From Alphaproteobacteria bacterium (lineage in GTDB: Bacteria > Pseudomonadota > Alphaproteobacteria > Rs-D84): a stretch of DNA of 64,000 nucleotides. The stretch spans positions 97,069-161,068 of the forward strand of contig SUUN01000001.1 in assembly GCA_015062495.1 (NCBI GenBank). The letters run 5' to 3'. The position numbers and the translations under genes were made by a program. Of this stretch, positions 1-64,000 are shown piece after piece. The notes below the pieces were generated by a model. That model saw nothing but the letters and a program-made list of their open reading frames with translations, was not told the DNA's origin and ran no database searches. The first letter of the stretch is position 1. Each line of letters begins with the position of its first letter.

Positions 1-343
1 CGCAAATATTGCCGGCATTCATGAACAGATTATAAACGCACGACGGGTTGTGGTGGAAAACCTGAACGCGGCATGGAATATATATCAATCCCAGGAATAT
101 GCGATTAATGCGACCCAGGCCAGTGTTGATGCGAATATGTCTGCGCTGGATGGGGTGCGTGACGGTCAGGCGCATGGGCGACGGACGGTGTTGGATGTGC
201 TGAATGCGGAACAAGAATTACTGAATTCGCGTGTGGCGCACACACGTGCCAAACATGCGCGAATTGCTGCGTTCTTTGCAGTATTGGCGGCGGTTGGGGA
301 ATTAACCCCAGAAAATCTGGGGCTTGATATTTCAGAAAAATAG
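1..343 (+). CDS. TolC-family outer membrane efflux protein, C-terminal fragment (5' end lies outside window; frame open to position 2)
   Basis: ORF 50..343 frame stays open back to window start; C-terminal sequence (YE.G..S.LDVLNAEQEL...LAAVGEL) resembles the second helical repeat of OEP/TolC proteins. Confidence 0.6.
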   Translation, partial: ANIAGIHEQIINARRVVVENLNAAWNIYQSQEYAINATQASVDANMSALDGVRDGQAHGRRTVLDVLNAEQELLNSRVAHTRAKHARIAAFFAVLAAVGELTPENLGLDISEK

Positions 344-361
344 TATAAAATAGGTGGCGTT

Positions 362-438
362 GCGCCCTTAGCTCAGCTGGATAGAGCATCAGATTTCTAA
401 TCTGCAGGTCGAGGGTTCGAATCCCCCAGGGCGTGCCA
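362..438 (+). tRNA. tRNA-Arg, anticodon TCT
   Basis: Cloverleaf readable: acceptor GCGCCCT / AGGGCGT, D-arm GCTC-AGCTGGATA-GAGC, anticodon loop TTTCTAA (U33, anticodon TCT, A37), T-loop TTCGAAT, 3' GCCA. Confidence 0.85.
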
Positions 439-473
439 GAATTTAACCGTCGCGATTGCGGCGGTTTTGTTTT
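435..473. repeat. Left copy of an exact 39-bp direct repeat (overlaps last 4 nt of tRNA-Arg and its terminator hairpin)
   Basis: gccagaatttaaccgtcgcgattgcggcggttttgtttt is identical at 435-473 and 2083-2121. Confidence 0.8.
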
Positions 474-478
474 TTGTT
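444..478 (+). terminator. Rho-independent terminator after tRNA-Arg
   Basis: AACCGTCGC-gatt-GCGGCGGTT hairpin followed by TTTGTTTTTTG. Confidence 0.6.
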
Positions 479-708
479 TGGATTTTTGTCATTTTTTGGT
501 GTAGTATATACTTTGACATGGCGATTGCTGTGTTGGGCGTCGAAACCCGTTTATGCTCAGTGCCTGTGAAGGTAGAAAATATCTCCAACCAATATGGTTG
601 GAGGGCGGTGAATATATTGAATAAGCCCGCTATTTTCTGAGCATTATAGTTTCGAACCTCCAACCACCCGCTTTGTCAGGTGGTTTTTTGTTTAAAAAAG
701 GATAAAAA

Positions 709-927
709 ATGAGTGGAGTAAACGTGAAGCAGTCAATTAATCAAAATCTTTTGACTTTTATTTTTTCGATGTTGCTTATTGTTGTGGGCGAGTATGCTTG
801 TGTGTCCTGTTGCGTCTATTATGCATTTGCCTATTCTGTGTCGTTGGCAGCGGGCGTTTCTACTATCTTGACATTGGCTGCGTATACAAAAGATTATTGT
901 GCGAAGAAAAGTAATAAATGTAAATAG
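709..927 (+). CDS. Small hydrophobic protein (2 predicted TM segments), hypothetical
   Basis: 72-aa ORF with AAGGA RBS 7 nt upstream of ATG; ends 1 nt before next ORF; inside the DR-flanked islet. Confidence 0.35.
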   Translation: MSGVNVKQSINQNLLTFIFSMLLIVVGEYACVSCCVYYAFAYSVSLAAGVSTILTLAAYTKDYCAKKSNKCK

Positions 928-2076
928 GTGACAAAAATGCAAGTATTGATAGTAATATTATGTCTTTTTTTGGCTTATCTGCTTCTTTGCTTTTATGAAT
1001 TTAAGGAGGCATTAGATGACAAAAAAAGGAAACAGAAATTAATGTCAGATTTAGAAATTTTAATAAAAGCAACGAAAAAGTCTGTGCAAAAACTGAATAA
1101 GCACGTTGGTCTTTGGCGTCAAGATTATGTAGATATGATTAATGAGTGTATGGAAAGATACTATAAGGTGTTGGAAACTAAATATTTTCAACTTGTATTT
1201 GTTGATGATTATGGTAGAGCGCAGCTTTCGGATTTTGAGAGGGAGTTAATTAACTTTTCTTATCAGATTGTCTTTGAGGATGAAATTCAGTATAGATATC
1301 AGCAGATTGTGAAGGAGTTTATTGGACACGCTTCATTTAGTGACGTTATTGTTCTTCGGCAATATATGAAACAAAATGGTCTGTCTTGGAAAGAAGTTGA
1401 GCAGCTATGGCCGGCGTGGCGTACAGATTTGCGTTATGTTCTGGAAGCTGGTTTGCTTTTTGCTGCTGAAGTGTTGCGGCAATGGTTTCCACCTATGGAT
1501 AAAGGTATTTTATTGGAAGACGCTGTGCCAGAAAATGATGCTTTTGAAACGTTCTATGATGGGTATTTTAACTTGGAAGGATTTCTTGATGTTAAGGGAG
1601 CAGAAATTATATTAAAGGCAAATGCCAAAGTGCTGTGTTTCTCCATAATCGATAATTTGTTCGATATTACATTTAGAAATGCCGTTTATAAAAATAAGTC
1701 TTTTACAAAGATAGGAAAACAGAGTGCCCAGCAGAAAGAAACGCCGCAACAATATGAGAGGCATATTGCTACAAATTTGAAAAAACTTGGGTTTGAAGCG
1801 CGTACTACCAAGGCGTCAGGTGACCAGGGGGCAGATGTTCTGGCCAGTAAGGACGGTGTGTCATTTGCGATACAATGCAAAATGTATTCTAAACCTGTGG
1901 GCAATAAGGCTGTTCAAGAAGCGAATGCGGGACGTGATTTTTATAAAAAAGATTATGGAGTGGTGATTTCTAATGCGGGGTTCACCAAATCGGCGCGTCA
2001 AGCCGCGCATGCGTGTGGTATTATTTTATTAAATGACAATCAATTAGAGTCTTTATTGAAATACACCAATAGATGA
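928..2076 (+). CDS. Membrane-anchored protein with C-terminal Mrr-cat (PD-(D/E)xK restriction-endonuclease-like) domain
   Basis: N-terminal TM helix (LIVILCLFLAYLLLCFYEF). C-terminal ~110 aa match the Mrr_cat pattern: LKKLGFEA...GDQGADVLA...FAIQCKMY...ISNAGFTKSA...GIILLNDNQLESLL. Confidence 0.7.
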   Translation: MTKMQVLIVILCLFLAYLLLCFYEFKEALDDKKRKQKLMSDLEILIKATKKSVQKLNKHVGLWRQDYVDMINECMERYYKVLETKYFQLVFVDDYGRAQLSDFERELINFSYQIVFEDEIQYRYQQIVKEFIGHASFSDVIVLRQYMKQNGLSWKEVEQLWPAWRTDLRYVLEAGLLFAAEVLRQWFPPMDKGILLEDAVPENDAFETFYDGYFNLEGFLDVKGAEIILKANAKVLCFSIIDNLFDITFRNAVYKNKSFTKIGKQSAQQKETPQQYERHIATNLKKLGFEARTTKASGDQGADVLASKDGVSFAIQCKMYSKPVGNKAVQEANAGRDFYKKDYGVVISNAGFTKSARQAAHACGIILLNDNQLESLLKYTNR

Positions 2077-2082
2077 TAAAAT

Positions 2083-2121
2083 GCCAGAATTTAACCGTCG
2101 CGATTGCGGCGGTTTTGTTTT
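2083..2121. repeat. Right copy of the 39-bp direct repeat
   Basis: Identical to 435-473; sequence diverges immediately outside. Confidence 0.8.
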
Positions 2122-2198
2122 GCGGTGTTTTGGGGAATCGTTCCTGGGGCGGGGTGGGGCGCGGTGTGATATACTGGGTGATGTAAAGGGAGGAAATA

Positions 2199-2675
2199 AT
2201 GAAAAAATTTTTGACATTTGTTTTAGCAATTGTGATTTCGTTTGTGCCGGGGATTTTTGGCGGATTCTTTTCACCAATGAGTCCGGGTGTAAACGATTGG
2301 TATAATGGATTGGCGCAGTCGGTTTTGACCCCAAATGGGTGGGTGTTTAGTATCGCGTGGCTGATTTTATACACTCTGTTGGGGATAGCCCTGTATTTAA
2401 TTATGCGCAGTGGCAAAACGCGCCAGAACAAGGCGACGGCATATACGCTGTTTATTGTTCAGATGATTTTGAATACGTTGTGGAGTTATCTGTTCTTTGG
2501 CCTGCATATGGTTGGTTGGGCGATGATTTGTGTGGTGGCACTGGTTGGGGTGGCATTCTGGATGGCGATTGCGTTCAAGCCAATCAGCCGGGGGGCATCA
2601 TTTTTGGTGTGGCCGTATATTGCGTGGCTGATATTCGCAGCGTATTTGAACGGCACGATTTTAATTTTGAACTGA
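2199..2675 (+). CDS. tspO: TspO/MBR family tryptophan-rich sensory protein
   Basis: 158 aa, five TM segments, Trp-rich; N-terminal WY..L.KP..P...F...W..LY and C-terminal WP....F..YLN family signatures; GGAGG RBS. Confidence 0.85.
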   Translation: MKKFLTFVLAIVISFVPGIFGGFFSPMSPGVNDWYNGLAQSVLTPNGWVFSIAWLILYTLLGIALYLIMRSGKTRQNKATAYTLFIVQMILNTLWSYLFFGLHMVGWAMICVVALVGVAFWMAIAFKPISRGASFLVWPYIAWLIFAAYLNGTILILN

Positions 2676-2708
2676 TTTTTGTTTAAGCCGGCTTTGCCGG
2701 TTTTTTTG

Positions 2709-2975
2709 TTGCAGTATAAAACTTTTATTGGTACAATGACTGTTGTCAGCATGTGTTTTATGCTGGCGGGGTGTGGAAACCCTTTGTTGGCGTCGGAATA
2801 TTTGTTAATGGCGCAGATTGCGCTGTTTTTTATTGCGGCGGAAGTTACTCCTGACTGTTGGTCAGGAGGGTTGCGATATATATAAATAAGCACACAATTC
2901 CAACAATTGTTTCCAACCTCCTGGCCACCTTAGTTTTATGGTGGTTTTTTGAAATTGTACAAAAGGAGGAAGTCG
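2709..2975 (+). promoter_or_regulatory. Leader copy 0: sigma70 promoter (TTGCAG-N17-TACAAT, 2709-2737) plus a structured 5' leader related to the leaders at 10863 and 21274
   Basis: Shares CGGGGTGTG.AAACCC hairpin, mid-leader terminator (GCGCA-gat-TGCGC + T6), CTCCTGAC-loop-GTCAGGAG hairpin, conserved GGTTGCGATATATATAAATAAGCACACAATTC block, CAACCTCCTG anti-pairing segment and a second terminator (CCACC..GGTGG T6) before the RBS. Confidence 0.6.
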
Positions 2976-3430
2976 TGAAACAAAAACTAATATGTTTGAC
3001 AGTTGTGTTGTTGATGGTGTCTGATGCGGCGGCTGGTGTATATGGATGTGTTGCAGCCAGTGAACCGATACCAGCGCAATCAAGCAGATGTTCGGGAATG
3101 GACTGGAACTTGCTGAGCAGCAATTATCCATATTGGCAATATGGTGATGTTGTTGCTGGGTTTGCCAAGTGTGTTGGTGGTAGTAGTGTGACATGTACGT
3201 GTCGACAAATCTGGCCATATTTTAATGCAATGGGGGAATGGACTGCTAATGCCAGCAGTATAAACAGTCAATGTTCTGCGTCAACAACATCACTATCTGA
3301 TTGTTATACAAATTGTGCGCGTGCGTGCTTGGCGTCAATTGCGGATAATTATATTACCTGGGGTTATAATGATACTGGCAATCGATATGAATTACAAAAT
3401 ATATTGTCTTATTCCGTGTTTTATAAATAG
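2976..3430 (+). CDS. Small Cys-rich secreted protein (signal peptide), hypothetical
   Basis: GTG start 6 nt after AAGGAGG; N-terminal signal peptide MKQKLICLTVVLLMVSDAAAG; 12 Cys in the mature region; preceded by leader copy 0. Confidence 0.55.
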
Positions 3431-3447
3431 TAAATGGAGTTAATATA

Positions 3448-3846
3448 ATGAAAAAGTTGTTCGTTTTTTTTATGTTTTTGATGTCATGTGGAAATGCATT
3501 TTCGGTTGCGTGTTTGCAATATGATATTAGTGGTTGTTCCCAGTATTCGTCATCAAGTTATACAGACAGTACAGGTGTTACCGCAATGTATAAGTGCGGT
3601 GGTGGTGGCAATCGCGTTGATGTCGTTGGCATGTGTGGAACAGAATTGTCAGGTGGTGACATTGTTTACAACACAACAAATCTGAATGATAACAGCAGGT
3701 GTTTTTGTCGTATAACTTACCCTTTCTTGTCTGATTGGGTCGTTGCAGGCGGTGGGTGTTATAATCCATCCGCAGGAACAATAGGATGTGTTAGCGCTTG
3801 TGAAGCGTTGTTAAATTCTGGTACTAACTGGATATCGTATAAATAA
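3448..3846 (+). CDS. Small Cys-rich secreted protein, hypothetical
   Basis: 132 aa, signal peptide MKKLFVFFMFLMSCGNAFS, about 11 Cys; tandem with neighbours (17-nt gaps). Confidence 0.55.
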   Translation: MKKLFVFFMFLMSCGNAFSVACLQYDISGCSQYSSSSYTDSTGVTAMYKCGGGGNRVDVVGMCGTELSGGDIVYNTTNLNDNSRCFCRITYPFLSDWVVAGGGCYNPSAGTIGCVSACEALLNSGTNWISYK

Positions 3847-3856
3847 GGAGATTCTT

Positions 3857-4147
3857 ATGAAAAAAGTATTGCTTTTATGTTTTACTGTCTGTATGTTTGG
3901 CGCAAACGCAGCGGATTTACCAGCTTGCAGAGGGACGTTACAATTATGGCCAAATGTCGGGTATTATGAGTCATCTTGCCCCGCGGGAACGATTGAATTG
4001 GTTGTGGCGTCTTTGCCTTGTGAATATGCAAGCAGTGCTCAGACATGCGGCATGTTCGTTAATGATAATGGCGAAACAGATGTTTATATCGGAGAGGATG
4101 CTTCTGGCGTATTCGAAATATCTGGTTTTTGTGGACTGTCGCAGTAG
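3857..4147 (+). CDS. Small Cys-rich secreted protein, hypothetical
   Basis: 96 aa, AAGGAG RBS, signal peptide MKKVLLLCFTVCMFGANA, 7 Cys. Confidence 0.5.
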   Translation: MKKVLLLCFTVCMFGANAADLPACRGTLQLWPNVGYYESSCPAGTIELVVASLPCEYASSAQTCGMFVNDNGETDVYIGEDASGVFEISGFCGLSQ

Positions 4148-4154
4148 TGTAGCC

Positions 4155-4490
4155 TTATATCTTTAATATCTTGACATGTGGGTCGCCAATGTTCAGGTAT
4201 TTTAGGCCCAATTCTTCGACATAGTCGGGACTGTAATTTTGTAACAGTTCAATGTGGCGGTGTAATTCGTTCAGGGTCTGTTGTTCAGATGCCAATTGCT
4301 CGCGTTCGTTGCCCAGTTGCCATACGTTGTATCCGAAACGCTGGATACTGACATCGCCCCAAAACATACCGATGAACATAAAACCGGCAAATAATGCCAA
4401 AACAATGCCCAGTTTGCCACGTCCGCCACCAGACCAGGCTGAACCTAAAAAACGAAATAAATTTTTGATTTTTTCCTTCATGGATGGCAT
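4155..4490 (-). CDS. ftsB: Septum formation initiator FtsB/DivIC-like protein
   Basis: 111 aa; single TM segment followed by a coiled-coil (LASEQQTLNELHRHIELLQN) and conserved C-terminal LGLKYLNIGD-like tail. Confidence 0.55.
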   Translation of the reverse strand: MPSMKEKIKNLFRFLGSAWSGGGRGKLGIVLALFAGFMFIGMFWGDVSIQRFGYNVWQLGNEREQLASEQQTLNELHRHIELLQNYSPDYVEELGLKYLNIGDPHVKILKI

Positions 4491-4500
4491 TATATCATAA

Positions 4501-5412
4501 ATGTTTAGTGATAATCAAATTTTTGCTGCGCCATTGGCTGGGATTACAGACCGGCCGTTTCGACGCGTCATTCGTGAATTTTCCCCAAATGCGCCGATTG
4601 TGACGGAAATGATTTCGTGTCATTCGTTGGTGGGGGCGCATAAAAATTGCCTGCGGAATTTCGATAACTATGCGGACGAAGGGAATGTTGGGGCGCAAAT
4701 CTTTGGCGCGGATGTGGGGTTAATGGCGGATGCAGCGCGAATTTTGGCAGATGCGGGGGCAAAATGGATTGATATAAATATGGGCTGCCCCGTGCCTAAG
4801 GTTGCGACACGCGCCGGCGCGGGGGCGCATTTAATGCGGGATCACGCGTTGGCGGGTAAAATTATGCGCGCTGTTGTGCGGGCGGTTGATATTCCGGTGT
4901 CAATTAAAACACGGCTGGGGTGGGATGATGATAATCGGGATTGGCGCGATTTGATTGATATTGCAGCAGATGCAGGCGTGCGATTTGCTGCATTGCATGG
5001 GCGGACGCGGGCGCAGTTATATCTGGGGAATGCGGTTCATCCAGATGTGTCGGATGCGCCGATTCCAATTATCGCAAATGGTGATATTAAAACTGCAGAT
5101 GATGTTAATGCGGTTCAGAAATTGGGCTATGCGGGGGTGATGATTGGGCGCGGATTATTGGGACGTCCGTGGGCGTTGGCGGAAATTGCCGGTGGTGCGC
5201 CAACATACAATGTTGGGGATGTTGCGTTGCGACATCTGGAATATGCGATTGAATACTATGGCGAAAAAACAGCAATCCCAATGTTTAGAAAACACGCCGC
5301 GTGGTACAGCGCAGGTATGCCGAATTCGTCGGATTTTCGTATCAGGGTTAACAGAATGGATAGTGCGGATGCGTTAAAGGTTGCAATTCGTGAATTTTGG
5401 GGTATCATTTAG
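4501..5412 (+). CDS. tRNA-dihydrouridine synthase (Dus family)
   Basis: N-terminal LAPLAGITD.PFR, FGAD.., catalytic-region NMGCP.PKV, C-terminal helical domain; 303 aa. Confidence 0.85.
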   Translation: MFSDNQIFAAPLAGITDRPFRRVIREFSPNAPIVTEMISCHSLVGAHKNCLRNFDNYADEGNVGAQIFGADVGLMADAARILADAGAKWIDINMGCPVPKVATRAGAGAHLMRDHALAGKIMRAVVRAVDIPVSIKTRLGWDDDNRDWRDLIDIAADAGVRFAALHGRTRAQLYLGNAVHPDVSDAPIPIIANGDIKTADDVNAVQKLGYAGVMIGRGLLGRPWALAEIAGGAPTYNVGDVALRHLEYAIEYYGEKTAIPMFRKHAAWYSAGMPNSSDFRIRVNRMDSADALKVAIREFWGII

Positions 5413-5442
5413 GCACGGTAAAATTTTAGGGGATTGGTAAAG

Positions 5443-6315
5443 ATGACAGAAAATATTGAAAATACAGATGTTGTTGTGGACGCGCCGGTGGTTATGACGG
5501 CGGGGGAAATGTTGCGTAATGCGCGTACAACTGGGCGCAGAAAACGTGAAATTCCAACAATTTCTAAACAATTGTGTATTCGTGAGGAATTTTTAGAGGC
5601 CCTGGAAAATGGTCAGTATGATGTAATCCCAGAACCCGTTTATATCTTAGGTTTTGCACGCAACTATGCGATGGAGTTGGGATTAAATCCGGACGAAGTT
5701 GTTGAAAAAATCAAAAAAGAAATGGGGCTGGTTTCAGACTGTGTGTCCGATGATGATGATGATGTAAGTGCATGCGCAATGCCCAGTATCCAAGAAGAAA
5801 GTTGGGCCAAGGTTGCATTTGGCAAGGCGTATCAGTTTGTTTATCAGAACTGGATTTGGTTTGTGGGTGGCGTTATTGCAATTGCGTTGATTGTGTTTGC
5901 GGTTGTTATGCTGACACCGTCAAAGACAGATGAAGTTGTTACACCTGCCCAGGTGGTTGTGTCGGTTGAAGATATGGTCAAAGAACCAGAATACAAACAG
6001 CCAGTGCGTGAACGTTTTGGTACAGATAATCGCGCCACGGCGGAAATTATATTGCAGGCAAATAAAAAAACCGGCGAAGCGGGAACGTGGGTTGAAATCA
6101 AAGATGCGCGCGGTCGTACAGAAATTAGTCGTGTGTTGATGCCGGGCGATGTGTATTATGTGCCGGTCAAAGGGACGTACAAGGCGACATTTGGTAACGC
6201 CGGTGGAATTGATGTGTGGGTTGGTGGAAAATTAGCCCCCCAGGTTGGCCCAGAATATAAGAAAGTTTCTGGTGTGGAACTGGTGCCTGAAAAATTAATG
6301 AAAACAGGTAAATAA
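5443..6315 (+). CDS. RodZ-like helix-turn-helix cytoskeletal protein (XRE-HTH N-terminal domain, TM, DUF4115-like C-terminus)
   Basis: HTH with [11 protein letters not shown]...[18 protein letters not shown]; central TM; track start 5434 is TTG, ATG at 5443 has AGGGGA RBS. Confidence 0.6.
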
Positions 6316-6323
6316 AATATAGA

Positions 6324-6353
6324 AAGGGGCGAAAGGAATTTTCGCCCTTTGTA
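6324..6353 (+). terminator. Rho-independent terminator
   Basis: GGGGCGAAA-ggaa-TTTTCGCCC then TTTG. Confidence 0.55.
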
Positions 6354-6391
6354 TTGAAATTTGTTTTACGTAAACTATATATATTCGTACT

Positions 6392-9262
6392 ATGGCAGGA
6401 ATAATAAAAATTCGCGGGGCACGCGAAAATAATCTTAAAAATATCGATTTAGACATACCAAAAAATAAGTTGGTTGTCTTTACAGGCGTTTCCGGTTCGG
6501 GAAAATCGTCGTTGGCGTTTAATACCATTTATGCCGAAGGCCAGCGCAGATATGTCGAATCGCTGTCCAGTTATGCACGACAGTTCTTGGATATGCAGAA
6601 AAAGCCTGATGTGGATTTGATAGAAGGGTTGGCCCCAGCGATTTCAATTGAACAGAAAACAACGTCAAAAAATCCGCGATCGACCGTTGGTACTGTGACC
6701 GAGGTTTATGATTACCTGCGATTGTTGTGGGCACGTATTGGTGTGCCGCATTCGCCAGTGACGGGTAAACCCATTAAGTCACAGTCGGTCGCAGAAATGG
6801 TCGATTGGACTATGAAAATTCCGGCGGATACAAAAATATTTATAATGGCGCCATTGGTGCGCGAACGCAAAGGCGAATATAGAAAAGAATTGGCGTTCTT
6901 GGTCAAGCAGGGGTATCAACGCGCAATTATTGATGGGGAACTGGTGGATTTGTCAGCGGTTGCGCCATTGGATAAAAATAAAAAACATAATATTTTTGTA
7001 ATTGTTGATCGTTTGCAGATGCCACCGACTGATTCAGATACCGAAGAGTTTCGCTCGCGTTTATATGCGTCGTTTGAAGGGGCATTGCGTCTGGTGCCGG
7101 GGTCGGTGTTGGTGCGGCGTTTGGATACGAACGAAGATACACTGTATTCCCAAAATTATGCGTGCCCGGTCAGTGGGTTTACAGTACCAAAAATTGAACC
7201 GCGATTGTTTTCATTTAATGCGCCAATGGGGGCGTGTCAGAACTGTGACGGGTTGGGTGTGCAATTGAATATGTCACCGGATTTGGTCGTGCCAGATCCA
7301 TCAAAGTCAATCCTGGGCGGGGCGATTGCGCCGTGGTCGCGTGGCGGGATGTTAAGTCAGTTCGAACATTTGTTAGACGCGTTACATAAAAAATTCAAGA
7401 TTCCATTGTCTAAGCCATGGCATACATTGACATCAGAACAAAAAGATTTGGTTTTGTATGGCAGTGGTGATGAACCGATTAAGATAAACTGGAATGGGTT
7501 CGTTTATGAAAAACCATACGAAGGTGTTATCCCAAATATCGAACGGCGTTGGCGTGAATCTGATTCCGAGGCAATGCGCACGGAATTGGCAAAGTATCAA
7601 TCTGAAAAGCCGTGTCCAGTGTGTCATGGTAAACGACTGAATATCCATGCGTTGTGTGTGCGCATAAATGATGCGGATATTATGGATGTTTGTGATATGT
7701 CGGTGGATGATTGTTTAAATTGGTTCCGTGATTTGCCAAACCATTTGTCGCAAAAGGATAATGATATTGCACGAATCGTTCTGCGTGAAATAACAGACAG
7801 ATTATATTTCCTGCAAAACGTGGGGCTGGGGTATTTAACACTGTCGCGGATGGCGGGAACGTTGTCGGGGGGTGAAGCGCAACGAATTCGTTTGGCGTCG
7901 CAAATTGGCAGCGGTCTGTCGGGTGTTCTGTATGTGTTGGATGAACCGTCAATCGGATTGCATCAGGCGGATAATGATAAACTGTTGGAAACGTTGAAAA
8001 TGCTGCGCGACAAGGATAATACCGTTATCGTTGTGGAACATGACGAAGATGCGATGCGTGCGGCGGATTACTTGGTTGATATTGGTCGTGGCGCAGGTAT
8101 TAACGGTGGTAATGTTATCGCGCATGGTACACCAGCCCAGGTGATTAAGAACAAGGATTCTATAACAGGGCAATATTTATCAGGTGCGCGCAAAATTGAA
8201 GTGCCGACAAAACGTCGCGCTGGTAATGGTAAATCGATTGTCATAGAAGGGGCGCGTGGAAATAACCTGAAAAATGTGACAGTTGAATTTCCGTTGGGGA
8301 AATTTATCGCACTGACAGGTGTGTCGGGGTCAGGTAAATCGACGTTGTTGCTGAATACATTATATCCAGCTTTAATGCGTGCGCTGTATAATTCTAAAAT
8401 GGAAACAGGGACGCACGATATTATTCGTGGGATGGAAAATGTAGACAAGGTTGTCGATATCGATCAATCCCCAATTGGGCGCAGCCCACGCAGTAATCCA
8501 GCAACATATACCGGTGTGTTTGGTGATATTCGTGATTTCTTTGCGGGATTGCCAGATGCCAAGGCGCGCGGGTATGGGCCGGGACGATTTTCATTTAACG
8601 TCAAGGGTGGGCGATGTGAGGCGTGCCAGGGTGATGGCCAGATTAAAATTGAAATGAATTTCTTGGCCGATGTGTATGTTGAATGTGATTGTTGCCGTGG
8701 CAGTCGTTATAACGAAGAAACATTGGCGGTTAAGTACAAGGGCAAATCAATCGCAGATGTTTTGAATATGACGGTTGAAGAAGCGTACAGATTCTTTGTT
8801 AATGTGCCAAAAATTGCACGTAAATTGGAATTGTTAAAGCGTGTTGGATTGGATTATATTAAATTGGGACAAAGTTCGTTGGATTTGTCCGGGGGCGAAG
8901 CACAGCGTATAAAACTGTCCAAAGAATTGGCGGCACGCAGTACAGGCGAAACAATCTATATTTTGGATGAACCAACGACGGGTTTGCACTTTGAGGATAT
9001 CAAGATGCTGTTGTCTGTTTTGCATGAATTGGTCGAGCAGGGCAATACAGTTATCGTTATTGAACATAATCTGGAAGTAATTAAAACCGCAGACTGGATT
9101 GTTGATTTGGGGCCGGTAGGTGGCGCAGGTGGTGGTCGTGTTATTGCAACTGGTACGCCAGAGCAGGTGGCGGATGTGGCAGAATCGCAGACCGGAAAAT
9201 ATTTACAGCGGTATCTGGACAAACCAGCAAAAAATAGTAAAATAAATGCGAAAAAGGAGTAG
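6392..9262 (+). CDS. uvrA: Excinuclease ABC subunit A
   Basis: 956 aa; two ABC ATPase modules ([12 protein letters not shown] / [19 protein letters not shown] x2), zinc-finger Cys clusters. Confidence 0.97.
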
Positions 9263-9264
9263 TT

Positions 9265-9792
9265 ATGTTTGGTTTTGGTAAAAAGAAAGACAAAGCGCAG
9301 GTAAACAGTAATATTACTGATGCAGATATCAAGGCGGCGGAAAAGGACCTGGGGGTGGATAAAATGCCGGCCGGAATGAAAGAAACCGCCCAGCGCATGA
9401 TGAGCGGTGAATTTGATATGAATGATATGTTGGCCCAATTAAAGCAAATCAAAAAAATGAGTAATTTTAGCGGTCTGTTGAAAATGGTGCCGGGAATGAG
9501 TGGCGCAGTGTCTGCGATGAAGGAAAAGATTAAAGATGGCAGTGTTGATGCCCAGATTAAAATACTGGAAGCAATGACACCGGCTGAACGCGCAGAACCA
9601 GAAAAAGTTTTTGCCAATGCCAAGGCGCGTATCGCAGAAACCGCAAAATGTACCGTGCGTGATGTGGAACATATCATCAAACAGTACACCAAGATGAAGC
9701 AACAGATGGCAATGATTCAACGTATGGGTGGTATGGAGGCCGTAATGCAGAAAATGCAGCAACAGCCCGGTCCAAAACCACAGGGGTTGTAA
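9265..9792 (+). CDS. Standalone SRP54/Ffh M-domain-like protein (no NG domain)
   Basis: AAGGAG RBS; FDMNDMLAQLKQIKKMSNFSGLLKMVPGMSG and IKILEAMTPAERAEPE...RIAETAK...IIKQYTKMKQQMAMIQRM align with the Ffh M domain; Met-rich; the SRKRRIA.GSG RNA-binding motif is degenerate. Confidence 0.55.
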   Translation: MFGFGKKKDKAQVNSNITDADIKAAEKDLGVDKMPAGMKETAQRMMSGEFDMNDMLAQLKQIKKMSNFSGLLKMVPGMSGAVSAMKEKIKDGSVDAQIKILEAMTPAERAEPEKVFANAKARIAETAKCTVRDVEHIIKQYTKMKQQMAMIQRMGGMEAVMQKMQQQPGPKPQGL

Positions 9793-9843
9793 TGTCTTTT
9801 TTAGAGAGAGGGTGTAGTACACAAAAAACTCAAAGGATATAAG

Positions 9844-10113
9844 ATGAAGATAAATTGGAAAAAATTGTTTGATTGGAGCATCGAAGCCGTTGGTGGCCCA
9901 GGCGAAACATATGATAAAAATGGTCGTGTGCGTGGGTACAAAGTGGTTGTAAAGTACACACATCATGGTTCAGATGAATTATTTTTTGGCATGGAAGATG
10001 AACATTTGTGGACACAATATGGCAGTCCAGAAAATGCCGCAAAGCAGACGGTGAAGTACTATCAGGATAAAATTGCCAAACAGCGTAAAGTACACTTAGC
10101 ACGTCAAAAATAA
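9844..10113 (+). CDS. Hypothetical protein
   Basis: 89-aa ORF with AAGGA RBS; no recognisable motifs. Confidence 0.4.
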   Translation: MKINWKKLFDWSIEAVGGPGETYDKNGRVRGYKVVVKYTHHGSDELFFGMEDEHLWTQYGSPENAAKQTVKYYQDKIAKQRKVHLARQK

Positions 10114-10772
10114 TGAAAATAACCAATAAAAAGATTGCTAGTAAAAAATCATCGGTCGCCTGGTTGCAACGCCAGGCGGCAGATCCATATGTTGCACGGG
10201 CGCAAAAAGAAGGTTATCGGGCGCGTGCGGCATATAAACTGATTGAAATGAACGAAAAGTTCAAGTTTCTGCGCAATGGCCAGGTGGTGGTTGACCTGGG
10301 GGCGGCACCGGGGTCGTGGTCGCAATATATTGCGCGAACATATCCAAAATCGCGTGTGTTTGCGATGGATTTGCTGGAAATTTCACCAATCGTCGGTGTG
10401 GAAACGTATCAGGGCGACTTTACATCTGATGCGGCATTGCGTTGGCTGGAAGACAAGTTGGGATTACAACCCGATGAAATTGGCGCGGGCACTGCAGATG
10501 TGATTGTGTCGGATATGGCACCTAATACAGTGGGACATAAAAAAACCGACCATATTCGTCAGATGGTGTTGCTGGAATATGCGTTTGATTTTGCGTTGCG
10601 TGCATTAAAACCGGGTGGAACATTTGTGTGCAAGTCATTTACAGGTGGCACAACCCAGGATTTGCTGAAACAAATCAAGGAACATTTTGAATATGTTCAC
10701 CATATAAAACCGCCGTCTTCGCGCAAGGACAGCGTGGAAATGTTTATAGTTGCGCTTGGGTTTCGTGGATAA
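10113..10772 (+). CDS. rlmE: 23S rRNA (uridine2552-2'-O)-methyltransferase RlmE/FtsJ
   Basis: SAM-binding VVDLGAAPGSWSQ, DMAPN, K..D catalytic tetrad context; 219 aa. Confidence 0.9.
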   Translation: MKITNKKIASKKSSVAWLQRQAADPYVARAQKEGYRARAAYKLIEMNEKFKFLRNGQVVVDLGAAPGSWSQYIARTYPKSRVFAMDLLEISPIVGVETYQGDFTSDAALRWLEDKLGLQPDEIGAGTADVIVSDMAPNTVGHKKTDHIRQMVLLEYAFDFALRALKPGGTFVCKSFTGGTTQDLLKQIKEHFEYVHHIKPPSSRKDSVEMFIVALGFRG

Positions 10773-10862
10773 CATCCCCCGTTTGGGGGATTTTTTCAAA
10801 GTGCAAATAGCAAAGCGCAAAGAGCAATTAATATTTAGATAAATAAAAGTTTATCTAAGTAA

Positions 10863-11142
10863 TTGAATTTATAACAACTATGGCGTATAATGAATGTGTC
10901 GTCGGGTGTTCCGATGACGGGGTGTGAGAACCCGTTCCTTTGCGTCTGAGAAATGTTATGGACGCGCCAAAGATGGCGTGTTTTTTGTCAGATGAAAAAT
11001 AAAAAAACTCCTGATACCCCATTGGGTCAGGAGGGTTGCGATATATATAAATAAGCACACAATTCAAAGGATTGTTCTCAACCTCCTGACCGTCAAAAAA
11101 ATGACGGTTTTTGTTTAACAAAAAAATCAGGAGATTGAACAA
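10863..11142 (+). promoter_or_regulatory. Leader copy 1: promoter TTGAAT-N17-TATAAT (10863-10891) plus a ~250-nt structured leader with two terminators and mutually exclusive pairings
   Basis: Hairpin ACGGG-GTGTGAGAA-CCCGT; terminator CGCGCC-aaagat-GGCGTG+T6 (10962-10986); hairpin CTCCTGAT..GTCAGGAG (11009-11033); GGTCAGGAGGGTTG can pair with CAACCTCCTGACC (11079-11091), which overlaps terminator 2 (GACCGTCA..TGACGGTTTTT, 11088-11112); SD CAGGAGAT then ATG. Confidence 0.65.
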
Positions 11143-11670
11143 ATGAGAAATAAACATATTTTTATTTGTGCCCTGTGTGCGACGTTTGTTGCGCCCGTGG
11201 CACATGGGGCAAGTTGTTTTTATGATGTTGATTGCGAAAGTACAAGTCCATCTGGGGGAATTACGATTGGGCTTACTTGTCCCACGATTACGGTTGGACT
11301 GAAAACGTATGTGGGTATCATGAAGCATTCGTTCACGCACACATGCAACTTTGTGTCTGGGTCGTTGTATGGTTCGTGTGGTCAATTAATTAATGCGGAT
11401 GTCCGTTATGCGTGCTGTCCAGGGTATTATGGCGAATGTAGCGATAATACCGATATTACGACGTGCAGTTGTTCACGATGTCCGCAGTTTAGCGATGCGT
11501 CTGGAACGGTTTATGGAACGACGGAGGGACCGGTGGCAGGAAACGCAAGCAGTTATTCTGGCAATGCCCCGTCCAAGACAGATTGTTATGTTCCAGCCGA
11601 CAAGGGATACGAGGATTCAGATGGGACAGGAACATTTGAATTTACGTCAAAATGTTATTATTCCAATTAA
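11143..11670 (+). CDS. Cys-rich secreted protein, paralog A (C-terminal ...TCSCSRCP...CY...GTGTFEFTSKCYYSN module)
   Basis: Signal peptide MRNKHIFICALCATFVAPVAHG; 16 Cys; C-terminal module shared with the 21552 and 29339 proteins. Confidence 0.6.
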   Translation: MRNKHIFICALCATFVAPVAHGASCFYDVDCESTSPSGGITIGLTCPTITVGLKTYVGIMKHSFTHTCNFVSGSLYGSCGQLINADVRYACCPGYYGECSDNTDITTCSCSRCPQFSDASGTVYGTTEGPVAGNASSYSGNAPSKTDCYVPADKGYEDSDGTGTFEFTSKCYYSN

Positions 11671-11697
11671 AAAATCCCCCGAATGGGGGATTTTTTA
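11671..11697 (+). terminator. Rho-independent terminator
   Basis: AAAATCCCCC-gaat-GGGGGATTTTTT. Confidence 0.7.
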
Positions 11698-11731
11698 GTG
11701 GTTAGTGGTAAGTATCTTACAAGGAGGAAAT

Positions 11732-11959
11732 ATGAACAAACTATATTTTTTTCTTTTTTTTATTTTTGTGTTGTGGGGGGCATATATCGTTGGGGGACGT
11801 GTTGAACATGAAAAATGTAAGGCTGTTGCAGCAGATGATGTTGCAACCCATCAGATGAAATTTATTAGATTACAGGAGGATATTAATGCAGAGGCTGTTA
11901 GTCGTGGGGTTGGTGATATTCGTCGCGTCCTGCGCGAAAAATACACAATTGCCGAATAA
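11732..11959 (+). CDS. Small membrane protein, hypothetical
   Basis: AAGGAGG RBS; N-terminal TM (LYFFLFFIFVLWGAYIV); overlaps the next small ORF in another frame, so only one of the two may be real. Confidence 0.3.
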   Translation: MNKLYFFLFFIFVLWGAYIVGGRVEHEKCKAVAADDVATHQMKFIRLQEDINAEAVSRGVGDIRRVLREKYTIAE

Positions 11960-12083
11960 TGTCTGTGCGCCAATCGTATGCGAGCCGATATATGGACGGG
12001 CGGACGACTGGGGTGTGATAAGCGATGATTTGGCACGAAATATTTACAGGCATAATAAACTGTGCGCGGAATATAATAAATAG
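11886..12083 (+). CDS. Small lipoprotein-like protein, hypothetical
   Basis: CAGGAGG RBS; signal peptide with lipobox-like VASC; 65 aa. Confidence 0.35.
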   Translation: MQRLLVVGLVIFVASCAKNTQLPNNVCAPIVCEPIYGRADDWGVISDDLARNIYRHNKLCAEYNK

Positions 12084-12121
12084 TCGGTTGACAATGTTGT
12101 AGTTTGTGCTATATTTATAGT

Positions 12122-13063
12122 ATGATAAAAAACACTGACACTTTGATTAATGATATAAATGCGCCACGTGTGCATCACCGTGCCTTGACGGGGTATTTGC
12201 GGCGCAATTGGTCACGCAATCCGAATGAGTTAAAGCGAATTGTTTATAATACAGATGTGTCACAATATCTGGGGGCGTTGCCACCACAGTTGCGGGCGCG
12301 TGTTCCGCGGGAACAGATTGCGACCGTTACAGCACAGTTTCGCGACAAACTGGAAAACTTTTTAATCGACAATATTGTTGATTTGCGGGCAATGGAAACA
12401 GATCGGGTTTATGATTTGTCGGAAATTGGCGATTTGTTTGGCACGCAGTGTAGTCTGGTGGCGCGCGGTATTAATGTATATGGGGTAAATCCGTGGTCGG
12501 GGTTGTTGGGGTTTGTGTGCAAAATGTCGTTCCCGGAAATTGGCGCGCATTATGCGTTGAAACTGTATTATAACCATATTCCAGAAGTTACGCATTATAG
12601 CCACGGTCCGTGGTTTGAAGTTGCGACCGCATTGGCCACTAACAAGGCTGAGCCGCATGATAACGTGCCAATGTATATGGCATCCCTGCGGTACGAGAAA
12701 TATTTGCTTAGTCAATGGGCCGGTGACAGGGATGATGGTGTGCCGCAACGCGATAATAAATTTAAGGTCTTTTGTACGCGTACTGATGAAGACGAGTCCA
12801 GAAATCGTCGTGGTGGGCGTCGAATTGACTGGGGCGAAACATATATGACAAATTATGGTGGTTTGTCGTATCATGGGCGTAAAATATACCGCCAGGCACT
12901 GAATATGGACGAAGTAGGGCTGCGTAAATCAATTGTACGTGCGCGTAATAATTTTGAAAAACGTGACGTGGCGAATGCATTGGAACTGGCCGGGTTGATT
13001 GCGTGGTATGATGATAATCAGCCGTTATCCCAGTTCCTGTATCGCGTTCAAAATCAACGCTAG
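12122..13063 (+). CDS. Hypothetical protein
   Basis: Long ORF (track start 12104); a TTGACA-N16-TATATT promoter-like site at 12087-12116 suggests the ATG at 12122 (MIKNTD) is the start; no motifs recognised. Confidence 0.45.
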   Translation: MIKNTDTLINDINAPRVHHRALTGYLRRNWSRNPNELKRIVYNTDVSQYLGALPPQLRARVPREQIATVTAQFRDKLENFLIDNIVDLRAMETDRVYDLSEIGDLFGTQCSLVARGINVYGVNPWSGLLGFVCKMSFPEIGAHYALKLYYNHIPEVTHYSHGPWFEVATALATNKAEPHDNVPMYMASLRYEKYLLSQWAGDRDDGVPQRDNKFKVFCTRTDEDESRNRRGGRRIDWGETYMTNYGGLSYHGRKIYRQALNMDEVGLRKSIVRARNNFEKRDVANALELAGLIAWYDDNQPLSQFLYRVQNQR

Positions 13064-13066
13064 GGT

Positions 13067-13903
13067 TTATTCGCCAACGACCAATCCAACCAATCGTTTG
13101 ACGATTTGGGCATTTTGTGCATCGCCAGATGGGGCGTATTCCACGAATTCAATGCTGGTTGCATCGTCAAATTCACGAATCAGGTATTCGGCGGCGTCTG
13201 GGGTTATGCCGTCGGGCGCGGGGACAAGGACATCGCCAAAATACTTTGGGTCAATCGCATCAAAATCAAACGATACAACAAATGGGCGATTGCCAATTTT
13301 ATGTCGGATTTCTGCCACTGCATTACGCAAATCGTCGCCTGTTTTCAATTGTTCGGGCGTGCGTGTGTATATGTTATTTGCGCGAACAAATTCGATTTCA
13401 GCGGGTTCATATGAACGTGTGCCCAGATAGAATACCCGGTCGGGTGTCAGGGCAGGTTTGGTTTTTAACAAAGACAACCAGCGTTCATCACCAGTACCCA
13501 TCAATGCGCGAACGTTCGTGCCGTGTGGCGCGCCAGATGCCTGGGCCTGGGCGGATTGGGGTGTGTGAATATCCAAGTGTGCATCAATATACACCAGGCA
13601 CAGGTCGTTATTTGTCGTACGGTCGGCCAATGCGGCAAAATGCCCATAGTTAACCGAGTGGTCGCCGCCAATCATAATATGTCGCTCGTATGGTGTGGCG
13701 GCATAGATTTTTTGCTGAATCTTGTAATTTTCGCCAAAGCGATCGCGGGCGCATTCGTCCGCATCGAACGCGTCGGCAACAACCGTTGTCCAGTCTGCGT
13801 TTGGAAACATTTCTTTGATTGCAGCCGGGGCCAGCGCAGGCCCGCCGTTAATCGCAGTGCGCAGGCATCCGCGACCGTATTCGATACCCATTATATTATT
13901 CAC
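13067..13903 (-). CDS. Arginase/agmatinase/formiminoglutamase-family metallohydrolase
   Basis: Mn-binding motifs GGDHSV, DAHLDIHT, SFDFDAIDP; 278 aa. Confidence 0.8.
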   Translation of the reverse strand: MNNIMGIEYGRGCLRTAINGGPALAPAAIKEMFPNADWTTVVADAFDADECARDRFGENYKIQQKIYAATPYERHIMIGGDHSVNYGHFAALADRTTNNDLCLVYIDAHLDIHTPQSAQAQASGAPHGTNVRALMGTGDERWLSLLKTKPALTPDRVFYLGTRSYEPAEIEFVRANNIYTRTPEQLKTGDDLRNAVAEIRHKIGNRPFVVSFDFDAIDPKYFGDVLVPAPDGITPDAAEYLIREFDDATSIEFVEYAPSGDAQNAQIVKRLVGLVVGE

Positions 13904-14834
13904 GATAAGACTCCACTATACTTTCGGCGGCGTTTTTTAATCTTTGTAATGATTGCTCGTACGTGGCACAATCGCGTGCAATTTCAGAGCGGTATGCATC
14001 GCGCAGGTTGCCCGCCATATAATAACAACCCTGCAGATGTTGGACACAATATTCGTGCCCGGTGTTATATGCGTTTTGACCACGGACACGACTTTCCATA
14101 TCTGCCCAGTTGATATCAAGGGCCGCGTCCAGGTTTGTCCATGAATTTTCATTGGTGTATTTGCCAACTGTTGACATCCAGTATTCGTCCATTTCGGCGT
14201 CCGTCCATGTGTTTGTTGAACGCATTGTTAAAATCTGGGTAATCAAATTTTCAATCGCAGGTTGGTATTCCGAATCGATTTGGGATAATTTCGAACTGCA
14301 ATAGCAACGGTTGTACGCGGTGTTTTCGCGTTCGCAATACTGGTTCATACATTCTGTGTAATCGGACAGGCATCGCGTGGATGATACGCGTTCTGTGGCG
14401 GTGCTTGCGGTCTGGGTTGTCGCAGAACGATTTGTGTATGTTGTTGGATGACTGCGATTTGTTGCGGAGGTTGAAACCACAGTTTGCGTCTGGTTACCAC
14501 GCAGATTGCCGCGACGCGCCACAACGCGGCGTGCGTTTGGTGTGGATGCAGTACTTGATGCAGTTGCCGAACGTGCGGTGCTTTTTGCGGTTCGTGGTAC
14601 AACGCGTCGCGCCCCAGACAGTGGTGTTGTTTTAACGACTGTGTCAATCAGGTTTGAATTCTGGGTCGGTGTTACGCCGGGGTTCAGGTTTGTACGCATC
14701 TGGTTATTCATATATGGGTACATGTAATTGTAGTTATAACCAGTTGTGTTGGTCATGCGCGCGTCGCGTGTTGCGGCGGACGCGTTGAAAACCAGGGCGA
14801 AAAATGCAAAAAAACAGAATATTCTTTTTCTCAT
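13896..14834 (-). CDS. Secreted Ser/Thr-rich, Cys-containing hypothetical protein
   Basis: Track ORF extends to 15014 but that extension is antisense to tRNA-Pro; the internal ATG (MRKRIFCFFAFFALVFNASA signal peptide) at 14834 is taken as the start. Confidence 0.5.
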   Translation of the reverse strand: MRKRIFCFFAFFALVFNASAATRDARMTNTTGYNYNYMYPYMNNQMRTNLNPGVTPTQNSNLIDTVVKTTPLSGARRVVPRTAKSTARSATASSTASTPNARRVVARRGNLRGNQTQTVVSTSATNRSHPTTYTNRSATTQTASTATERVSSTRCLSDYTECMNQYCERENTAYNRCYCSSKLSQIDSEYQPAIENLITQILTMRSTNTWTDAEMDEYWMSTVGKYTNENSWTNLDAALDINWADMESRVRGQNAYNTGHEYCVQHLQGCYYMAGNLRDAYRSEIARDCATYEQSLQRLKNAAESIVESYRE

Positions 14835-14917
14835 TACTGTAATGATAGAAAAATTGATATAAAAATAAAAGAAAAATTTGCAATCAGAAAAAATGCTGTT
14901 ATAATAGCCCATGTTTT

Positions 14918-14994
14918 CGGGGTGTAGCTCAGTCTGGTAGAGTGCTTGGTTTGGGACCAAGATGTCGAAGGTTCGAATCCTTTCGCCCCGACCA
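14918..14994 (+). tRNA. tRNA-Pro, anticodon TGG
   Basis: Acceptor CGGGGTG/CGCCCCG, anticodon arm CTTGG-TTTGGGA-CCAAG (anticodon TGG), T-loop GTTCGAATC, 3' ACCA. Confidence 0.85.
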
Positions 14995-15197
14995 GAAAAT
15001 TCAAACCGTCGCATTTGCGGCGGTTTTAATTTTCTGTTTGGAACGCGTGGATTCGAACGACAAAATTCTTTTGTCGGGTTCGAATGTTACCCTCGTCCGT
15101 CGCATAAATGCGCCGCGACTGCGGGGCATTCGTGACGATTTCGCTGTGCTTTGCGTGCAAAATCTACTCATTGTCTCCCCGAGGCATGAGATAAACA

Positions 15198-15228
15198 AAA
15201 ATACCGCAGTTAGTGCGGTATTTTTATT
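15198..15228. terminator. Bidirectional rho-independent terminator (serves rnhA on the minus strand)
   Basis: ATACCGCA-gtta-GTGCGGTAT flanked by A- and T-runs on both sides. Confidence 0.6.
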
Positions 15229-15652
15229 TTAAACTTTCGGCGGCGGTGCGTGCCAATGTGTCAACGCGTTCGTTCATTTCATCGCCGTTGTGGCCGCGTA
15301 CCCAAAACCAATGGATTTTCTTGGTCGATGCCAATTCGTCCAGTTTTTGCCACAGTTCTTGGTTTTTGACCGGTTTTTTGTCCGCAGTGCGCCAATTGTT
15401 TTTCTTCCAATTTTTTATCCATGATTGCATGCCGTTTTTTACATACTGGCTGTCGGTGTGGATTTCCAGTTCGTCGTGTCGGCGCGCCGCCGTCAATGCG
15501 CAAATCACCGCCATTAATTCCATGCGATTGTTTGTTGTGTTATGTTCGCCACCACTGCGTTCGGCGGTGTGTGTGCCGTCGGTCGCAACAAATCCCCAAC
15601 CGCCGGGGCCTGGGTTGCCCAGGCAAGAGCCATCAGTCCAAATTTTTAGCAT
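15224..15652 (-). CDS. rnhA: Ribonuclease HI
   Basis: MLKIWTDGSCLGNPGPGGWG...ELMA...HTDSQY...W..RGH.G...NERVD; the track ORF has a spurious N-terminal extension, start set at the MLKIW ATG. Confidence 0.9.
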   Translation of the reverse strand: MLKIWTDGSCLGNPGPGGWGFVATDGTHTAERSGGEHNTTNNRMELMAVICALTAARRHDELEIHTDSQYVKNGMQSWIKNWKKNNWRTADKKPVKNQELWQKLDELASTKKIHWFWVRGHNGDEMNERVDTLARTAAESLK

Positions 15653-15687
15653 TTTATATGTGTCCTTTTTATGATATAATATCACAC

Positions 15688-17469
15688 ATGAAGTATATTT
15701 CCAAAGATTTAAAAGACATGGCAAACGCAGTGCGCGCGTGGGCAATGTATGCAATTCGAACGGCGGCCAGTGGGCATGTCGGAATTGTGCTGGGGGCGGC
15801 GGATGTTGTGACGGTTGTGTTTGCGAATTTTATGCGCCGTGGGCGCGACCGGTTTGTGATGTCGGCGGGACATGGCAGTGCACTGTTGTATTCTGTATTA
15901 AAGTTGGCGGGATATAATATTGGCGATATGGAATCTTTTCGCAAAATTGGCGGGTTGCCCGGACATCCAGAATATGGTATCGATGGGGTTGATGCAACAA
16001 CGGGGCCCCTGGGCCAGGGGGTTGGGAATGCCGTTGGTATGGCAATTGCGGCAAAAATTCAAAACACAGATTCACGTGTGTATTGTTTGTGTTCGGACGG
16101 TGATTTGATGGAAGGCGTTGCCCAGGAATCAATTGCGTTTGCAGGACGATATAAATTAAACAACCTGGTCTTATTATGGGATGATAATGGTGTCAGTATC
16201 GATGGTGTGGCGCAGACTGATATTGATATGCCGGCGCGTATGGTGGCGGCTGGATGGCGGGTGATGTCAGTTGATGGACACGATTTTGCACAAATTAACC
16301 GTGCGTTGGAAAATGCAAAAAAATCTGATTTGCCGGTGTTTGTTCAATGCAAAACCCAGATTGGACGTGATTCGTCTGTGGCGGGAACGCGCAAGGCGCA
16401 TGGACTGGCAATCAATGATTCTGAATTGATGCAGTTGGTCCAGAAATTTATTTCGCCGTGTGGTGATAATCTGTGGCGAAATGTGGCTATGGAAAATGTG
16501 GCCGTTGTGTCGGGAAATGAACAGTATAATTTGCCACATGCGGTCTTGGCCGATGTGCCCGAAAAAATATCGACACGCGAATTGTCGGGGATGTATTTGG
16601 GCGCGTTGTTGGGTGCGGGCGCAGATATAGTCGGGGGCAGTGCCGACCTGGGGGACAGTACGAATGTGCATGTGTCTGGGGCGTGCGATATAACCAATAA
16701 TGATTTTACGGGGAATTATATAAATTTTGGTGTGCGCGAAGGTGCAATGGCGGCAATTTTAAATGGCATGGCGTTGTCGGGGCTGCGGGTGTTCGGTTCG
16801 ACGTTCTTGGTGTTCAGTGATTATATGCGGCCGGCTATGCGTTTAAGTGCACTGATGGGCGTGCCGGTGGTCTATGTTTTAACGCACGACAGTGTTGCAG
16901 TTGGCGAAGATGGCCCAACACATCAGCCAATTGAACAGTTGCCATCACTGCGTATGATTCCAAATATGAATGTGTTTCGTCCATGTAATGGGACCGAGGT
17001 GATTTATGCATGGCGACGTGCGTTGACGGAAAAGGCGCGACCATCATGTATCGTTTTGTCGCGTCAGAAATTTAAACAGTATGCAACACCGTTGGGCGCG
17101 GATTTGGCATGTGGTGCGTATATTATTCGACCGGCAAATTCGACGCGTGTTCGTGCAACAATTATTGCCACAGGCAGTGAAGTTCCATTGGCGATTGCGG
17201 TGGCGGAAAAATTGGGTAATGGTGTCCAGGTCGTGTCCATGCCGTCGGTCGCGGATTTTCGTGCACAATCCCCAGAATATAAACAACAGATTTTGCGTGG
17301 CTTTGTCGTAGCGATAGAGGCATCTGTGTCCGCCCCATGGTTTGAATTTGCCGATGCGGTGGTTGGAATTGACCGTTTCGGAATGTCTGGTGATGGAAAT
17401 TCGGTTTGTTCGGAACTGGGGTTCAATGTGGATGCGATTGTGGCCGATATTCTGGATAAGATTAGATAG
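15688..17469 (+). CDS. tkt: Transketolase
   Basis: TPP-binding motif GHPEYG...TTGPLGQGVGNAVGMA, pyrimidine-binding and C-terminal domains; start at the MKYISKD ATG (the track N-extension overlaps rnhA); -10 TATAAT upstream. Confidence 0.88.
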   Translation: MKYISKDLKDMANAVRAWAMYAIRTAASGHVGIVLGAADVVTVVFANFMRRGRDRFVMSAGHGSALLYSVLKLAGYNIGDMESFRKIGGLPGHPEYGIDGVDATTGPLGQGVGNAVGMAIAAKIQNTDSRVYCLCSDGDLMEGVAQESIAFAGRYKLNNLVLLWDDNGVSIDGVAQTDIDMPARMVAAGWRVMSVDGHDFAQINRALENAKKSDLPVFVQCKTQIGRDSSVAGTRKAHGLAINDSELMQLVQKFISPCGDNLWRNVAMENVAVVSGNEQYNLPHAVLADVPEKISTRELSGMYLGALLGAGADIVGGSADLGDSTNVHVSGACDITNNDFTGNYINFGVREGAMAAILNGMALSGLRVFGSTFLVFSDYMRPAMRLSALMGVPVVYVLTHDSVAVGEDGPTHQPIEQLPSLRMIPNMNVFRPCNGTEVIYAWRRALTEKARPSCIVLSRQKFKQYATPLGADLACGAYIIRPANSTRVRATIIATGSEVPLAIAVAEKLGNGVQVVSMPSVADFRAQSPEYKQQILRGFVVAIEASVSAPWFEFADAVVGIDRFGMSGDGNSVCSELGFNVDAIVADILDKIR

Positions 17470-17471
17470 AA

Positions 17472-18164
17472 ATGTCTGACTATGTTTTTACATTATCATC
17501 AGGCGAGGAAATTCCAGTTGTAATCACAACACGGCGTGGTGTGCGAAATATTACACTGCGACCCAAAGTCGCGCCAAAGCGCGAGATTTGTATTTCCAAG
17601 CCGTGGCTGGTGTCGGAAAATGCGGCGATTAAGTTTCTGGTTTCAAAACAAAAATGGATTGAGTGTACATTTCAAAAATGTCCGGTCAAGGTTCGATTAA
17701 AGCCGGGTGACAATATCGAATTTCTGGGGCGTGTGGTGGAATTGGTGCATGTGCCTGGGATGCGGTCTAATAGATTTGAAGGCGACAAATTGTTAATTGG
17801 TGGTGCGCCAGAAATGTTTGAACGGCGTATCCGTGATGTTGTTAAGGCGGAATTTTTAATCGAATTAAAGAAAATAATACGTACTGCGCCACGGGAATTT
17901 TGGCCACGTCGCATTGCGTTGCGTGACACAACCAGTCGCTGGGGCAGTTGTTCATCAACAGGGACGATGTCTTTTTCGTGGCGGTTGGCGTTCGCACCGG
18001 TTGATGTTATGCGATATGTTGTGATGCATGAATTGGCGCACACAAAACATATGGATCATTCGGCGGAATTCTGGGCGACGGTGCGTGAATTGTACGGGTT
18101 TGGGGTTGAACGTGCAAAACGTTGGTTGACCCAAAATGGTGGCACGTTGCATCGGTATTTTTAA
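17472..18164 (+). CDS. YgjP-like (DUF45/M48-family) zinc metallohydrolase
   Basis: Motif HELAHTKHMDHSAEFW near the C-terminus; 230 aa. Confidence 0.7.
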   Translation: MSDYVFTLSSGEEIPVVITTRRGVRNITLRPKVAPKREICISKPWLVSENAAIKFLVSKQKWIECTFQKCPVKVRLKPGDNIEFLGRVVELVHVPGMRSNRFEGDKLLIGGAPEMFERRIRDVVKAEFLIELKKIIRTAPREFWPRRIALRDTTSRWGSCSSTGTMSFSWRLAFAPVDVMRYVVMHELAHTKHMDHSAEFWATVRELYGFGVERAKRWLTQNGGTLHRYF

Positions 18165-18514
18165 TTGTGAAAACGTACCTGTGGCGGGGTGGGGCGGTTT
18201 GATGTATGATATAGATATATCTTTCCGGGGCGCAAAAAAAATCGCCGGCCACAGATGTTAAAAGCAAGAAAATCTTTTCTTTCGTCATTTTGTGGGCTTG
18301 GTGGTTGGTTGCGCCCCGCCTGAATTTTTCTATGTTTTTACTTGAAAAAATTAAAATTTGTCCTAAGATTAGTGGGAAATGTGTAATAAAAATGTATTTT
18401 TTGTAATCTTTCATCACGCCCGTGCGGGCGAATATTAGCATATTGTGTATTTCTGTGGTATAATTGACATTGATAATGTCGTCGGTTTTCATATAAACAA
18501 TAGGATTTAGTAAA

Positions 18515-19816
18515 ATGGATTTGAAACCAACAAAACCGTTGTCAGGTTTTATAGAATTGTTGCCCGCACAGCAACGTTGCTTTGATTTTTGTGCGGCGCG
18601 TATGTTAGATGTGCTGAAAACATCCGGATTTAATCAGTTGGATTTGCCGGCGATTGAACGCGCAGAAGTTTTGACGGACAAAGATAACTGGGATGAAATC
18701 GAAACCCAGATGTTCTTGTTTCAAAAAGGCGATACGAAAATGGGACTGCGTTACGATGGAACGGTCGGATTGTCGCGGTATGTCGCGGGACATCTGAACG
18801 ATTTGGTGTTTCCGTTCCGTGCCAGTCAATTTTCGAAACGTTATCGTGGTGAACGTGCGCAGCGCGGTCGCTATCGTGAATTTTATCAGATGGACATGGA
18901 TATTATGGGCGTTAATTCGCTGTCCACGAATTATGATGCAGAAATTATTTCTGTGATTCAGCGGACGTTGGATTCTGTGTCTGAATTTATTGGTGAAAAT
19001 GCGGTGCGTGTCGGTTCGCGCCCATTCTGGGATGCGTTGTTTGATTATCTGGAAATGACAGATGGCCAGAAAAAAGATGTGTTCGTTTTAATCGATAAAA
19101 AAGATAAAATGGGGGATGAAGACTTTGCCGAAGGCTTGCGCGATACGTTAAACAACCCAGAAAAAGAAAATCAGATTAAGTCTGTATTTACAAATGGGTA
19201 TTATGATTTCTTGAACAAGTCTGACAAGTTGGATTTGGCGGTTGCTGAATTAAACCAATTTATGAAAACACTGGAATTGTTCGGGGTGAAAAATGCCGAA
19301 ATCGACCTGTCGATTACGCGTGGGTTGGCATATTATACCGGTCTGGTGTTTGAATTTAAATTGTTAAGTCATCCAGAATTGGGAACGGCGGCCGGCGGTG
19401 GTCGTTATGCCGATTTAGCGGGCAAGTTCAGCAAGACCAAGATTATTGGCGTTGGTGCGGCGATTGGTTTTTCGCGTATATTTGTCGCGCTAATGGAATC
19501 GGGCGCGATTGATTTGTCGCGTTTTGAATCGCCGGTTGATGTTTCTGTGCTGTGTATGGGAAATGAAAACCTGGGGTATGCGGTGTCTGTGTTGAATGCG
19601 TTGCGTGACGCAAACATTGCGGCGGTTGCGTATTTGGATGCGGATAAAAAGTTCAAAAACCAAATTGAGTACAGCGATAAAATAAAGGCTAGATTCAGTG
19701 CGATAATTGGCGAAACGGAAGCAAAAAATCAAGTTGTTGCGTTGAAAAATATGGCGACCGGCGAACAGCAGAGTTTGACGGTTGGTGATGCAATAAAAGT
19801 TGTGCGGGGTGAATAA
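18515..19816 (+). CDS. hisS: Histidyl-tRNA synthetase (class II aaRS, HisS family; HisZ-like paralog not excluded)
   Basis: Motif 2 region RYRGERAQRGRYREFYQMD, GGGRYADL, C-terminal anticodon-binding-like domain; 433 aa with an insertion domain. Confidence 0.7.
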   Translation: MDLKPTKPLSGFIELLPAQQRCFDFCAARMLDVLKTSGFNQLDLPAIERAEVLTDKDNWDEIETQMFLFQKGDTKMGLRYDGTVGLSRYVAGHLNDLVFPFRASQFSKRYRGERAQRGRYREFYQMDMDIMGVNSLSTNYDAEIISVIQRTLDSVSEFIGENAVRVGSRPFWDALFDYLEMTDGQKKDVFVLIDKKDKMGDEDFAEGLRDTLNNPEKENQIKSVFTNGYYDFLNKSDKLDLAVAELNQFMKTLELFGVKNAEIDLSITRGLAYYTGLVFEFKLLSHPELGTAAGGGRYADLAGKFSKTKIIGVGAAIGFSRIFVALMESGAIDLSRFESPVDVSVLCMGNENLGYAVSVLNALRDANIAAVAYLDADKKFKNQIEYSDKIKARFSAIIGETEAKNQVVALKNMATGEQQSLTVGDAIKVVRGE

Positions 19817-19818
19817 TT

Positions 19819-20883
19819 ATGATTGTTGAACAGAAGTTGAAAGATATTCAAACGCGCGCAGCCGAAATTGAGGCCCAGATGAATTCAGGTGCAGTGTCGG
19901 GGGACGAGTTAACAAAACTGTCCAAGGAATATTCGCGTCTGAATGAAATATTGCCGATGATAAATGAATATTTTCAGACGGTTGTGGGTATCAAAGATGC
20001 CGAAGAAATGATGGGTGATGCAGAGTTACGCGAAATCGCGAACGAGCAGTTGCATGAACTAAACCATCGTTTGCCGGAAATTGAAAAGAATTTGCAAATT
20101 GCGCTGTTGCCACGTGATGCGGCGGATGACAACAGTGTGATTATGGAAATTCGTGCGGGTGTTGGTGGTGAAGAGTCGGCATTGTTTGCGGGCGATTTGT
20201 ATAATCAATATAAATCATATGCCCTGCGCCAAGGGTGGAAGGTTGAGGTTATCGAAGAAAATGCAACATCGCTGCGTGGGTATAAAGAAATTGTGTTCAA
20301 AATTGATGGCGCGGGCGCGTATGGTCGTATGAAATTTGAATCCGGTATTCATCGTGTTCAGCGTGTTCCAGAAACCGAAGCAGGGGGGCGTATTCATACC
20401 AGTGCGGCATCTGTTGCCGTTATGCCCGAGGCCAAAGATATTGACGTTGTTATCGATGACAAAGATATTCGTATCGATATTTTCCGCGCGTCTGGGGCGG
20501 GTGGCCAGCACGTTAATAAAACCGACAGCGCGATACGTATTACGCACTTTCCAACCGGTATTGTTGTGACATGCCAAAACGAACGTTCGCAATTGCAGAA
20601 CAAGACGGCGGCGATGGCGGTTCTGCGTTCCAAGTTGTATGAAAAGCAGCGCATGGAACAGGAAAATGCCAGTAATGCATCGCGCAAGTCCATGGTTGGG
20701 TCGGGCGACAGAAGTGAAAAAATTCGTACCTATAATTTCCCGGAACAGCGCGTAACCGATCATCGTATTAAACTGACGCTGTATAAGTTAGATGATATTC
20801 TGGCCGGTGGGATGGGGCTGGATGAAATGATTGATGCGTTGATTGCGGCCGATCAGTTAGAGCAATTGGCGAATATGGAGTAG
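19819..20883 (+). CDS. prfA: Peptide chain release factor 1
   Basis: GGQ motif (SGAGGQHVNKTDSAIR), PxT-class domain; 354 aa. Confidence 0.95.
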   Translation: MIVEQKLKDIQTRAAEIEAQMNSGAVSGDELTKLSKEYSRLNEILPMINEYFQTVVGIKDAEEMMGDAELREIANEQLHELNHRLPEIEKNLQIALLPRDAADDNSVIMEIRAGVGGEESALFAGDLYNQYKSYALRQGWKVEVIEENATSLRGYKEIVFKIDGAGAYGRMKFESGIHRVQRVPETEAGGRIHTSAASVAVMPEAKDIDVVIDDKDIRIDIFRASGAGGQHVNKTDSAIRITHFPTGIVVTCQNERSQLQNKTAAMAVLRSKLYEKQRMEQENASNASRKSMVGSGDRSEKIRTYNFPEQRVTDHRIKLTLYKLDDILAGGMGLDEMIDALIAADQLEQLANME

Positions 20884-20887
20884 ATTT

Positions 20888-21178
20888 GTGCGACGCAAGG
20901 CGACAATCAAGGCGGTTTATACACTGTGCGAAAAGGCGTTGGGCGGAAAGTTGCCTGTTGAATATACTGAATATGATAAAAGGTTGCGGTATCAGCGTAG
21001 CACCCTGCGTGATTGTTGGCAATCGTATGCGGATTTTACAAAATATCAGTCAGATGTTCGGGATTGGATTGTGGAATTTGAGCAGAAGGGTGGCTTTGAT
21101 AAGATTGTCGCAGATACGTGGCGATGGTGTTTGGGAATAAATAAAAAATTACCCGTAAAAATCCAAAAACAACGTTAA
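20888..21178 (+). CDS. Hypothetical protein (GTG start)
   Basis: 96-aa ORF immediately after prfA, followed by a terminator at 21178-21209. Confidence 0.4.
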   Translation: MRRKATIKAVYTLCEKALGGKLPVEYTEYDKRLRYQRSTLRDCWQSYADFTKYQSDVRDWIVEFEQKGGFDKIVADTWRWCLGINKKLPVKIQKQR

Positions 21179-21273
21179 AAAAATCCCGTGACCGCGGGAT
21201 TTTTTTTGAGATATGAGACATGAAACATGAGATAGGAATACTTCACTAAATAAACTTTTATTTATTTAAGTAT

Positions 21274-21551
21274 TTGAATTTGTGGCAACTATGGCGTATA
21301 ATTGTTGTGTCGTCGGGTGTTCCGGTGATGGGGTGTCGAAACCCGTTCCTTTGCGTCTGAGAAAAGAGTTTGAATGCGCCGATGCTGGGCGTGTTTTATC
21401 AGATGAAAAATAACAAACTCCTGATGCCAATTGGGTCAGGAGGGTTGCGATATATATAAATAAGCACACAATTCAAAGGATTGTTTCGAACCTCCTGACC
21501 GTCAAATGATTGGCGGTTTTTTGTTTAACAAAAAATCAGGAGATAGAACAA
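21274..21551 (+). promoter_or_regulatory. Leader copy 2: promoter TTGAAT-N17-TATAAT (21274-21302) plus a structured leader homologous to 10863-11142
   Basis: Same architecture as copy 1 with compensatory substitutions: ATGGG..CCCGT, GCGCC..GGCGT+T-run, CTCCTGAT..GTCAGGAG, conserved AT-rich block, CGAACCTCCTGACC, second hairpin plus T6, SD CAGGAGAT. Confidence 0.65.
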
Positions 21552-22229
21552 ATGAAAAAAAATTTACTGTTTGTGGTTGGGGCTGTGTGCTCGGTGGTGG
21601 CGTGTCCAGCAATGGGGGCATACAACTGTTATCAGATAGCGCAATCGTCAGAATATTTATGCGACGGTGCTTTGTCACAGTATCAGATAACGGGGGTGAG
21701 GCCAAGTTTGGATATGTTGGGTGGCGGTATGACGATGCCAGGTTGTGCCAGCAGTGATTATTTTGAATGTTGGGCATATACATCTGGCAGTAATACGGTT
21801 TATGTTCCGTGGTATGACTGTGATAGTTGTATGGCTGGATATACCAGAAAGTCTACAACCGCGCAAATGGGCGGATGTGGAAATGCCACATATTATTATT
21901 GCGAAGAAAATTGTACCGGGTGCAGTAATTGTACGTCTGATACGACGTGGTCCACAACGGGTACGGACGGATATGAAAAAAAGGTCACACGCACGTGCAG
22001 TTGTAACACGTGTATGATCAGCACTTCATATCGTTGCGCCGCCGGATATTATGGCAGTTCAACAAACGGTACATCGGGGTGTACGCGGTGTCCGTCGTCG
22101 GGTGGGGTCTATGGCACAAGTGCCGCAGGCAGTACCGCGATAACATCGTGTTATATTCCGTCTGGAACGTCGATGACAGATAGTGTAGGAACGTATGAAT
22201 ATACGTCAAATTGTTATTATAGCGAATAA
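21552..22229 (+). CDS. Cys-rich secreted protein, paralog B (C-terminal ...CSCNTC...RCP...CY...GTYEYTSNCYYSE)
   Basis: Signal peptide MKKNLLFVVGAVCSVVACPAMG; about 24 Cys; C-terminal module shared with 11143 and 29339. Confidence 0.6.
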   Translation: MKKNLLFVVGAVCSVVACPAMGAYNCYQIAQSSEYLCDGALSQYQITGVRPSLDMLGGGMTMPGCASSDYFECWAYTSGSNTVYVPWYDCDSCMAGYTRKSTTAQMGGCGNATYYYCEENCTGCSNCTSDTTWSTTGTDGYEKKVTRTCSCNTCMISTSYRCAAGYYGSSTNGTSGCTRCPSSGGVYGTSAAGSTAITSCYIPSGTSMTDSVGTYEYTSNCYYSE

Positions 22230-22258
22230 AAAATCCCCGTTTCCGGGGATTTTTATTG
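22229..22258. terminator. Bidirectional terminator
   Basis: AAAAATCCCCG-tttc-CGGGGATTTTTAT between convergent genes. Confidence 0.7.
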
Positions 22259-22259
22259 T

Positions 22260-23372
22260 TTAAAATGCGTATTTGATATTCATGCCACCAATCCATCCGT
22301 CGCGGGCGCCGTCGCGGCGACCAAAGTGCGCAGATATGTTAAAGTGGTTTACATATTTTTCCAGCGATATGCCATATTCGCGATAGTTGTCGGTTTCAAG
22401 TGCGTCGGCGACAATATCATTGATGTGTGTGTCGCCACCGTTGTCAAATATCATTACATATTTGGCGTTCAGTGCGCCGAACCATCCGTTTGCGATGTGC
22501 TTAATCGCGCGCAGGGTGGGGGTGACTTCGAACATGCTGAATAATGCGTCGTTCTTTAAAATATCGCCGGATGCAGATGTGTAATCTTCGCCACGAATCC
22601 ATGTGTATCCCAGGTGTATGCCGGGCTGTAATGTAAATGTGCCGTCCAACGCAAAATCGTATGTGATTTCTGTTGCAGCGCCAACCCAGAAATTTGAATG
22701 TTCGTCGGTGCCGAATATTGTGTCGGTGGTGTTATTTAATACGCCACCGTCAACTGTTGCAAACAGTCCCCAATTGCCGAATACGTTGCCGTTATAGATG
22801 CCAAAGTGACCGCCCTGGGAATCGATTTGGATTTCGTTGTTTTGTTGGTCGCCGTCGATGAATCCGGCGTACATTCCCCATTTAGATACGCCACCCGCGA
22901 ATTCAGACAGGCCGCCTGCGATGCCGAACATAAATGTGTTTATATTGGAATCTAAGTGCGCGAAATTGTCAAATACAGCGTCGTCGCCCATATGTTGCCA
23001 GTTCAACCAAATGCTGTTCAGTGCGGCATCGGCATTGTAAATGTCGCCGCCACTGCGACCGGCACTGCCGTCGTCGTTATATTCGCCGTACATCGGTGCG
23101 GTGCCGTACATTGGGGCACGGCCGTATGTGGTGGCAGGATTTTCACCGCGTTGGGCGGAAATTGATTTGGCGCGTTGTTTCTGTGCGCCCATGTTACCGC
23201 GCATAGATCCTGCAAATGAAGAAATTGCAGTTTGTGTAATTGTGTGTTGAATTGATGCGATGTTGTGTGCCGTAATTGCGTTTGCATAGGCGTGTGTGTT
23301 TGTCGCGGCGTGTGCACCAGATGTGCCCAACAATGACAATAAAGAAATTGTAAAAAGGGTTGTGTGTTTCAT
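22260..23372 (-). CDS. Outer-membrane beta-barrel protein (autotransporter-like / OMP; C-terminal ...NIKYAF)
   Basis: Signal peptide MKHTTLFTISLLSLLGTSGAHA; alternating amphipathic strands and a terminal aromatic residue typical of BAM substrates. Confidence 0.5.
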   Translation of the reverse strand: MKHTTLFTISLLSLLGTSGAHAATNTHAYANAITAHNIASIQHTITQTAISSFAGSMRGNMGAQKQRAKSISAQRGENPATTYGRAPMYGTAPMYGEYNDDGSAGRSGGDIYNADAALNSIWLNWQHMGDDAVFDNFAHLDSNINTFMFGIAGGLSEFAGGVSKWGMYAGFIDGDQQNNEIQIDSQGGHFGIYNGNVFGNWGLFATVDGGVLNNTTDTIFGTDEHSNFWVGAATEITYDFALDGTFTLQPGIHLGYTWIRGEDYTSASGDILKNDALFSMFEVTPTLRAIKHIANGWFGALNAKYVMIFDNGGDTHINDIVADALETDNYREYGISLEKYVNHFNISAHFGRRDGARDGWIGGMNIKYAF

Positions 23373-23492
23373 GTTTACTCTCTTTTTGTTCCCCGAATTA
23401 TGTTTGATATTATAGCATAAATTCCCATTAAATAAAATGATAATGTGTTTTTTATTGAGAGTTTTAGGAAATCTGATATCATATGTGCTGAT

Positions 23493-24053
23493 ATGAAAAA
23501 CGCAAAAGATGAATTTATAGACAGACCTGTTGTTATGGTTGGTTTAATGGGGGCGGGCAAAACCAGTGTTGGGCGTGCATTGGCGCGTCGACTGGGGATT
23601 CCGTTCGTGGATTCGGATAAGGAAATAGAAGCCGCCGCCGGATGCAGCGTGGTTGATATTTTTTCGCTGTATGGCGAAGAAGAATTTCGTCGTGTAGAAC
23701 AGCGTGTGATTGAACGTCTGTTGGATACGCCGCCGGCGTTGAAGGTGATTTCAACGGGCGAGGGGGCGTTTATAACACCGGCCGTTCGTGAAATGGTGTT
23801 GGAACGTGCGTTGTCGGTGTGGTTGCGGGCGGATTTAGACTTGTTGGTCAAACGTACCGGTGCGCGTGATACGCGTCCGCAATTATTGAATACGGATAGT
23901 AGGAAAATCTTGCAGCAATTGATAGACGAACGTTATGGAATTTATGCGTTGGCAGATATTACTGTTGAAACGCACGATGAAAATTTGCGCAAGACACTGG
24001 GGGCGGTGTTACGTGGTATCGAAGAGTATTCTAATAAACAAGATAAGGAGTAA
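23493..24053 (+). CDS. aroK: Shikimate kinase
   Basis: P-loop GLMGAGKTSVG, shikimate-binding D.D..IE, LID region; start at the MKNAKD ATG. Confidence 0.85.
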   Translation: MKNAKDEFIDRPVVMVGLMGAGKTSVGRALARRLGIPFVDSDKEIEAAAGCSVVDIFSLYGEEEFRRVEQRVIERLLDTPPALKVISTGEGAFITPAVREMVLERALSVWLRADLDLLVKRTGARDTRPQLLNTDSRKILQQLIDERYGIYALADITVETHDENLRKTLGAVLRGIEEYSNKQDKE

Positions 24054-24057
24054 AAAT

Positions 24058-24636
24058 ATGGCAAAAAAGAATAAGTTAATCAAAGAATTTAGCACTTTTG
24101 TTCAGCGCGGTAATGCGATCGATATGGCGGTTGGTATCATTGTTGGTAGTGTTATGACCAGTGTTGTTAATTCGTTGGTCAAAGATGTTATTATGCCGCC
24201 GATTGGGGTGTTGATTGGTGGGGTTGATTTTTCCCAGTGGTTCTTTGTGTTGAATAATCCGGCGGGCGGTCATTATGAAACGATTGCGGCGGCCCAGGCA
24301 GCGGGGGCGACGACCTTGAATTTGGGGATGTTTTTGAATTCTGTGGTCAGTTTCTTTATAACGATGTTTGCGATATTCTTGTTTGTGCGTACGATGAACA
24401 AAATGCGTGATAAAAAACCGGCGAATACACATGCGTGCCCGTATTGCAAGTCGACGATTAATAATGCCGCGACCAAGTGTCCGTTTTGCTGTTCGGATGT
24501 AGAGGCGGTTGAAACCGGCGCAGTCGTTGAAAGCGATTTGAAGAAAGGTGTTAAAGAAGTGGCAAAAATTGCAACACATGTTGCAGATGGCGCGTTGGAT
24601 AAAATTAAAAAAATTAAAAAGATTACAAAGCGTTAG
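24058..24636 (+). CDS. mscL: Large-conductance mechanosensitive channel MscL with C-terminal Cys4 zinc-ribbon-like extension
   Basis: MAKKNKLIKEFSTFVQRGNAIDMAVGIIVG..VVNSLV.D.IMPPIG signature; extra ~50 aa with CPYCKS...CPFCCS; AAGGAG RBS. Confidence 0.85.
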   Translation: MAKKNKLIKEFSTFVQRGNAIDMAVGIIVGSVMTSVVNSLVKDVIMPPIGVLIGGVDFSQWFFVLNNPAGGHYETIAAAQAAGATTLNLGMFLNSVVSFFITMFAIFLFVRTMNKMRDKKPANTHACPYCKSTINNAATKCPFCCSDVEAVETGAVVESDLKKGVKEVAKIATHVADGALDKIKKIKKITKR

Positions 24637-24785
24637 TTTGCAAACGTTGATAAATTGATTTAACTAAGGGCGGGGCAGAAATGGCCCGCCTGAATTTTGG
24701 TGGTGACGGACGGATTATGTATAGTTTTGTGTTTGGGTGATGTTTGTGATATAATTCATATGTATTTTTATCAAAGGGGGTAAAT

Positions 24786-24962
24786 ATGATTATAGTTGGA
24801 TTGTTGTATATAATTGTTTTAGTTTTGGTGGTGTTGTGGTTTGTGGCGTGGATTTCGATGCCTTTTAAGTTGGACAGGGTGAACCAAAATTTAGCAGAAA
24901 TAAAAGAATTATTGCGAGAACAGAATGGGGGTAAAACGGTGCGCAAAAAGACTGTGGGGTAG
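24786..24962 (+). CDS. Small membrane protein (58 aa), hypothetical, not in ORF track (<60 aa)
   Basis: AAGGGGG RBS 6 nt before ATG; single TM (IIVGLLYIIVLVLVVLWFVAWI). Confidence 0.3.
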   Translation: MIIVGLLYIIVLVLVVLWFVAWISMPFKLDRVNQNLAEIKELLREQNGGKTVRKKTVG

Positions 24963-25003
24963 TGATTTATAAAAGGCGCATAATGTATATTATGTATAGT
25001 TTA

Positions 25004-25104
25004 GTGTGCTGTGGCACACGTAAACGTATACATAATATAGATAATTGTGGGCTTTGGTTTGTGTGTGTTTGCTGTGCTGTGGCACACGTAAACGTATACA
25101 TATA
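25004..25104. repeat. Two tandem copies (period 68 bp) of a palindrome-containing motif TGCTGTGGCACACGTAAACGTATACATA
   Basis: Identical 28-mers at 25007-25034 and 25075-25102; each contains GTGTGC..GCACAC and GTATAC palindromes. Confidence 0.6.
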
Positions 25105-25563
25105 CAATGCGAATGTGTTGAATAAGTTGATAGCCACTTCGTCGATCACGTCCGGATGAATTTGCCTTTCCCGACCGATGTGCAACAATAGATTCCGATC
25201 TGGTTAGTGTTTTGGTTTGATTTGTGGTACTATAATATTGATGATGGATTTGATTGTTTTTGTGATTTGATGAAAAGTTAAAGTTTTGTGTTGAAAGTTC
25301 TGGGCAATGATTTGTTATTAGGCTTATAAATCGATTTGGTCGATTTGTTGGTTTTTGGTTTTTTTGGGATTGTAAAATGTCCGAAAAATGGTGATTTGCG
25401 CCCTATTCTGGCCCAAAAAATCGAAAAAATGGCGGATTTCTGCGGGTTTGCGGGCGTTTGTGCGCCCGGCGGGGCGGTTTTTAGGGGCGTTTTTGGTGGT
25501 GGGGTGGGTGATTCTTTGTGGCGACGGTTGATTTTGCGATGTTGCTGGGCTAGAATAATGTGT

Positions 25564-26271
25564 ATGAGATTAGATCAGGCATTAGTTCAGCGTAATTTAT
25601 ATTCCACGCGTGCACGGGCGGTGGCTGGTATTCGTGGTGGATTGGTGACGGTGAATGGCGCGCCCGCTAAAAAGCCCAGCCAGGATGTTGGGGATTCTGA
25701 TGTCTTGGTTGCGGGTGAATTGCCCTATTCCACCGGTCGTGGCAGTTTGAAATTAGCGCACGCATTAGATTATTTTAAAATCAATCCAGATGGTATGGCG
25801 TGTTTGGATGTTGGTGCCAGCACAGGCGGATTTACCGAGGTTTTATTAAAACGTGGTGCGGCACGTGTCTATGCGGTGGATGTTGGTACAGATCAGTTGA
25901 TTCCAGAACTGTGTGCGGATGCGCGTGTGGTGTCGTTAGAGAGGACAGATATTCGCACCCTGTCTGTACAATCGTTGGTTGATTTGGTGGTGGTTGATGT
26001 TTCATTTGTGTCGCTGACTAATATTGTGTCTGCGTTGGTTCCGTGGGGCGCGCGGGATATAATTGTTTTGATTAAGCCCCAGTTCGAAGTACCGCGCGAT
26101 GTTGCCGCGCGTTCCAATGGGGTTATAAAGTCCGCCCAGTGGCACGAATTTGCCAAAAATCAGGTTATTGAATGTTTTGAAAAACATGGATTTCAATTGG
26201 GTGGAATAACGGAATCGCCGGTCAAGGGCGGCAGTGGTAATACCGAATTTTTGGCACGGTTTATAAGATAA
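25564..26271 (+). CDS. tlyA: TlyA-family rRNA 2'-O-methyltransferase (haemolysin A-like)
   Basis: S4 domain (RLDQALVQRNL..RA.A...I..G.V.VNG), FtsJ-like MTase LDVGASTGGFTEVLL, DVG; start chosen at MRLDQ. Confidence 0.8.
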   Translation: MRLDQALVQRNLYSTRARAVAGIRGGLVTVNGAPAKKPSQDVGDSDVLVAGELPYSTGRGSLKLAHALDYFKINPDGMACLDVGASTGGFTEVLLKRGAARVYAVDVGTDQLIPELCADARVVSLERTDIRTLSVQSLVDLVVVDVSFVSLTNIVSALVPWGARDIIVLIKPQFEVPRDVAARSNGVIKSAQWHEFAKNQVIECFEKHGFQLGGITESPVKGGSGNTEFLARFIR

Positions 26272-26273
26272 AG

Positions 26274-26948
26274 TTATTCGTATGCTTGTGTGTCTTCGCG
26301 AACTTTAATGTTTTGAAATACTTTATCAAGAATTTTAAATTGTTCTGGTGTAGTGTCGGCATAGTGCGCAGGCATTAGAAATTTTCGTATTTTGATACGT
26401 GTTATGCCACTTGATATGTGTTGTTTGCGATAACGCCAAAGAGTGCGGATGCCATTTTCAATAATTAACAGGTCTATGTCACTATAACCAAATTTTTTGC
26501 GCAGTTTGTCTATGGCAATTTTTGCTTGTTTATTAGAAACATGCCTGTCAGTCATGTAAACTAATAATACTTTTTCGTGGGCTGCGAACACGTCGCGAAA
26601 GCGTTTAATTTTTGGTGCGTATGTTTCGACTGCGATTCTGAACCCTTCGACAAATGATAAATCTTTTGGGAAGTCGTGTGCAAATACCAATTTGGTTTTT
26701 GAATCCCAGAATCTGTAGTTGTGCCATTTTTCAATGCGTTCATATTTAATTTTCTGCAAACGTTCCGCAACTAAAAAATCTTGAAAATCATCCAGAATTA
26801 TTCGAATGCGCCCTTCGAATGTTCCGCGTTTAACCCAATCGAATGGAAATTTACGTCCGATAGGTCGTAAATTATAGTGTTTTAGGTTTTGGGTGCAGTT
26901 GCATCTATCGCCCAGTGGGATAATTTTATCGTATATAATGTTTCTCAT
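26274..26948 (-). CDS. DUF1796-family protein (putative papain-like peptidase fold)
   Basis: N-terminal IIPLGDRCNCTQNLK...PFDW pattern typical of DUF1796; 224 aa. Confidence 0.5.
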   Translation of the reverse strand: MRNIIYDKIIPLGDRCNCTQNLKHYNLRPIGRKFPFDWVKRGTFEGRIRIILDDFQDFLVAERLQKIKYERIEKWHNYRFWDSKTKLVFAHDFPKDLSFVEGFRIAVETYAPKIKRFRDVFAAHEKVLLVYMTDRHVSNKQAKIAIDKLRKKFGYSDIDLLIIENGIRTLWRYRKQHISSGITRIKIRKFLMPAHYADTTPEQFKILDKVFQNIKVREDTQAYE

Positions 26949-26955
26949 ATTAGTA

Positions 26956-27831
26956 TTATAGTTGTGTTTCTTTTATAAATCCTATTTCAGTTAAGCCATT
27001 AACTAAAACCTCGGCAAAGAATGCGGTCATCTGACAATAGAACCAGAAATCGTGTGCATGAATCTGTAAAAAACCTATTTTAAGCCATGGTTTCATGTGG
27101 CCAGTGTAATGTCGTACCACAATTTCGTTTTGTGGACAGTGTGTAATGAGATTTGATTTTACATTGAATCGCACATCCAATGGTTGATAATTTTTATCAA
27201 AGGCTTTGTTTAACACGTCTTGGTCGTTAAAGTACCTGGTTGTGGCTGTCATGCGTTCTGCGGTAATTAATTTGGGCAACATATCATTTTTGCGCCATTC
27301 GTTGCAATCTATTAGCATTACACCAGAATTAAAATATAGGTGTTCTGGTGACAGTAATGCAGCCGTGTATTGATTGTTTTTTTTGATTGGATTTTCATAT
27401 ACATTTGGGTCAGGTACCGCGCCAATAACATAGCCGTTTAAATCTTGGGCGTATAGGTCTGAGATGTCTTGCATTATAATTGTGTCGCAATCTAAATATA
27501 TAACTTTGCCCATTTCTGGTTTTAGGTCTGGAATCAGTAATCGCGCAAAACATGCGGTCGTCAGATAATTGCGCAGTTGTATATAGCCAAACTGGGTATT
27601 GGAATCTACGGGAATAAATTCAATTGAAAAATTAGAGAATTTTTCATGTAGCATTTCCATTTTTTTGCGATTCATTGGTGTCATGTCGCAATCTAGAATA
27701 TAAAATTCTATAAATGCGTTCGTATTGAACAGCAGGCTGGCCATTGATACGGTTGCGATCGGTGCGTACTTGTTGTCGCATGCATAAAATACAGGAATAT
27801 GATTTAATTTTTTTGTTTTAGTAGTGTCCAT
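26956..27831 (-). CDS. Glycosyltransferase family 8 (LPS alpha-1,3/1,2-glycosyltransferase-like)
   Basis: DNKY...A.SL.FN, YLDCDTII (DxD), YFNSGVMLIDCNEWR, H..G..KPW motifs. Confidence 0.85.
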   Translation of the reverse strand: MDTTKTKKLNHIPVFYACDNKYAPIATVSMASLLFNTNAFIEFYILDCDMTPMNRKKMEMLHEKFSNFSIEFIPVDSNTQFGYIQLRNYLTTACFARLLIPDLKPEMGKVIYLDCDTIIMQDISDLYAQDLNGYVIGAVPDPNVYENPIKKNNQYTAALLSPEHLYFNSGVMLIDCNEWRKNDMLPKLITAERMTATTRYFNDQDVLNKAFDKNYQPLDVRFNVKSNLITHCPQNEIVVRHYTGHMKPWLKIGFLQIHAHDFWFYCQMTAFFAEVLVNGLTEIGFIKETQL

Positions 27832-29318
27832 TCTGAAATGTCCTTTTTAGTTGGTTCCCATGGATGACCGTGTGTTGTCGCGCGCGAAAAACAGTATCGA
27901 CAAAACGGAATTGGGCGTGCGCAATAATTAAATACATCATGGGGGTGTAAATGTTTGTTATATATGTCCAGGCTGTCGGCGGCACATGGTCGTAGATTTG
28001 TGCCGAACTGGCGATTAAAATAGTGAATATATGCTACGATTGGACAGTGGTATAGACGGCCGCGATATAAATTTATACACCGTGTGTGTTGGCAGTTAAT
28101 AAAACTTTCGGCGCCATTTTGACGTCCTAAAATATCCAATGGTTTGTGGTATAATGTCTTTTGACAGTAACCAGTGCCGCCAAAGAAATCGAGTGCAACA
28201 TTGTATTTTTGTGCCAATTCGTTAACGGTTTCCCAATCTACGTGGATGGGATATTTGGTTGGCGATATAAGAATGCTGTAACGATGAGCGGCTTGCCAAA
28301 AGTCTGGTTTTTGTTGCGGTAACAGTATTCCGTTTGTAATAAAACGTATCAGGGATTTTGGAAACGCCAGACGTGCATATTTTATAAACGGAATTACGTC
28401 CGGGTGTAATAATGGTTCGCCGCCATACAGTTCCAATATTTTGACATTGCCACGTGTGATTTTCCGCAGGCGGAAAATATCACGTTTGAAATCGGCCAGT
28501 TTTAATTCAAAGTCCCCTGCCCGCGCTAGGCATGAAAAATGTGAACATGATTTACAGTTTAAATTACAGTGGTCGACCAGGTGAATGCTGACCTGGGGAA
28601 TGTGATCCAGGGGGACAACCTTACTCATTTGGCCCATGGCACTGTCCAGGCTAAGGCGTTGTATCATGTCGTCGATTGTGTTAATCCAACGGCGTGTTTT
28701 ACGTGATTGGGCGGCGTATTCGCGCAGAAAGTTATAAGAGTCTATTGTGTCGGCAATAAAATCATTTGGTGTGCGATATCCGCCGTGTACACGAATTATA
28801 TGGTTGCAAAAGCATGCGCGCGATGTAAAAACGCGTGGTTTATACATTATGCATTGACGCACGAACGCATCCCATCGTGTGATTTGTGTTAATTTATTTT
28901 TTATTAAAAAATCGCGTTTAAAAAACGTTGTTTCTGGGTATGAATTGGCACCATTGAAAAATACAGAATTCACCAATGGCATACCGTCAGCCTTGTATGC
29001 AAAGAATGGATATGCAAAGTTTGTTGGCGATGATGCGCGAATGTCGGAATTTGATTCCCAATGAGTTTCGGCGCAAAAGAAAATCATGTCGGTATTTTCA
29101 TCTTCGGCAATTTTGAGTAATTTTTCAATTGCATCGTTTGTATACAAATTGTCATCATTTGTGATTAATATGTATTTACCACGTGCGCGTGATAAATCCA
29201 AATGATCATGAATAATTTCAATGTTTTTATATGTTTGACGTTCCAGCCAGGCGGTTGCCTGGCTGCGGAATAATTCGTTGTCGCTGAATTGAACAAAAAT
29301 AGAGACCAATGGTGACAT
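27804..29318 (-). CDS. Fusion protein: N-terminal GT2-like glycosyltransferase domain plus C-terminal radical SAM / SPASM domain
   Basis: N-term SIFVQ...EIIHDH..... (GT-A-like fold); CNLNCKSC (Cx3Cx2C) and GGEPLL; C-terminal Cys cluster CQHTRC..C....C...FCRYC (SPASM/twitch-like). Confidence 0.7.
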   Translation of the reverse strand: MSPLVSIFVQFSDNELFRSQATAWLERQTYKNIEIIHDHLDLSRARGKYILITNDDNLYTNDAIEKLLKIAEDENTDMIFFCAETHWESNSDIRASSPTNFAYPFFAYKADGMPLVNSVFFNGANSYPETTFFKRDFLIKNKLTQITRWDAFVRQCIMYKPRVFTSRACFCNHIIRVHGGYRTPNDFIADTIDSYNFLREYAAQSRKTRRWINTIDDMIQRLSLDSAMGQMSKVVPLDHIPQVSIHLVDHCNLNCKSCSHFSCLARAGDFELKLADFKRDIFRLRKITRGNVKILELYGGEPLLHPDVIPFIKYARLAFPKSLIRFITNGILLPQQKPDFWQAAHRYSILISPTKYPIHVDWETVNELAQKYNVALDFFGGTGYCQKTLYHKPLDILGRQNGAESFINCQHTRCINLYRGRLYHCPIVAYIHYFNRQFGTNLRPCAADSLDIYNKHLHPHDVFNYCARPIPFCRYCFSRATTHGHPWEPTKKDISEWTLLKQKN

Positions 29319-29338
29319 TCTGGTTCCGTACTGTGTTA

Positions 29339-30235
29339 TTATGATACAAAACTCATAGAGCCATCTTCGAAGCAGATGCCTGTGCCTCCGCTGCCGGTGC
29401 TTGCGCTGGTGTCATAGATAAAACGTCCTGTGCTATCGTATAAACTCTCGCTGTCACTGTCAGCTTCGGATAAATGGAAATAGCACATGTCGAATCCTGA
29501 TGAATAAGTCAGGAAGCCTGATCGGTTATCGTCGCCGTCGTGTGGTGGACAGGCGATGCAACTGATGCCAGATAGCGATGTGTAGTCATTGCCGACCGTG
29601 GCGCCCTTTAATTGATAACCTGATTGGGCGCATCCGATGATACGGAAAGCATTGGTGTATGTATACCCATACAGTGAAGCCACCAATTCTTGAGTCCCTT
29701 GGCATCCTTCGCAGGCCAATGCGGGTTCGACGCACCACTGTTTGTCTGTTTCGCATTTTTGGTATTTTACACCGTTTTGTGTGTATACGGTTGAATCGCA
29801 TGTATCTGCTGGGGGGGCGCCAAAAACACTTTGTGTTATGCTGGAGCGATTATTTTCAAACCAGGTTGTCCCACAAAACCATGGTACGTTATCACTGGGG
29901 CCGGCTAGTCTGGTGGATGTAAAGTTGTTTGGATTCATATACCAGTCGCCGTTTTCATAAAATGGGCCGGTTGCGTAGAATCCATCGCCACTTGTTCGAA
30001 ATTCACAATTGTTTGTTGTGAATATTGGAATGCTGGTATAGCTGCTGACGGTTATGCGACAGTCGGCGTTTGCGTTGTCGCCATGCCCAAAATTACATCC
30101 ACTCAATTTGGTTGTCGTGTCACTGCATGTTGCAGCGGGTATAGCGTTAGCGTTATTTGTTGTGAAAAATATACTGAATGTGCCGATAAATCCGCCACAT
30201 ATACGCCACCAAATATTAAGTAATCCTTTTTGCAT
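29339..30235 (-). CDS. Cys-rich secreted protein, 298 aa, C-terminal module related to paralogs A/B
   Basis: Signal peptide ...FFTTNNANA; 20+ Cys; C-terminal CIACPP...CY....GTGICFEDGS resembles the C-termini of 11143/21552; 20 bp upstream of the rSAM fusion gene. Confidence 0.55.
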   Translation of the reverse strand: MQKGLLNIWWRICGGFIGTFSIFFTTNNANAIPAATCSDTTTKLSGCNFGHGDNANADCRITVSSYTSIPIFTTNNCEFRTSGDGFYATGPFYENGDWYMNPNNFTSTRLAGPSDNVPWFCGTTWFENNRSSITQSVFGAPPADTCDSTVYTQNGVKYQKCETDKQWCVEPALACEGCQGTQELVASLYGYTYTNAFRIIGCAQSGYQLKGATVGNDYTSLSGISCIACPPHDGDDNRSGFLTYSSGFDMCYFHLSEADSDSESLYDSTGRFIYDTSASTGSGGTGICFEDGSMSFVS

Positions 30236-30527
30236 GTTGTTTTGTCCCCTCCTCTGGGTGTTCTTCTTATTTCGTGTGTCTGTTCTAGGAAAACGGTGGT
30301 TTAGATTCGGCGGATTTTGTTGTTGACTTTTTATTGGAAAATATGGACAATATGTGGGTTAAGTATGTCGAAAACAAACCACCGTTTAGATTAGGCAATG
30401 TGTTTGTTTGTTGTTTTGTACAAAAATCAATGTGTTAGTTGCGTTTCTTTAAGGTTTTAAATTGTCTGGACTTTGTGTGTTTTTCGCGGTACTATTTGCC
30501 GGAATTTACACAAATATAGGATACAAT

Positions 30528-32927
30528 ATGGCAGAAGATATCAAGAAAATTCATGAACGCGAAGCAAAATGGCAACAGAAATGGCGCGATGCGCGCGCAT
30601 TTGTGCCACGTGATGATGGCAGTAAACCACGTTTCTATACATTGGTGGAATTTCCGTTCTTGTCCGGGGCGGGTATGCATGCCGGGCATATGATGAATTA
30701 TTCGGGTATTGATGTCTTGGCGCGTTTTCGCCGTGCGCGGGGATATGATGTACTGTTCCCAATGGGGTTTGACGCCATGGGTATCGCCGGGGAACACTAT
30801 GCAACCAAAATTGGCAAACATCCGGCGGATGTCGCGGTGGAATTAATCAAGGCGTATTCTGATATGATTGACCGTGTTGGGTGGTCTGTTGATCCGGAAA
30901 CACGCGTTTCTACGTCTGATCCAGATTATGTAAAGTGGACGCAGTGGATGTTTATTCAGTTCTGGAAGGCTGGGTTGGCGTATAAATCCGCCCTGCCGAT
31001 GAATTGGTGTCCATCATGTCGCACAACGTTCACAAATGAAGAATTAGAAGACAACAAGTGTCCGCGTTGCCATGGTGTTATCGAGAAAAAAGAAAAATTA
31101 CAGTGGAATTTGGCACTGTCAAAGTATGCGGACAAATTGCTGGATGGGCTGAACGATGTTGATTTCGAAGAACGTATTAAAAAAGATGAAATCAATCTGA
31201 TTGGCAAATCGCGCGGGGCGGATGTTGATTTTCGCGTGGGCGATGATGTTATGACTGTTTATACGACACGTGTGGATACAATCTTTGGTGTGACGTTCTG
31301 TGTTATTGCGCCGGAACATAAATTGTTGGCAAAATGGCTGGACGAAGGGAAAATTACAAATGCCGACGAAGTGCGCGCATATATCAAGGAATCAGCCGCA
31401 AAAACTGAAATTGAACGTACGGATGCAACCCGTGAAAAAACAGGTGTCGAATTAAAGGGTATTCGTGCCGTTAATCCATTTACGGGACGCGAAATTCCGG
31501 TGTTTACATCGGACTATGTGTTGGTGGACTATGCATATGGGACAATTATGGCAGTGCCGGCACATGATGGTCGCGACTGGGACTTTGCGAAAAAGTTCGG
31601 ACTGGAAATTATTCCGGTGTTGGCCGGTGGCGAGCCTGATAAAGTCTGGGAAGGTGACGGGGCGCATATTAATTCAGCTTTCTTGGATGGTATGGGCAAG
31701 GATGACGCCATTGCCGCTGCGATTAAGTATGGCACAGAACATGGGTTCGCACGTGGGACAACCAAGTATAAACTGAAAGATTGGGGATTTTCACGTCAGA
31801 TGTATTGGGGTGAACCAATACCGATGATTCATTGTGATAAATGTGGTTGGGTGCCAGTGCCAGATGACCAATTGCCAGTTATGCAACCGTACATGTCGGA
31901 TTATCGTCCCACAGACGAAGGTGAAGGCCCGTTGGCACGTGCGACGGATTGGGTAAATGTGCCCTGCCCGTGCTGTGGCGAAATGGCAAAACGCGAAACA
32001 GATACTATGCCGGGTTGGGCGGGGTCGTCGTGGTATTTCCTGCGATATCTGGACCCAAAGAACGATAAAGAGTTTTGTTCGCGCAAACAGATGGAAAACT
32101 GGATGCCGGTGACACATTATAATGGCGGTCATGAACATAATACGCGTCATTTGATTTATTCGCGTTTCTGGCATCGGGCGTTGTATGATTTGGGACTGGT
32201 TAACACACCAGAACCATATGCCAAACGTACCGCCCAGGGATTGCTGATGGGGAATGACGGTTACAAGATGTCAAAGTCCCGCGGTAATGGATTTATGGTG
32301 GCAGATTTGGTTGATAATGTCGGTGCAGATGCGGGACGTGTGGCGGTTTTGTCACTTGGACCGTGGGAAAATAATGCGGTTTGGACCGACGGTGCGTTGG
32401 CGGGGGTGCAGCGTTTCTTGAAACGTGTCGAAAATTTGGCGGATAATTTGACAGATGCACCAATGACCGCTGATCAAGAACGTTTGATGAATAAATTAAT
32501 CGCAGATGCAACGGAGCGCCTGGAAAATATGAAGTTTAATACGACTATTTCCGCGATGATGGAATATATCAATGCGTTCCCAGGGGGGACAATGCCCCGC
32601 CCTGCGTATGAAGCGTTGTTGCAGGTGCTGAATCCATTTGCACCACATTTAACCGAAGAAATGTGGGAAAAAATTGGGCATGATGAAATGTTGGTGTTCA
32701 CGCCATGGCCGACGTTTGATGCAGCAAAGTTGGTTGAAACATCAATGACGATTGTTGTGTCGGTTAATGGTAAACGTGCGGCGGACTTTGTAGTGCCGGC
32801 GGATGCGGATGAAGCAACCATTGTCGAAGCGGCACGCGCGGCGGCGGCAAGTAAACTGGCCGACGTGGAAATTATCAAGACCATTGTCGTGCCGAAAAAG
32901 TTAGTGAACTTTGTGGTAAAGAAGTAA
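30528..32927 (+). CDS. leuS: Leucyl-tRNA synthetase
   Basis: HMGH-region (HAGHMMNY), KMSKS, CP1 editing domain, C-terminal anticodon domain; start at MAEDIKK (the track N-extension is unlikely). Confidence 0.95.
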   Translation: MAEDIKKIHEREAKWQQKWRDARAFVPRDDGSKPRFYTLVEFPFLSGAGMHAGHMMNYSGIDVLARFRRARGYDVLFPMGFDAMGIAGEHYATKIGKHPADVAVELIKAYSDMIDRVGWSVDPETRVSTSDPDYVKWTQWMFIQFWKAGLAYKSALPMNWCPSCRTTFTNEELEDNKCPRCHGVIEKKEKLQWNLALSKYADKLLDGLNDVDFEERIKKDEINLIGKSRGADVDFRVGDDVMTVYTTRVDTIFGVTFCVIAPEHKLLAKWLDEGKITNADEVRAYIKESAAKTEIERTDATREKTGVELKGIRAVNPFTGREIPVFTSDYVLVDYAYGTIMAVPAHDGRDWDFAKKFGLEIIPVLAGGEPDKVWEGDGAHINSAFLDGMGKDDAIAAAIKYGTEHGFARGTTKYKLKDWGFSRQMYWGEPIPMIHCDKCGWVPVPDDQLPVMQPYMSDYRPTDEGEGPLARATDWVNVPCPCCGEMAKRETDTMPGWAGSSWYFLRYLDPKNDKEFCSRKQMENWMPVTHYNGGHEHNTRHLIYSRFWHRALYDLGLVNTPEPYAKRTAQGLLMGNDGYKMSKSRGNGFMVADLVDNVGADAGRVAVLSLGPWENNAVWTDGALAGVQRFLKRVENLADNLTDAPMTADQERLMNKLIADATERLENMKFNTTISAMMEYINAFPGGTMPRPAYEALLQVLNPFAPHLTEEMWEKIGHDEMLVFTPWPTFDAAKLVETSMTIVVSVNGKRAADFVVPADADEATIVEAARAAAASKLADVEIIKTIVVPKKLVNFVVKK

Positions 32928-32929
32928 AG

Positions 32930-32958
32930 AAAAACCGCCGAAATGGCGGTTTTTTTAT
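32930..32958. terminator. Bidirectional terminator
   Basis: AAAAACCGCCG-aaat-GGCGGTTTTTTTATTT. Confidence 0.75.
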
Positions 32959-32972
32959 TTGTTGTTTTTGTT

Positions 32973-33290
32973 TTATCGCAGGCCCTTGGCGCGACAGCAT
33001 GCGGATGCCGCAGCCTTCCAGTCTGAGAATTGTTTTGATGGGTTGCGCAAATCACGCCATGGTTGCCAACCATTGCAACGCTTTTTCGTGCCAGTGCCAC
33101 TGCATTTAGCATAGCGGCGCAAGGAACAGGTTTGATTGGAAACACGTCCGGTGTCGGTTGTGCATTTTACAACCACGTTTTGGTTTTTTGCGTCGTTTTG
33201 CCCCAGTTCCTTGGACGATATAACCTGGTACGCGTTGGCGGCGCATGCAGTTGTTAAAACGACAATTAATGACAGCAATATTTTTTTCAT
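32973..33290 (-). CDS. Small secreted Cys-rich protein, hypothetical
   Basis: 105 aa, signal peptide MKKILLSLIVVLTTACAANA, 8 Cys. Confidence 0.45.
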   Translation of the reverse strand: MKKILLSLIVVLTTACAANAYQVISSKELGQNDAKNQNVVVKCTTDTGRVSNQTCSLRRYAKCSGTGTKKRCNGWQPWRDLRNPSKQFSDWKAAASACCRAKGLR

Positions 33291-33351
33291 CAGTCATCCC
33301 CCATATGCATATATTATACGAATTTAGCATATAAAATACAACAGGAATAAA

Positions 33352-34419
33352 TTATTGGATAATTGGATCTGTGGTTGGATAATGACAACTGTTTTCACGT
33401 GTCAATTTTACACGGTTCATCCAGCCGGTTAAAAATACATCTTGGCCCGGTTTTGATGCGCATTTTATGAAGTATTGTTGCATGGCATCCATATAATCGT
33501 TATGCAGGTCGCCGTTATAGTTTTCCGTCGCCATAACAATTTCACTGTCTATGGTGTTGCGTTCGGGTATGCCCAGGACGCGACACAGATTGCGTATGGC
33601 TGTAACCGGGCCAGATGCCCATCCGAATGTGAATACATCACTGCGAATGTAGTCGGGTAATTTATCAATGCCGTATTGGGCATAGTATTTTCGGTGGGCG
33701 ATGTTTTCAGCGTCAGCGCGGGTGATGTTGCGGACGTCAATTTCGGGATTGTTGTTTTGTGAGATGCCATAACATGTATAGCCGCCGGAATCGTTTGGGT
33801 GGTTGCCACAGCCACCTTCGGCGCGGAATGTTGTTATCATTGTTTTTTCAAATGCCGGATCGGATTGGCGGTATTGCCCACTGGTCAGGATTTTGTTTGA
33901 AAAAACGTTGCTGCGCTGTGGCGGGGTGCATGGACCGTCGTGGATGTGTGGACTGGCAATAACTGGTTGGCCGTTTGTGGCTGTGCCAACGTTTGTGACC
34001 GGTGGTTTTGGTGCGGGGGATGCGGTTTCGGATGTCCCAGGTGTTTCAGATGGTTTCGATGGTTGGGGACGATCGCCGATTGCGATGGTGGCATCAACTG
34101 CGCCCGGTGTTTGGGGACAACGTGTTGCGTCCAATGGGTATTTTGCACAATATTGTGTGTTGGTCATGGACGCGATATCGTTTTGACGTATGGATTCTGC
34201 ATGGCGCAACATATATTTTTCTTCGGATTCGATGACGACAGGTTGATATGCGCTGCGCCCGGCAAATGGTTGATAGCCGGCGGCGGCACTGTTGCGACGT
34301 TCGATAAATGATGCGTCCATGGATGTTGTTGGAAATGATACGGGACGTAAAAAAGATTGGGCCGCGTGGGCGTTGGACATCATGAATAAAACGATAAAGA
34401 ATATTTGCGCCCTATTCAT
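33352..34419 (-). CDS. Secreted protein with C-terminal GH108-like (N-acetylmuramidase / secretion-activator family) domain
   Basis: Motif RAEGGCGNHPNDSGGYTCYGISQ matches the GH108 EGG..N.P.D.GG.T..GI signature; signal peptide MNRAQIFFIVLFMMSNAHA; start at ATG 34419 (the track 34440 start is also possible). Confidence 0.6.
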   Translation of the reverse strand: MNRAQIFFIVLFMMSNAHAAQSFLRPVSFPTTSMDASFIERRNSAAAGYQPFAGRSAYQPVVIESEEKYMLRHAESIRQNDIASMTNTQYCAKYPLDATRCPQTPGAVDATIAIGDRPQPSKPSETPGTSETASPAPKPPVTNVGTATNGQPVIASPHIHDGPCTPPQRSNVFSNKILTSGQYRQSDPAFEKTMITTFRAEGGCGNHPNDSGGYTCYGISQNNNPEIDVRNITRADAENIAHRKYYAQYGIDKLPDYIRSDVFTFGWASGPVTAIRNLCRVLGIPERNTIDSEIVMATENYNGDLHNDYMDAMQQYFIKCASKPGQDVFLTGWMNRVKLTRENSCHYPTTDPIIQ

Positions 34420-36084
34420 TTGTTGTCCATGGTTTGTCATTCATTATCAAGTAGTACAATTCTGGATTGTCCGAGCCTGGATTTCGCAACACAGGACGCA
34501 CAACAAATATGTCAATGTTGCATGGGGCGGCGGTGTCGTCTTGGTATTCGGTTAAATCCTGGTGAAATTTGGCGGCAAAGTCCATTGCCTGTAAATACGC
34601 TGCGTCATCGTCGGCCGCACTGACCGAGTCGCCCGCCCACATCAGCCACATGCCATGATTGACAACGTTTTCTTGGCCCTGTAAATCATCTGCGGATAAT
34701 AATAACAGGGGTGCAAAGTCGACACCACTGGTGAAATCGCCGGTGCTGGTTTCGGTCCAGTCGTACATGTCGCCGGCGAATTTAATCGCGCCGTACAACA
34801 GGCCGCCGGTTGCCTGGATTTTGCCCAGTGTGCCAATGTTTTTCATTGTTGAATTGAACAACCAGTCACGAACACGGGTGGATATTTTGCCACTGCGTCC
34901 CATTTTGGCGGCGCGTTTAATTAATTTGTTGCCAGATACGGCAGCCTTGCTTGCGCGTACTGTGCGCGCAATTATGTTGCCGCGCTGGGCGGTGCGGATT
35001 GCGCGCAGGCCGCGCAGACTGTGCCGATATGCGTTCAGTTCGGAAAATGTTTTGGTTGCATCGCGATATTTTTTTACATCATCCGCCGATTCCAGTGTTT
35101 TGATTGTGTCGTTTAATTTATCCAGTTCGCGGGTTTTGTCGGCGATTTTTGCAGCGTCGACAACCGTATCCAGTGCCTTGATTTCATCAGTTAATTTTGC
35201 CGCGTCGCGTGTGGCGCGTACGTATTTTACAACGTCGTCTGATTTTTCTAATGTTTTGATTGTTGTGCCCAGGCCCTTTAATGCGCGGGATGCGCGGGCG
35301 GATTTCGTCGCACCTGATATTACCAGACCACCCCCCATTGTTGCAACTGTTATAACGACATCCAGTGCCATTTCGGCATATGAAATCCATTGCAGATTTA
35401 CATCGCCCGCGACATAGTAATCGTTGGTGTCGTCGTCGATATTAACGGTGTGTTCACGCATAACTGTGTTTATGGTGGTTGCGTCGCGGGATACGGCACT
35501 GCGGTCGGTGCATGTGCCGCCATTGCCCGATGGGTATAATTTATCAATATTGTTTTTTATATAGTTCAGTGAAATTGTGTTGTTTTTGTTTGTGCCAACA
35601 AATTCATCCAATGCACCATGTTCGGTTACCATAATAGCGTACCAGGCGGGATCTGTGTTTGTCCATATTGCATCATCATCGCGTGCGCCGATGCGTGGAC
35701 TGTCCCCGCCGGACGGCAGGTCGCGCTTGTTCCCCAGCATAATGCGTTGTTTTAATATCTTGGGCTGGGTTTCATAGTTAATGACAATTTCACGTCCCCC
35801 GGGGAATGTATATTGGATGGGGGTGAATTTGATTGTTTCGTCATCTGGTACATTTGCGATTTCAGGACATGCCAATACAGTATTTAGCACATCAGGTAAT
35901 GCAAATGTTTGATAAATCCAGGTTTGAATATCGGTTTCGTGTGCGGTTTCATCGACTGTGTTGGCGGTTCGGGCAAGTGCGTCTGCAAATGCGCGTGATG
36001 CACATTCGGTGGCCGGCGCGTCATCTGCCCACGCAGGGGACAGAAGTAATGTGGTCAATATTGTAAACAATAATGATTTAATCA
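34412..36084 (-). CDS. Secreted hypothetical protein with internal basic/acidic repeats
   Basis: Signal peptide MIKSLLFTILTTLLLSPAWA; start ATG overlaps the upstream gene's stop (ATGATTAA coupling); repeated K..D.VKKY.DAT / R...A.K motifs. Confidence 0.5.
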
Positions 36085-37565
36085 TCAAGGCGCATCCCGT
36101 CAATTAATAATCCTGTGGCACCGTTATCCGCCGGCATTAATGTAGACGGGTCATACAGCGGCGCACCAACATAAAGGTCAATGTCGTCTTCGTTCCAGTC
36201 GCAGTTTCCTTTGTCTTGGACGTCGGATGCAATTTTTGCCTTGGCGGTTGCCCATTTTTCGTTTGTTGTCATAAATACGTTGCCCGCAGATGGTAAACCG
36301 GTGTTTGAAATTTCGCGTAAAACATAGTTGTTCGATTCGTCAATGCACAGGTTTTTGCCGAATATGGGTTTGAACACCTTGGTGTTCAGGTCGTCTGTTG
36401 GTGAATTTAAAGAATCTTTTGAACAGGATGTATAACAACCTTCGCCTTCGTCGGTGTCAGTGCAATTCATTATTTGTGGATTAAATCCTGATTCAAGATA
36501 ACTGTACACGCTGGCGATGCCACCGGCCGCAGCAATGGGGGTTGATATTGCGAATTTTGCCAGTGCACCGGTTAATGCTTTGCTGGCCAATGCTTGTTCG
36601 GCTGTTAAGGCGGCGGTGGCATTGGCCAGTTCTGTGTTTGCAGCGGCAACTTCGGCCTGAACAGCTTTTTGAGCGGTGCGCTTTGCAGCGGCCTTGGCTG
36701 CTTTGTCGTCAATCAAGTTTAAGGCCCTGGTGCCAGCGGGGCCCTTAATCGTGCCGTTGGCAATGCCAGCTTGAATTTCTTTTTTTATCATGGCGTCTGT
36801 TACGCGCTTTTTGCCGGCACTTTTTAAACTGGCCTTGGTTGAAATGACGACTGCATCGTTCGCAGCGGCCGTGGCGGCGGATTTTGCGGCGACAACCGCT
36901 TGGTCGCGGGCGACGGCTTTGGCGGTTGTTTTGCCGGCTTCTTTGACGGCTGCTTCGGCGGCGGCTTTGGTTGCAGCCTTGGCGGCTATGTCAACACCCA
37001 GTCGCTTAGATGTTGCGTCAATAACGGCTGTTTTTATTCCTTTTTTTACACCAATTTTGGTCAGGTTTTTTGCGCCCTGGACAACGGCAGTTTTTCCCGC
37101 CTGGACGGCGACGCCACCCGATCCCCATGAAAATACCGCCGCAACCGCGGTTGCAACCCACAATAATGCGTCTATGCCCGCCTGCCATGATCGGTTGTTT
37201 TCGCAAACAAATAATTGGCGACTGTCACCAGTGGTGGTTAATGCCGCTGCGACTTCGTCTACTAAATAATCCCAGTTGACTTCAATAAATAAATCGGGTT
37301 CGCTGACGGAAATGTCTTCGTCGGGACTGGTTCTGGCCAATAAATAATCACGGCAAACGTCAATATTTTCTGTAAAAAACTCAACCAGACCATCTGATGA
37401 GATAATAACAACGTCATTGTCAGAATCAACATGTTCTTGTAAATTAGTGGCAAGGTCGTTTGCCAATGCTTGCAGGCATTTATCTGTGTTTGCGTGTGCG
37501 CCAAATGCTGTTATAAATATAACAGAAATCGCGATGATGAATTTTTGTATAATTTGTCTTATCAT
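36078..37565 (-). CDS. Secreted Ala/Lys-rich hypothetical protein
   Basis: Signal peptide MIRQIIQKFIIAISVIFITAFGAHA; long AAKAA.KA low-complexity stretch; start overlaps the upstream stop (ATGA). Confidence 0.5.
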   Translation of the reverse strand: MIRQIIQKFIIAISVIFITAFGAHANTDKCLQALANDLATNLQEHVDSDNDVVIISSDGLVEFFTENIDVCRDYLLARTSPDEDISVSEPDLFIEVNWDYLVDEVAAALTTTGDSRQLFVCENNRSWQAGIDALLWVATAVAAVFSWGSGGVAVQAGKTAVVQGAKNLTKIGVKKGIKTAVIDATSKRLGVDIAAKAATKAAAEAAVKEAGKTTAKAVARDQAVVAAKSAATAAANDAVVISTKASLKSAGKKRVTDAMIKKEIQAGIANGTIKGPAGTRALNLIDDKAAKAAAKRTAQKAVQAEVAAANTELANATAALTAEQALASKALTGALAKFAISTPIAAAGGIASVYSYLESGFNPQIMNCTDTDEGEGCYTSCSKDSLNSPTDDLNTKVFKPIFGKNLCIDESNNYVLREISNTGLPSAGNVFMTTNEKWATAKAKIASDVQDKGNCDWNEDDIDLYVGAPLYDPSTLMPADNGATGLLIDGMRLDD

Positions 37566-38485
37566 TTTGGAAATGCCGCTATTATTCTATCTATTAACTG
37601 TTGACGTGCTGGGTCGACTGTGTCAGATCCATCAGACGAGCCGGGTGTGCCAGTGCCAGAGTCTTTTTTTTTACAACGTTCGTCGTCGGGATGTTTTTTA
37701 CAGTATTCATCCAAACTCAGATTGTTATAATCGCGTATTCGTGCCAGTTTTTCTTGGCGGCGCAGGTATGCCTCTATATTTTCAACTTCGATTTCTTTGT
37801 ATGCGCGGGCGTCTTTGAACGGTGCATAGCCGGCCGCCGCGTTTTCCATGCGTTCGGTAAATGATAAATCTGCATATGTCGTTGGAAATTCGGTTGTGCG
37901 AACCAATTTTGGTTGTTTTACACCGTTGGCCGCCTGTAAATCTTTTAATTCCTGTTTCCGGTCCAGAATTTCCATTTGCCATTCTTGTAATTTAGGGCTG
38001 AGTGGGTTTTGCATTTCAAACTTTGAACCGTCGCCCATTGTGCCCATGCCCGTTGTTGTTGGGAATGCAGCACCCGCCGATGGGGCGGCAATGGCATTTG
38101 TTTTCAAGTATTGTTCAAACGCGGTGTCAATGTATCCACCACAGGAAGATGCATAATTGCCATTTGGCATTTGGGATAACTGCAACATGATTGATGGACG
38201 AATGTCGGACAATTGCGTTGTTATGCATTTGTTGCGGTTTGCACATTCCGCCGCCACCAGGTATGATACCACATTTTGACAGTCGGACGTTTCAACAGAC
38301 GGGCCGGTTGCATAGACCGCAGTTGGAAAACGCTGATTATATGGGCCATTGGGATTCCAAAATGGGTTTGATGAATAATCCTGGACGTTTTGAATAACGC
38401 CATATTTGCTCATTACCGTGTTGGCATGGGCAAATGACGCAAAAAGCGCAGAAAATATAATAAATAAGTTGAACTTCATTCTCAT
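37562..38485 (-). CDS. Secreted hypothetical protein; shares an N-terminal-region module with the GH108 protein
   Basis: Signal peptide MRMKFNLFIIFSALFASFAHA; segment AAAGYAPF...AY....E..EAYLRR...YC.KHPDDERC parallels AAAGYQPF...AY...E..E.YMLR...YCAKYPLDATRC in the 33352 protein. Confidence 0.5.
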   Translation of the reverse strand: MRMKFNLFIIFSALFASFAHANTVMSKYGVIQNVQDYSSNPFWNPNGPYNQRFPTAVYATGPSVETSDCQNVVSYLVAAECANRNKCITTQLSDIRPSIMLQLSQMPNGNYASSCGGYIDTAFEQYLKTNAIAAPSAGAAFPTTTGMGTMGDGSKFEMQNPLSPKLQEWQMEILDRKQELKDLQAANGVKQPKLVRTTEFPTTYADLSFTERMENAAAGYAPFKDARAYKEIEVENIEAYLRRQEKLARIRDYNNLSLDEYCKKHPDDERCKKKDSGTGTPGSSDGSDTVDPARQQLIDRIIAAFPK

Positions 38486-38507
38486 ATCCGGGTCCCTGTT
38501 GTGGTAA

Positions 38508-38978
38508 TTATAGCAAAAATAGGTTTGCGATTAAAGACAAAATTCCACCAAGTAAAAAGAATGGTGCAAATGGGATGAATTTCTGGTTCTTGGCGCGTGC
38601 CCATATTGCGCCGGTTATGCATGCAATAATCAGTGCCAGTGCCAGGCCATTTGTCCCCAGCCATAATCCCCCCACCCCAATCAGTTTTATGTCGCCCATG
38701 CCAATTGGTGGTGTTGCGTCGGGGGTGCGGCGATGAATAAAATAATCAAATGCAAATCCGATAATCGCAGACATTGCGTATCCAAATGTTGCCCCAATTA
38801 CTGCATTGCGCATGTCAATTGGAAATCCAAAAAATGTAATTAATATCAGCCCAATCAGCATTAATGGGAAAAGATATGCGTCTGGGATTATGCGACGGCG
38901 AAAATCAGCAATGGAAATCAGTGTCGCACAGCCGATTGCGCCCACTAATAATAAAATGAAAAAGATGTAAAAAATCAT
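38508..38978 (-). CDS. A24-family prepilin peptidase (CpaA/TadV-like)
   Basis: Polytopic membrane protein with two catalytic-Asp motifs: ISIADFRRRIIPD and GMGDIKLIGVGGLWLG. Confidence 0.65.
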   Translation of the reverse strand: MIFYIFFILLLVGAIGCATLISIADFRRRIIPDAYLFPLMLIGLILITFFGFPIDMRNAVIGATFGYAMSAIIGFAFDYFIHRRTPDATPPIGMGDIKLIGVGGLWLGTNGLALALIIACITGAIWARAKNQKFIPFAPFFLLGGILSLIANLFLL

Positions 38979-39051
38979 GTTTTTCCCCCTTGCCTTTCGA
39001 ATCGGATGCGTGCTATAATTGTACTATAATGTATAACAAGGGTTTTGTAAA

Positions 39052-39600
39052 ATGAGTAAAGGTTGGGATAACGCAACGCTGAAAAAATTAAAGGCACTGA
39101 CCGGCAAGGGGTTGTCTACGTCCGAAATTGGCAAGCGTTTGGGTATGTCCAAAAATGCAATTGTGGGTAAGTTAAATCGCCTGGGGTGGAATGCCAAGGC
39201 GGGTGGTGCAACCGCTGGTGCTGAAAAAAAAGCAGAAGTAAAGAAAACTGTGGCCAAGCCCGCGGTTGTCAAAAAAACAACGGTAAAAAAATCAGAAGCG
39301 GCCAAGAAAACGGTTGCCAAGAAAGCGCCAGTCAAGGCAACAGCAAAAAAAACGACACCAAAAGTGGCCGAGGCAAAAACAGACACCAAGACAACTGCTA
39401 AAAATTTGGCTATGCATCAGCGTATTATTCAACATTCGTTGGAGATGGCAAATCTGAAACCGAACCAGTGTCGTTGGCCGATTGGTGATCCGGATTCAGA
39501 ACATTTTCATTTTTGTGGTGAAACTGTGTTCATAGGCAAACCGTATTGCTATGAGCATTGCAAGCAGGCGTATCAGTTTACACCGCCAAAGAAAAAATAA
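39052..39600 (+). CDS. gcrA: Cell-cycle transcriptional regulator GcrA
   Basis: N-terminal W...LKKL...GLS.SEI...LG.S.NAI.GK.NRLG; Lys/Ala-rich linker; C-terminal CRWPIGDP....FCG......PYC..H...AY. Confidence 0.9.
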   Translation: MSKGWDNATLKKLKALTGKGLSTSEIGKRLGMSKNAIVGKLNRLGWNAKAGGATAGAEKKAEVKKTVAKPAVVKKTTVKKSEAAKKTVAKKAPVKATAKKTTPKVAEAKTDTKTTAKNLAMHQRIIQHSLEMANLKPNQCRWPIGDPDSEHFHFCGETVFIGKPYCYEHCKQAYQFTPPKKK

Positions 39601-39625
39601 AGCGTACTTGGGGAAATAAAGCAAA

Positions 39626-41707
39626 ATGCCGAACGAGAGAGAAAATTTATATCAGCCACTGACATATGTTGACCTGGATATTGCGGGTAATGCGTTCCGG
39701 GCGTTCTATGATGTCGACAACAAATTGGTTATGGTGTTGGACTTTGTGGTTAATGATGTTAAACCAAATGTTTTGTTGGTGATAAATCCAGTTGGTAATC
39801 GCAAGTGGGACGATATCCTGATGAATGACTATGCGGTGGATTTAGAAACCATTCGTCCCAAGAAAGATAATAAATACCAAAAGTTGGATATAGAATATAC
39901 CGGGTTGTTGGAATACGATAACCTGATACGCGCATATAATGCAGGAAATGACCTGGCAAGTGCGTTGGCAGAATTGGAAGCGTTTCGCAATATGGCAGCG
40001 CGACGGGCGGCCCTGGAACGTTTGGGGGCGGCGGATATTGTCGCAGAACGTGCGCGCGAGACGATTGAAAAAACAAATGAAACAATCAGTGCTAATCAGG
40101 CGCGACTGAAAAGTTTGCGTGGCAAGTTGGCGGAACAGCGTCGAAATGTTGGGAAAGAGCCAACCAAACAATCTGCAGCCAAAATTTTAAGAACTGAGTC
40201 ACAGATTGATGCAGCAAGCGATAAAGTTGCACGTGCAAAAAAACGTTTGGTCAGTGCACAACACAGATTGGATGCAGCAACAGTGGATGCGGATATGGCG
40301 CGTGCAATTTTGGCGCGTTTGGACGACGATGGAATTGTGGAACATACTGTGCCGACCACGCCAATGCCAACAGATGTGGTCAGTTTTGAACAGCCGTCTG
40401 TTCCAATGGCGACGACGCCACAGTTTACCGAAATTACACCATTCCAAGAACCGGAATTTGATGAACCAAAGGCAGAAGATATGGCAGATGATGAAGTAAA
40501 GCCGTTGTTTGATAAAGATCCAGAAATTCTGGATGATGAAATTGCGTTTAAACCGATTGACTTTGATTTGCCAAGCGGGGCGGTTGCGCAGTCTGTTCCA
40601 GATGTGCCACGGTATGATGAGTCCGCGCCTGTGACGCCATTGAGTTTTGCGCCACCGGCCCAGTCGCAACCGGTTGAACCGATTGCTGCGCCAATGTTGG
40701 ACAGTTTGACGTCGGTTGATTTGCCGTCGGAACAGATTGATTCTGAGTTAATGGCGACGATTGCACCCGTAGCCGCGCCCCAGGAATTTGTTTCGCCTGT
40801 GGCAGATGTCGCGCCGGTTGTGGCGGATGTAAAACCTGTGGCGGATGTGTTGCCGTCGCAATCGCCCGTTGCCCCAATGCCAGAGGTTTCACCAGCCCCA
40901 ATCGATACAGGTATGCGGCCAGTGTCACCAATAACGGGTGTGGCTGCGGAAACGGCAACGCCGATCCGTCGCAAGCCAACGGTGCTGTATTATGTTATGC
41001 TGATTGTGCTGATTGTGTTGTCTGTGTTTACGTTGTGGCTGTATCAGAAATCGGCAAATGATACATTGCCGGAACTGGGGGCACAGACTAAACCGGTCGT
41101 TGAAGAAGCAGATAGACAGGATGTTCAACCAGAAAAAGATGTTGCGGTTGATGCGCCATCGCCGTTTATTGCACAGCAACAGGTTGAAATACAGGTCGCA
41201 GAACCCGTTGTGGTGCCAGAACCTGTGGTTGCAGAGCCGGTTGTGGTAGAGCCTGAGGTTGCCGATGTGGAATTAGAGCCTGTGCCCGTAACGCCGGCTG
41301 TGCCGGTTCAGATGGCGGACGAAGTTGTCCCGGCTGTGCCAGTAGAAGTAACGCCAGAGCCAATTGATGAAGTGCAAGAAGTTGTCGCAGAACCTGTGGT
41401 CACGCCGGTGGAGTCAGAGTCCCCGTTCTTGAGTGATGAAACGGTTGTCGCGACGCCACCAAAGCCAATCGTTGATATGGTTGTTGACAAGCCGGCTTAT
41501 AATGTATCACAAAATGAAAAGATGTTTGTGGCCGACCCGGAATACGAAACAGATGTTGTTGAACAAGAAGAAATAGAGACCTGTGCCAATGGGGATGTGC
41601 CAGATGCAGATGGATGTTGCGCGGGTGAAGAATTGGTGGATATGGAGGATGGTACGTTGATGTGCTGTGCCATCGGTACGGATGAATGTTTCCCGCCGAT
41701 GTTTTAA
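39626..41707 (+). CDS. Large low-complexity (Pro/Val/Glu-rich) membrane protein, hypothetical
   Basis: 693 aa; N-terminal globular region, coiled coil, single TM (VLYYVMLIVLIVLSVFTLWLY), PVVEP-type repeats, Cys-rich C-terminal tail. Confidence 0.5.
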   Translation: MPNERENLYQPLTYVDLDIAGNAFRAFYDVDNKLVMVLDFVVNDVKPNVLLVINPVGNRKWDDILMNDYAVDLETIRPKKDNKYQKLDIEYTGLLEYDNLIRAYNAGNDLASALAELEAFRNMAARRAALERLGAADIVAERARETIEKTNETISANQARLKSLRGKLAEQRRNVGKEPTKQSAAKILRTESQIDAASDKVARAKKRLVSAQHRLDAATVDADMARAILARLDDDGIVEHTVPTTPMPTDVVSFEQPSVPMATTPQFTEITPFQEPEFDEPKAEDMADDEVKPLFDKDPEILDDEIAFKPIDFDLPSGAVAQSVPDVPRYDESAPVTPLSFAPPAQSQPVEPIAAPMLDSLTSVDLPSEQIDSELMATIAPVAAPQEFVSPVADVAPVVADVKPVADVLPSQSPVAPMPEVSPAPIDTGMRPVSPITGVAAETATPIRRKPTVLYYVMLIVLIVLSVFTLWLYQKSANDTLPELGAQTKPVVEEADRQDVQPEKDVAVDAPSPFIAQQQVEIQVAEPVVVPEPVVAEPVVVEPEVADVELEPVPVTPAVPVQMADEVVPAVPVEVTPEPIDEVQEVVAEPVVTPVESESPFLSDETVVATPPKPIVDMVVDKPAYNVSQNEKMFVADPEYETDVVEQEEIETCANGDVPDADGCCAGEELVDMEDGTLMCCAIGTDECFPPMF

Positions 41708-41711
41708 AAAT

Positions 41712-41745
41712 AAAAATCCCGCATTGTTGCGGGATTTCTTTTATC
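41712..41745. terminator. Bidirectional terminator
   Basis: AAATCCCGCA-ttgt-TGCGGGATTT with flanking A/T runs. Confidence 0.7.
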
Positions 41746-42265
41746 GACCAAATGTGCGTGATTTGATTAAAAAAGGATTTTGTAATGGCACTGGTCGGTA
41801 ATCAGTCATTTCTACGCACGCATTTATGCAATGTGAATGTTCTGGAAAATCATAACCCATAATGTGGATGTGACCATGGATGTTTGCAATCGGTGGCATG
41901 TTGCCAAATTCTGGTAATGGTTCGTGGGATAGCATTATATAATTTTCAGCATCATAAATCGGGTGTTCGTACACGCGATTAAAACCGCAAGACAGCCACC
42001 ACGTGGCCGAATGTCCGCGGTCGTGATTGCCCATTATCAGGTATTTGCGCCCATGTAAATGGCGCAACAGATTTGATACTTTGGCCTTGGTCGCGCCATA
42101 CATTATGTCGCCCAGCCAATAACAAATATCTTGTTTGCCAATGGTTGCGTTATAGTTTTTTATTAATGTGGCATTCATTTCGGCAACTGATTTAAATGGA
42201 CGGTTGCCGTTCTTGATAATAGATTCTGAATCAAAGTGCGGGTCGGAAAATACAAATTTAGCCAT
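41741..42265 (-). CDS. Calcineurin-like metallophosphoesterase
   Basis: MAKFVFSDPHFD (D.H motif), GD...G, GNHDR, ..GH.H; 174 aa. Confidence 0.8.
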   Translation of the reverse strand: MAKFVFSDPHFDSESIIKNGNRPFKSVAEMNATLIKNYNATIGKQDICYWLGDIMYGATKAKVSNLLRHLHGRKYLIMGNHDRGHSATWWLSCGFNRVYEHPIYDAENYIMLSHEPLPEFGNMPPIANIHGHIHIMGYDFPEHSHCINACVEMTDYRPVPLQNPFLIKSRTFGR

Positions 42266-42281
42266 TGTGTGTCCCCCTGGG

Positions 42282-43199
42282 TTAAAGTGATTTAAAATCT
42301 TGGTTCAGGTTTTGCAAAATCTGGACGATTGTGTTCCATGATGTTTGCGGTTCGGTAAACGTGCCAGACATTGCATAATAATCGTCGGACAGTTTGTATA
42401 GGGTTTTGTCATCTGGGATTATTATTGCGTCGCGCGCGGCGGTCAGATCGATTTTCTTGGTCGTGTGGCGCGTTTGGTATTCAATGGTATCAATTAATAA
42501 ATCGTGTGTTTTGTCCAGATCAACAAAGGGTGTCAGCATTGCCACATCATAGTAATGGCGTGAATACGATTTGTCGCAGTGCGGTTTTGTTGTGTTGGCA
42601 TTGGAATGCAGTGCAAATACTTTGTCCCAAAATGTTTGTTCGTATGATATGGTTGGGATTGCCCCAAACGGTCTGTCAATCGAATATGGTAACAGTGCGC
42701 GACATGTTATACATGATGGTCGATAGTGTCGGGGCATAACCTCGATACACAGGTGTCCCGGGCCAAATTCGGATTGGTACAGCATGTGTAATGCAGGTGA
42801 AGAAGCGACGCGTTCGCTGTTTTCTGGTGATGGCCAATCGTGATCTGTGATAATTTCAAAACGGCCATCAGCGTTTATAATTTGTGCAATCTTTTCGCGT
42901 AATTCACCAAATGTAAAACGTTTGAAGCGCTTTTTGAAATTCCCCAGTTGCTTTTGTGTGTGGTCGCGGGGAATGTCGGTAAAGTTAATAAGCCCCAGGT
43001 CAATATCGCGACCAATGCGCCCACCAATGCTGTATGATTTTGACAGGGTTGCACCGCCGGTAAAGATAAAGTTTTCAAATATATAATCGTCGCGAAACAG
43101 TGCGTCCAATACAACACATTCCAGATAGTCTTGTTCAGCCAATCTGGGGTTTTTGGTTTTATTAATGGCGCGACGGACCGTCGATGTTATTTCTTTCAT
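42282..43199 (-). CDS. AbiEii/DUF1814-family nucleotidyltransferase (type IV TA toxin-like), no cognate AbiEi seen
   Basis: FIFTGGATLSKSY...IGRDIDL matches the AbiEii GGTAL...R.SEDID signature; start set at MKEITS (track start 43220). Confidence 0.65.
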   Translation of the reverse strand: MKEITSTVRRAINKTKNPRLAEQDYLECVVLDALFRDDYIFENFIFTGGATLSKSYSIGGRIGRDIDLGLINFTDIPRDHTQKQLGNFKKRFKRFTFGELREKIAQIINADGRFEIITDHDWPSPENSERVASSPALHMLYQSEFGPGHLCIEVMPRHYRPSCITCRALLPYSIDRPFGAIPTISYEQTFWDKVFALHSNANTTKPHCDKSYSRHYYDVAMLTPFVDLDKTHDLLIDTIEYQTRHTTKKIDLTAARDAIIIPDDKTLYKLSDDYYAMSGTFTEPQTSWNTIVQILQNLNQDFKSL

Positions 43200-43290
43200 G
43201 GCATAAATTATAATACACAAAGCGCGTTTGTCAATAAAATGTAATGTTTAATAAATTGACTTTGTGTGGTGGCTGGGGTATGATGTGTGT

Positions 43291-43638
43291 ATGAGAAAAA
43301 TAATTTGGTCTTTGGTGTTGTTGTGCGCCCTGCCCGGCGTGGCGATGGCGTATGTTAATCGTGATGTGGCGGTATTGCGCGTTATGAACAAAGATGCCGG
43401 CAAAGTTCAAGAAATAAAAATTCCTGTTGGGGACGAAGTACAGTTTGAAAAATTGTATATTAATGTGCGTGCGTGTAAACAGACTGACCCGTTCGAAGCC
43501 GAAGATTTCTGGGGGTTTATAGAGATTGCCGAAGCCAACAAAGGACAATTTTTTAGTAATTGGATGAGTCGTAATGAGCCAGGACAAAATCCGTTGCAAC
43601 ATGCAGATTATGATGTATGGATGGTTAAGTGCGAGTAA
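43291..43638 (+). CDS. Conserved secreted small protein (DUF2155-like), hypothetical
   Basis: Signal peptide MRKIIWSLVLLCALPGVAMA; RVMNKDAGKV motif; family assignment is from memory and uncertain. Confidence 0.45.
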   Translation: MRKIIWSLVLLCALPGVAMAYVNRDVAVLRVMNKDAGKVQEIKIPVGDEVQFEKLYINVRACKQTDPFEAEDFWGFIEIAEANKGQFFSNWMSRNEPGQNPLQHADYDVWMVKCE

Positions 43639-43647
43639 GGTTCTGAT

Positions 43648-44040
43648 ATGAAACTGAAAAATATGACGGGGTTTATGCTGGGGAATCCATCTAATGTGTA
43701 CAGTGTTGGCAGTGCGTGGGCCGATGTAGATTCGCGTGTGTGGGTGTGTGCTACATTGGATAAAGCAAAACGGGTTTTGCGGGAATCACAACAAAATACA
43801 ATTGGTATGGGATGCGTATGGACAACGATATATCAGGTGTCTGCACATGATATAGTATGCGAAAAAACACATGATGGATTGTTGTATACAAACACACCAA
43901 CAAAAATCTGTGTGGATCGGATTGTTTTCCACAAAGATGTGCGCCAGATAACAGATGCGGATTTGCTGGTTAATGCGCGCAGGCAACACGGTCAATTCGC
44001 CAGATTAATGCTTAGTTTACAACAGGGGGATGTAAGATGA
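43648..44040 (+). CDS. Hypothetical protein
   Basis: 130-aa ORF, no motifs recognised. Confidence 0.4.
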   Translation: MKLKNMTGFMLGNPSNVYSVGSAWADVDSRVWVCATLDKAKRVLRESQQNTIGMGCVWTTIYQVSAHDIVCEKTHDGLLYTNTPTKICVDRIVFHKDVRQITDADLLVNARRQHGQFARLMLSLQQGDVR

Positions 44041-44342
44041 ACTTTATAAAAAAATACTTTAAACTTTTTATTGGGGTTGGGGTTTTGATTTTGGTGCTGG
44101 TTGTATTTTTCTTTGCCCAGCGCAGCGGAACATTGGAATCAGGAACATTGAAAGATTGGCGCGCTGCGTCGGTGGAACGCCGTGTGTCGGCGGCACAGAT
44201 TTTGACCGGTGCGGACAAAGATGTAGATCTGTTGGTGGCGTGTGTGGATAAAATGGCGACTTTGCCCGACAGTGGCGAGATGGCAATTCGTGATGCTGCA
44301 TCACTGTGTCATACGGGTATTCAATTAAAAGATAACTTGTAA
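44037..44342 (+). CDS. Membrane-anchored hypothetical protein
   Basis: N-terminal TM (LFIGVGVLILVLVVFFFA); overlapping stop/start with the upstream ORF. Confidence 0.4.
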   Translation: MNFIKKYFKLFIGVGVLILVLVVFFFAQRSGTLESGTLKDWRAASVERRVSAAQILTGADKDVDLLVACVDKMATLPDSGEMAIRDAASLCHTGIQLKDNL

Positions 44343-44343
44343 T

Positions 44344-45033
44344 ATGTGGCGTAGTGTTTTTGCGATTTTGATTCTGGCCGGGTGTGTTGGTGATTATGCC
44401 GAATACCCCGGCCAGTCTTATTTAGGGGCACGATATGAAAATTCCCCGCTGGGTGAATGTGCCCCACCCGATCCAGATCCTGTGATACGGTTTGATGCGT
44501 TTGATTGTACTACGTTTGTGGAAACTGTGTTGGCCGGTGGGTGCGAGTGTTGCCTGAATCAAATTCGATACAAAGATGGGGAAATTGGATTTCTGACGCG
44601 TAATCATTTTATTGAATCTGATTGGCTGAATGCTAATTCAGATTTGGTGCGAAATGTAAGTGGTGAATATGCGCCGACCGCCATTCGACGTGTTGTGATT
44701 GATAAAGCAAATTGGTTTCGGGCTGTGCATGGGCTAAATATTGATGTCGCGCCGGTTGTGGTTGATTTGGAGTATGTGCCATATCAATATGTGGGCGATA
44801 TAAAAATACAAGAACCTGTGATTGTGCTGTTTGTTACTGACAACCCAAAATTTCGTGATACAATAGGTACTGATTTGGCCGTTGTGCATATGGGTTTTTG
44901 GTTGCCAAATGGAAAACTGCGCCATGCGTCAAGTAATCAGGGCAAAGTTGTGGATGTTGATATGGCAGAATATGTCGCAGGGCGAATGAAGAATAAACAA
45001 AATCTGGGGATTGCATTGGTTGAAATAAAATGA
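44344..45033 (+). CDS. DUF1460-like lipoprotein (NlpC/P60-superfamily fold suspected)
   Basis: Lipobox ILAGC; FDCTTFVETVLA resembles the DUF1460 conserved Cys motif. Confidence 0.45.
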   Translation: MWRSVFAILILAGCVGDYAEYPGQSYLGARYENSPLGECAPPDPDPVIRFDAFDCTTFVETVLAGGCECCLNQIRYKDGEIGFLTRNHFIESDWLNANSDLVRNVSGEYAPTAIRRVVIDKANWFRAVHGLNIDVAPVVVDLEYVPYQYVGDIKIQEPVIVLFVTDNPKFRDTIGTDLAVVHMGFWLPNGKLRHASSNQGKVVDVDMAEYVAGRMKNKQNLGIALVEIK

Positions 45034-46154
45034 AGAATGAAGAAAAAGTAATTTGTATGGATATGGGAACGCTGGGGGATGCGGGGCGCGGCGATGGGGC
45101 TGTGCTGTGTCTGGGGATTGAATCATCGTGTGATGAAACGTCGGCGGCATTGGTGGACAGTAATCGTAATGTGTTGGCGCATATTATTTATTCGCAAATC
45201 CCAGAACATCAGAAATATGGTGGTGTTGTGCCAGAATTGGCGGCACGCGCCCATATTTTGGCAATTGATGCGGTGATAAAACAGACGCTGGACAAGGCAG
45301 GCAAGACGATTGACGATGTTGATGTTGTGGCGGCGACGGCGGGACCGGGTTTGATTGGCGGTGTTTTGGTCGGCTGGATGGCGGCGACGGGGATTGCACA
45401 GTCAACAGCTAAACCATTGGTTGCGGTTAATCACCTGGAGGGACATGCATTAGTTCCACGTTTGTGCGCAACACGTGCGGATGGTGCGGGCGCAGAAATG
45501 TCGGTTGAGTTCCCGTATTTGTTAATGTTGGCGTCGGGTGGACATTGTCAGATTTTATTGGTGCGTGGTGTTGGACAATACGAATTGATTGGTCAGACCC
45601 TGGATGACAGTGCGGGCGAAGCATATGACAAGGTTGCCAAGATGTTGGGACTGGGGTATCCAGGTGGACCGATTGTGGATATGCGTGCACAAAGCGGAAA
45701 TCCGCGCGCGTTTGATTTTCCACGGCCGCTGTGTGACAAGCCGGGGTGTGATTTTTCGTTCAGTGGTATTAAAACCGCAGCGCGTACTTTTTTAGGTCGG
45801 GCGGAATTGCCGTTGACGGATGCGTATATAAATGATTTTTGCGCATCGTTCCAGGCATCGGTTGTAGACTGTATAGTAAATCGTTTGAATAATGCGTTGC
45901 GTGATACACGTGTGCGTGACGCCGCGCCAAAGACACTGGTTGTGGCGGGCGGTGTTGCGAAAAACAGCGCAATTCGTGCGGCAATGGAAAAATTAGCGCG
46001 TAAAAATAATATGGTGTTCGCTGCGCCACCGATGAACCTGTGTACGGATAATGGTGCGATGATTGCGTGGGCGGGACTGGAAAATTATCGTGTTGGGCGC
46101 ATTGTGCGTGAACCGATTGCACCACGTCCACGGTGGCCGTTGACTGAATTGTAA
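45030..46154 (+). CDS. tsaD: tRNA N6-adenosine threonylcarbamoyltransferase TsaD
   Basis: LGIESSCDETSAAL, metal-binding H..GH, GG...N family motifs; ATGA overlap with the upstream gene. Confidence 0.9.
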   Translation: MKNEEKVICMDMGTLGDAGRGDGAVLCLGIESSCDETSAALVDSNRNVLAHIIYSQIPEHQKYGGVVPELAARAHILAIDAVIKQTLDKAGKTIDDVDVVAATAGPGLIGGVLVGWMAATGIAQSTAKPLVAVNHLEGHALVPRLCATRADGAGAEMSVEFPYLLMLASGGHCQILLVRGVGQYELIGQTLDDSAGEAYDKVAKMLGLGYPGGPIVDMRAQSGNPRAFDFPRPLCDKPGCDFSFSGIKTAARTFLGRAELPLTDAYINDFCASFQASVVDCIVNRLNNALRDTRVRDAAPKTLVVAGGVAKNSAIRAAMEKLARKNNMVFAAPPMNLCTDNGAMIAWAGLENYRVGRIVREPIAPRPRWPLTEL

Positions 46155-46183
46155 TTTTTGTTGTTTTGTGGTATAATAGGACT

Positions 46184-46675
46184 ATGGAAAACTACAAGAA
46201 ATCTTATGATGCGGCGACACGCAAATTGTTAAGCCAGGCGGCGGATATCGATCGGATGTGTTTGCAACATTTTGATGCGCAATATACCCTGTATGATATA
46301 ACATATGTATTGCGCAATTTGTACGCAGATGAAAAATTCCGTCGTAAATTTGTGGGGCAAAATATCTTTCGCGGCTTTGTGCCATGGACCAAGGGATTTT
46401 GTGCGCTGTCCAGCATTTGTATATATGAGTTGTATGGTGGTTCGGATGTTTGGGTGCCGTCTGCAATTAAATTAGGGGCGTGGGAACATGCGCCGGTTGT
46501 GTATCTGCAGAATAAGTTTACAGATACGCCATTTGATACAACTGGGGATCAGTTTGCGCCATTGGTTGTGCCGTATCATGTGGGCGAACCGATTAATAAG
46601 CGTGTTCGCGATATGAAGACGCCGAATAAGGCGGAATTTATTAAACGTGTAAAACAAGAATTGGATAGACGGTAA
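46184..46675 (+). CDS. Hypothetical protein
   Basis: ORF with start at MENYKK; no motifs recognised. Confidence 0.4.
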   Translation: MENYKKSYDAATRKLLSQAADIDRMCLQHFDAQYTLYDITYVLRNLYADEKFRRKFVGQNIFRGFVPWTKGFCALSSICIYELYGGSDVWVPSAIKLGAWEHAPVVYLQNKFTDTPFDTTGDQFAPLVVPYHVGEPINKRVRDMKTPNKAEFIKRVKQELDRR

Positions 46676-46680
46676 AAACT

Positions 46681-47913
46681 ATGCAAAAATCAGAACCTTT
46701 TGTTAGCGCTGAAACGGTTTTTAGTGTGACAGATGCATCTGCACTGTTAAAGGGTGTTGTGGAAACCGCGTTTCCGCGGATAAAAATTCGTGGCGAGTTA
46801 TCGCAAATTACGCGCGCAACATCTGGGCATATGTATATGACAATCAAGGATGCGGGTGCGGCAATTTCTGTGATTATATGGCGCGGCACACCAGTGTCAT
46901 TCAAACTGGAAGATGGGATGGAAGTTATTATAACCGGGCGGTTTACAACGTATCCGGCGCGCAGTAATTACCAGATTGTTGCCAGTGAAATTGAAATGGC
47001 GGGAGTGGGCGCAATTCTGAAAATGCTGGAAGAGCGCAAGCGTAAACTGGCGGCCGAAGGTCTGTTTGATGAGGCGCGTAAAAAGCCCCTGCCCCGATTG
47101 CCACAAAGAATTGGTGTTGTAACCAGTCCGACTGGCGCGGCGTTTCAAGATATTCAAAATCGTTTACGGGAACGATTTCCGGTGCATGTGTTGTTGTATC
47201 CGGCGACTGTTCAAGGCGCGACAGCAGCGGCCGAAGTGGCAGCGGGCATTGAATACTTTAATCGTGAAAATAATGTTGACGTTATTATCGTTGCGCGTGG
47301 TGGTGGCGCACTGGAAGATTTGTTGCCTTTTTCCGAAGAGGTTGTGGTGCGTGCAGCCGCGGCCAGCCATATTCCGCTGATTTCGGGTGTCGGGCATGAG
47401 CCAGACTGGATGTTAATCGACTTTGCGGCGGACTATCGTGCGCCAACGCCAACCGGCGCCGCCGAGGCCGTTGTGCCAACCAAGTTAGCGTTGTCGCAGG
47501 AACTGGATAATATGTGGGTGCGATTGTCGGGGAACTTTACAACGCGTTTGGTTAATGCAAAACAGCGTATTGAATCGATAAGTATAAAAAGTCCAAAGCA
47601 GTTGGTTATGGAACATGCCCAGCGTCTGGATGATTTGGGGCGGACAATGAATATTATTGTTAATGCAAAAATTGCCGCTGCACATCAAAAAATGGATGTG
47701 GTGTCGGCGTTTCCAAATATATTGCAAAGCCGAATGGCGGTGTTAGGACAATCTGTGGCGCATCTGGGACAGATGTTAAATTCGTTAAGTTATAAAAGTG
47801 TGTTGTCGCGTGGGTTTGCGATTGTGCGTGATGAAAATAATCAGATAATCAGTCGCGCAGATGGTGGTGTGCCCAAGACAATTGAGTTTGCAGATGGAAT
47901 TATCCAGATATGA
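46681..47913 (+). CDS. xseA: Exodeoxyribonuclease VII large subunit
   Basis: N-terminal OB fold (VSVSDASALLKGVVE...IRGELS), catalytic core, C-terminal coiled coil; 410 aa. Confidence 0.9.
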   Translation: MQKSEPFVSAETVFSVTDASALLKGVVETAFPRIKIRGELSQITRATSGHMYMTIKDAGAAISVIIWRGTPVSFKLEDGMEVIITGRFTTYPARSNYQIVASEIEMAGVGAILKMLEERKRKLAAEGLFDEARKKPLPRLPQRIGVVTSPTGAAFQDIQNRLRERFPVHVLLYPATVQGATAAAEVAAGIEYFNRENNVDVIIVARGGGALEDLLPFSEEVVVRAAAASHIPLISGVGHEPDWMLIDFAADYRAPTPTGAAEAVVPTKLALSQELDNMWVRLSGNFTTRLVNAKQRIESISIKSPKQLVMEHAQRLDDLGRTMNIIVNAKIAAAHQKMDVVSAFPNILQSRMAVLGQSVAHLGQMLNSLSYKSVLSRGFAIVRDENNQIISRADGGVPKTIEFADGIIQI

Positions 47914-49045
47914 TGTGATTATTATTGGTGCGGGTGCGGCGGGGCTGAGTGCCGCGGGTGTCTTGGCGCGTCGTAATAAACGTGTTGTGGTGTTTGATAT
48001 GGGCGCGCAGCCCGGGCGCAAGGTTTTAGCGTCAGGTGGTGGACGTTGTAATATTACAAATTTGGCGGTAAAGTATGACAGGTATTTTGGTGAAAATCCG
48101 GACTTTGTGCGTGGTGCAATCAGTCGCGTATCACCGTATGATATTATTAATTGGGCGGATTCGCATGATATAGCGTTGGTTGAAAAAAATGCGGGACAGT
48201 ATTTCTGTGCCGATGGTGCGGGTGTGGTTTTGGATGCGTTAATGTATGATGCACATGGTGTGGATTTTGTATATAACACGGCGGTTGACTGTGTGCGCAA
48301 AGATGGTGATGATTTTGTTGTTAATGGTTGTGTGGCGCGGTCTGTGATTGTGGCGACAGGCGGCACTTCGTTTGGTGCGTTGGGGGTGTCGGATGCGGGG
48401 CACAAGATTGCGCGTGCGTTTGGACACAGAATTGTGCCGGTGCGCCCCGCCCTGTGTGCGTTGGCATTTGACGGCGCGCCGACAGAATTGGCGGGTGTGT
48501 CATTGGATGCGATTATTACGATTGGAAAACGGTCTGTGCGGGATTCGTTGTTGTTTACGCATTTTGGCATTGGTGGGCCGGCGGCGTATCGTGCCAGTTT
48601 GTATGATTTGAGCGGTGGTATTTCCATTAACTTGGTGCCGGATGTTGATATGTTTGCGGAATTGCGCAATGCTAAAAAAACACAGGGGCGCAAGACTGTG
48701 GCGGGCGTTCTGGGGCAATGGATGCCAGCGCGTGTTGCAAAATGGATTGTTGGGGCGAACGTGCGTAATATTGCCGATGTCAGGGACGCAGAATTAGAAA
48801 CAATCGCGCGACAGATTTCATGCTTGCAAGTGGCGGGGAATAAGATAAAGTATCACGGCATGGCCAGTGCCGAGGTTGTGCGCGGTGGCGTTGATACCAG
48901 TCAAGTATCGTCCAAGACGATGGAATCTAAATTATGTCCAGGGTTATATTTTGTGGGCGAAGTGTTGGATGTTGCGGGCGATTTGGGTGGTTTTAATTTA
49001 CACTGGGCGTGGGCCAGCGGACGCGTAGCCGGCGAAAATGCATAA
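47894..49045 (+). CDS. HI0933/BaiN-family NAD(P)/FAD-dependent flavoprotein
   Basis: YDVIIIGAGAAGLSAA dinucleotide-binding motif, GGGRCNITN, C-terminal GEVLDV.G..GG.NL.WAW.SG. Confidence 0.8.
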   Translation: MELSRYDVIIIGAGAAGLSAAGVLARRNKRVVVFDMGAQPGRKVLASGGGRCNITNLAVKYDRYFGENPDFVRGAISRVSPYDIINWADSHDIALVEKNAGQYFCADGAGVVLDALMYDAHGVDFVYNTAVDCVRKDGDDFVVNGCVARSVIVATGGTSFGALGVSDAGHKIARAFGHRIVPVRPALCALAFDGAPTELAGVSLDAIITIGKRSVRDSLLFTHFGIGGPAAYRASLYDLSGGISINLVPDVDMFAELRNAKKTQGRKTVAGVLGQWMPARVAKWIVGANVRNIADVRDAELETIARQISCLQVAGNKIKYHGMASAEVVRGGVDTSQVSSKTMESKLCPGLYFVGEVLDVAGDLGGFNLHWAWASGRVAGENA

Positions 49046-49065
49046 GTATAAACAAAGGGTTAATT

Positions 49066-49458
49066 ATGGATGTTAAGAAAAAGGTTTTATCGGTCGCGGG
49101 ACATGTAATTCATGATTTTCATCCCGATGCCGATGTGCAACAAAGTTTTGAAAATCTGGGGTTGGATTCGTTGGATAGGTTTGGGCTGATTGCTGATGTG
49201 GAACACGAGTGTAACGTTTCTATGCCGACAAAACTGGTCGATAAAATAAATTCTGTTGGCGATATTGTTGTCGCGGTTGAAAATTTAAAACGGGTGAAAA
49301 AAGCACGTGATACGTGGGTTCCGTGTACGTTTAATTGTGCGCTGCAATGTGCGTATATGTCAAATGTGCCCGATACGGCTAAATATCGTGCGACGATTGG
49401 GCCGGAAGTTAATTTTTGTGAAAGGATTGCCTGTAATTTATATGGCAAACAACGATAA
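49066..49458 (+). CDS. Acyl-carrier-protein-like domain protein with Cys-rich C-terminal tail
   Basis: LGLDSLDRFGLIADVEHE (DSL phosphopantetheine-site-like) followed by a C..C...C......C....C tail; AAGGG RBS. Confidence 0.45.
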   Translation: MDVKKKVLSVAGHVIHDFHPDADVQQSFENLGLDSLDRFGLIADVEHECNVSMPTKLVDKINSVGDIVVAVENLKRVKKARDTWVPCTFNCALQCAYMSNVPDTAKYRATIGPEVNFCERIACNLYGKQR

Positions 49459-49462
49459 GAAA

Positions 49463-49488
49463 ATAACCGCCGTTTGGCGGTTTTTTAT
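49463..49488. terminator. Bidirectional terminator
   Basis: AACCGCCG-tttg-GCGGTTTTTTATTT. Confidence 0.7.
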
Positions 49489-50564
49489 TTCTGTTCCCCG
49501 ATATATATGCCCATATTGGCGGCAACCGCCAATAAAGGGTTGTCGGGGGATACGTATGCGTTTGATGTTATTAGTTCGGGTATCTTGGGGTCGGTTACAC
49601 ATTCGCCGGACGCAACAAATTCAGACAATGGGATTGTGTGAACGTTGTCGCATTCCAGTGTGGTCATGACATATGTTTCGCCGTTTTCAATCGCGTTTAA
49701 TGCACAATCTGCAAATCGTGTGGCCAGTATTCGATCGGTTGCGATTGTATCGCCAGAACGTTGGGTGTGTTCTGGAAATGCGGTGCGGTTTACAATGCCA
49801 GCAGCGGTCAGTTTGCGTGAAATCATATCGGCAGGACGGCCGGAATGACCGCGTAATGTAATTCCTTCGGAAACGATAATTATGCCGTAATCTGAATTAG
49901 ATGATTTGATATGTTTAACTAGATTATCAATGTTGAATTTGATTTCTGGTATTAATATCGCCGATACGCCAGTGGCAATTCCTGCGTGTAATGCCAACAT
50001 GCCACAGTCGCGTCCCATTGCCTGGACAACGAACCAGCGATGGTGGCTGCGTGCGGTTAACATTAATTGATCGCAGAATGTTGTTAACTGTTGTACAGCG
50101 GTATCGAATCCGATTGTACGATCGGTACATGGTATGTCCATATCGATTGTTTTTGGAATGCATATTAGTTGCAAGTCGCGATAGATTTCGCGGTTTGCCC
50201 AGGCCAACGATAAACTGCCATTGCCCCCAATTAAAATTAATGCGTCCAGTTGCAGCGCGCGCAATGATTTGCGTAATTGTTTATTAAATGTGTCAACGCG
50301 CCCTGTTTCGGCGGCGGTTTCAAAGTTCAATGCGGTTGCGCGTCCGTTGTGCAGAAAACTGCCCGACAGGCGTGCGTTTTCAATTGGTAACAGCATATCG
50401 TTTAATTTTATGACCGCCGGTGGGTTTACGCACAGGCCATCTGTGCCATCCAGAATACCGTATACGTCCCAGCCACGCAGGTGTGCGCCCGTCATAATCC
50501 GCCATATTGCAGTGTTCAGGCCGCTGCAATCGCCACCTGTTGTCATAATTCCAATTTTCTTCAT
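49485..50564 (-). CDS. pfk: 6-phosphofructokinase (ATP- or PPi-dependent)
   Basis: GIMTTGGDCSGLN, ..GG.GS, MGR catalytic motifs; 359 aa. Confidence 0.85.
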   Translation of the reverse strand: MKKIGIMTTGGDCSGLNTAIWRIMTGAHLRGWDVYGILDGTDGLCVNPPAVIKLNDMLLPIENARLSGSFLHNGRATALNFETAAETGRVDTFNKQLRKSLRALQLDALILIGGNGSLSLAWANREIYRDLQLICIPKTIDMDIPCTDRTIGFDTAVQQLTTFCDQLMLTARSHHRWFVVQAMGRDCGMLALHAGIATGVSAILIPEIKFNIDNLVKHIKSSNSDYGIIIVSEGITLRGHSGRPADMISRKLTAAGIVNRTAFPEHTQRSGDTIATDRILATRFADCALNAIENGETYVMTTLECDNVHTIPLSEFVASGECVTDPKIPELITSNAYVSPDNPLLAVAANMGIYIGEQK

Positions 50565-50676
50565 ATAAATCCCCTGTTTTTTGTAAAATTATACCACAAA
50601 TAAATTGACAAAGAAATATTATTTGGAATAATTTGTCTAAATTAAAATATAACCTAGTTCCGCAGGAGTTTGTGCG

Positions 50677-51831
50677 ATGTCAAAACAGAATAAAAACAAT
50701 AATATGGGAAAAACAAAACGTTCCACAGATGATTTGATTAATGATGCAATTGCCCAACAAAATGATTGGCAGGAAAATCGTCGTGAATATACGCGTGGAT
50801 TTTTGAAGTCGCTGAATATGTTTGCGCGTCCGTCGGTCAAAAAACAGGAAAATCAATCTGTGGCCGCCGCTGATGCAGGGATGGCGCGCAGTCGCCACAG
50901 CGCATTACGTGCGTATTGGTTTCCGATTGCCTGTGCCATGGTGGTGATATTTATTGCGGTGTGGGTTATGTTTATTCGTGGTGCAACGCAACCGCGTGTT
51001 ATTGTTGTGCCCGCTGTGCCAGAGCCAGTTGTGCAACGTGTTGATAATATAACAGTGCCGACGTTTGATATTGTTCGAATTGAAAAAGATGGTGATGTCG
51101 TTATTGCGGGACGCTGGTTGCCACATCAGAATATTTCAATCATGGTAAATAACAAGATTGTTGCAACAGAACGTACAGATTATGCGGGCGAGTTTGTGTA
51201 TACGACCTCAACTGCGTGGAAGCCGGGTAATTATACCATTGCTTTGTTGGGCGCAGAACCAGAAGTAAAATCGTCAGACAAGGTGTTCGTTTATATTTCA
51301 GATGCAGGTGTGGAAAATTCTGTGTCTTTGTTGATGACCAAAGAAGGCAGTACTTTATTACAGGCGCCGGCAATGTTGCGCGATGGTGACTTGGCAGTAT
51401 CCAAGATTGATTATTTAGATACGGGTCGCATTGTTGTGTCGGGTGATGGGTTGCCACGTTTGCGCGTGTCGTTGGCGTTAAATGGTGATTATATGGGCTT
51501 TGCCCGTGTGTCAGATCACAGACATTTTGGTCTGGGGGCGGATGTCGGCGAACTGGAAAGCGGCAAGGAATATGAGTTGGCCGTGCGTATGCATGATGGT
51601 GATGGGCGTACAATCGGGACAGTGCTACATAAATTTGTTATGCCAGAAATGACAGGCGATGATGATACATACTATACTGTCCGTCGCGGGGATTGCTTGT
51701 GGATTATTGCACGTAATTTCTTGCGCCGTGGGGTGTTGTTCAGTGTTATTGCAGAACGCAATGCAATACAAAATCCTGATTTGATTTATCCAAAACAGTT
51801 GTTGCAAATTCCAACATCGGGCAAGCATTAA
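50677..51831 (+). CDS. LysM-domain membrane protein
   Basis: TM at ~aa 85-105; C-terminal YTVRRGDCLWIIARNF....SVIAERNAIQNPDLIYPKQLLQIP is a LysM motif. Confidence 0.6.
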   Translation: MSKQNKNNNMGKTKRSTDDLINDAIAQQNDWQENRREYTRGFLKSLNMFARPSVKKQENQSVAAADAGMARSRHSALRAYWFPIACAMVVIFIAVWVMFIRGATQPRVIVVPAVPEPVVQRVDNITVPTFDIVRIEKDGDVVIAGRWLPHQNISIMVNNKIVATERTDYAGEFVYTTSTAWKPGNYTIALLGAEPEVKSSDKVFVYISDAGVENSVSLLMTKEGSTLLQAPAMLRDGDLAVSKIDYLDTGRIVVSGDGLPRLRVSLALNGDYMGFARVSDHRHFGLGADVGELESGKEYELAVRMHDGDGRTIGTVLHKFVMPEMTGDDDTYYTVRRGDCLWIIARNFLRRGVLFSVIAERNAIQNPDLIYPKQLLQIPTSGKH

Positions 51832-52670
51832 TGAACGGCAATCATAATAAAATTAGTTTCGCAATAAAAAACACCAATTGGTGTAATTTGAAATGTGCAC
51901 ATTGCAGCGAGTGCAGCGGGCCACACGTTGCGCCAAATATCATGCCATTGGACAAGGTTGAACAATATATTGGCGAGTTCTGCGCGATGCCGTTGCCAAA
52001 GTGGGAATACATGGTGTTTACAGGTGGCGAAACAATGGCGCCCTATTTTATGAAACAGTATGAATATATACCGCAGTGTCTGGAAATCGCGGGACGCGCA
52101 GGTTTGGCACCGTTTATTAAAACAAATGGTGTGTGGGGAACGGACGATGCGTTGCGTCGTCGTATATTAAACGACTGTGCGAATGCGGCGATAAAAAATA
52201 ATACAATGACATCAATGGATGTGTCTATTGATGAATTTCATAACACTGTTCCAGCGGTGGCGCGTATTATCCAGGAAATTGTTAGCAGTGAACATTTGGC
52301 GCGTTGTGTGCGGGTGTCGATTTCAGGATTAGATACATTGAAATCACATGCGCAGTTTAATTATCTGATTGCATATCTAAAAGCGCACAATATTCATGTG
52401 TTCCCGTCGGGCAATACGTTTATTGCGGCACGTGAAACGATTGGGACCAAGATTTTGTTCGATTTTGGGACGCCTGTGTCACAGATGGGGCGCGCAAAAC
52501 AAAATAATATTGGTGAAGTGCGGCCGGATGGTTCGTCAGATGCGGTTTGGGGAAACTGTTTGCAGATAGATAATGAAGATGTCGCGACGCTGAACTATTT
52601 TCATAAAACGCCGGTGAATGGACGAACCGTCTATGATGTGACCCAGGAATTATTACTAAGGACCAGATAA
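51831..52670 (+). CDS. Radical SAM domain protein (function unknown)
   Basis: CNLKCAHC (Cx3Cx2C) and FTGGE SAM-binding motif; 279 aa; start overlaps the upstream stop. Confidence 0.55.
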   Translation: MNGNHNKISFAIKNTNWCNLKCAHCSECSGPHVAPNIMPLDKVEQYIGEFCAMPLPKWEYMVFTGGETMAPYFMKQYEYIPQCLEIAGRAGLAPFIKTNGVWGTDDALRRRILNDCANAAIKNNTMTSMDVSIDEFHNTVPAVARIIQEIVSSEHLARCVRVSISGLDTLKSHAQFNYLIAYLKAHNIHVFPSGNTFIAARETIGTKILFDFGTPVSQMGRAKQNNIGEVRPDGSSDAVWGNCLQIDNEDVATLNYFHKTPVNGRTVYDVTQELLLRTR

Positions 52671-52671
52671 A

Positions 52672-53484
52672 ATGTCAAAAAGAATACCGGATGAAGAACT
52701 GACGCCGGCGCAGTTAGCGAAACGCGAACGTCGCAGACTGTATCGCGAAAAAAATCGCGAAAAAATCGCCGCGCAAAAACGTGAATATTATTTGCGTAAT
52801 ATTGATAAGTTTAAGCAGCGCGCACGGAAACAAATGGCAACTATGACGCCAGAAGAACGCGGCGTCAAGGACGCAAAGTATCGCGCAAAAAAACGCGAGC
52901 AAATTCGGGCGCGCAAACGTCAGTACTATGTGGCTCATGCCGATGCGTACAAGGAACGCGCAAAACGTTATTATCATAGCCTGACGGCGGAACAGAGAAT
53001 GGATTTGGCACGTGCCAGAAAGCCCAGCCGTATAGCGTGGCGCGAAAGGAATCGTGAACATTTGGCGGATAAACGGCAACAGTATTATGCGGAAAATAAA
53101 GAACGTCTGAAAACGGTTGTTCAGCGGTATTATAAAGAACATGTGGAAGTTTTATCTGAAAAACGGGCGGTGGCGTATACGGAAAAAGTAAACGCGCGAC
53201 AGATGTGCCCGGCGTTCAGATTTGTTGAATATCTGCGATTGAAAGAAAATGCGCGGTTTGTTGTTGTGTATAAGCCGCATATGAATTTGGCGCATTTGGC
53301 GGCAAAAACATGCACGGCAATTCAACAGGCGGATTATAAATTGTGTCCGATTTGCAGAAATGCTAGAATTGCAAAGGATAAAATGGTGGCGGCCTGCCCT
53401 ATGCCCCGGGTGTTTGAATTTGATGATGCAGTACAGCAAATTCGTAGATTCGCAAAACAGATTGTCGCAGAAAATAAAAGATAA
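52672..53484 (+). CDS. Basic tandem-repeat protein (R/K-E-x-YY-x-x-N-K/R-E repeats) with C-terminal Cys cluster
   Basis: Six to seven ~27-30-aa repeats of ...RE.YY..N.E...; C-terminal C.....CP.C......C; 2-nt gap from the upstream gene. Confidence 0.5.
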   Translation: MSKRIPDEELTPAQLAKRERRRLYREKNREKIAAQKREYYLRNIDKFKQRARKQMATMTPEERGVKDAKYRAKKREQIRARKRQYYVAHADAYKERAKRYYHSLTAEQRMDLARARKPSRIAWRERNREHLADKRQQYYAENKERLKTVVQRYYKEHVEVLSEKRAVAYTEKVNARQMCPAFRFVEYLRLKENARFVVVYKPHMNLAHLAAKTCTAIQQADYKLCPICRNARIAKDKMVAACPMPRVFEFDDAVQQIRRFAKQIVAENKR

Positions 53485-53538
53485 AAATCGTTCTGGACAT
53501 GGGGGGATTTTTAGTATATTATTTGCCCTGTTCCGACT

Positions 53539-53612
53539 GCGGGCGTGGTATAATGGTAGCACGTCAGCTTCCCAAGCTGAAGACGAGGGTTCGATTCCCT
53601 TCGCCCGCACCA
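53539..53612 (+). tRNA. tRNA-Gly, anticodon CCC
   Basis: Acceptor GCGGGCG/CGCCCGC, anticodon arm TCAGC-TTCCCAA-GCTGA (anticodon CCC), T-loop GTTCGATTC, 3' ACCA. Confidence 0.85.
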
Positions 53613-53956
53613 CGCTTGTCTTTTGGTTTGTTTGAATCGGGTATTCTCTCTTCTTCGTCTAAAACTCGTTGCTAATAACGCAACTCGTTAAGACTGCGAT
53701 ACGTTTGGATTCCCTTCGCCCGCACCAAGTTTAAAGTTGGTTGTGTTTGAGTCGGGTATCCTTGTGACGCACACATCAATTCGTTGCTAATAACGCAACT
53801 CATTGTGTGTTTATACACGCGGATTCCCTTCGCCCGCACCAAGATTGTCTTTTGGTTTGTATGAATCGGGTATCCTCTCTTCTTCGTCTAAAACTCGTTG
53901 CTAATAACGCAACTCGTTAAGACTGCGATACGTTTGGATTCCCTTCGCCCGCACCA
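53592..53956. repeat. Tandem array: 21-nt tRNA-Gly 3' end (GGATTCCCTTCGCCCGCACCA) repeated at 53707, 53821 and 53936 with ~94-nt spacers (period 114-115 bp)
   Basis: Spacers 1 and 3 nearly identical, spacer 2 diverged; each contains TCGTTGCTAATAACGCAACTCGTT-like palindromic segment. Confidence 0.8.
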
Positions 53957-54028
53957 TCCGCTTTCTCTGACGCTACAGCGAGATTGGGGGGTATCCGCTT
54001 TCGCTGACGCTACAGCGAGATTGGGGTT
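53957..54028. repeat. 35-bp direct tandem duplication (TATCCGCTTTC.CTGACGCTACAGCGAGATTGGGG x2)
   Basis: Two adjacent near-identical copies. Confidence 0.7.
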
Positions 54029-54048
54029 GTAATTATTTGAATAAATAT

Positions 54049-54077
54049 TTGACTTTTGATTAGTTTTGGTTCATAAT
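54049..54077 (+). promoter_or_regulatory. Putative sigma70 promoter of the rpsP operon (TTGACT-N17-CATAAT)
   Basis: Consensus-like hexamers with 17-nt spacer ~140 nt upstream of rpsP. Confidence 0.45.
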
Positions 54078-54216
54078 AGGTGCGCAAATCCCAAAGATTG
54101 CCATTATTGTATCGCCAGTTCGCAGTATGCGTGTGGTACATCATCCGACGAGTGTTCGTCCTTGATGGCGGTTTTCTTTGTGGAAAAAACAGTTAATAAA
54201 TATAAGGAGCAAAATT

Positions 54217-54654
54217 ATGGCAACTGTTATTCGTTTGGCACGTTTCGGTGCGAAAAAACGCCCATATTATCACATTGTTGTGACAGATTCACGCAATGCA
54301 CGTAATTCGGGTAATGTATTGGAAGTCGTTGGTAAATATGACCCAATGCAGGCAAAAGATAGCGATAAACGCGTTATCTTGAAATTGGATGAAGTTAAGG
54401 CATGGTTGGCCAAAGGGGCACAGCCATCTGATCGTGTTTACAAGTTCTTGGCCAAAGCCGGCTTGGTAAAACCAAAGGCGATTCCAGTTCAGACCAAAAA
54501 ACATTTGCAGTCTGAAAAAACACAGATGAAAATCAAGGACAAAGCCGACAAGTTGGCAAAAATTGCCGCCGAAAAAGCAGCGGCAGAAGCCGCAGCCAAG
54601 GCTGCAGCAGAAGCGCCAGCCGAAGAAGCACCAGCAACAGAAACAGCTGAATAA
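54217..54654 (+). CDS. rpsP: 30S ribosomal protein S16 (with Lys/Ala-rich C-terminal extension)
   Basis: MATVIRLARFGAKKRPYYHIVV.DSR..R.G...E..G.YDP; AAGGAG RBS. Confidence 0.9.
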   Translation: MATVIRLARFGAKKRPYYHIVVTDSRNARNSGNVLEVVGKYDPMQAKDSDKRVILKLDEVKAWLAKGAQPSDRVYKFLAKAGLVKPKAIPVQTKKHLQSEKTQMKIKDKADKLAKIAAEKAAAEAAAKAAAEAPAEEAPATETAE

Positions 54655-54712
54655 ATTTTGCTTTGATTGCCCGGGGCGACCCGGGCAAGGTTTTGTTATA
54701 AGGGTATGATAA

Positions 54713-54913
54713 ATGGTAGAATGTTATTGCCCACATGCACCGGGGCTGGAATGTTCGCAGGTTGAACGAACAGATGAGTTTTATCGCCAGATGTCTGAGT
54801 CGTTATTGGCGAATAAACCGGTGATTTTCCTGACGGGTGGTCAATGCCCTGCGTATAGTGTTGACTGTATCAAGTTGGTCGAATACAAAGAACAAATGAA
54901 AAAGCAAAGATAA
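54713..54913 (+). CDS. Small Cys-containing hypothetical ORF between rpsP and rimM
   Basis: 66-aa ORF ending 1 nt before rimM; no RBS evidence evaluated. Confidence 0.2.
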   Translation: MVECYCPHAPGLECSQVERTDEFYRQMSESLLANKPVIFLTGGQCPAYSVDCIKLVEYKEQMKKQR

Positions 54914-54914
54914 T

Positions 54915-55379
54915 ATGACAGACGTTAAACAAATCTTGGTCGGAAAAATTGTCGCGCCACAGGGTATTCGTGGCGAGGTACGCGTACAGTCTTTTGCGGA
55001 AAAAACAACGGACTTTCAGAAGTTTAATGTGTGTAGCAATCGATTTGCAGACGGTGATTTTAAATTTGTGCGCGCAGTGCCAAATTCAAATGTTGTTATT
55101 GCCAAGATCCGTGGCGTTGATGACCGAAATGCCGCCGAAGCGTTGCGGGGAACAGAATTGTTTATAAATCGGGACGCCCTGCCCGATTTGAATACGAACG
55201 AATACTATCAGGCGGATTTAATTGGGTTTGCAGTTGTACGCGATGGTGTCCAGATTGGTGCTGTGGATTGTTTTCAAAACTATGGCGCGGGCGATATTAT
55301 TGAACTGGACAATGGTGATATGGTGTCGTTTGTTGGGGCGTCTGTCGACTTGAATGGCAAAGTAATAGTGGTTAGATAA
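54915..55379 (+). CDS. rimM: Ribosome maturation factor RimM
   Basis: GKIVAPQGIRGEVRV, PRC-barrel C-terminal domain; conserved operon position. Confidence 0.9.
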   Translation: MTDVKQILVGKIVAPQGIRGEVRVQSFAEKTTDFQKFNVCSNRFADGDFKFVRAVPNSNVVIAKIRGVDDRNAAEALRGTELFINRDALPDLNTNEYYQADLIGFAVVRDGVQIGAVDCFQNYGAGDIIELDNGDMVSFVGASVDLNGKVIVVR

Positions 55380-55380
55380 A

Positions 55381-56067
55381 ATGCATTTTAATATACTGAC
55401 CATTTTTCCAGAAATGTTTCCAGGGACGCTGGCGGGCGGCGTTGTTGGACGTGCGTTGGACAAGAAAATCTGGACATATGATGTGGTTAATATTCGGGAC
55501 TTTGCTATAAATAACTATGGCAGTGTTGATGATACCCAATTCGGTGGCGGTGCGGGTATGGTTATGCGACCAGATGCACTGGGTGATGCGTTGGATTCAA
55601 TTAAAAATCCAGGAAAAATTATATACTTTTCGCCACGCGGGGCAACGCTGAACCAAAAAATGGTGCGCGAATTTGTTGCCCAGCCCGATGCGACATATAC
55701 CCTGCTGTGTGGTCGGTACGAAGGAATTGATGAACGAATCATCGAAGAATATGATATAATGGAACTTTCCATCGGGGATTATATACTGTCGGGCGGTGAA
55801 GTTGCAGCCCAAGTTTTTATTGACAGTTGCGTTCGCGTGATGGATAATGTGGTTCACGGTGGTGCGGATACCACCGAAAACGAAAGTTTCGAAATCGGCG
55901 GGTTGGAATGGCCGTTATATACCCGTCCGTCAGTATGGCGTGGACGAAGCGTCCCAGAAGTCCTGCTGTCCGGTCACCACGGCAATATCGAACGGTGGCG
56001 GAAACAACAATCGGTTGACATAACCAAAGAACGTCGACCGGACTTAATAAAGGAAAATGAAAAATGA
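55381..56067 (+). CDS. trmD: tRNA (guanine37-N1)-methyltransferase
   Basis: [38 protein letters not shown] motifs. Confidence 0.95.
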
Positions 56068-56453
56068 GCATTATTAAAAAAATCGAAGCAGCCCAGATTG
56101 AAAAATTAAAGGGCGACAAAAAAATCCCAAACTTCAAGGCCGGGGATACATTAAAGGTTCACGTCAAAATTAAAGATGGTGATAAATTCCGTATCCAGGT
56201 TTTCGAAGGTGTTGTTATCGCACGCGATGGCGGCATGGGGAATAATGCATCCTTTACAGTACGTCGTGAATCATACGGTGTTGGTGTGGAACGTAAATTC
56301 CCACTGTACAGCCCTGCAATCGAAAAGATTGAAAAGGTTCGTATTGGTAAAGTACGTCGTGCAAAGTTATTCTTCCTGCGTGGGTTGTCAGGTAAAAAGG
56401 CGCGTATCGTCGAAGACTTGGCAGCAACAAGTGCAGAAAAGAGTGCAAAATAA
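56064..56453 (+). CDS. rplS: 50S ribosomal protein L19
   Basis: [31 protein letters not shown] family signature; ATGA overlap with trmD. Confidence 0.95.
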
Positions 56454-56455
56454 TA

Positions 56456-56516
56456 AAACCCGCCAATTGGCGGGTTTTTTTAGTGTCTGAAAAATCCCCC
56501 AATTGGGGGATTTTAA
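56456..56516. terminator. Pair of rho-independent terminators between convergent rplS and dnaK
   Basis: AACCCGCCAATTGGCGGGTTTTTTT and AAAATCCCCCAATTGGGGGATTTT. Confidence 0.75.
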
Positions 56517-58418
56517 TTATTTCTTTTCAGAAAAGTCCGCGTCGACGGTGCCGTCGTCGTTTTTCTTTTCTGTGTCGGCGGATGCGCCCTGCTCGGCCTG
56601 TTGGGCTTTGTAGACCGCTTCGCCCAGTTTCATGGCGCGTTCGGTTAACGCTTCGGTTTTTGATTTCAAACTGTCAACCGTTGCGTCAGCCTTGGCCAAT
56701 TCGTCGGCTAATTCTTTTTTCGCATCTTCGATTGCTTTTTTATCATCTTCGCTGATTTTATCACCGTGTTCTTTCAGTGATTTTTCAATGCTAAAGATAG
56801 CGGTTTCGGCGGTATTCTTGGCCTCGGCCAGTTCGCGTTTTGCCTTGTCCGCTTCGGCGTTGGCAGCGGCTTCGTCAACCATGCGTTTGATTTCGTCTTC
56901 GGACAGACCGCCGTCGGATTTGATTGAAATCGCCTGTTCTTTGCCGGTGCCTTTGTCCTTGGCCGATACGTGTACGATGCCGTTTGCGTCGATATCAAAT
57001 GACACTTCGATTTGTGGCATACCACGTGGGGCCGGTGCGATACCTTCTAGATTAAATTGGCCCAGTAATTTGTTGTCCGCCGCCATGTCGCGTTCGCCCT
57101 GGAATACACGGATGGTTACGGCCGACTGGTTGTCTTCGGCGGTGCTGAATACCTGGGATTTCTTGGTTGGGATTGTTGTGTTGCGGTCAATCAGACGTGT
57201 GAACACGCCACCCAATGTTTCAATGCCCAATGATAATGGCGTTACGTCCAGCAACAGAACGTCTTTGACATCGCCCTTTAATACGCCACCCTGGATGGCT
57301 GCGCCCATACCGACAACTTCGTCTGGGTTCACGCCCTTGTGTGGTTCGCGACCAAAGAATTCTTTGACCGTTTCGGCAACCTTGGGCATGCGGGTTTGAC
57401 CACCGACCAAGATAACTTCGTTAATCTGTGATTTTTCCAGACCTGCGTCCTTTAATGCCTTTTTGCAAGGTTCAATTGTGCGTTCAATCAAGTCCGCAAC
57501 CAACGATTCCAATTTCGCACGTGTCAGGGTTGTGTTAAAGTGCTTTGGCCCCGTCGCGTCCGCCGTCAAGAACGGCAGGTTGATGTCTGTGGATGTTTTA
57601 GACGACAATTCGATTTTTGCCTTTTCAGCGGCTTCTTTTAAACGTTGCAATGCCAGTTTGTCGCCCGACAGGTCAATGCCAGTCTGGGATTTAAATTCAG
57701 CAATCAAGTGTTCCAAAATACGCGCGTCAAAGTCTGAGCCACCCAGGGTCGTGTCGCCGTTGGTTGATTTTACTTCGAATACGCCATCGATAATTTCCAA
57801 AATAGATACGTCAAATGTACCACCACCCAGGTCATATACTGCGATGATGCCATCTTTGCCTTTGTCCAGGCCGTATGCCAATGCCGCGGCCGTTGGTTCG
57901 TTAACAATACGCAATACGTTCAGACCCGCAATGCGACCGGCGTCTTTGGTTGCCTGGCGCTGGGAATCGTTAAAGTATGCAGGAACGGTAATAACCGCGT
58001 CGGTGACCGGTTCACCCAGATAGGATTCGGCGTCTTTTTTCAATTTTGCCAAAATCATTGCAGAAATCTGGGATGGGGCATATTTCTTGCCGTCCATTTC
58101 AACCCATGCGTCGCCATTGTCGCCCGCAACGATTTTATATGGAACGCGTGCCGCAATTTCACGGACAGCTGGGCTGTCAAAGCGCAGACCCATTAAACGT
58201 TTGATTTCATAGATTGTGTTTTCGGGGTTGGTGACCGCCTGATTCTTGGCTGTGATGCCGACCAACTGTTCCCCGTTTGATGTCAATGCAACAACGGATG
58301 GGGTTGTGCGCTGACCTTCGGAATTTTCAATGATTTTTGGGTCAGAACCGTCCATGAACGCCATGGCCGAATTTGTTGTACCCAAGTCAATACCAATTAC
58401 TTTTCCCATGTTTTTCAC
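56517..58418 (-). CDS. dnaK: Molecular chaperone DnaK (Hsp70)
   Basis: [17 protein letters not shown], substrate-binding and lid domains, EEVD-less C-terminus typical of bacteria; 633 aa. Confidence 0.97.
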
Positions 58419-58765
58419 TCCTGTTAAAAAATTTGCTTACCCACCATATAGTTATGCAAAATTTGATTTCAAGTGGCAATAGACAGTTTTTCTTAAAATA
58501 AAACATAATGTTGTATTTTTAGGATTTTGTGGTATAATTGGTGTGAACTCAATGGGATTGGGTTCGGGGTTGTAGAAAGCCCTTATCGTGTACGGGCGAC
58601 ATTCAGTGTCGCTCAATTTTGCCCCCGACATGTGGTCGGGGTGTCGTTGGCTATACAACAGGCATTCGCCAAAGGCCAGCGAAATCATCACACGATATGA
58701 TTTTCTAACACCCCGATCGTCAATTTCATTTGACGATTATTTTTTATGCAAGAAAGGGGTAAGAA

Positions 58766-59689
58766 ATGTCAGATGCAGAATTGGATGCGTTAAATGCTGC
58801 TATTGCTGGAATAGCAGAAAGAATGGCTGATGGGACCGTTGGAAAAACAGTAACGAAAGATAAAGAAGGAAATATTATAACCATCATGGAAGAGAGTATG
58901 GGTCGCCGTATTATTACCCAGTATGATAAAGAAGGGCGTATAACAGTTTCGCAAATCTTGAAGGATAATGATGTTGTGAATTTCAAGGACGGATATATTT
59001 CCAGTATTATAAAGTATGAAGAAGATAGTTATAGTTTTGCCTATGGGGCGTTGGGAATGAATGAAATTCAGTATGGTGAAAATGGGCGTATGTTATCGTC
59101 TGTACACAAGGTAAGAATACGAGATAAATCTAGTTTTCGAAACGAGCCTGGTAGTGGCAAGTGGATGACGACGGACAAGACGACATACTATGACAATGGT
59201 CATATTGCGATACATACCACGTATAAACAAAGAACACAGAATACGGGACGTGGTAATGCGGACTCTTGGGACAATAGCATTCATGGTACAGACAGGGACG
59301 AAACAGATGTGGCAGAATCTTTTGTGTCATCAATTGAACAAATGGACGAAAGTGGCAAGTTGTTGCTGTCGGTGCAATTGCATGAATTTGACGAAGTTAA
59401 CTATCACCCCACAGGGCGCGTTGCGTCAATTCTGCGCAAGGATAAAGACAATAATCCAAAAACCATGACGTCGTATGATGATGTAGGACGAATTTTGAAT
59501 CAAATGGTTTATCAAGACGGCAAAGTGATTTCGTCGGTAGACTATGTGGATGGCAAGCCTGTGTCCAATGTCCAGCAAGGTAATGAAGAATATCAAAATA
59601 TTTTTGACCGGGCGGGAGAACGCGTTAAGAAACATGCCAAGGATAAAAAGGCGGTTGTGAGCCCTGCCCCGATTAAAGAACATGAATAA
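58766..59689 (+). CDS. Repeat-containing hypothetical protein (YD/MORN/YwqK-like G-rich beta-hairpin repeats)
   Basis: Recurrent Y..D.EGR / Y.NG...... / YDDVGR motifs; 307 aa. Confidence 0.45.
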   Translation: MSDAELDALNAAIAGIAERMADGTVGKTVTKDKEGNIITIMEESMGRRIITQYDKEGRITVSQILKDNDVVNFKDGYISSIIKYEEDSYSFAYGALGMNEIQYGENGRMLSSVHKVRIRDKSSFRNEPGSGKWMTTDKTTYYDNGHIAIHTTYKQRTQNTGRGNADSWDNSIHGTDRDETDVAESFVSSIEQMDESGKLLLSVQLHEFDEVNYHPTGRVASILRKDKDNNPKTMTSYDDVGRILNQMVYQDGKVISSVDYVDGKPVSNVQQGNEEYQNIFDRAGERVKKHAKDKKAVVSPAPIKEHE

Positions 59690-59708
59690 CTAATAAAAGG
59701 AGAGTTTT

Positions 59709-60368
59709 ATGGCAAAAATGACAGTAAATGAAGCTGCACAAATACTGGGGATTCCATTAAATGCAACCCGGGCCCAGTTAAAAAAAGCATATCGCGCGCT
59801 ATGCATGAAATATCATCCGGACAAAAATCCAGGTGATAAACATGCCGAAGAAATGTTCAAAAAAGTTGCTGAGGCTAATGAGGTGTTTCTAAAACATCTG
59901 GAACGTGGTGGAAACAGCAATCAAGGCAATGGTCAAAATCGTGGCGGGCAATCCAGCAATACTGGCACACGTCCAGGGGCGGATGGTGGAGCGCGTCCCG
60001 GGAATAATAATGGCGGTGGCGCGGGGCGTACGGGTTCGACCGGTACGGGGGCAAATGTAAATATAGATTCGATTTTGAAAACATTTTGGCAAAAGTATCA
60101 ACAGGCCAAGCGTGACCATGAAAACTTTATAAATGGTGAATTGGCCACGACGCGTCAAAAGGTAAAGGATACAGAAGCCAAGTTAGTACAGGCAGATAAC
60201 CTGGACAAGAAATTGGGCTATGTGCAAACGTTGCAACGTTTGCTGATGCAGGAAAAAATGCAGGTGGCGCGAGCTGTGATGCTGGCCAAAATGGCGAATA
60301 TGTATCTGAAACAGTATGAAGATGCCACCGCCAGATTTAATCGTAAAAATCAACAAGGGGGCAGATGA
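59709..60368 (+). CDS. J-domain (DnaJ-like) protein
   Basis: N-terminal J domain [20 protein letters not shown]; Gly-rich linker; C-terminal coiled coil. Confidence 0.8.
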
Positions 60369-61720
60369 TGACTAGTTTTATAACATGGCGAGCTGGTGAT
60401 GTAGAGAAGGCGATTTTTAATTTGTTAAAGCAAATGTTGCCAAATACAAAACTGCAAGATTTCGAAAAAAAACCAAATAGTGAGATTAGAGAGATAAAAC
60501 CACCACGTGATGGGATTGCGTATGTGGGTGAATATCTAATGGAAATGGCTATGACGGCTATACCTGGTATGGTCCGTTCGTTCGACAAGATAAAAATTGA
60601 ACAATATTGGAACAAGGACGGGAATTGTATTGGTTTTATGTTTCAAGGCAAAAAATATATGTTCGATAAGGAAAAATTGCCAGAGCGCGACCGGGAATTA
60701 GGGGGACAGATGACGGTGAATGATTCATGGGCAGAAAGAGTCGTGTCTTACTTAACAGGATTTTTGCCGAAACGAAAACTGGAAACATTTAGAAAAAATT
60801 ATTCAAAAGAGGACGTAATAGAGCATAATCCGCCTTTTAATGGTATTGCATATTCCTGTGCATACAGATGTCATACCATGGTGACCAAGCCAATACCCAA
60901 TAGGCGGGGCGAAGCGAAAAGCAGTTATGCAGATATTGTGCAGTATTGGGACAAGGACGGGAATTGCATTGGTTTTATGTTTCAAGGCCAAAAATATATG
61001 TTCGATAAAGAAAAATTGCCAGAACAAGGACAAGAAAAAAACACCCAAAGTCAAGATAACAAAGTGAACGTGTCGTTGGACAGTGATTTAGTTCGGGCGA
61101 TGACAAGGGCTGTGGGTGAAAATAATAATATGGAAATATATGGCACAGAAGTCTTGGCGATAGAGCCGGCAATTGATGGTGTCGCCTTTGCACAAAAGGC
61201 GCGAGGGGTTGCGGCTTTGGCACGACAAGGTTCGAGCGTAGTGGAAAAATCTGTTTGGTTTGATGCAGTACGTTTGTATGATGCCAAAGGTGCTTTTTTG
61301 GGGATGCAAGTCACGGATGACAAGCTTTTTAATGAGTATGATGTTTCTAATTCGGGCTTGGTCAAAGCAGATGCCAAGACAATGGAAATGATTAAAAATG
61401 CAAATAAAAAACTGGAAGCGGTTCGGGATGCAAATGGTAGTATAATCGGACTTGATTTAACTGCGTTATCTAAAAAGCAACAATTTGAACGAGGACAGGT
61501 ATTATTAACGACCACAAAAATTCCTGAAAACAGCGATATGGCAAGATTTGTTGCAGAACATCCTGGGGTAAAGGTGACTCACAGAGTCACCACGGCGGGC
61601 AAGTTAGTGTATAGTGTTGTGTATAAGTGGCCGATTGGGGGTGAAATTGTTGATTTTGACCAGGATGGCAAAGAAATCCGACGCATCGGTATCAAATCTA
61701 TGGAAAATCAGCGCGATTAA
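60365..61720 (+). CDS. Hypothetical protein with internal ~120-aa duplication
   Basis: [28 protein letters not shown] and [28 protein letters not shown] repeated modules; ATGA overlap with the J-protein gene. Confidence 0.5.
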
Positions 61721-61745
61721 AAATCCCCCAACCGGGGGATTTTTA
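61719..61745. terminator. Bidirectional terminator
   Basis: AAAAATCCCCCAACCGGGGGATTTTT. Confidence 0.75.
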
Positions 61746-63449
61746 CATTTCTGATGGGATTTTTAGACCCATTAAATCAATCGTTTTTGCCAATGTGTCG
61801 CGCGCAATTGTCGCAATATGCAATCGGCCCGCCCGAACATCGGCCGGCACGTCGTCACGCAGAATTGGACAGTTGTGATAGAATGTATTTATCAACTGGC
61901 ACAAATCATAGGCATAGTTTGCAATCATATCTGTGGCGCGATTGTCAAATGCACTGTGAACCGTGCGTTCGAAATCCAGGATTCCAATCAATAGATTGCG
62001 TTCATCCGAATTCATCGGCATATATGTCGCAGATGGTGCGTCGGTTGCGCGTTTCAATACGCTGTTCAAACGGACGGCGGTGTACAGGATGTATGGACCG
62101 GTGCGCCCTTCGAAACTGGTGACGGATGCGGGGTCAAAGATATAGTCAGACCGTACATCGTGCATCAGGTCGTTAAATTTAACCGCAGACAGCGCAATTG
62201 CAGCAATTGTGTCGTTGTCCAGTGTTTTGCCGGATTCGGCCACACGTGCGTTGACGGCTTCGTTTACGGCGTCGATAATATCGTCCAGACCGGCGGCGTT
62301 GCCGTCACGGGTCTTGAACGGTTTGCCGTCGCGGCCGTTTATTGTGCCGTATCCGATATGCTCGAATTTGTTATAATCGAATATACCGGAAATTTGGGAT
62401 GCGCGGAATAACTGTTCAAAGTGCAGACCCTGGCGCAAATCGGTGAAATATATGATACGGTCGGGGGCGTCTGTTATTTTACGACAATAAACGGCGGCTA
62501 GATCGGTTGAATCATATGTGTCCGCGCCGCGGGAATCAGTCCACATGTATGGTGGCATTGGTTTATTGTCGTCGTCGCGTTTAACAACGATAACCTGGGC
62601 GCCGTCGCTTTCGGTTATTAAATCTTTGGCGCGCAGGATTTTTTCAACGTCGTCCAAGTATTTCGCCGCGTTGCGTTCGCCCAAATCATAGTCAAATGGC
62701 AAGATGTTCAAGCGTTTGACCGTGTCGTTCATCATGTCCAATGATATTTTCAGGAATTTTTCATACAACGCAAAATAGCCCGCATGTCCGTCCTGGAATT
62801 TAGCCTTGATATCCTGGGCGTGCGATTGAAATTCTGGATTTTCTTTGGCGTACGCACTGGCTGCGGGATAGTAGGTGTTTAATTCAGACGGATTGATTTC
62901 AAAGTCAACCGATGTGTTTGGGTCGAAGTCGTCACGGAAATATGGTAATTCTGGGTGCAGGCGTTCAATCCACGCAATTACCAATGCCATTGGTTTGCCC
63001 CAGTCGCCGATATGATTCCACGAATATGTTTTATGTCCCAACATGCGCGCAATACGGTTGAATGTGTCGCCAACAATTGATGTGCGCAAATGTCCAATGT
63101 GTAACGATTTCGCAACATTATATGCACCATAATCCAGGTCGATTGTCATTGGTGTGTCTGTGCGTGGGGATTGCGGTTGGGCGGCAGAATCCCAAATGAA
63201 TTCGTCGCGCAACTTAATATTAATAAAACCAGGGCCGGCGATTGATGCATCGGCAACAAAATCTAATTCGGTCAGTTTTGGCAAGATTTCCGCCGCCAAT
63301 TCACGTGGATTTTTGCCAGCGGAACGCGCCATAACCATGGCGGCGTTGGTGGAAAAGTCACCAAATTCGCGGTTGCGGGGAACTTCTAGATTTACAGTTG
63401 TGCCCAGTTTTTCATTAATTGCATTTGATACATATTTATACAAATTCAT
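61743..63449 (-). CDS. argS: Arginyl-tRNA synthetase
   Basis: Class I HIGH region (SLHIGHLR), KMSK-like motif, DALR anticodon-binding C-terminus; 568 aa. Confidence 0.95.
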   Translation of the reverse strand: MNLYKYVSNAINEKLGTTVNLEVPRNREFGDFSTNAAMVMARSAGKNPRELAAEILPKLTELDFVADASIAGPGFINIKLRDEFIWDSAAQPQSPRTDTPMTIDLDYGAYNVAKSLHIGHLRTSIVGDTFNRIARMLGHKTYSWNHIGDWGKPMALVIAWIERLHPELPYFRDDFDPNTSVDFEINPSELNTYYPAASAYAKENPEFQSHAQDIKAKFQDGHAGYFALYEKFLKISLDMMNDTVKRLNILPFDYDLGERNAAKYLDDVEKILRAKDLITESDGAQVIVVKRDDDNKPMPPYMWTDSRGADTYDSTDLAAVYCRKITDAPDRIIYFTDLRQGLHFEQLFRASQISGIFDYNKFEHIGYGTINGRDGKPFKTRDGNAAGLDDIIDAVNEAVNARVAESGKTLDNDTIAAIALSAVKFNDLMHDVRSDYIFDPASVTSFEGRTGPYILYTAVRLNSVLKRATDAPSATYMPMNSDERNLLIGILDFERTVHSAFDNRATDMIANYAYDLCQLINTFYHNCPILRDDVPADVRAGRLHIATIARDTLAKTIDLMGLKIPSEM

Positions 63450-63473
63450 TTTCTGATACCCTTCGTAGTTTTC

Positions 63474-64000
63474 TTAGATTGGTAATACAATTCTGACGCG
63501 CAGACCGCCCAGTTCGCTGTTTTCCAGGAACATTTGTCCGCCGTGGTTTTCAATTGCAGTTTGCGCAATGGACAGTCCCAGGCCCGTGCCACCGGTGTCT
63601 GTGCCGCGCGCATCGTCCAGGCGCACAAATGGGCGCATGGCGTCGCGTTTGCGGTCGTCTGGGATGCCTGGGCCGTCGTCTTCGATAATGACTTCGACAG
63701 TGTCAGCGGTGTCGTGTTCTGTGATTTTTATTTGTTTATTAGCATAGCGTGCCGCGTTTTCGATGATGTTGCTGAATGCGCGTGCCAATGCCATTGGGCG
63801 TGCATAGAATTGGATCGGTGCGTCCGGGAAATCGGTGACGATTTTTTTGTCCGGGGCGGCGTCACGTGCAATTCGGGTCAGCATTGGTGGCAATTCAGTG
63901 GCCTGTTCGATTTCAGGTGCTTCGCCACGGGCGAATGCCAGGTATCCGTTCACCATTTCCGTCATACGGTCAATGTCGCGGATTAAATCGTCGCTGGTCG
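63474..64000 (-). CDS. Sensor histidine kinase, C-terminal HATPase_c portion (N-terminus beyond window end)
   Basis: N-box, G1 (DDGPGIP), G2 (GTGLGLSIA) motifs; frame open to the window end. Confidence 0.7.
   Translation of the reverse strand, partial: TSDDLIRDIDRMTEMVNGYLAFARGEAPEIEQATELPPMLTRIARDAAPDKKIVTDFPDAPIQFYARPMALARAFSNIIENAARYANKQIKITEHDTADTVEVIIEDDGPGIPDDRKRDAMRPFVRLDDARGTDTGGTGLGLSIAQTAIENHGGQMFLENSELGGLRVRIVLPI

What the first reader, a model, noticed from the sequence alone, without database searches (positions are those of the whole stretch)
435..2121. 1.6-kb islet inserted at the 3' end of tRNA-Arg, bounded by exact 39-bp direct repeats, carrying a membrane-anchored Mrr-cat nuclease
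The 39-mer gccagaatttaaccgtcgcgattgcggcggttttgtttt occurs at 435-473 (overlapping the CCA end of tRNA-Arg) and again at 2083-2121. The intervening DNA encodes a 72-aa two-TM peptide and a 382-aa protein with an N-terminal TM helix and a C-terminal Mrr-cat PD-(D/E)xK nuclease domain (GDQGADVL...AIQCK). This looks like att duplication from site-specific integration at a tRNA, with the integrase lost. A TM-anchored Mrr-type nuclease resembles Abi / anti-phage effector architectures more than a canonical Type IV restriction enzyme.
Basis: partly seen in the sequence, partly recalled or inferred. Interest (0 to 1): 0.6.

Follow-up and report, generated by a model that had tools for sequence, protein, structure and literature searches.

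The report
Small mobile nuclease islet beside tRNA-Arg
A 1.6-kb two-gene cassette, encoding a small membrane protein and a membrane-anchored Mrr-type nuclease, is inserted just after a tRNA-Arg gene in a gut alphaproteobacterium; close relatives have the site empty, so this is a real but fairly ordinary mobile islet, probably for defence.

Summary
An exact 40-nt direct repeat lies at 434-473 and 2082-2121. It consists of the last 5 nt of tRNA-Arg(TCT) plus the tRNA's terminator hairpin, and it brackets 1,608 bp.

Four independent contigs of close relatives (about 95-96% identical flanks; the contigs carry only metagenome sample names, no taxon label) have tRNA-Arg, one repeat copy, then tspO. 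They differ from the predicted empty junction at 2-4 of 189 positions.

A more distant lineage (flanks 7-11% divergent) carries the same islet at the same site, only 1-2% divergent. Its nuclease gene has a swapped central domain. The islet has therefore moved laterally.

The interior holds only one module: a promoter and structured leader, a 72-aa two-TM protein, and a 379-aa protein with a TM helix, a coiled coil, a fast-evolving domain and a Mrr_cat nuclease with intact catalytic residues. No integrase remnant is present.

The same module rides in integrase-bearing tRNA islands in related genomes. Most of 70 relatives sampled from over 500 species genomes carry an N-terminal TM segment. The closest validated analogue is the Vibrio cholerae anti-phage protein Epona.

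The defence function and the insertion mechanism (integrase in trans versus RecA) are inferred, not shown. This is a new member of a known kind, of moderate interest.

The parts
362..438 (+). tRNA-Arg(TCT), the target gene. It stays intact because the insertion lies at its 3' tip.
   Evidence: ARAGORN; Rfam tRNA model, 62.4 bits.
434..473 (+). Left direct repeat (attL-like): TGCCA of the tRNA plus the tRNA terminator hairpin and T-run.
   Evidence: Exact 40-nt repeat; terminator-like; -16.9 kcal/mol, z = -4.2. Present as a single copy at the empty sites.
474..708 (+). Promoter-like region and a roughly 190-nt structured 5' leader. The RNA element lies at about 575-695. It has a P0 hairpin (583-603), an alternative long-range stem (596-604 with 657-665) and an intrinsic terminator (664-690) just before the ribosome-binding site.
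   Evidence: The leader is conserved upstream of Mrr homologues in L018, L011/12 and L009/10/20, and at two further places in the window (nhmmer). Sub-threshold full-length Rfam sRNA-Xcc1 matches score 32.9 bits against a threshold of 53. Alternative folds and covariation are shown.
709..927 (+). 72-aa Cys-rich protein with two predicted TM helices and a Lys-rich C-terminus. It is the first gene of the operon.
   Evidence: ORF with an AAGGA Shine-Dalgarno. It is 98.6% identical in L007. No hit in Pfam, NCBIfam, PHROGs or PADLOC. It was found only inside this islet.
937..2076 (+). 379-aa membrane-anchored Mrr_cat nuclease. It has an N-terminal TM helix, a long coiled-coil helix, a beta-hairpin carrying the conserved K-Y-x-Q-L-V-x-x-D-D-Y-G motif, a variable helical domain, and a C-terminal PD-(D/E)xK domain (residues 270-379).
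   Evidence: Pfam Mrr_cat, 4e-23. AlphaFold2 model with pLDDT 86. Foldseek PDB hits to AF1548, MspJI, AspBHI, Hjc and Can2/Cdn1 cover the nuclease domain only. E274, D296, D300, Q313 and K315 are invariant in 37 homologues.
2082..2121 (+). Right direct repeat (attR-like). It also serves as the terminator of the nuclease operon.
2199..2675 (+). tspO, the right-hand chromosomal flank. It is not part of the islet.
   Evidence: Pfam TspO_MBR, 6e-40. It lies directly after the single repeat copy in the empty-site contigs.

Best explanation
The segment from 434 to 2121 is a small cassette with no integrase of its own. It sits at a recombination hot spot formed by the 3' tip of tRNA-Arg(TCT) and the tRNA's terminator. 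It entered by Campbell-type recombination, that is, a single crossover with a circular copy, between a 40-bp sequence on the incoming DNA and the identical chromosomal sequence. This duplicated the 40-mer, left the tRNA intact, and gave the new operon the tRNA's terminator. The crossover was most likely catalysed in trans by a tyrosine integrase of one of the tRNA-Arg-targeting elements that visit this locus. RecA acting on the 40-bp identity is the alternative.

The cargo is one self-contained expression module. It has a promoter, an attenuator-type leader RNA whose default fold ends in a terminator, a 72-aa two-TM protein, and a nuclease tethered to the inner membrane with its Mrr_cat domain facing the cytoplasm. 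I infer that this is a phage or plasmid defence module. The leader keeps a potentially toxic nuclease nearly silent. The fast-evolving central domain senses or positions. The Mrr_cat domain cuts DNA at the membrane, either incoming foreign DNA or, in an abortive-infection mode, any DNA.

Shown here: the repeat, the empty site, lateral transfer, the module structure, the nuclease fold and its catalytic residues. Inferred: the recombinase, the membrane topology, regulation by the leader, and the defence role.
For: Insertion:
- The flanking repeat is an exact 40 nt.
- Four independent empty-site contigs match the predicted junction, with 2-4 mismatches in 189 nt and no indels.
- The islet has lower G+C, 37.3% against 45.4%.

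Lateral movement:
- Against L007, the islet differs at 5/467 and 5/317 positions and the repeats at 0.
- The adjoining tRNA fragment differs at 6/42, tspO by 6.8%, and Dus to UvrA by 10.9%.
- Genomes only about 4-5% divergent lack the islet.

Hot spot:
- A 46-bp repeat (the tRNA's last 17 nt plus the terminator) flanks a 92-bp scar in L097/L098.
- A 148-aa cassette is bounded by CGGCGGTTTTGTTTT in L007, L097 and L098, and at its right end in L099/L100, whose contigs start inside the left repeat.
- L007 has a displaced tRNA 3' half.

The module as a unit:
- The same leader precedes Mrr homologues in L018, L011/12 and L009/10/20.
- Homology starts within about 5 nt of the islet's left edge.

Mobile-element cargo:
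- Homologues sit in 5-9-kb islands bounded by tRNA 3'-end repeats, with tyrosine integrases, in L018, L026, L029 and L039.
- Others sit in large-serine-recombinase islands, L006 and L011.
- A tRNA lies within 4 kb in 25 of 76 loci.

Nuclease:
- Mrr_cat matches at 82 bits.
- The catalytic residues are invariant.
- The model has pLDDT 86, and structural hits fall on Mrr-like, MspJI and Hjc folds.

Membrane tether:
- 52 of 70 relatives have hydrophobic N-terminal segments.
- There are no positive residues before the TM helix and a KKRKQK stretch after it (sequence; positive-inside rule, inference).

Defence analogy:
- Epona, a Mrr_cat fused to a 2-TM domain, protects E. coli from phages (Darracq et al., bioRxiv 10.1101/2024.07.02.601686).
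- PADLOC matches the nuclease domain to ZorD, PDC-S02 and mREase_IV.
- The central domain is replaced between strains while the ends stay about 98% identical.
Against: - No recombinase is identified. There is none in the islet. tblastn with the seven integrases and recombinases found in the related islands gave nothing significant in the 64-kb window; no general recombinase profile search was run.
- A repeat that takes in only 5 nt of the tRNA is unusual for tRNA-targeting integrases, which normally duplicate 15-60 nt of the gene. L018 shows the usual case, with 45 nt.
- A 40-bp identity is enough for low-frequency RecA recombination, so site-specific catalysis is not required.
- No circular or tandem form was seen. 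The short contigs L014-L016 are explained by assembly-graph breaks at the repeat.
- No defence phenotype or nuclease activity is known for any member of this DDYG-motif subfamily.
- The PADLOC hits are to the domain only.
- Homology to Epona outside Mrr_cat could not be tested.
- The 72-aa partner is not conserved with homologues elsewhere.
- The N-terminal domain has no recognisable relatives outside the family.
Confidence: 0.6

Rival explanations
1. The islet is the decayed remnant of a larger integrase-bearing tRNA-Arg island. Internal deletions removed the integrase and other genes and left only the selected nuclease module between attL and attR.
For: Related genomes carry the same module inside complete islands with tyrosine integrases and tRNA-derived repeats. 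In L018 the Mrr gene is the last gene before attR. Scars at the same locus in L097 and L007 show that elements come and go.
Against: The interior begins 4 nt after repeat 1, at the start of the conserved leader. It ends 5 nt after the stop codon. No non-module DNA is left. Two independent, near-perfect deletions would be needed. The same minimal unit is present in two lineages with 7-11% divergent flanks, so it moved in its minimal form.
Confidence: 0.2
2. No recombinase is involved. The unit spreads by homologous recombination: RecA-dependent Campbell insertion of a circle, or exchange after DNA uptake, using the 40-bp terminator identity. The empty alleles arise by RecA deletion between the repeats.
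For: The repeats are exactly identical and 40 bp long, which is above the minimal length for RecA. The neighbouring 148-aa cassette is bounded only by a 15-nt terminator core. Similar terminators follow other tRNAs. There is no integrase in the islet, and no relative of the seven island recombinases tested lies in the window.
Against: Similarity with L007 drops sharply at the left repeat boundary, with 6 mismatches in the 42 nt to its left and none in the repeat. That pattern is more typical of site-specific exchange. The locus carries classic integrase signatures: a displaced tRNA 3' half and a 46-bp tRNA-end repeat. The data cannot exclude this rival.
Confidence: 0.25
3. The 379-aa protein is a conventional Type IV (modification-dependent) restriction endonuclease of the Mrr type.
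For: It matches Mrr_cat. Structural neighbours include MspJI and AspBHI. PADLOC mREase_IV matches at 4.8e-9. Public annotation of relatives reads 'restriction endonuclease'.
Against: All matches cover the nuclease domain only. No Mrr_N, SRA or other modified-base reader was found by Pfam, NCBIfam or fold search. The protein has an N-terminal membrane anchor and coiled coil instead.
Confidence: 0.1
4. The two genes form an addiction or toxin module rather than a defence system. The small membrane protein and the nuclease would act as toxin and partner, stabilising the islet or killing cells under stress, with the leader as the control element.
For: sRNA-Xcc1-type RNAs sit upstream of the toxin gene symE in integron cassettes. 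The leader's default fold is a terminator. A small two-TM Cys-rich protein resembles holin-like or type I toxins. The module is always on mobile DNA.
Against: The 72-aa gene is absent from most homologous modules (L018 has none; L009 and L011 have unrelated soluble ORFs). The nuclease is therefore tolerated alone. The same leader also precedes secreted Cys-rich proteins that are not obviously toxic. The addiction and defence roles are not mutually exclusive.
Confidence: 0.15
5. The repeat is a chance or replication-slippage duplication of a common terminator and has nothing to do with mobility.
For: The repeat is a terminator, and a similar hairpin follows tRNA-Pro.
Against: No match is expected by chance. 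The exact 40-mer is confined to this locus. Empty sites exist. The islet is 5-10 times less divergent than its flanks between lineages.
Confidence: 0.02

Closest known systems
Cis-mobilisable elements (CIMEs) and other integrase-less, att-flanked islets at tRNA genes. CIMEs were described in Streptococcus thermophilus as att-bounded elements lacking recombination genes (from my own knowledge, not checked in the library).
   Same: The unit is bounded by direct repeats that match the single copy at the empty site. It has no integrase of its own. It sits where integrase-bearing elements of the same genus integrate. It shows presence/absence polymorphism and a phylogeny that disagrees with its flanks.
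   Different: At 1.6 kb it is much smaller, and it consists of one expression module only. The repeat takes in just 5 nt of the tRNA plus its terminator. No cognate integrase has been identified, and mobilisation in trans has not been demonstrated.
Epona, a single-protein anti-phage system from a Vibrio cholerae chromosomal integron cassette (Darracq et al. 2024, bioRxiv 10.1101/2024.07.02.601686).
   Same: A Mrr_cat nuclease is joined to an N-terminal transmembrane region. It is compact, cassette-sized cargo of a recombination platform.
   Different: Epona has a 2-TM holin-like domain fused directly to the nuclease. Here there is one TM helix plus about 240 aa of coiled coil and variable domain, with a separate 2-TM protein upstream. 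Epona sits in an integron attC cassette; this one sits at a tRNA terminator. Sequence relatedness outside Mrr_cat could not be tested, and no phenotype is known here.
Mrr / MspJI-type Type IV restriction endonucleases.
   Same: They share the PD-(D/E)xK Mrr_cat catalytic domain, and all catalytic residues are conserved here.
   Different: No modified-DNA-binding N-terminal domain is present. The protein is membrane-anchored and is carried on a mobile module behind an attenuator leader.
PADLOC candidate PDC-S02 and the ZorD nuclease module.
   Same: There are local profile matches to their Mrr-like nuclease domains, at 3.7e-12 and 2.6e-18. The PDC-S02 models are of similar overall length (334-390 positions), with the nuclease at the C-terminus.
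   Different: The N-terminal 260 residues do not match any of these profiles. No Zorya partner genes (ZorA, ZorB or ZorC) lie nearby.
sRNA-Xcc1 (Rfam RF02221), an RNA found upstream of symE and other genes in integron cassettes, phages and islands.
   Same: The islet leader matches the whole model (positions 1-87), with the same outer stem, two inner hairpins and ACCC-plus-U-run tail. It too sits at the 5' end of mobile cargo genes.
   Different: The scores (30-33 bits) are well below the gathering threshold of 53. Here an upstream hairpin and an overlapping terminator suggest a cis-acting attenuator rather than a trans-acting sRNA.

Membership tests
att-flanked integrase-less islet (CIME-like) at a tRNA gene | Direct repeats at both ends that are derived from the target site | tested here: met
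   An exact 40-nt repeat at 434-473 and 2082-2121 overlaps the tRNA 3' end.
att-flanked integrase-less islet (CIME-like) at a tRNA gene | Related genomes with an empty site that carries one repeat copy | tested here: met
   L008, L101, L102 and L104 match the predicted junction with 2-4 mismatches in 189 nt.
att-flanked integrase-less islet (CIME-like) at a tRNA gene | No recombinase gene inside the element | tested here: met
   The interior holds only the leader, the 72-aa ORF and the Mrr ORF. tblastn with seven integrases and recombinases from the related islands gave only chance-level hits in the window.
att-flanked integrase-less islet (CIME-like) at a tRNA gene | Excision and integration by a cognate integrase supplied in trans | not testable with these tools
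   This needs read-level junction searches or an experiment. Integrase-bearing tRNA islands with the same cargo exist in the genus.
Mrr_cat PD-(D/E)xK nuclease (PF04471) | Profile match above the curated threshold | tested here: met
   82.2 bits against a cut-off of 21, covering profile positions 3-115 of 115.
Mrr_cat PD-(D/E)xK nuclease (PF04471) | Catalytic residues E...D...(E/Q)xK conserved and the alpha/beta nuclease fold present | tested here: met
   E274, D296, D300, Q313 and K315 are invariant in 37 sequences. The model has pLDDT above 90 over most of the domain and matches 1y88, MspJI and Hjc.
Mrr_cat PD-(D/E)xK nuclease (PF04471) | Nuclease activity | not testable with these tools
   A biochemical assay is required.
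Type IV modification-dependent restriction enzyme (Mrr/MspJI type) | N-terminal domain that reads modified DNA (Mrr_N winged helix, SRA or similar) | tested here: not met
   Pfam and NCBIfam find no such domain, even at E up to 5. Fold-search hits align to the nuclease only. The N-terminus is a TM helix, a coiled coil and an orphan domain.
Epona (TM-Mrr_cat anti-phage protein) | Mrr_cat fused to an N-terminal transmembrane region | tested here: met
   One hydrophobic helix spans residues 2-21, followed by Mrr_cat at 270-379. In the subfamily, 52 of 70 relatives have TM segments. The number of TM helices and the linker differ from the published description.
Epona (TM-Mrr_cat anti-phage protein) | Sequence homology to Epona beyond the nuclease domain | not tested
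   The Epona sequence or locus tag is not in the held text or supplement. A search seeded with a Vibrio 2-TM relative returned no hit named as V. cholerae.
Epona (TM-Mrr_cat anti-phage protein) | Protection against phage | not testable with these tools
   An experiment is required.
PADLOC PDC-S02 / ZorD / mREase_IV | Full-length match to the system's profile, plus partner genes where the system has them | tested here: not met
   The matches cover only query residues 266-379 (numbering of the 382-aa translation submitted), which is the nuclease end of each profile. No Zorya genes are nearby.
sRNA-Xcc1 (RF02221) | Covariance-model score at or above the gathering threshold of 53 bits | tested here: not met
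   32.9 bits (596-673), 30.2 bits (2860-2934), 33.2 bits (L011) and 32.9 bits (L018), all over model positions 1-87.

The most novel reading that the evidence does not exclude
The mobile unit may be a new kind of minimal gene cassette. It would consist of a promoter, an sRNA-Xcc1-like attenuator, an effector gene and a terminator hairpin that doubles as the attachment site. Such cassettes would be slotted next to tRNA genes, and swapped between islands, without a dedicated integrase. That would be a tRNA-terminator analogue of integron cassettes. The conserved leader would be a shared switch that keeps toxic or costly cargo silent until an unknown signal opens the anti-terminator. The cargo seen so far is Mrr nucleases and Cys-rich secreted proteins.
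Probability: 0.12. Interest if true: 0.7.

Novelty: new member of a known kind. Interest (0 to 1): 0.4.

Why it matters
This is a clean natural example of a defence-type gene moving as a minimal unit. It has exact boundaries, a verified empty site, transfer across lineages, and a swapped central domain.

It defines a large, uncharacterised subfamily of membrane-tethered Mrr nucleases. Over 500 loci were found in species-representative genomes, and over 1,000 protein clusters. These proteins share a conserved DDYG-motif hairpin and are currently annotated only as 'restriction endonuclease'.

It also links that module to a conserved attenuator-like leader RNA resembling sRNA-Xcc1, an RNA repeatedly seen on mobile cargo but without a known mechanism.

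If the defence role holds, the family would add a testable single-gene system from gut Alphaproteobacteria, and the leader would be a candidate regulatory switch for toxic cargo. If it does not hold, this remains an ordinary small genomic islet.

Tried and rejected
- Rfam at gathering thresholds found only the three tRNAs.
- The att core was absent from IMG/VR viral contigs.
- The nuclease-family profile found no solved relative by sequence in the PDB.
- NCBIfam and PHROGs gave nothing beyond the nuclease domain.
- Pfam at E up to 5 found no domain in the N-terminal 268 residues.
- A search of 1.84 billion representative proteins with the N-terminal domain returned only six family members, so no domain-partner inference was possible.
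- The plasmid and phage collections gave nuclease-domain hits only.
- The BFVD fold search returned phage 'restriction endonucleases', again mostly through the nuclease domain.
- The Epona sequence could not be located in the preprint text or supplement, nor through a Vibrio-seeded homologue search.
- The short contigs L014-L016 were considered as possible circular forms. I rejected this because their lengths (for example 1,668 = 1,608 + 2 x 30) are what a k = 31 assembly graph yields at a 40-bp repeat.
- Transposition was considered and rejected, because a 40-bp duplication is far longer than any known target-site duplication.
- Integron attC recombination was considered and rejected, because only a core of about 7 nt would be shared. 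Both of these last two points rest on my own knowledge.
- I did not build a covariance model for the leader. With about five distinct sequences, the statistics would have been weak.
Full report
**1. The observation**

None of 100 dinucleotide-preserving shuffles gave a match. The repeat finder extends it to 40 nt, at 434-473 and 2082-2121.

ARAGORN places tRNA-Arg(TCT) at 362-438. The repeat is therefore the last five bases of the tRNA (TGCCA) plus 35 nt of downstream sequence. That downstream part is a terminator-like hairpin followed by a T-run. It folds at -16.9 kcal/mol with z = -4.2.

Between the repeats lie 1,608 bp with 37.3% G+C. The window as a whole has 45.4%, and the immediate flanks have 47-51%.

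The interior contains:
- a 235-bp non-coding stretch;
- a 72-aa ORF at 709-927;
- a nuclease ORF.

The nuclease ORF most likely starts at ATG 937 behind an AGGTGA Shine-Dalgarno. That gives 379 aa, as in public gene calls, rather than 382 aa from GTG 928.

Pfam Mrr_cat matches residues 270-377 of the 382-aa translation (about 267-374 in 379-aa numbering), with 82 bits against a threshold of 21.

**2. Source organism**

The nuclease protein is identical to a protein that NCBI names as from an Alphaproteobacteria MAG. The closest species-representative genome is a Candidatus Enterousia sp. MAG. This is an uncultured lineage; related contigs come from rumen and other gut samples.

**3. The empty site exists**

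I scanned the metagenome collection for the tRNA's T-loop, a gap of 20-50 nt, and the sequence that follows repeat 2. This returned one contig, L008. In it, tRNA-Arg is followed by a single copy of the repeat and then directly by the tspO flank.

Looking up close TspO variants gave three more such contigs:
- L101 and L102;
- L104, whose TspO is 99% identical to the window's.

The junction predicted by deleting one repeat plus the interior from the window is 189 nt long. It matches these four contigs with 2-4 mismatches and no indels. For L008 and L101, which were compared in full, the flanks are about 95-96% identical to the window.

All 22 contigs that encode the window's exact TspO carry the islet.

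**4. The islet has moved between lineages**

A second lineage, L007 (= L017, GCA_045546195.1), has flanks that are much more divergent from the window. It differs by 6.8% over tspO and by 10.9% from Dus to UvrA. Yet it carries the same islet at the same place, between the same two exact 40-mers.

The mismatch map is sharp:

| Region (window coordinates) | Mismatches |
|---|---|
| 42 nt of tRNA left of the repeat | 6 |
| Either repeat | 0 |
| 474-940 | 5 of 467 |
| 1765-2081 | 5 of 317 |

Sister contigs of L007's clade (L097-L100, flanks about 89% identical to the window) lack the islet.

So in each of two clades the islet is present in some genomes and absent from others. It is five to ten times less diverged between the clades than the chromosome around it. 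That is lateral transfer into one specific site, not vertical inheritance with loss.

**5. The site is a hot spot**

The tRNA-Arg to tspO interval has at least five states.

| State | Where | Arrangement |
|---|---|---|
| A | window | islet between two repeats |
| B | L007 | islet, then a 148-aa Cys-rich cassette bounded on both sides by the 15-nt terminator core CGGCGGTTTTGTTTT |
| C | L008, L101, L102, L104 | empty |
| D | L097-L100 | 46-bp repeat (tRNA's last 17 nt plus terminator) flanking a 92-bp scar (seen in L097/L098; L099/L100 start downstream of it), then the 148-aa cassette |
| E | L103, a more distant species | decayed remnant of that cassette |

These states rest.

In L007 the resident tRNA-Arg survives only as a 3' half. 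An intact but different tRNA-Arg lies 116 bp upstream. That is the signature of another element integrated in the anticodon-loop-to-3' region.

Integrase-type events are therefore frequent here. The 46-bp repeat of state D overlaps the 40-mer of the islet.

**6. What is inside: one module and nothing else**

nhmmer with the non-coding stretch 474-708 finds the same sequence upstream of Mrr homologues:
- in L018, about 96% identical;
- in L011/L012;
- in L009/L010/L020.

In L018, homology begins within about 5 nt of the islet's left edge. It ends near the nuclease stop codon.

The islet interior is thus exactly the recurrent module, from the leader to the stop codon. It has 4 nt to spare on the left and 5 nt on the right.

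tblastn with seven integrases and recombinases taken from the related islands finds nothing significant in the 64-kb window.

This is why I do not accept 'integrase lost' as stated. A decayed island should leave some non-module DNA behind. In addition, the minimal unit is what was transferred between the clades.

**7. The nuclease**

An alignment of 37 homologues shows three features.

- **N-terminal hydrophobic helix.** It is optional across the family. It has no positive charge before it and a Lys/Arg cluster after it. By the positive-inside rule, this puts the bulk of the protein in the cytoplasm. That is an inference.
- **N-proximal motif.** L-x-x-K-Y-x-Q-L-V-Y-x-D-D-Y-G...D-F-x-x-E-L-x-x-F is conserved.
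- **C-terminal domain.** It is very strongly conserved, with E274, D296, D300, Q313 and K315 invariant. These form the E...D...QxK constellation of Mrr-type PD-(D/E)xK enzymes. The domain therefore looks active. The weaker NA-iREase1 ('inactive') match is secondary.

AlphaFold2 with this alignment gives pLDDT 86. The model shows:
- one continuous helix over residues 2-86 (TM plus coiled coil);
- a beta-hairpin at the DDYG motif;
- a helical domain;
- the nuclease domain.

Foldseek against the PDB hits only the nuclease. The matches are AF1548 (1y88), MspJI, AspBHI, archaeal Hjc and Can2/Cdn1.

The N-terminal 240 residues have no Pfam or NCBIfam match. A search of 1.84 billion representative proteins found only six relatives, all in this family.

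Between the window and L007, the TM helix and the nuclease domain are about 95-98% identical. The central 714 bp has no nucleotide similarity. That is a clean domain swap.

**8. The family and its contexts**

A scan of one genome per species found at least 549 loci encoding relatives of the nuclease domain. A Vibrio-seeded search found over 1,000 protein clusters, and where a source gives a name it is almost always 'restriction endonuclease' or similar.

By a simple hydropathy test, 52 of 70 relatives have one or two hydrophobic segments N-terminal to the nuclease. Many carry the DDYG motif.

Contexts are typically mobile.

| Locus | Context |
|---|---|
| L018 | 5.3-kb island at tRNA-Thr, 45-bp tRNA-end repeats, tyrosine integrase |
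| L026 | 8.8-kb island at tRNA-Asn, 59-bp repeats, integrase plus resolvase |
| L029, L039 | integrase-bearing islands at tRNA-Met and tRNA-Thr |
| L006, L011 | large-serine-recombinase islands |
| L022, L032 | single Mrr gene just downstream of tRNA-Arg(ACG), with a duplicated tRNA 3' end |

These rest. Overall, 25 of 76 loci have a tRNA within 4 kb.

The partner gene varies. The 72-aa two-TM protein is found only in this islet. Other modules have unrelated small ORFs or none.

**9. The leader RNA (a side finding)**

The window holds three copies of a roughly 120-nt element:
- 575-695, in the islet;
- 2842-2956, which precedes a block of Cys-rich secreted proteins (2975-4147);
- 21415-21527, which precedes a single Cys-rich secreted protein (about 21552-22229).

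These rest.

Each copy has three mutually exclusive pairings: a 5' hairpin (P0), a long-range stem that uses P0's 3' arm, and an intrinsic terminator that overlaps the long-range stem's 3' strand.

The minimum-energy fold is P0 plus terminator in six of the seven sequences; in the 21415-21527 copy the long-range stem already forms in the minimum-energy fold. Blocking P0's 5' arm gives the long-range stem and a weakened terminator in all seven.

The three strands covary between copy types. They read CUCCAACC / GGUUGGAG / CCUCCAACC in one type, and CUCCUGA / UCAGGAG / CCUCCUGAC or CCUCCUGGC in the other.

Rfam's sRNA-Xcc1 model matches four copies end to end, but at only 30-33 bits against a threshold of 53.

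The literature places sRNA-Xcc1 upstream of symE and other genes in integron cassettes, in APSE phages and in Xylella islands.

I read the element as an attenuator-type leader whose default state is OFF. The trigger is unknown.

**10. Mechanism, with what is shown and what is inferred**

Shown:
- a precise 1,648-bp insertion with a 40-bp duplication of the target;
- an intact tRNA;
- lateral spread;
- cargo consisting of a single module;
- an Mrr-fold nuclease with its catalytic residues intact.

Inferred:
- Entry was by a single crossover between a circular copy carrying one 40-mer and the chromosomal 40-mer.
- The crossover was catalysed either by a tyrosine integrase of a co-resident tRNA-Arg element acting in trans, or by RecA. 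The data cannot separate these. The sharp similarity boundary and the integrase scars at the locus favour the former. The short overlap with the tRNA and the 15-nt boundaries of the neighbouring cassette favour the latter.
- The nuclease is tethered to the inner membrane with its catalytic domain in the cytoplasm.
- It acts in defence against phage or plasmid DNA.

The defence inference rests on four points. The family lives on mobile islands and at hot spots. The central domain diversifies while the nuclease is frozen. No modified-DNA reader is present. Epona, a Mrr_cat protein fused to a 2-TM domain, protects E. coli against phages.

**11. Comparison with known systems**

The element works like a cis-mobilisable, integrase-less islet. 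The protein is a bona fide Mrr_cat nuclease. It fails the test for a Type IV enzyme, because it has no modified-DNA reader. It matches PADLOC systems through the nuclease domain only. It resembles Epona in architecture, but homology outside the nuclease could not be tested.

**12. Verdict**

It is a new member of known kinds: a small tRNA-site islet and a TM-tethered Mrr nuclease.

The points of some interest are:
- the minimal, module-only composition;
- the transfer across clades together with the domain swap;
- the size of the uncharacterised DDYG subfamily;
- the sRNA-Xcc1-like attenuator that travels with the module.

Interest is 0.4.

Noticed in passing
window 575-695, 2842-2956 and 21415-21527; also L018 5112-5322, L011 4307-4530, L010 4279-4492 and L028 9931-10082 (minus strand): A repeated leader RNA of about 120 nt has three mutually exclusive pairings: a 5' hairpin, a long-range stem and a terminator. 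The strands covary between copy types. It gives full-length but sub-threshold matches to Rfam sRNA-Xcc1 (30-33 bits against 53). It precedes Mrr modules and Cys-rich secreted proteins.
   Followed up: partly
window 2677-4154: A 1.48-kb block follows tspO. It holds a leader copy and three Cys-rich, signal-peptide-bearing ORFs (2975-3430, 3448-3846 and 3857-4147) with no family match. The block is absent from L007, L008, L101/L102 and L104, where a 23-bp terminator sits instead. It is a second indel, next to the islet.
   Followed up: partly
window 21552-22229: Another Cys-rich secreted protein of about 225 aa lies behind the third leader copy. No function is known.
   Followed up: no
L007 4128-4655; L097 5397-5922: A cassette of about 530 bp encodes a 148-aa Cys-rich protein. 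It lies between the repeat and tspO and is bounded by the 15-nt terminator core CGGCGGTTTTGTTTT on both sides. A decayed remnant sits at the same place in the more distant L103.
   Followed up: partly
L007 2278-2528: An intact but different tRNA-Arg(TCT) is followed, 116 bp later, by the displaced 3' half of the resident tRNA-Arg. The T-stem of that fragment differs from the window's by compensatory changes. The upstream DNA, which has three ORFs with no family match and then the contig end, is probably another integrated element.
   Followed up: partly
L097 5208-5391: A 46-bp direct repeat (the last 17 nt of tRNA-Arg plus its terminator) flanks a 92-bp scar that contains a T-arm-like GGTTCGAGCC. 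The first copy has a variant T-run (TTTAATTTT).
   Followed up: no
L032 5236-6378; L022 5027-5281: In two other alphaproteobacterial MAGs, a single Mrr-family gene lies just downstream of tRNA-Arg(ACG). In L032 a 53-bp duplicate of the tRNA 3' end plus terminator precedes it. In L022 a 20-nt duplicate of the tRNA 3' end precedes it. The arrangement is like the window's, but it arose independently.
   Followed up: partly
window 1039-1752 versus L007 3129-3758: The central part of the nuclease gene has no nucleotide similarity between the two islets, while both ends are about 98% identical. In L007 this part encodes a highly charged coiled coil (EKRKQQERERIERAEAEKRR...).
   Followed up: partly
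window 15003-15040: The tRNA-Pro terminator (AACCGTCGCATTTGCGGCGGTTTTAATTTT) closely resembles the tRNA-Arg terminator. It is not identical and has no associated duplication.
   Followed up: yes
window 56365-56520: Several sub-threshold Rfam hits cluster on one hairpin-rich spot. They include the Leu and Trp leaders and several sRNAs, at 28-38 bits. This may be an attenuator or a bidirectional terminator.
   Followed up: no
L010 6238-6290 and 6645-6687: Just after the Mrr module there is a 3' fragment of a tRNA on the minus strand. About 350 bp further on, the contig ends inside an intact tRNA of the same type on the plus strand. Many contigs break here. This is another tRNA-linked rearrangement next to the module.
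   Followed up: no

Follow-up and report, generated by a model that had tools for sequence, protein, structure and literature searches.

A doubly pseudoknotted leader RNA upstream of secreted-protein genes in Rs-D84 Alphaproteobacteria is a candidate attenuator of the riboswitch type

Introduction

Several riboswitches that act by terminating transcription, among them the ZTP, c-di-GMP-II, preQ1-III and cobalamin classes, have pseudoknotted aptamers that reach the expression platform through long-range contacts, and some second-messenger riboswitches occur in many copies per genome. The leader described here is likewise promoter-proximal and combines a conserved core with heavy covariation and with pseudoknots that join distant segments. 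As in those riboswitches, a closing helix (here B:C) is set against an alternative hairpin (here A:B), and the candidate outputs are an intrinsic terminator and the SD. It differs from them in having no match in Rfam 15, in directing two pseudoknots onto one small hairpin (P5), in holding a terminator-like element (T1) within the P3 helix, and in preceding genes for exported proteins rather than for enzymes or transporters.

The four-segment attenuators of trp and pheA share with the leader the 1:2, 2:3 and 3:4 pairings (A:B, B:C and C/T2 in our nomenclature), including a 2:3 antiterminator that overlaps the terminator. Unlike them, the leader carries no conserved leader peptide, and its likely sensor is a pseudoknotted domain of ~120 nt instead of a translating ribosome. 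T-box leaders are comparable in being large and multi-copy, in setting gene-specific variable pairings within a conserved scaffold and in choosing between terminator and antiterminator. Here, however, the variable pairings (PK-A and PK-B) are intramolecular rather than codon-anticodon and the cargo is unrelated to aminoacyl-tRNA; the leader contains no Stem I, specifier, T-box sequence or RF00230 match, and B:C is perfect and free of bulges.

Processive antitermination RNAs such as HK022 put and Bacillus EAR, the latter located ahead of cell-surface polysaccharide genes, are also structured cis-acting leaders upstream of operons, with terminators downstream. In contrast to these, the present element has no Rfam match, its terminators lie inside it or directly after it, and alternative helices compete with T2, which points to local attenuation and not to modification of RNA polymerase. 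The leader also does not resemble an RNA thermometer of the ROSE or fourU type, as it has no Rfam match, spans ~230 nt, is doubly pseudoknotted and contains terminators.

Results

The copy of the leader on which this analysis centres (copy 0) is a stretch of ~230 bases ahead of three small secreted-protein genes in the window, i.e. the whole 64,000-nt stretch of DNA that was analysed (Table 1). The original prediction had described a promoter-proximal leader with terminators and alternative hairpins upstream of genes for Cys-rich secreted proteins, and this description is supported: all the elements that it listed between 2709 and 2975 were found in place, and each pairing was confirmed by script. 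The promoter TTGCAG-N17-TACAAT was borne out both by direct reading and by a scripted check. Its -35 hexamer agrees with TTGACA at only three of six positions, which is why the consensus promoter scan did not list it, and its -10 hexamer corresponds in the alignment to the TATAAT box of ~100 homologous leaders, the spacing between this box and the first helix, P1, being constant. The transcript is predicted to start at ~2744, directly at P1. Compared with shuffled sequences, the fold of the copy 0 RNA has a z-score of -4.6, and its 67-nt core is 91-92% identical to two further sites in the window. Scored against the covariance model of the family it reaches 160.9 bits (E = 3e-45), a value that is partly circular because copy 0 is among the 102 homologues from which the model was built.

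Table 1. Positions of the leader elements, cargo genes and further leader copies in the window
Feature	Position	Strand	Details
Promoter	2709-2737	+	-35 TTGCAG 2709-2714, 17-nt spacer, -10 TACAAT 2732-2737; read in the sequence
P1 hairpin	2745-2767	+	2745-2752 with 2760-2767; 8 bp, 8/8 pairs
P2 hairpin GGGGTGTGGAAACCC	2768-2783	+	GGGG 2768-2771 with CCCU 2780-2783; loop holds Y5 (2772) and the PK-A 5' strand (2774-2779)
PK-A 5' strand UGGAAA	2774-2779	+	6/6 pairs with 2910-2915
PK-B 5' strand GUUGG	2786-2790	+	P2-P3 linker; 5/5 pairs with P5 loop 2900-2904
P3 long-range helix	2791-2840	+	2791-2795 with 2836-2840, 5/5 pairs; encloses T1
T1, terminator-like hairpin and U run	2807-2831	+	GCGCA-GAT-TGCGC; extended stem 2807-2815 with 2819-2827; from terminator scan; at the P3 tip
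Element A CUCCUGAC	2848-2855	+	8/8 pairs with 2861-2868; proposed anti-antiterminator
Hairpin CTCCTGAC...GTCAGGAG	2848-2855 with 2861-2868	+	8/8 pairs
Element B GGUCAGGAGG	2860-2869	+	SD-like; partner A or C; 10/10 pairs with 2917-2926
P4.1	2872-2892	+	2872-2874 with 2890-2892; closes the 15-nt conserved loop GAUAUAUAUAAAUAA
AT-rich block GATATATATAAATAA	2875-2889	+	P4.1 loop
Junction purine R and P5 hairpin	2894-2909	+	R 2894 with Y5 2772; P5 2895-2899 with 2905-2909; loop CCAAC 2900-2904 is the PK-B 3' strand
PK-A 3' strand UUUCCA	2910-2915	+	Adjoins P5 on its 3' side; pairs with 2774-2779
CAACCTCCTG	2914-2923	+	Element named in the original prediction; present
Element C CCUCCUGGCC	2917-2926	+	Anti-SD-like; 10/10 pairs with B, 6/6 with SD
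T2, predicted intrinsic terminator	2925-2950	+	CCACC 2925-2929 with GGUGG 2940-2944, then U6 2945-2950
SD AAGGAGG and GTG start	2963-2977	+	SD 2963-2969, GTG 2975-2977
Gene 1	2975-3430	+	151 aa, signal peptide, 10 Cys
Gene 2	3448-3846	+	132 aa, signal or lipoprotein-like N-terminus, 10 Cys
Gene 3	3857-4147	+	96 aa, signal peptide, 7 Cys
Leader copy 1, type I	10885-11128	+	189.7 bits; cargo gene 11143-11670
Leader copy 2, type I	21296-21537	+	193.2 bits; cargo gene 21552-22229
Leader copy 3, type II	506-704	+	90.9 bits, E = 6e-25; cargo genes 709-927 and 928-2076
Leader copy 4, type III	58532-58757	+	39.4 bits, E = 4e-10; cargo operon from 58766

The leader belongs to a large RNA family that was previously undescribed. 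The covariance model recovers five copies in the 64,000 nt and more diverged copies in other loci; a further match at 44733-44915 (16 bits) was rejected because it falls within a coding ORF. By a pattern scan of GTDB genomes at least 120 loci were obtained, ~100 of the listed ones being true leaders, and more than 100 leaders were gathered in total from at least 27 metagenome-assembled genomes (MAGs) of gut Alphaproteobacteria, with several per genome and up to at least 14. The hosts are Ca. Enterousia, order Rs-D84, whose genomes are smaller than 1 Mb. On viral contigs there was a single pattern match, which is coding, has no match to the model and is attributed to chance.

Searching the whole window with Rfam 15 (4227 models) at gathering thresholds returned three tRNAs only and no leader family, and E-value scans of three type I leaders gave sub-threshold matches only, none of them shared between copies. 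The best of these, to sRNA-Xcc1 (RF02221), covers 2860-2934 in the core of copy 0 at 30.2 bits against a gathering score of 53; copies 1 and 2 have no such match despite the same core, and the resemblance is put down to chance. The match to Phe_leader (19.8 bits against a gathering score of 55) is noise, and those to DUF3800-I, isrK and other Rfam families were likewise below threshold and unreproduced among copies. The literature on Enterousia, Rs-D84 and riboswitch candidates yielded no account of the leader RNA.

The RNA has the conserved structured domain with covariation that is expected of a riboswitch, since P1, P2, P3, P4.1, P5 and the two pseudoknots PK-A and PK-B all covary. Among the 102 leaders, seven of the eight pairs of P1 covary, with 99% of cells paired, and all seven pairs of P3 do so, with 93% of cells paired. 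The second pair of P2 is GC in 71 leaders, GU in 22 and AU in 9, and is unpaired in none of the family alignment. PK-A, the 5' strand of which occupies the P2 loop together with Y5, is paired in 100% of cells and has 38-55 double substitutions per position at four positions, while the pair between Y5 and the junction purine is UA in 95 leaders and CG in 7. PK-B was detected by a mutual-information scan, its column pair 68:275 being AU in 49 cases, UA in 20, GC in 16 and CG in 15. As the MAFFT alignment is imperfect in the P3/T1 region and in the P5 loop, PK-B was tested again without any alignment, and at least 6 complementary nucleotides were present in cis in 96 of 101 leaders, compared with a mean of 2.8 in mismatched controls.

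The remaining helices behave in the same way. P5 has a changed sequence in types II and III of the leader (see below) and retains its pairing, and P4.1, which was also recovered by RNAalifold, has 4-6 bp in diverged copies and covaries there (UUGCG:CGCAA, GCUGU:ACAGC, AUACC:GGUAU). Over the whole fold, pairing in the 102 leaders amounts to 95.8% of cells versus 83.3% in shuffles (0 of 500 shuffles as high), and sliding the partners against each other lowers it to 32-52% of cells. RNAalifold also proposed a nested alternative in which GGGG of P2 pairs with CCUC of element C. The candidate continuous helix GUGU:ACAC plus N4:N4 was ruled out by strand topology, the Y5:R junction pair alone being kept.

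These results change how the 5' half of copy 0 is to be read. It had been described as diverged, and its sequence is divergent because its helices covary: P1, P2 and P3 are kept through compensatory changes, which refutes drift. Two segments of the 5' half pair with the 3' core as copy-specific pseudoknots, and therefore the whole ~205 nt form one fold. The proposal that the invariant core rather than its flanks is the functional part consequently fails, and the AT-rich block does not deserve the term invariant either, being the loop of the P4.1 helix that is swapped or enlarged in other members of the family.

Elements A, B and C are mutually complementary in three sequence types, exemplified by CUCCUGA (type I), CUCCAACC (type II) and CCCCGAC (type III). 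In copy 0 both A:B and B:C are perfect. Type II keeps both helices with a quite different sequence (CUCCAACC / GGUUGGAG), as in copy 3, where A (CUCCAACC), B (GGUUGGAGG) and C (CCUCCAACC) show the triple complementarity. Type III keeps them with CCCCGA / UCGGGG and CCCGACC / GGUCGGG, the corresponding elements of copy 4 being CCCCGAC, GGUCGGGGUGU and ACACCCCGAUC, and single-base variants such as CUCCUGC / GCAGGAG preserve the pairing as well. B and C are invariant within type I partly as a result of the sequence collection, because the search pattern demanded both elements. In a nested model the energies of A:B and B:C differ by -0.7 +/- 3.8 kcal/mol, with A:B preferred in 46 of the 102 leaders; the two-state energy of copy 0 itself was set aside, its sequence having been cut at the U run in the T2 loop, and the family means are unaffected in kind.

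In copy 0 the final CC of element C is the base of the T2 stem, and C and this stem overlap by 1-3 nt in all three types. T2 is present in every family member seen and a T1-like element in 79 of 102 leaders; each has the GC-rich stem-loop followed by a U run that defines an intrinsic terminator, and both are predicted on these grounds to be terminators. The terminator scan missed T2 because its 10-nt loop exceeds the loop limit of the scan. The alternative pairings A:B and B:C, the overlap of C with T2 and the similar energies of the two states would together constitute mutually exclusive helices that act on a terminator and/or an SD, as in riboswitches. The motif CAGGAG is found in the SD regions of 35% of cargo genes versus 5.6% of other genes at the same loci.

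Downstream of copy 0, three Cys-rich secreted-protein genes had been placed at 2976-4147. The three genes, their N-terminal signals and their Cys content are confirmed, whereas the start is corrected to the GTG at 2975. Since the intergenic gaps measure 17 nt (genes 1 and 2) and 10 nt (genes 2 and 3) and the scans of 2975-4147 gave no internal promoter or terminator that looked usable, the single leader very probably serves all three genes, as had been suggested. Of two internal promoter candidates, one, TTTATA-N18-TATAAT at 3420-3449, runs into the start codon of gene 2, whose SD it would eliminate, and the other, at 3916-3944, lies within gene 3; both were rejected. The promoter scan gave eight promoter-like sites in total, within the expectation from shuffles (5.5 +/- 2.5).

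Gene 2 is weakly related to a cargo family of ~145 aa (E = 4e-6) and has only two database homologues, and gene 3 bears a weak resemblance to the ~90-aa partner gene in a recurrent two-gene module (E = 0.008). None of the five Cys-rich proteins of the window, gene 1 included, reaches a curated cutoff in Pfam; the sole match listed for any of them, Herpeto_peptide for gene 2, was dismissed at E = 0.33 and 11.4 bits against a cutoff of 22. Across the family, the downstream genes could be followed to their ends for 85 homologous leaders, of which 36 precede tandems of two to four genes, and an ORF with a signal peptide begins 43-139 nt past C in 103 of 107 leaders. The cargo consists mostly of exported or surface proteins and ranges over exported proteins of unknown function, outer-membrane barrels, an RgpF enzyme, Xre-HTH proteins and a DnaJ operon. 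These genes do not point to a metabolite as the effector.

Discussion

We favor, as the probable reading of these data, a doubly pseudoknotted RNA that heads a three-gene operon and serves as a bistable attenuator of the riboswitch type. According to this model, 2744-2975 would be transcribed as the 5' leader of the operon, and the 5' domain (P1, P2, the P2-P3 linker and P3) would clamp the P5 hairpin of the 3' domain through PK-A and PK-B. During transcription A:B would pair first and leave C free, so that the terminal CC of C could complete the T2 stem and cause termination at ~2950, the OFF state; in RNA that is read through, free C could also mask the SD, which would again be OFF. Were the pseudoknotted core folded and stabilized, most likely by a bound small molecule or ion and possibly by a protein or RNA factor, B would pair with C rather than with A. 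The B:C helix would remove the base of T2 and free the SD, allowing polymerase to enter 2975-4147 and translation to proceed, the ON state. T1 may act as a pause or as a first termination checkpoint. The sequence data show the fold, both pseudoknots, the mutual complementarity of A, B and C and the sharing of nucleotides by C and T2. The transcript start, termination at T1 and T2 and the switching itself are predictions from sequence, and we likewise infer which way the switch works, that an effector exists and of what kind it is, and what T1 does.

More tentatively, and with rather less confidence than we attach to the attenuator itself, the leader may represent a new riboswitch class with a double-pseudoknot-clamp aptamer for a cellular or host-derived signal, e.g. 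a second messenger or an ion. It might then be a master switch of exported and surface proteins in the reduced-genome, probably partner-dependent Rs-D84, with 10 to at least 14 copies in a genome of less than 1 Mb.

Some features of the leader count against a switch. With only 1-3 nt shared between B:C and T2, the antiterminator would be weakly coupled to its terminator, both states might allow the pseudoknots to form, and T1, which lies inside the fold, would terminate transcription before the 3' domain is made. An anti-SD is also free in either state because A and C are both complementary to the SD.

The same fold and switch could instead respond to a protein or to a trans-acting RNA, the leader then serving as the operator through which one regulator would control a whole regulon of surface proteins; candidates would be an RNA-binding antiterminator, Hfq, a CsrA-like protein, a NusG paralogue or an sRNA that pairs with A. 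The functionally mixed cargo without a metabolic theme and the many leader copies in each genome are consistent with such an effector, and the long, strictly conserved single-stranded GAAUAUAUUGAAUAA, GAYGAAAA and the U runs adjacent to hairpins could be protein sites. However, the host genomes of less than 1 Mb encode few regulators (PMC12306168), and no regulator gene was consistently linked to the leader in the loci inspected. Such a complex double-pseudoknot core is, moreover, more typical of ligand-binding aptamers and ribozymes than of protein operators, and we consider an effector of this kind unlikely, if still worth keeping in mind.

It is improbable, in our judgement, that the leader is a constitutive structural 5' UTR, i.e. 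an mRNA stabilizer, processing site or translation enhancer in which T1 and T2 insulate or attenuate at a fixed level. Stable 5' structures do shield mRNAs such as ompA, and envelope proteins dominate the cargo here. This explanation nevertheless leaves unaccounted for the mutually exclusive A:B and B:C helices that are kept across three sequence types, the near-equal energies of the two states, and the strong terminator that every member keeps after the fold and ahead of the SD.

We give little credence to the idea that the leader chiefly yields short RNAs with ends at T1 (~90 nt) or T2 (~205 nt), which would form a trans-acting, multicopy sRNA family with downstream expression as a by-product of read-through. 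Two good terminators inside the leader and the SD-like and anti-SD-like elements would suit this idea, and sRNAs derived from riboswitches are known. Yet all copies lie at a fixed position and orientation ahead of an SD and start codon, and each copy has its own pseudoknot sequences that pair in cis, which fits a cis element better than a shared trans seed.

An attenuator of the trp type, in which a ribosome on a short ORF over A would free B for C, is barely credible. A, B, C and T2 do follow the 1:2, 2:3 and 3:4 logic of trp, an AUG is conserved ahead of GGGG in most copies, and copy 0 has an ORF of 68 codons at 2679-2885. Against this, the ORFs over A span 6-82 codons, only nine such ORFs have an SD and 24 of 102 leaders are without any; a conserved leader peptide with its own SD across A was not found in the 102 leaders. 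The change from GGGGUGU to GAGGCGU preserves the RNA pairing and not the peptide sequence, and the lengths of the indels in P1 and P3 are not divisible by three.

Just as slight is the chance that only the 67-nt core matters and its flanks are drifting duplicated DNA, or that the element is the remnant of a repeat or mobile element without RNA function: the core is indeed 91-92% identical between copies and the flanks are far less similar, but the covariation counts contradict this, the changes in the flanks compensate one another, the pairing between flanks and core is specific to each copy, the element is conserved in many species before unrelated genes and was not found on viral contigs, and the alignment-free test of PK-B argues against covariation as an alignment artefact.

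Enterousia and Rs-D84 are gut bacteria that have not been cultured, and many of their membrane and secreted proteins are unexplained. They have genomes below 1 Mb and few regulators, and lack the TCA cycle and respiration (PMC12306168). If the riboswitch-type attenuator is correct, a leader that precedes, as a rough estimate, ~1-2% of their genes would be the principal regulatory circuit known in them. As an RNA, the leader is a large orphan structure whose covariation is unusually clean; it combines two pseudoknots with a three-way covarying switch in three "dialects" and is thus a good candidate for ligand discovery and structure determination; its private, copy-specific pseudoknot sequences ease the design of compensatory mutations. 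Most of the genes that it precedes encode fast-evolving surface or secreted proteins, and the leader would also be a handle on the interaction of these bacteria with host or partner cells.

Elements of the Copy 0 Leader

Direct reading of the sequence and a script check of base pairs located, within 2709–2975, all the elements that the original prediction had listed for copy 0, the leader RNA upstream of three small Cys-rich secreted-protein genes. Its 5′ half had been described as diverged, and the sequence there does differ, but every structural element of the family pairs perfectly in copy 0, so the divergence is covariation and not decay. The proposal that the invariant core alone is functional, rather than the flanks, does not hold, as an alignment of 102 leaders reveals a conserved architecture running all the way from the −10 box to T2. 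The first gene, placed at 2976, in fact begins one nucleotide earlier.

The −35 box of copy 0 is weak, matching three of six consensus positions, and was missed by a consensus promoter scan; its −10 box aligns with the TATAAT of ∼100 related leaders, in which the spacing to the first helix does not vary. Upstream lies a TspO gene whose terminator (2685–2703) is expected to insulate the leader from transcription arriving from that side. Palindromes are seen just upstream of the −35 in copy 1 (AGATAAA-N6-TTTATCT, 10837–10856) and copy 2 (AAATAAA-N6-TTTATTT, 21248–21267), while in copy 0 the only counterpart is a half-site-like AAAACTTTTATT, located between −35 and −10. Of the 102 leaders, 23 carry a related motif, TTTTATTTAKY, with invariant spacing, and the palindrome or motif could serve as an operator or UP element, adding a DNA-level layer of control.

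Leaders in the window, elements of copy 0, and its genes. P, helix; PK, pseudoknot; T1 and T2, terminator-like hairpins; SD, ribosome-binding site. Bit scores are from the covariance model, those of copies 0–2 being partly circular because the model alignment contained them.
Feature	Position	Detail
Copy 0	2731–2965	160.9 bits
Copy 1	10885–11128	189.7 bits
Copy 2	21296–21537	193.2 bits
Copy 3 (new, type II)	506–704	90.9 bits, E = 6e-25
Copy 4 (new, type III)	58532–58757	39.4 bits, E = 4e-10
−35	2709–2714	TTGCAG; 17-nt spacer
−10	2732–2737	TACAAT
P1	2745–2752/2760–2767	
GGGGTGTGGAAACCC hairpin	2768–2783	
P2	2768–2771/2780–2783	
PK-A	2774–2779/2910–2915	UGGAAA:UUUCCA
PK-B	2786–2790/2900–2904	GUUGG:CCAAC
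P3	2791–2795/2836–2840	
T1	2807–2827	GCGCA-GAT-TGCGC, extended stem, then T run; detected by terminator scan
CTCCTGAC/GTCAGGAG hairpin	2848–2855/2861–2868	
A	2848–2855	CUCCUGAC
B	2860–2869	GGUCAGGAGG
P4.1	2872–2874/2890–2892	
AT-rich block	2875–2889	
P5	2895–2899/2905–2909	
CAACCTCCTG	2914–2923	
C	2917–2926	CCUCCUGGCC
T2	2925–2929/2940–2944	CCACC/GGTGG, then T6
SD	2963–2969	AAGGAGG
Gene 1	2975–3430	GTG start at 2975; 151 aa, signal-type N terminus, 10 Cys
Gene 2	3448–3846	Same strand as gene 1; 132 aa, signal-type N terminus, 10 Cys
Gene 3	3857–4147	Same strand as gene 1; 96 aa, signal-type N terminus, 7 Cys

A Conserved Fold with Two Pseudoknots

Across the 102 leaders, 95.8% of cells in the specified structure are paired, against 83.3% in column shuffles (reached by 0 of 500), controls that ignore phylogeny, yet paralogous copies in one genome differ in their pseudoknot sequences. 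The fraction falls to 32–52% when partners are slid by 1–3 columns. In the same set, seven of the 8 bp of P1 covary, as do all seven pairs of P3, a long-range helix (GCGUC...GAYGA) around a variable insert. The six nucleotides after the P5 hairpin are the exact reverse complement of U plus the five variable nucleotides of the P2 loop (GGGGUGU-N5-CCC); this pairing, PK-A, is complete at all six positions in 102/102 sequences, with 38–55 double substitutions at four positions and up to four pair types at a single one. PK-B, between the P2–P3 linker and the P5 loop, was recovered by a mutual-information scan and RNAalifold (column pair 68:275: AU 49, UA 20, GC 16, CG 15). Without use of the alignment, at least six contiguous complementary bases were found in cis in 96 of 101 leaders, with 59 distinct loop sequences, whereas leader and loop from different copies gave a mean of 2.8 and reached six in 0.8% of cases. 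A junction pair, Y5:R, connects P2 and P5 (UA 95, CG 7).

What had been termed an invariant AT-rich block proves to be a 15-nt loop closed by a short helix, P4.1, which is only 3 bp long in most type I leaders and 4–6 bp, with covariation, in diverged copies (UUGCG:CGCAA, GCUGU:ACAGC, AUACC:GGUAU, GUCGU:GCGAC). The middle of this loop tolerates a peripheral stem, since some members insert an optional hairpin of variable sequence there (loci L001, L041, L074 on the minus strand, and L089; columns 225–255 of the leader alignment, A3). The P2 GGGG has a second complementary stretch in CCUC, the first four bases of C (A3 columns 43–46 with 292–295; 2768–2771 with 2917–2920 in copy 0). This nested helix, which is continuous with PK-A, is the one RNAalifold prefers, and in such a model GGGG could be a third alternative partner of C.

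Alternative Pairing of A, B, and C

In copy 0, the leader elements A and B are complementary at 8/8 positions and B and C at 10/10. All three are nearly invariant within sequence type I, partly because the search pattern required those sequences; copies found by the covariance model, which are free of this bias, retain A:B and B:C with other sequences. Type II, which includes the window copy at 506–704, has CUCCAACC/GGUUGGAG/CUCCAACC, and type III, including that at 58532–58757, has CCCCGA/UCGGGG/CCCCGA and also CCCGACC/GGUCGGG; loci L081 and L004 carry the single-base variants CUCCUGC/GCAGGAG/CUCCUGC. The retention of both pairings with differing sequences argues that selection maintains two mutually exclusive helices. 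A nested energy model puts the two states at almost equal energy (mean difference −0.7 ± 3.8 kcal/mol), with A:B favored by 46 of the 102 leaders.

T2 is found in every family member, and the last 1–3 nt of C form the bottom of its stem in all three types; T1, which sits at the P3 tip, is found in 79 of 102 leaders. The SD is complementary to C and also to A (CCUCCU:AGGAGG, 6/6 in copy 0), and the extended CAGGAG is present in the SD regions of 35% of cargo genes, i.e. those downstream of a leader, versus 5.6% of other genes at the same loci. A search of the 102 leaders for ORFs across A found no conserved leader peptide: such ORFs span 6–82 codons, rarely have an SD, and are absent from 24 leaders.

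Extent of the Leader Family

A 67-nt core is repeated in the window at 11025–11091 and 21434–21500 with 91–92% identity. Homologues of the copy 2 cargo protein were found only in uncultured gut Alphaproteobacteria and Rickettsiales MAGs, with the same leader at their loci, once as a divergent pair. At L004 (2440–3000), two leaders lie back to back on opposite strands before divergent Cys-rich protein genes, their promoters ∼90 nt apart. When one genome per GTDB species was scanned with a degenerate core pattern, at least 120 loci matched; among the matches listed, ∼100 are true leaders, from at least 27 MAGs, with up to at least 14 copies in a single genome. The remaining matches are GC-rich coding sequence in unrelated phyla. 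The leader-bearing MAGs, named Candidatus Enterousia or simply "Alphaproteobacteria bacterium," come from guts of deer, sheep, pig, rabbit, horse, human, and other animals. Enterousia is a member of the order Rs-D84, with genomes mostly <1 Mb that lack the TCA cycle and respiration (PMC12306168).

The covariance model was built from 102 leaders including copies 0–2 and excluding copies 3 and 4, and the latter, newly found, are independent evidence, being outside the model alignment. It also recovered ∼16 more diverged copies in the fetched loci. Several typical leaders with Cys-rich cargo genes are seen at L086 and L111, on CAZJGX01... contigs of a MAG labelled Muribaculaceae; these contigs are probably alphaproteobacterial and misplaced in that bin.

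Copy 3 (A/B/C CUCCAACC/GGUUGGAGG/CCUCCAACC; P3 capped by a GNRA loop) directly follows a tRNA gene (362–435) and precedes genes for a 72-aa two-TM Cys-rich mini-protein (709–927) and an Mrr_cat restriction-endonuclease-domain protein (928–2076). Copy 4, a distant type III (CCCCGAC/GGUCGGGGUGU/ACACCCCGAUC), has an enlarged P4.1 domain bearing a UAUACAACAGG motif. This leader and dnaK (56517–58418, minus strand) are divergently oriented, and downstream of the leader lie genes for a 307-aa MORN/RHS-like protein, a DnaJ-domain protein (59709–60368), and a 451-aa protein without assigned function.

Cargo Genes and the Predicted Copy 0 Operon

An ORF with an N-terminal signal sequence starts 43–139 nt past C in 103 of 107 leaders. 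The cargo comprises Cys-rich proteins of ∼200 aa with a C-terminal ...GTYEYTSNCYYTN (copies 1 and 2), of ∼145 aa with 7–10 Cys, and proteins of ∼68 aa, together with 400–480-aa proteins with the Listeria-Bacteroides repeat and outer-membrane β-barrels. Types II and III precede an RgpF-like enzyme, small Xre-HTH proteins, a 2-TM mini-protein followed by an Mrr-like nuclease, or a MORN-like plus DnaJ-domain operon adjoining dnaK. The 85 leaders readable to the cargo end comprise 49 with a single gene, 30 with pairs, 5 with triples, and 1 with a quadruple; a further 3 have no called ORF and 19 have cargo extending beyond the fetched sequence. The terminator AAAAATCCCC-loop-GGGGATTTTT follows the cargo of both copy 1 (11671–11720) and copy 2 (22230–22260) and also ends many neighboring genes in the loci; it looks like a genome-wide terminator consensus.

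The copy 0 genes are separated by 17 and 10 nt. Promoter-like sites within the tandem all either overlap a start codon or fall inside gene 3. Co-transcription from the leader promoter is the best inference, because these sites look unusable in position and are at chance level in number. A two-gene module, in which a ∼145-aa Cys protein is followed 5–15 nt on by one of ∼90 aa, recurs at L025, L035, L036, L037, L043, L044, L056, and other loci. Gene 2 is weakly related to the 145-aa family (E = 4e-6) and gene 3 to the 90-aa partner (E = 0.008), and the tandem therefore looks like a diverged, expanded form of that module with its first gene duplicated. Cargo evolution is far faster than that of the leader: just two homologues of gene 2 were found in the database, while the leader is recognizable across the order.

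Comparison with Known RNAs and Proposed Mechanism

No Rfam 15 family scored above threshold on any of the five window copies. Sub-threshold matches to sRNA-Xcc1 (30 bits against a gathering score of 53), DUF3800-I, Phe_leader, and isrK were not reproduced between copies. The core pattern is absent from viral contigs except for one chance coding match, and the RNA is undescribed in the literature searched on Enterousia, Rs-D84, and riboswitch candidates. These comparisons would place the leader outside every described RNA class testable here.

All functional readings of the leader are comparative, and they suggest a mode of action like that of a transcription-terminating riboswitch or attenuator. 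The leader shares the four-segment logic of classical attenuators but has a ∼120-nt doubly pseudoknotted sensor in place of a translating ribosome. In the OFF state, A:B would form first during transcription, leaving C free to complete T2 and stop transcription; in read-through RNA, C could mask the SD. In the ON state, the 5′ domain would clamp onto P5 via PK-A, which ends one nucleotide before C, and PK-B, favoring the closing helix B:C, which would hold back the base of T2 and leave the SD unmasked. T1 may be a pause site or first checkpoint. The sensor domain probably binds an effector; a protein or RNA factor is possible, and a small molecule or ion is favored because the fold is complex. 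We rate the leader as a putative orphan, doubly pseudoknotted leader-switch family.

Follow-up and report, generated by a model that had tools for sequence, protein, structure and literature searches.

A covarying leader RNA upstream of genes for exported cysteine-rich proteins in Rs-D84 gut Alphaproteobacteria

The variable surface lipoproteins of Mycoplasma (vsp/vlp/vsa) form families with a conserved 5' region and are switched by a poly-A tract or by inversion. Chlamydial OmcA and OmcB are cysteine-rich outer-membrane complex proteins of an obligately partner-dependent bacterium. The Cuckoo and alpha-r14 sRNAs are short and trans-acting, carry an anti-SD motif in hairpin loops, and are held in Rfam. 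Here, we analyzed a 64,000-nucleotide stretch of DNA (the window) from an alphaproteobacterium of the Rs-D84 lineage. Rs-D84 or Ca. Enterousia-type bacteria are uncultured gut Alphaproteobacteria, widespread in animals and humans, with reduced genomes of <1 Mb and an inferred dependence on partner cells (PMC12306168).

The locus resembles the Mycoplasma families in its reduced, host-associated genome and in having paralogs with a near-identical upstream region, the same signal peptide type, and a variable exposed part. However, the upstream region here consists of a covarying RNA and a terminator with no recombinase seen, and the proteins are not lipoproteins and have a conserved part that is C-terminal and Cys-rich. 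Like OmcA/OmcB, they are Cys-rich and predicted to be exported, and their own odd Cys count makes intermolecular disulfides likely, but there is no sequence or fold similarity and the family here is far more expanded, with variable heads. The leader RNA is comparable to riboswitch attenuators, such as the c-di-GMP classes controlling adhesin and surface-protein genes, in being a promoter-proximal, pseudoknotted 5' UTR of ~230 nt whose terminator 5' strand is common with an alternative helix, and in occurring in many copies per genome before surface or secreted genes. It differs in having no Rfam match, in its unusual set of three mutually complementary SD/anti-SD-like segments, and in an optional internal terminator-like hairpin (Ha) in its long form; ligand sensing is a candidate property only. 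Cuckoo and alpha-r14 share with the leader their occurrence in Alphaproteobacteria, several copies per genome, and CCUCC-type anti-SD motifs, whereas the leader is in cis, is fused directly to the downstream RBS, and has no Rfam match to them.

A first-pass annotation of the window listed six genes for Cys-rich proteins with Sec signals. All six ORFs (P1–P6) are present and have signal-like N-termini. Judged by eye and hydropathy, a basic N-terminus is followed by a hydrophobic stretch in 6/6, and Cys content is 5.4–9.3%. Two listed positions were off, as P1 starts with a GTG codon one nucleotide before the proposed 2976 and 29339 is the end rather than the start of the minus-strand gene P6. 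We scanned the 64-kb window for additional Cys-rich signal-bearing ORFs and found only 709–927 and 32973–33290. By prediction, P1–P6 are Sec-type Cys-rich exported proteins, and all-vs-all BLAST and shuffle tests divide them into at least three sequence groups, not the single six-member family first proposed. The coordinates of all features are listed in Table 1. A type IV secretion system was considered for the window but is absent, the 43.6–49 kb block being housekeeping; the 33–39 kb region holds a prepilin peptidase, GH108, and unknowns.

Table 1. Predicted genes and leader RNA elements in the window (positions count from its first nucleotide)
Feature	Position	Strand	Details
Minimal leader copy	520-708	+	Without optional P2/Ha insert; fold z = -5.4
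Promoter and leader ahead of P1-P3 cassette	2709-2974	+	-35 TTGCAG 2709-2714; -10 TACAAT 2732-2737
P1-P3 leader, S1	2769-2782	+	
P1-P3 leader, pseudoknot strands	2774-2779 and 2910-2915	+	
P1-P3 leader, A / B / C	2848-2854 / 2860-2869 / 2917-2926	+	
P1-P3 leader, terminator / RBS	2923-2953 / 2966-2972	+	
P1	2975-3430	+	151 aa; 9 Cys in mature part; cassette gene 1
P2	3448-3846	+	132 aa; predicted exported; CWCR family; cassette gene 2
P3	3857-4147	+	96 aa; 5 Cys in mature part; cassette gene 3
Promoter and leader ahead of P4	10863-11142	+	-35 10863-10868; -10 10886-10891
P4 leader, pseudoknot strands	10925-10930 and 11075-11080	+	
P4 leader, A / B / C	11008-11014 / 11025-11034 / 11082-11091	+	
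P4 leader, terminator / RBS	11088-11116 / 11128-11134	+	
P4	11143-11670	+	175 aa; 13 Cys in mature part; divergent module-family member
Promoter and leader ahead of P5	21274-21551	+	-35 TTGAAT 21274-21279; -10 TATAAT 21297-21302
P5 leader, S1	21331-21344	+	
P5 leader, pseudoknot strands	21336-21341 and 21484-21489	+	
P5 leader, S2 strands	21348-21353 and 21474-21479	+	
P5 leader, A / B / C	21418-21424 / 21434-21443 / 21491-21500	+	
P5 leader, terminator / RBS	21497-21525 / 21537-21543	+	
P5	21552-22229	+	225 aa; 19 Cys in mature part; typical module-family member
P6	29339-30235	-	298 aa; 15 Cys in mature part; small separate family
Divergent leader copy	58511-58765	+	nhmmer E 7e-4; -35 58511-58516; -10 TATAAT 58533-58538

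P4 and P5 belong to one family. BLASTP aligns them over 87 aa at 37% identity (E 1e-10 to 5e-15), with a shuffle z of 10.5, so the C-terminal pattern that had been assigned to P4, P5, and P6 together is borne out pairwise for the first two. The profile of the C-terminal module reads YRCAAGYYG...C..CP...C[YF]...D.tG.Y.YT.nCYY. P5 matches it at 1e-70 and P4 at E 1.4e-18, the latter with P4 itself included in the model (the independent BLAST E is 1e-10); P1 and P2 do not match it. In P4, the last ~87 aa are conserved and end in CYYSN, and P5 has a variable N-terminal half followed by the module at residues 117–225. Mean pairwise identity in the family is 60% in the C-terminal part and 24% in the N-terminal part. 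The family alignment has 19 conserved Cys columns, and 12 cysteines are conserved in the module, a strongly conserved beta-hairpin unit of ~110 aa ending in ...D.tG.Y.YT.nCYYsN that occurs as tandem repeats in some members. An odd number of cysteines was counted in 106 of 116 module-family members and in 8/8 members of the P6 family. The signal peptides of the module family are Sec-type and end in AXA-like sites.

A search for P4/P5 homologs gave 259 matches. Nearly every one comes from a MAG of uncultured gut Alphaproteobacteria or "Rickettsiales", including Ca. Enterousia, and none carries a Pfam domain. We collected 117 family ORFs from 32 assemblies; copy number differs between genomes from 1 to 15 or more, and the highest count is at least 15. 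The first-pass description of a lineage-specific, duplicated, Cys-rich secreted family therefore holds for P4/P5, given this BLASTP distribution. Neighbors of family genes are housekeeping genes, e.g., rho, ssb, leuS, and tlyA, and no secretion, immunity, or Dsb genes are conserved beside them. An ortholog of P5 keeps the leader in an unrelated neighborhood, without conserved synteny.

The AlphaFold 2 model of P5 (pLDDT 86) is a stack of beta-hairpins. A Foldseek search with this model against the PDB and BFVD returned nothing, and the knottin or defensin fold that had been suggested was not recognized, as no known fold was found for the P5 or P2 models. Searches of Pfam, NCBIfam, and PDB sequences with P1–P6 and 116 family members gave no significant match. 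The only PDB sequence matches were antibody CDR3 strings and weak matches to Sushi chains (E 0.25). The arrangement C-x2-G-[YF]-Y ... C-x2-C-P ... G-A-T-S-I-T-x-C on beta-hairpins is reminiscent of PF07699 (Ephrin_rec_like/GCC2_GCC3), Giardia VSP (PF03302), laminin EGF, and Sushi/CCP domains. However, PF07699 did not match the six proteins or 116 family members at E up to 1, and the VSP (E 0.03) and EGF_laminin (E 0.05) matches, to one family member each, are not significant. The C-terminal CYYS tail had been proposed as a sorting or modification signal. The P5 model places the tail within the module, where the fold is confident (pLDDT about 90), and the tail Cys is one of the 12 module cysteines. 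No hydrophobic, transmembrane, or charged tail follows this conserved Cys, as the protein stops 2–4 residues later, and neither the features of LPXTG, PEP-CTERM, GlyGly-CTERM, or T9SS CTD signals nor a Pfam or NCBIfam match to them was found. On the model, the tail therefore looks structural rather than like a sorting signal.

P6 did not match the P4/P5 module pairwise (z = 1.5) or with the family HMM, and hhalign gave 4% probability; its own family has 10 representative clusters. A bridge between the two groups comes from locus L041, where the ORF at 5701–6468 is a bona fide module member (z = 21.8 versus P5) that sits in exactly the P6 genomic slot and has a P6-type tail (z = 5.2 versus P0129 and 2.9 versus P6). 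Given this bridging homolog, the tail motif, and synteny, P6 probably belongs to the module family as a divergent branch. There is no leader copy upstream of P6. The adjoining radical-SAM gene is a GT2 (glycosyltransferase) fusion in a glycan-type/glycosyltransferase cluster.

The tandem genes P1–P3 had been read as duplicated paralogs. Their mutual shuffle z values of 0.2 to 3.0 give no detectable paralogy, and they form instead a cassette of different proteins, which recurs in loci L001, L044, L056, and L071 and which we judge to be conserved across genera. P1 contains the motif TCTCRQIWP...W...C..NCARAC, which is weakly CWCR-like. A database search with P1 recovered nothing but P1 itself, from a MAG labelled Alphaproteobacteria bacterium, and in L001 the P2 homolog is preceded by the tail of a P1 homolog. 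P1 is not detected by the CWCR HMM; a shuffle z of 4.7 against one CWCR protein (L056_11209), the C.CR..P..W..C...C...C motif they have in common, and its place at the head of the cassette weakly suggest that P1 is of the CWCR type. P2 (motif CFCRITYPF..W..C..C..AC) has only two database homologs, and an iterative search recovered proteins of L071, L044, and L056 at 1e-22 to 1e-37. The CWCR profile was built from P2 and the L001, L071, L044, and L056 proteins, so the match of P2 to it is not independent. The AlphaFold 2 model of P2 is of moderate confidence (pLDDT 64) and had no match in a PDB fold search.

P3, with the tail EDASGVFEISGFC, has an ortholog in L001 (39% identity, E 1e-12), and its position within the cassette is conserved. 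P3 alone does not match the module profile, and a profile of P3 and the L001 protein gives only 6% probability, versus 86% (E 5e-6) for a profile of nine P3-like proteins. Bridging sequences connect the two groups: P3 has a shuffle z of 3.7 against L071_93 and L044_113, and L071_93 has a Smith-Waterman z of 7.9 against the P5 module, despite which jackhmmer from L071_93 did not reach the module family. Together, the profiles, bridging sequences, and cassette position make it probable that P3 represents the C-terminal module in minimal form.

The first-pass annotation overlooked what the P1 cassette, P4, and P5 have in common upstream. Each lies behind a predicted sigma-70 promoter, a leader of ~230 nt, an intrinsic terminator, and an RBS. 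A 38-nt core is identical in the three window copies (0 expected by chance). We considered this core as a promoter and rejected it, as it corresponds to helix Hc plus segment B and the true -35/-10 elements lie upstream of the whole element; nearly every copy has TTGnnn-N17-TATAAT ~12 nt before the RNA. Using nhmmer and hmmalign, we located and aligned 93 leader copies from 82 loci, and the majority run up to the start codon of a family gene. The minimal copy in the window has A/B/C segments of the CUCCAACC / GGUUGGAGGG / CCUCCAACC type and precedes the small Cys-rich membrane ORF 709–927, followed by an Mrr-like gene at 928–2076 (Pfam Mrr_cat match). The divergent copy has, with helices read by eye, A/B/C of CCCCGAC / GUCGGGG / CACCCCGA and the RBS GGGG, and precedes a non-secreted repeat protein (58766–59689).

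A 54-pair structure evaluated on 51 copies has 93.4% of its cells paired versus 82.7% in shuffles (0/500 as high), with slid controls at 38–49%, and 287 compensatory cells versus 78 in shuffles. In 65 held-out metagenome copies, aligned by sequence only, 96.9% of cells are paired versus about 40% in slid controls, and compensatory cells number 311 versus 44–50. The predicted fold starts with a 5' hairpin H0 (92% paired). The loop of the next hairpin, S1, pairs with a stretch ~200 nt downstream, giving a pseudoknot, PK. The optional P2/Ha insert, hairpin A-B, and helix Hc lie in a multiloop bounded by the long-range helix S2, and hairpin Hd follows. RNAalifold finds the long-range helix, in which a position can show as many as four types of Watson-Crick pair; the program's pairing of columns 18–21/237–240 was replaced by hairpin S1, as 19/34 and 20/33 covary and 20/238 breaks. 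The terminator stem with its U-run is 99.7% paired. The alternative B-C helix is 92–99.7% paired with 3 compensatory pairs, a modest covariation because its sequence is nearly invariant. The single-sequence fold z of the P5 leader is -4.8, and energy-based single-sequence folds did not reproduce one unique switch.

We also weighed whether the upstream element is instead a DNA-level repeat, e.g., a MITE-like sequence, a promoter-carrying mobile cassette, or a recombination site switching family genes. The identical core would fit such a repeat, as would the P5 ortholog, where leader and gene appear to have moved together, and multigene surface families with conserved 5' regions are known in antigenic-variation systems. 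However, bases at paired positions change freely without loss of complementarity, G-U pairs are confined to the gene strand, and the orientation to the gene is constant, with the promoter upstream, the terminator and its U-run downstream, and the element ending at the start codon. Furthermore, target-site duplications do not flank the element, we saw no transposase or recombinase gene in the neighborhood, and a DNA repeat is a far-fetched explanation. Supported by covariation, the leader is a predicted structured cis-regulatory 5' UTR element on the gene strand. A search of the whole window with Rfam 15, whose families include T-box, c-di-GMP-I/II, ROSE, and alphaproteobacterial sRNAs, reported only 3 tRNAs at gathering scores, and the P5 leader at E up to 10 had chance-level matches far below gathering scores. 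A literature search on the module family or the leader RNA found nothing. The leader RNA is a previously undescribed motif, absent from Rfam, with >150 copies in hand.

Complementarity of the leader segments suggests how the element could switch. Segment B (UCAGGAGGG) would pair either with A, as a local hairpin, or with C (CCUCCUGA), and the 3' end of C also supplies the terminator stem with its 5' strand. Formation of A-B together with folding of the pseudoknotted domain would let the terminator form, and the gene would be off. With the B-C helix formed as an antiterminator, the RBS would be freed and the gene would be on. This architecture is that of a riboswitch or attenuator, and small molecules, proteins, or other kinds of effector are conceivable. 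On balance, we favor the reading that a set of exported Cys-rich proteins is co-regulated under a new riboswitch-like attenuator. We propose more tentatively that the leader is a new riboswitch class whose ligand, a second messenger or a metabolite of the partner or host, would switch on a disulfide-rich, adhesin-like secretome and a few regulators.

Alternatively, the attenuator may respond not to a small-molecule ligand but to temperature, the ribosome, a protein, or a trans-acting RNA. Candidates include an RNA-binding antiterminator and the small XRE-like proteins, whose own genes stand behind minimal leader copies. Segment B mimics a Shine-Dalgarno sequence and A and C mimic anti-SD, and in the divergent copy these three segments and the RBS have all switched together to the GGGG/CCCC type. 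Leader copies precede small HTH regulators, and the PK and S2 sequences vary freely and therefore act as scaffolds. However, the large pseudoknotted domain with its many invariant unpaired bases is more typical of ligand-binding aptamers than of simple leaders bound by a protein, and no candidate RNA-binding protein gene is linked to the leader copies. An effector of this kind seems to us possible rather than probable.

The loci collected with the family ORFs were picked by family gene, so the association of leader and family in them is biased. An unbiased sample came from a leader-only pattern on metagenome data, which covers only the majority B/C sequence type. Among the 70 ORFs behind these leaders, 44 are family members, 4 are CWCR, and 8 are other Cys-rich secreted proteins; the rest are 10 other signal-bearing and 4 scored cytoplasmic. 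Thus, ~90% of leader-linked ORFs in this sample encode signal-peptide proteins, mostly of the module and CWCR families. The regulon is not purely a secretome, because leaders also precede non-secreted genes; 58766–59689 is the window's example, and other loci have small HTH genes of the XRE-like kind. Some stand ahead of defence-like genes (Mrr-like nuclease, helicase).

The variable head, conserved module, at least 15 paralogs, and conserved unpaired Cys would fit surface or secreted proteins that interact with a partner. Disulfides may join the exported Cys-rich proteins into oligomers or tie them to the envelope. The earlier suggestion of host-interaction or interbacterial effectors fares differently in its two parts: an interaction role is plausible because the lineage is inferred to depend on partner cells (PMC12306168), and a bacteriocin is unlikely. 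That the proteins are small, secreted, Cys-rich, and lineage-specific, and that some leaders precede nuclease and helicase genes, would be compatible with bacteriocin-like toxins or interbacterial effectors. However, no immunity, ABC-export, or modification genes are nearby, the neighbors being housekeeping genes, and the signal peptides are Sec-type, not double-glycine. The double-glycine leader and adjacent immunity, ABC-export, or maturase genes of class II bacteriocin or RiPP precursors were not found. Up to 15 paralogs with one conserved module also argue against toxins, as do the lack of PADLOC- or toxin-type Pfam matches and the identity of the radical-SAM gene beside P6 as a glycosyltransferase fusion in a glycan-type cluster. 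We consider a toxin function highly unlikely.

Could the proteins be structural parts of the envelope rather than partner-interaction factors, e.g., a periplasmic or outer-membrane lattice cross-linked by disulfides? The Cys-rich outer-membrane complex of chlamydiae would be a functional precedent. An intermolecular bond is implied by the odd number of cysteines, which is conserved; in addition, the genes hold conserved positions among housekeeping genes (rho, ssb, leuS, tlyA), and the module is under strong purifying selection. But the N-terminal halves diverge fast, some genomes have 1 copy and others 15 or more, the families of P1 and P2 are close to being orphans, and a switchable leader is unusual for constitutive structural proteins. 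We regard an envelope lattice as unlikely, although less so than a toxin. Metal binding by the CxxC-rich proteins, in the manner of a zinc ribbon or metallothionein and in place of disulfides, is very improbable. Several CxxC pairs do lie on beta-hairpin knuckles, one member has a weak match to a prokaryotic metallothionein (E 0.07), and the lineage is anaerobic and reported without respiratory chains, which puts Dsb-type re-oxidation in question (PMC12306168). Nevertheless, export signals are present, there are no conserved His or Asp partners, and Cys spacing and aromatic and Gly positions are conserved over 110 aa, as in extracellular disulfide-rich modules.

In genomes of this lineage, a single Cys-rich exported family takes up about 1% or more of the genes, and module-family genes and two further exported families share one elaborate leader RNA. 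For the Rs-D84 / Ca. Enterousia lineage, this yields a defined candidate interaction secretome and a new predicted disulfide-rich beta-hairpin module for which the P5 model detects no structural relatives in the PDB or BFVD. It also provides an orphan riboswitch/attenuator candidate that is strongly covarying, pseudoknotted, and suited to ligand screening, and the leader is a simple sequence marker for locating regulon members in metagenomes. Under the proposed attenuator, the bacterium would turn its exported disulfide-rich proteins on or off as one set. If the leader is indeed a new riboswitch class, one RNA sensor would govern the contact or attachment program of an uncultured episymbiont or parasite lineage.

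All six putative exported Cys-rich proteins proposed by the first-pass annotation (P1 to P6) are encoded in the window, and the start of P1 moves by one base, to a GTG codon. See the table below for the coordinates of all features. The N-termini of all six are basic and then hydrophobic up to an AXA-like site, from which export is predicted, and cysteine makes up 5.4-9.3% of residues across the set. The number of cysteines in the mature part is odd in every case (P1, 9; P2, 9; P3, 5; P4, 13; P5, 19; P6, 15), as it is in 106 of 116 members of the module family described below and in 8/8 members of the P6 family. This suggests a single conserved unpaired cysteine that could form an intermolecular disulfide or other covalent link. 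A crude scan of the whole window returned just two further ORFs of this kind, the 72-aa membrane ORF and the small lipoprotein-like ORF.

Features of the window
Feature	Positions	Strand	Length	Remarks
P1	2975-3430	+	151 aa	GTG start, preceded by AGGAGG
P2	3448-3846	+	132 aa	
P3	3857-4147	+	96 aa	
P4	11143-11670	+	175 aa	
P5	21552-22229	+	225 aa	
P6	29339-30235	-	298 aa	3' end at 29339
Identical leader core	2862-2899; 11027-11064; 21436-21473		38 nt	
Minimal leader copy	~520-708			lacks P2/Ha; precedes small Cys-rich membrane ORF and Mrr-like gene
Divergent leader copy	~58511-58765			precedes non-secreted repeat protein
Cys-rich membrane ORF	709-927	+	72 aa	overlaps start of next protein
Mrr-like protein	928-2076	+	382 aa	C-terminal Mrr-type restriction-endonuclease domain
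Membrane ORF	11705-11959		84 aa	directly after P4; no Pfam match
ORF	12104-13063	+	319 aa	no Pfam match
ORF	13896-15014	-	372 aa	no Pfam match
Autotransporter	22260-23372	-	370 aa	beta-domain PF03797; convergent with P5
DUF1796 papain-like	26274-26948	-		
GT8	26956-27831	-		
GT2-radical-SAM fusion	27804-29318	-		directly downstream of P6
Lipoprotein-like ORF	32973-33290			weak EexN match
GH108 muramidase-domain protein	33352-34440	-		
Type IV prepilin peptidase	38508-38978	-		Peptidase_A24
AbiEii-type nucleotidyltransferase toxin	42282-43220	-		
Small partner ORF	43231-43602	-		upstream of toxin

The six do not form one family. All-against-all BLASTP and Smith-Waterman comparisons with 500 shuffles ruled this out, with P4 and P5 the sole related pair (C-terminal 87 aa, 37% identity, E 1e-10 to 5e-15, z = 10.5). 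The remaining pairs scored at chance level, including P5-P6 (z = 1.5) and P1-P2 (z = 0.2), and an HMM of the module family matched P5 and P4 and nothing else among all window ORFs. Therefore, the C-terminal pattern previously assigned to P4, P5, and P6 is significant in the first two but not in P6, and the "tandem array" of P1-P3 contains no detectable paralogs.

P4 and P5 belong to a module family composed of a signal peptide, a variable N-terminal half (24% mean pairwise identity), and a conserved C-terminal module (60%) with the consensus C.GC.NCTSDT.WSA.GTGYEKK.TRTC.CNTC...T.YRCAAGYYGSSTNGTSGCTRCPSSGGVYGTSAAGST.ITSCYIPSGT..SD.TG...YT.NCYY.N. The last ~70 aa of the module are found alone in small proteins and tandemly repeated in larger ones. 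Some members carry a saposin-like N-terminal region with a CECC motif before the module (L038 2979-3713 (-) and 5629-6318 (+), P0044, and P0051; PF03489 is on record for two), and locus L038 has two nearly identical frameshifted copies. P5 has 259 homologs among 5.8 billion proteins, all ~200 aa and none with a Pfam domain; those with names trace to MAGs that carry the label Alphaproteobacteria or Rickettsiales bacterium. Scanning one genome per GTDB species gave 91 matches in 32 assemblies, including Ca. Enterousia, from the guts of hosts such as human, mouse, roe deer, goat, rabbit, chicken, and termite. Assemblies carry up to at least 15 family ORFs, frequently clustered, and these counts are lower bounds as they were drawn from fetched flanks. 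Family genes with leader copies also occur on two contigs labelled Bacteroidota (L063, CAVGNU01, Bacteroides fragilis; L030, CAZJGX01, Muribaculaceae), which are probably mis-binned pieces of the alphaproteobacterial lineage. The sources of the homologs, together with BLAST matches of the window LeuRS to leuS genes of Enterousia and relatives (E <1e-20), suggest that the window belongs to order Rs-D84. Ca. Enterousia and Rs-D84 have genomes of <1 Mb without biosynthetic and respiratory pathways, and obligate symbiosis with, or parasitism of, other cells has been inferred for them (PMC12306168). Family genes at five other loci adjoin very large autotransporter-like proteins (e.g., L038 6344-11413, 1689 aa).

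Pfam and NCBIfam returned nothing for the six proteins or the 116 family members; VSP, EGF_laminin, and SapB_2 gave single weak matches that were not significant, and profile searches of PDB sequences found just antibody CDR3 strings and Sushi domains at E 0.25 or worse. The motif C..G[YF]Y...C..CP...GATSIT.C is similar to GCC2_GCC3 or ephrin-receptor-like repeats, but the test for that family was negative, and we therefore regard the likeness as resemblance only. An AlphaFold2 model of P5 built from the 116 aligned sequences (pLDDT 86 overall, >90 across the module) predicts five beta-hairpins. The CYYS tail lies inside the folded module of this model, its cysteine is one of 12 conserved module cysteines, and it bears no mark of a sorting signal, which had been raised as a possibility. 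The model of P2 reached moderate confidence (pLDDT 64) and had no fold match.

P1-P3 form a conserved operon. P1 finds only itself in the databases, and P2 has two homologs, at 99% and 45% identity. On the 1-kb contig with the latter, the tail of a P1 homolog precedes it and a P3 homolog (39% identity, E 1e-12) follows it, so the gene order is conserved while the sequences diverge quickly. Iterative searches linked P2 to a "CWCR" domain (..YCWCRM..PA.S.W....C...C...C...F...F.NL) present in L071 (Ca. Enterousia), L044 (mouse gut MAG), and L056, where a small protein with CP.G...D.tG.YE...C comes after one or two CWCR genes. In Enterousia, this small protein matches the P5 module (z = 7.9) and, weakly, P3 (z = 3.7); a profile built from nine P3-like proteins also hits the module profile (86% probability, E 5e-6). 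The CWCR HMM did not match P1, which scores z = 4.7 against one CWCR member and has the motif and cassette position in common with the family. We conclude that the cassette encodes two CWCR-type proteins and one minimal-module protein, with the assignments of P1 to the CWCR type and P3 to the module family being probable.

The family of P6 is small (10 representative clusters) and has a conserved N-terminus (LWWR..G.F) and tail (LYDATGRFIY...C.CFEDG...CS). Its profile match to the module was not significant, though the alignment was in register. The genomic slot of P6 is filled in L041 by a clear member of the module family (z = 21.8 against P5), oriented divergently from leuS and with GT2 and GT8 genes after it (6497-8403). 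This protein ends in TGTFAYKCNCAYDGTDSC, a P6-type tail, and its z against a P6-family protein is 5.2. P6 thus probably represents a divergent subfamily within the module family. No leader copy was found ahead of P6.

A leader RNA, and with it probable shared control, is what the other three loci have in common. The clue came from spurious opposite-strand ORFs with an identical peptide, which exposed a repeated sequence upstream of P1 and P4. The P1-P3 cassette, P4, and P5 are preceded by an identical 38-nt core (0 expected by chance), and the three upstream regions align over ~240 nt. An nhmmer profile found 93 copies in 82 loci, most of which, in other genomes, run right up to the start codon of a family gene. 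A TTGnnn-N17-TATAAT promoter lies ~12 nt upstream in nearly every copy, which makes the element a 5' UTR. Rfam 15 had no match, either for the whole window at gathering scores or for the P5 leader at E up to 10.

For 51 full-length copies, RNAalifold predicted a long-range helix between the 5' end and the region that immediately precedes the terminator, and single positions take up to four Watson-Crick pair types (e.g., GC 23, AU 13, CG 8, UA 7). From inspection of covarying column pairs we defined 11 helices, including a 5' hairpin (H0), hairpin S1, an H-type pseudoknot (PK) between the S1 loop and a segment ~200 nt downstream, the long-range helix S2, an optional insert (helices P2 and Ha, the latter terminator-like), an A-B hairpin (CUCCUGA/UCAGGAG), Hc, Hd, and a final intrinsic terminator. 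Over 54 pairs, 93.4% of cells held standard pairs (82.7% when shuffled), 35 pairs changed on both sides (21.7), and 287 cells did so (78); none of 500 shuffles was as high on any measure, and slid controls paired at 38-49%. Pairing in the H0 stem, which uses 6 nt preceding the alignment, is 92%, with as many as five pair types, and G-U pairs are present on the gene strand. In a held-out set of 65 distinct metagenome-contig copies, aligned by sequence HMM only, pairing was 96.9% against ~40% in slid controls, with 311 compensatory cells against 44-50. The three window copies themselves differ compensatorily in PK (TCGAAA/TTTCGA, TGAGAA/TTCTCA, and TGGAAA/TTTCCA), and S2 reads CCTTTG/CAAAGG or TGTTGG/CCAACA. 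Single-sequence fold z scores were -4.8 and -5.4.

The sequences show where the promoter lies, which helices covary, and a terminator stem with its U-run. They also show an alternative B-C helix (columns 149-158 with 237-247; 92-99.7% paired, three compensatory pairs), which could form together with neither A-B nor the terminator stem. With the pseudoknotted domain and A-B formed, C would be free, the terminator would form, and transcription would stop; pairing of B with C would block the terminator and leave the Shine-Dalgarno sequence accessible. A and C are anti-SD-like and could also mask the ribosome-binding site, as in the MFE fold. The large conserved core makes a small-molecule ligand a plausible trigger, and a protein, RNA, or ribosome is a possible one.

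The window holds two further copies. The divergent one (A CCCCGAC, B GUCGGGG, C CACCCCGA; ribosome-binding site GGGG) keeps both pairings. Minimal copies elsewhere precede small XRE-like HTH genes of 70-126 aa (L060 1520-1700 (-), L025 10263-10500 (-), L007, L068, L040, L054); these have their own TTGCAA/TATAAT promoter, S1, PK, S2, A-B, Hc, and terminator without P2/Ha, and the HTH proteins may be regulators in the same circuit. We also scanned metagenome contigs with a leader-only pattern, a sample independent of the downstream gene, and verified 77 leaders by HMM. The ORFs behind them were module family (44/70), CWCR (4), other Cys-rich secreted, mostly P3-like (8), other signal-bearing (10), and scored cytoplasmic (4, two of which look secreted). 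Most members of the regulon that the leader marks are therefore exported Cys-rich proteins. Leader and gene also relocate as one unit, as a P5 ortholog (74% identical; L082 9753-10678, GCA_054298855.1) retains the leader in a neighbourhood wholly unlike that of the window (FtsK, SurA, TIM, GrpE).

GC skew is strongly positive throughout positions 1-64000 (~0.02-0.37 per 2 kb, cumulative curve monotonically rising) and the + strand carries most long ORFs, so the window is probably part of a single replichore with strong strand bias. The AbiEii-type toxin and its partner ORF are a probable type IV toxin-antitoxin or abortive-infection pair. The prepilin peptidase is followed on the same strand by 307-, 495-, and 563-aa proteins without Pfam match, then by the GH108 protein and the lipoprotein-like ORF; 33352-38978 (-) may be a divergent Tad/T2SS-like export locus, which, if true, would bear on the route of the Cys-rich proteins across the outer membrane.

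Pfam, NCBIfam, PDB, Rfam, and the searchable literature contained no match to the protein families or to the RNA. Each is a new example of a familiar type (for the proteins, an expanded Cys-rich secretome of a dependent microbe; for the RNA, a leader of the attenuator or riboswitch type), and support for the RNA is unusually good. The proteins could, less probably, be structural envelope components, toxins or bacteriocins, or metal-binding proteins. Most likely, we infer, they are surface or secreted partner-interaction factors, possibly disulfide-linked, given that they are exported and disulfide-rich, with a variable head, a conserved module, and one free cysteine, and that they have expanded, under putatively switchable expression, in the <1 Mb genomes of partner-dependent bacteria.
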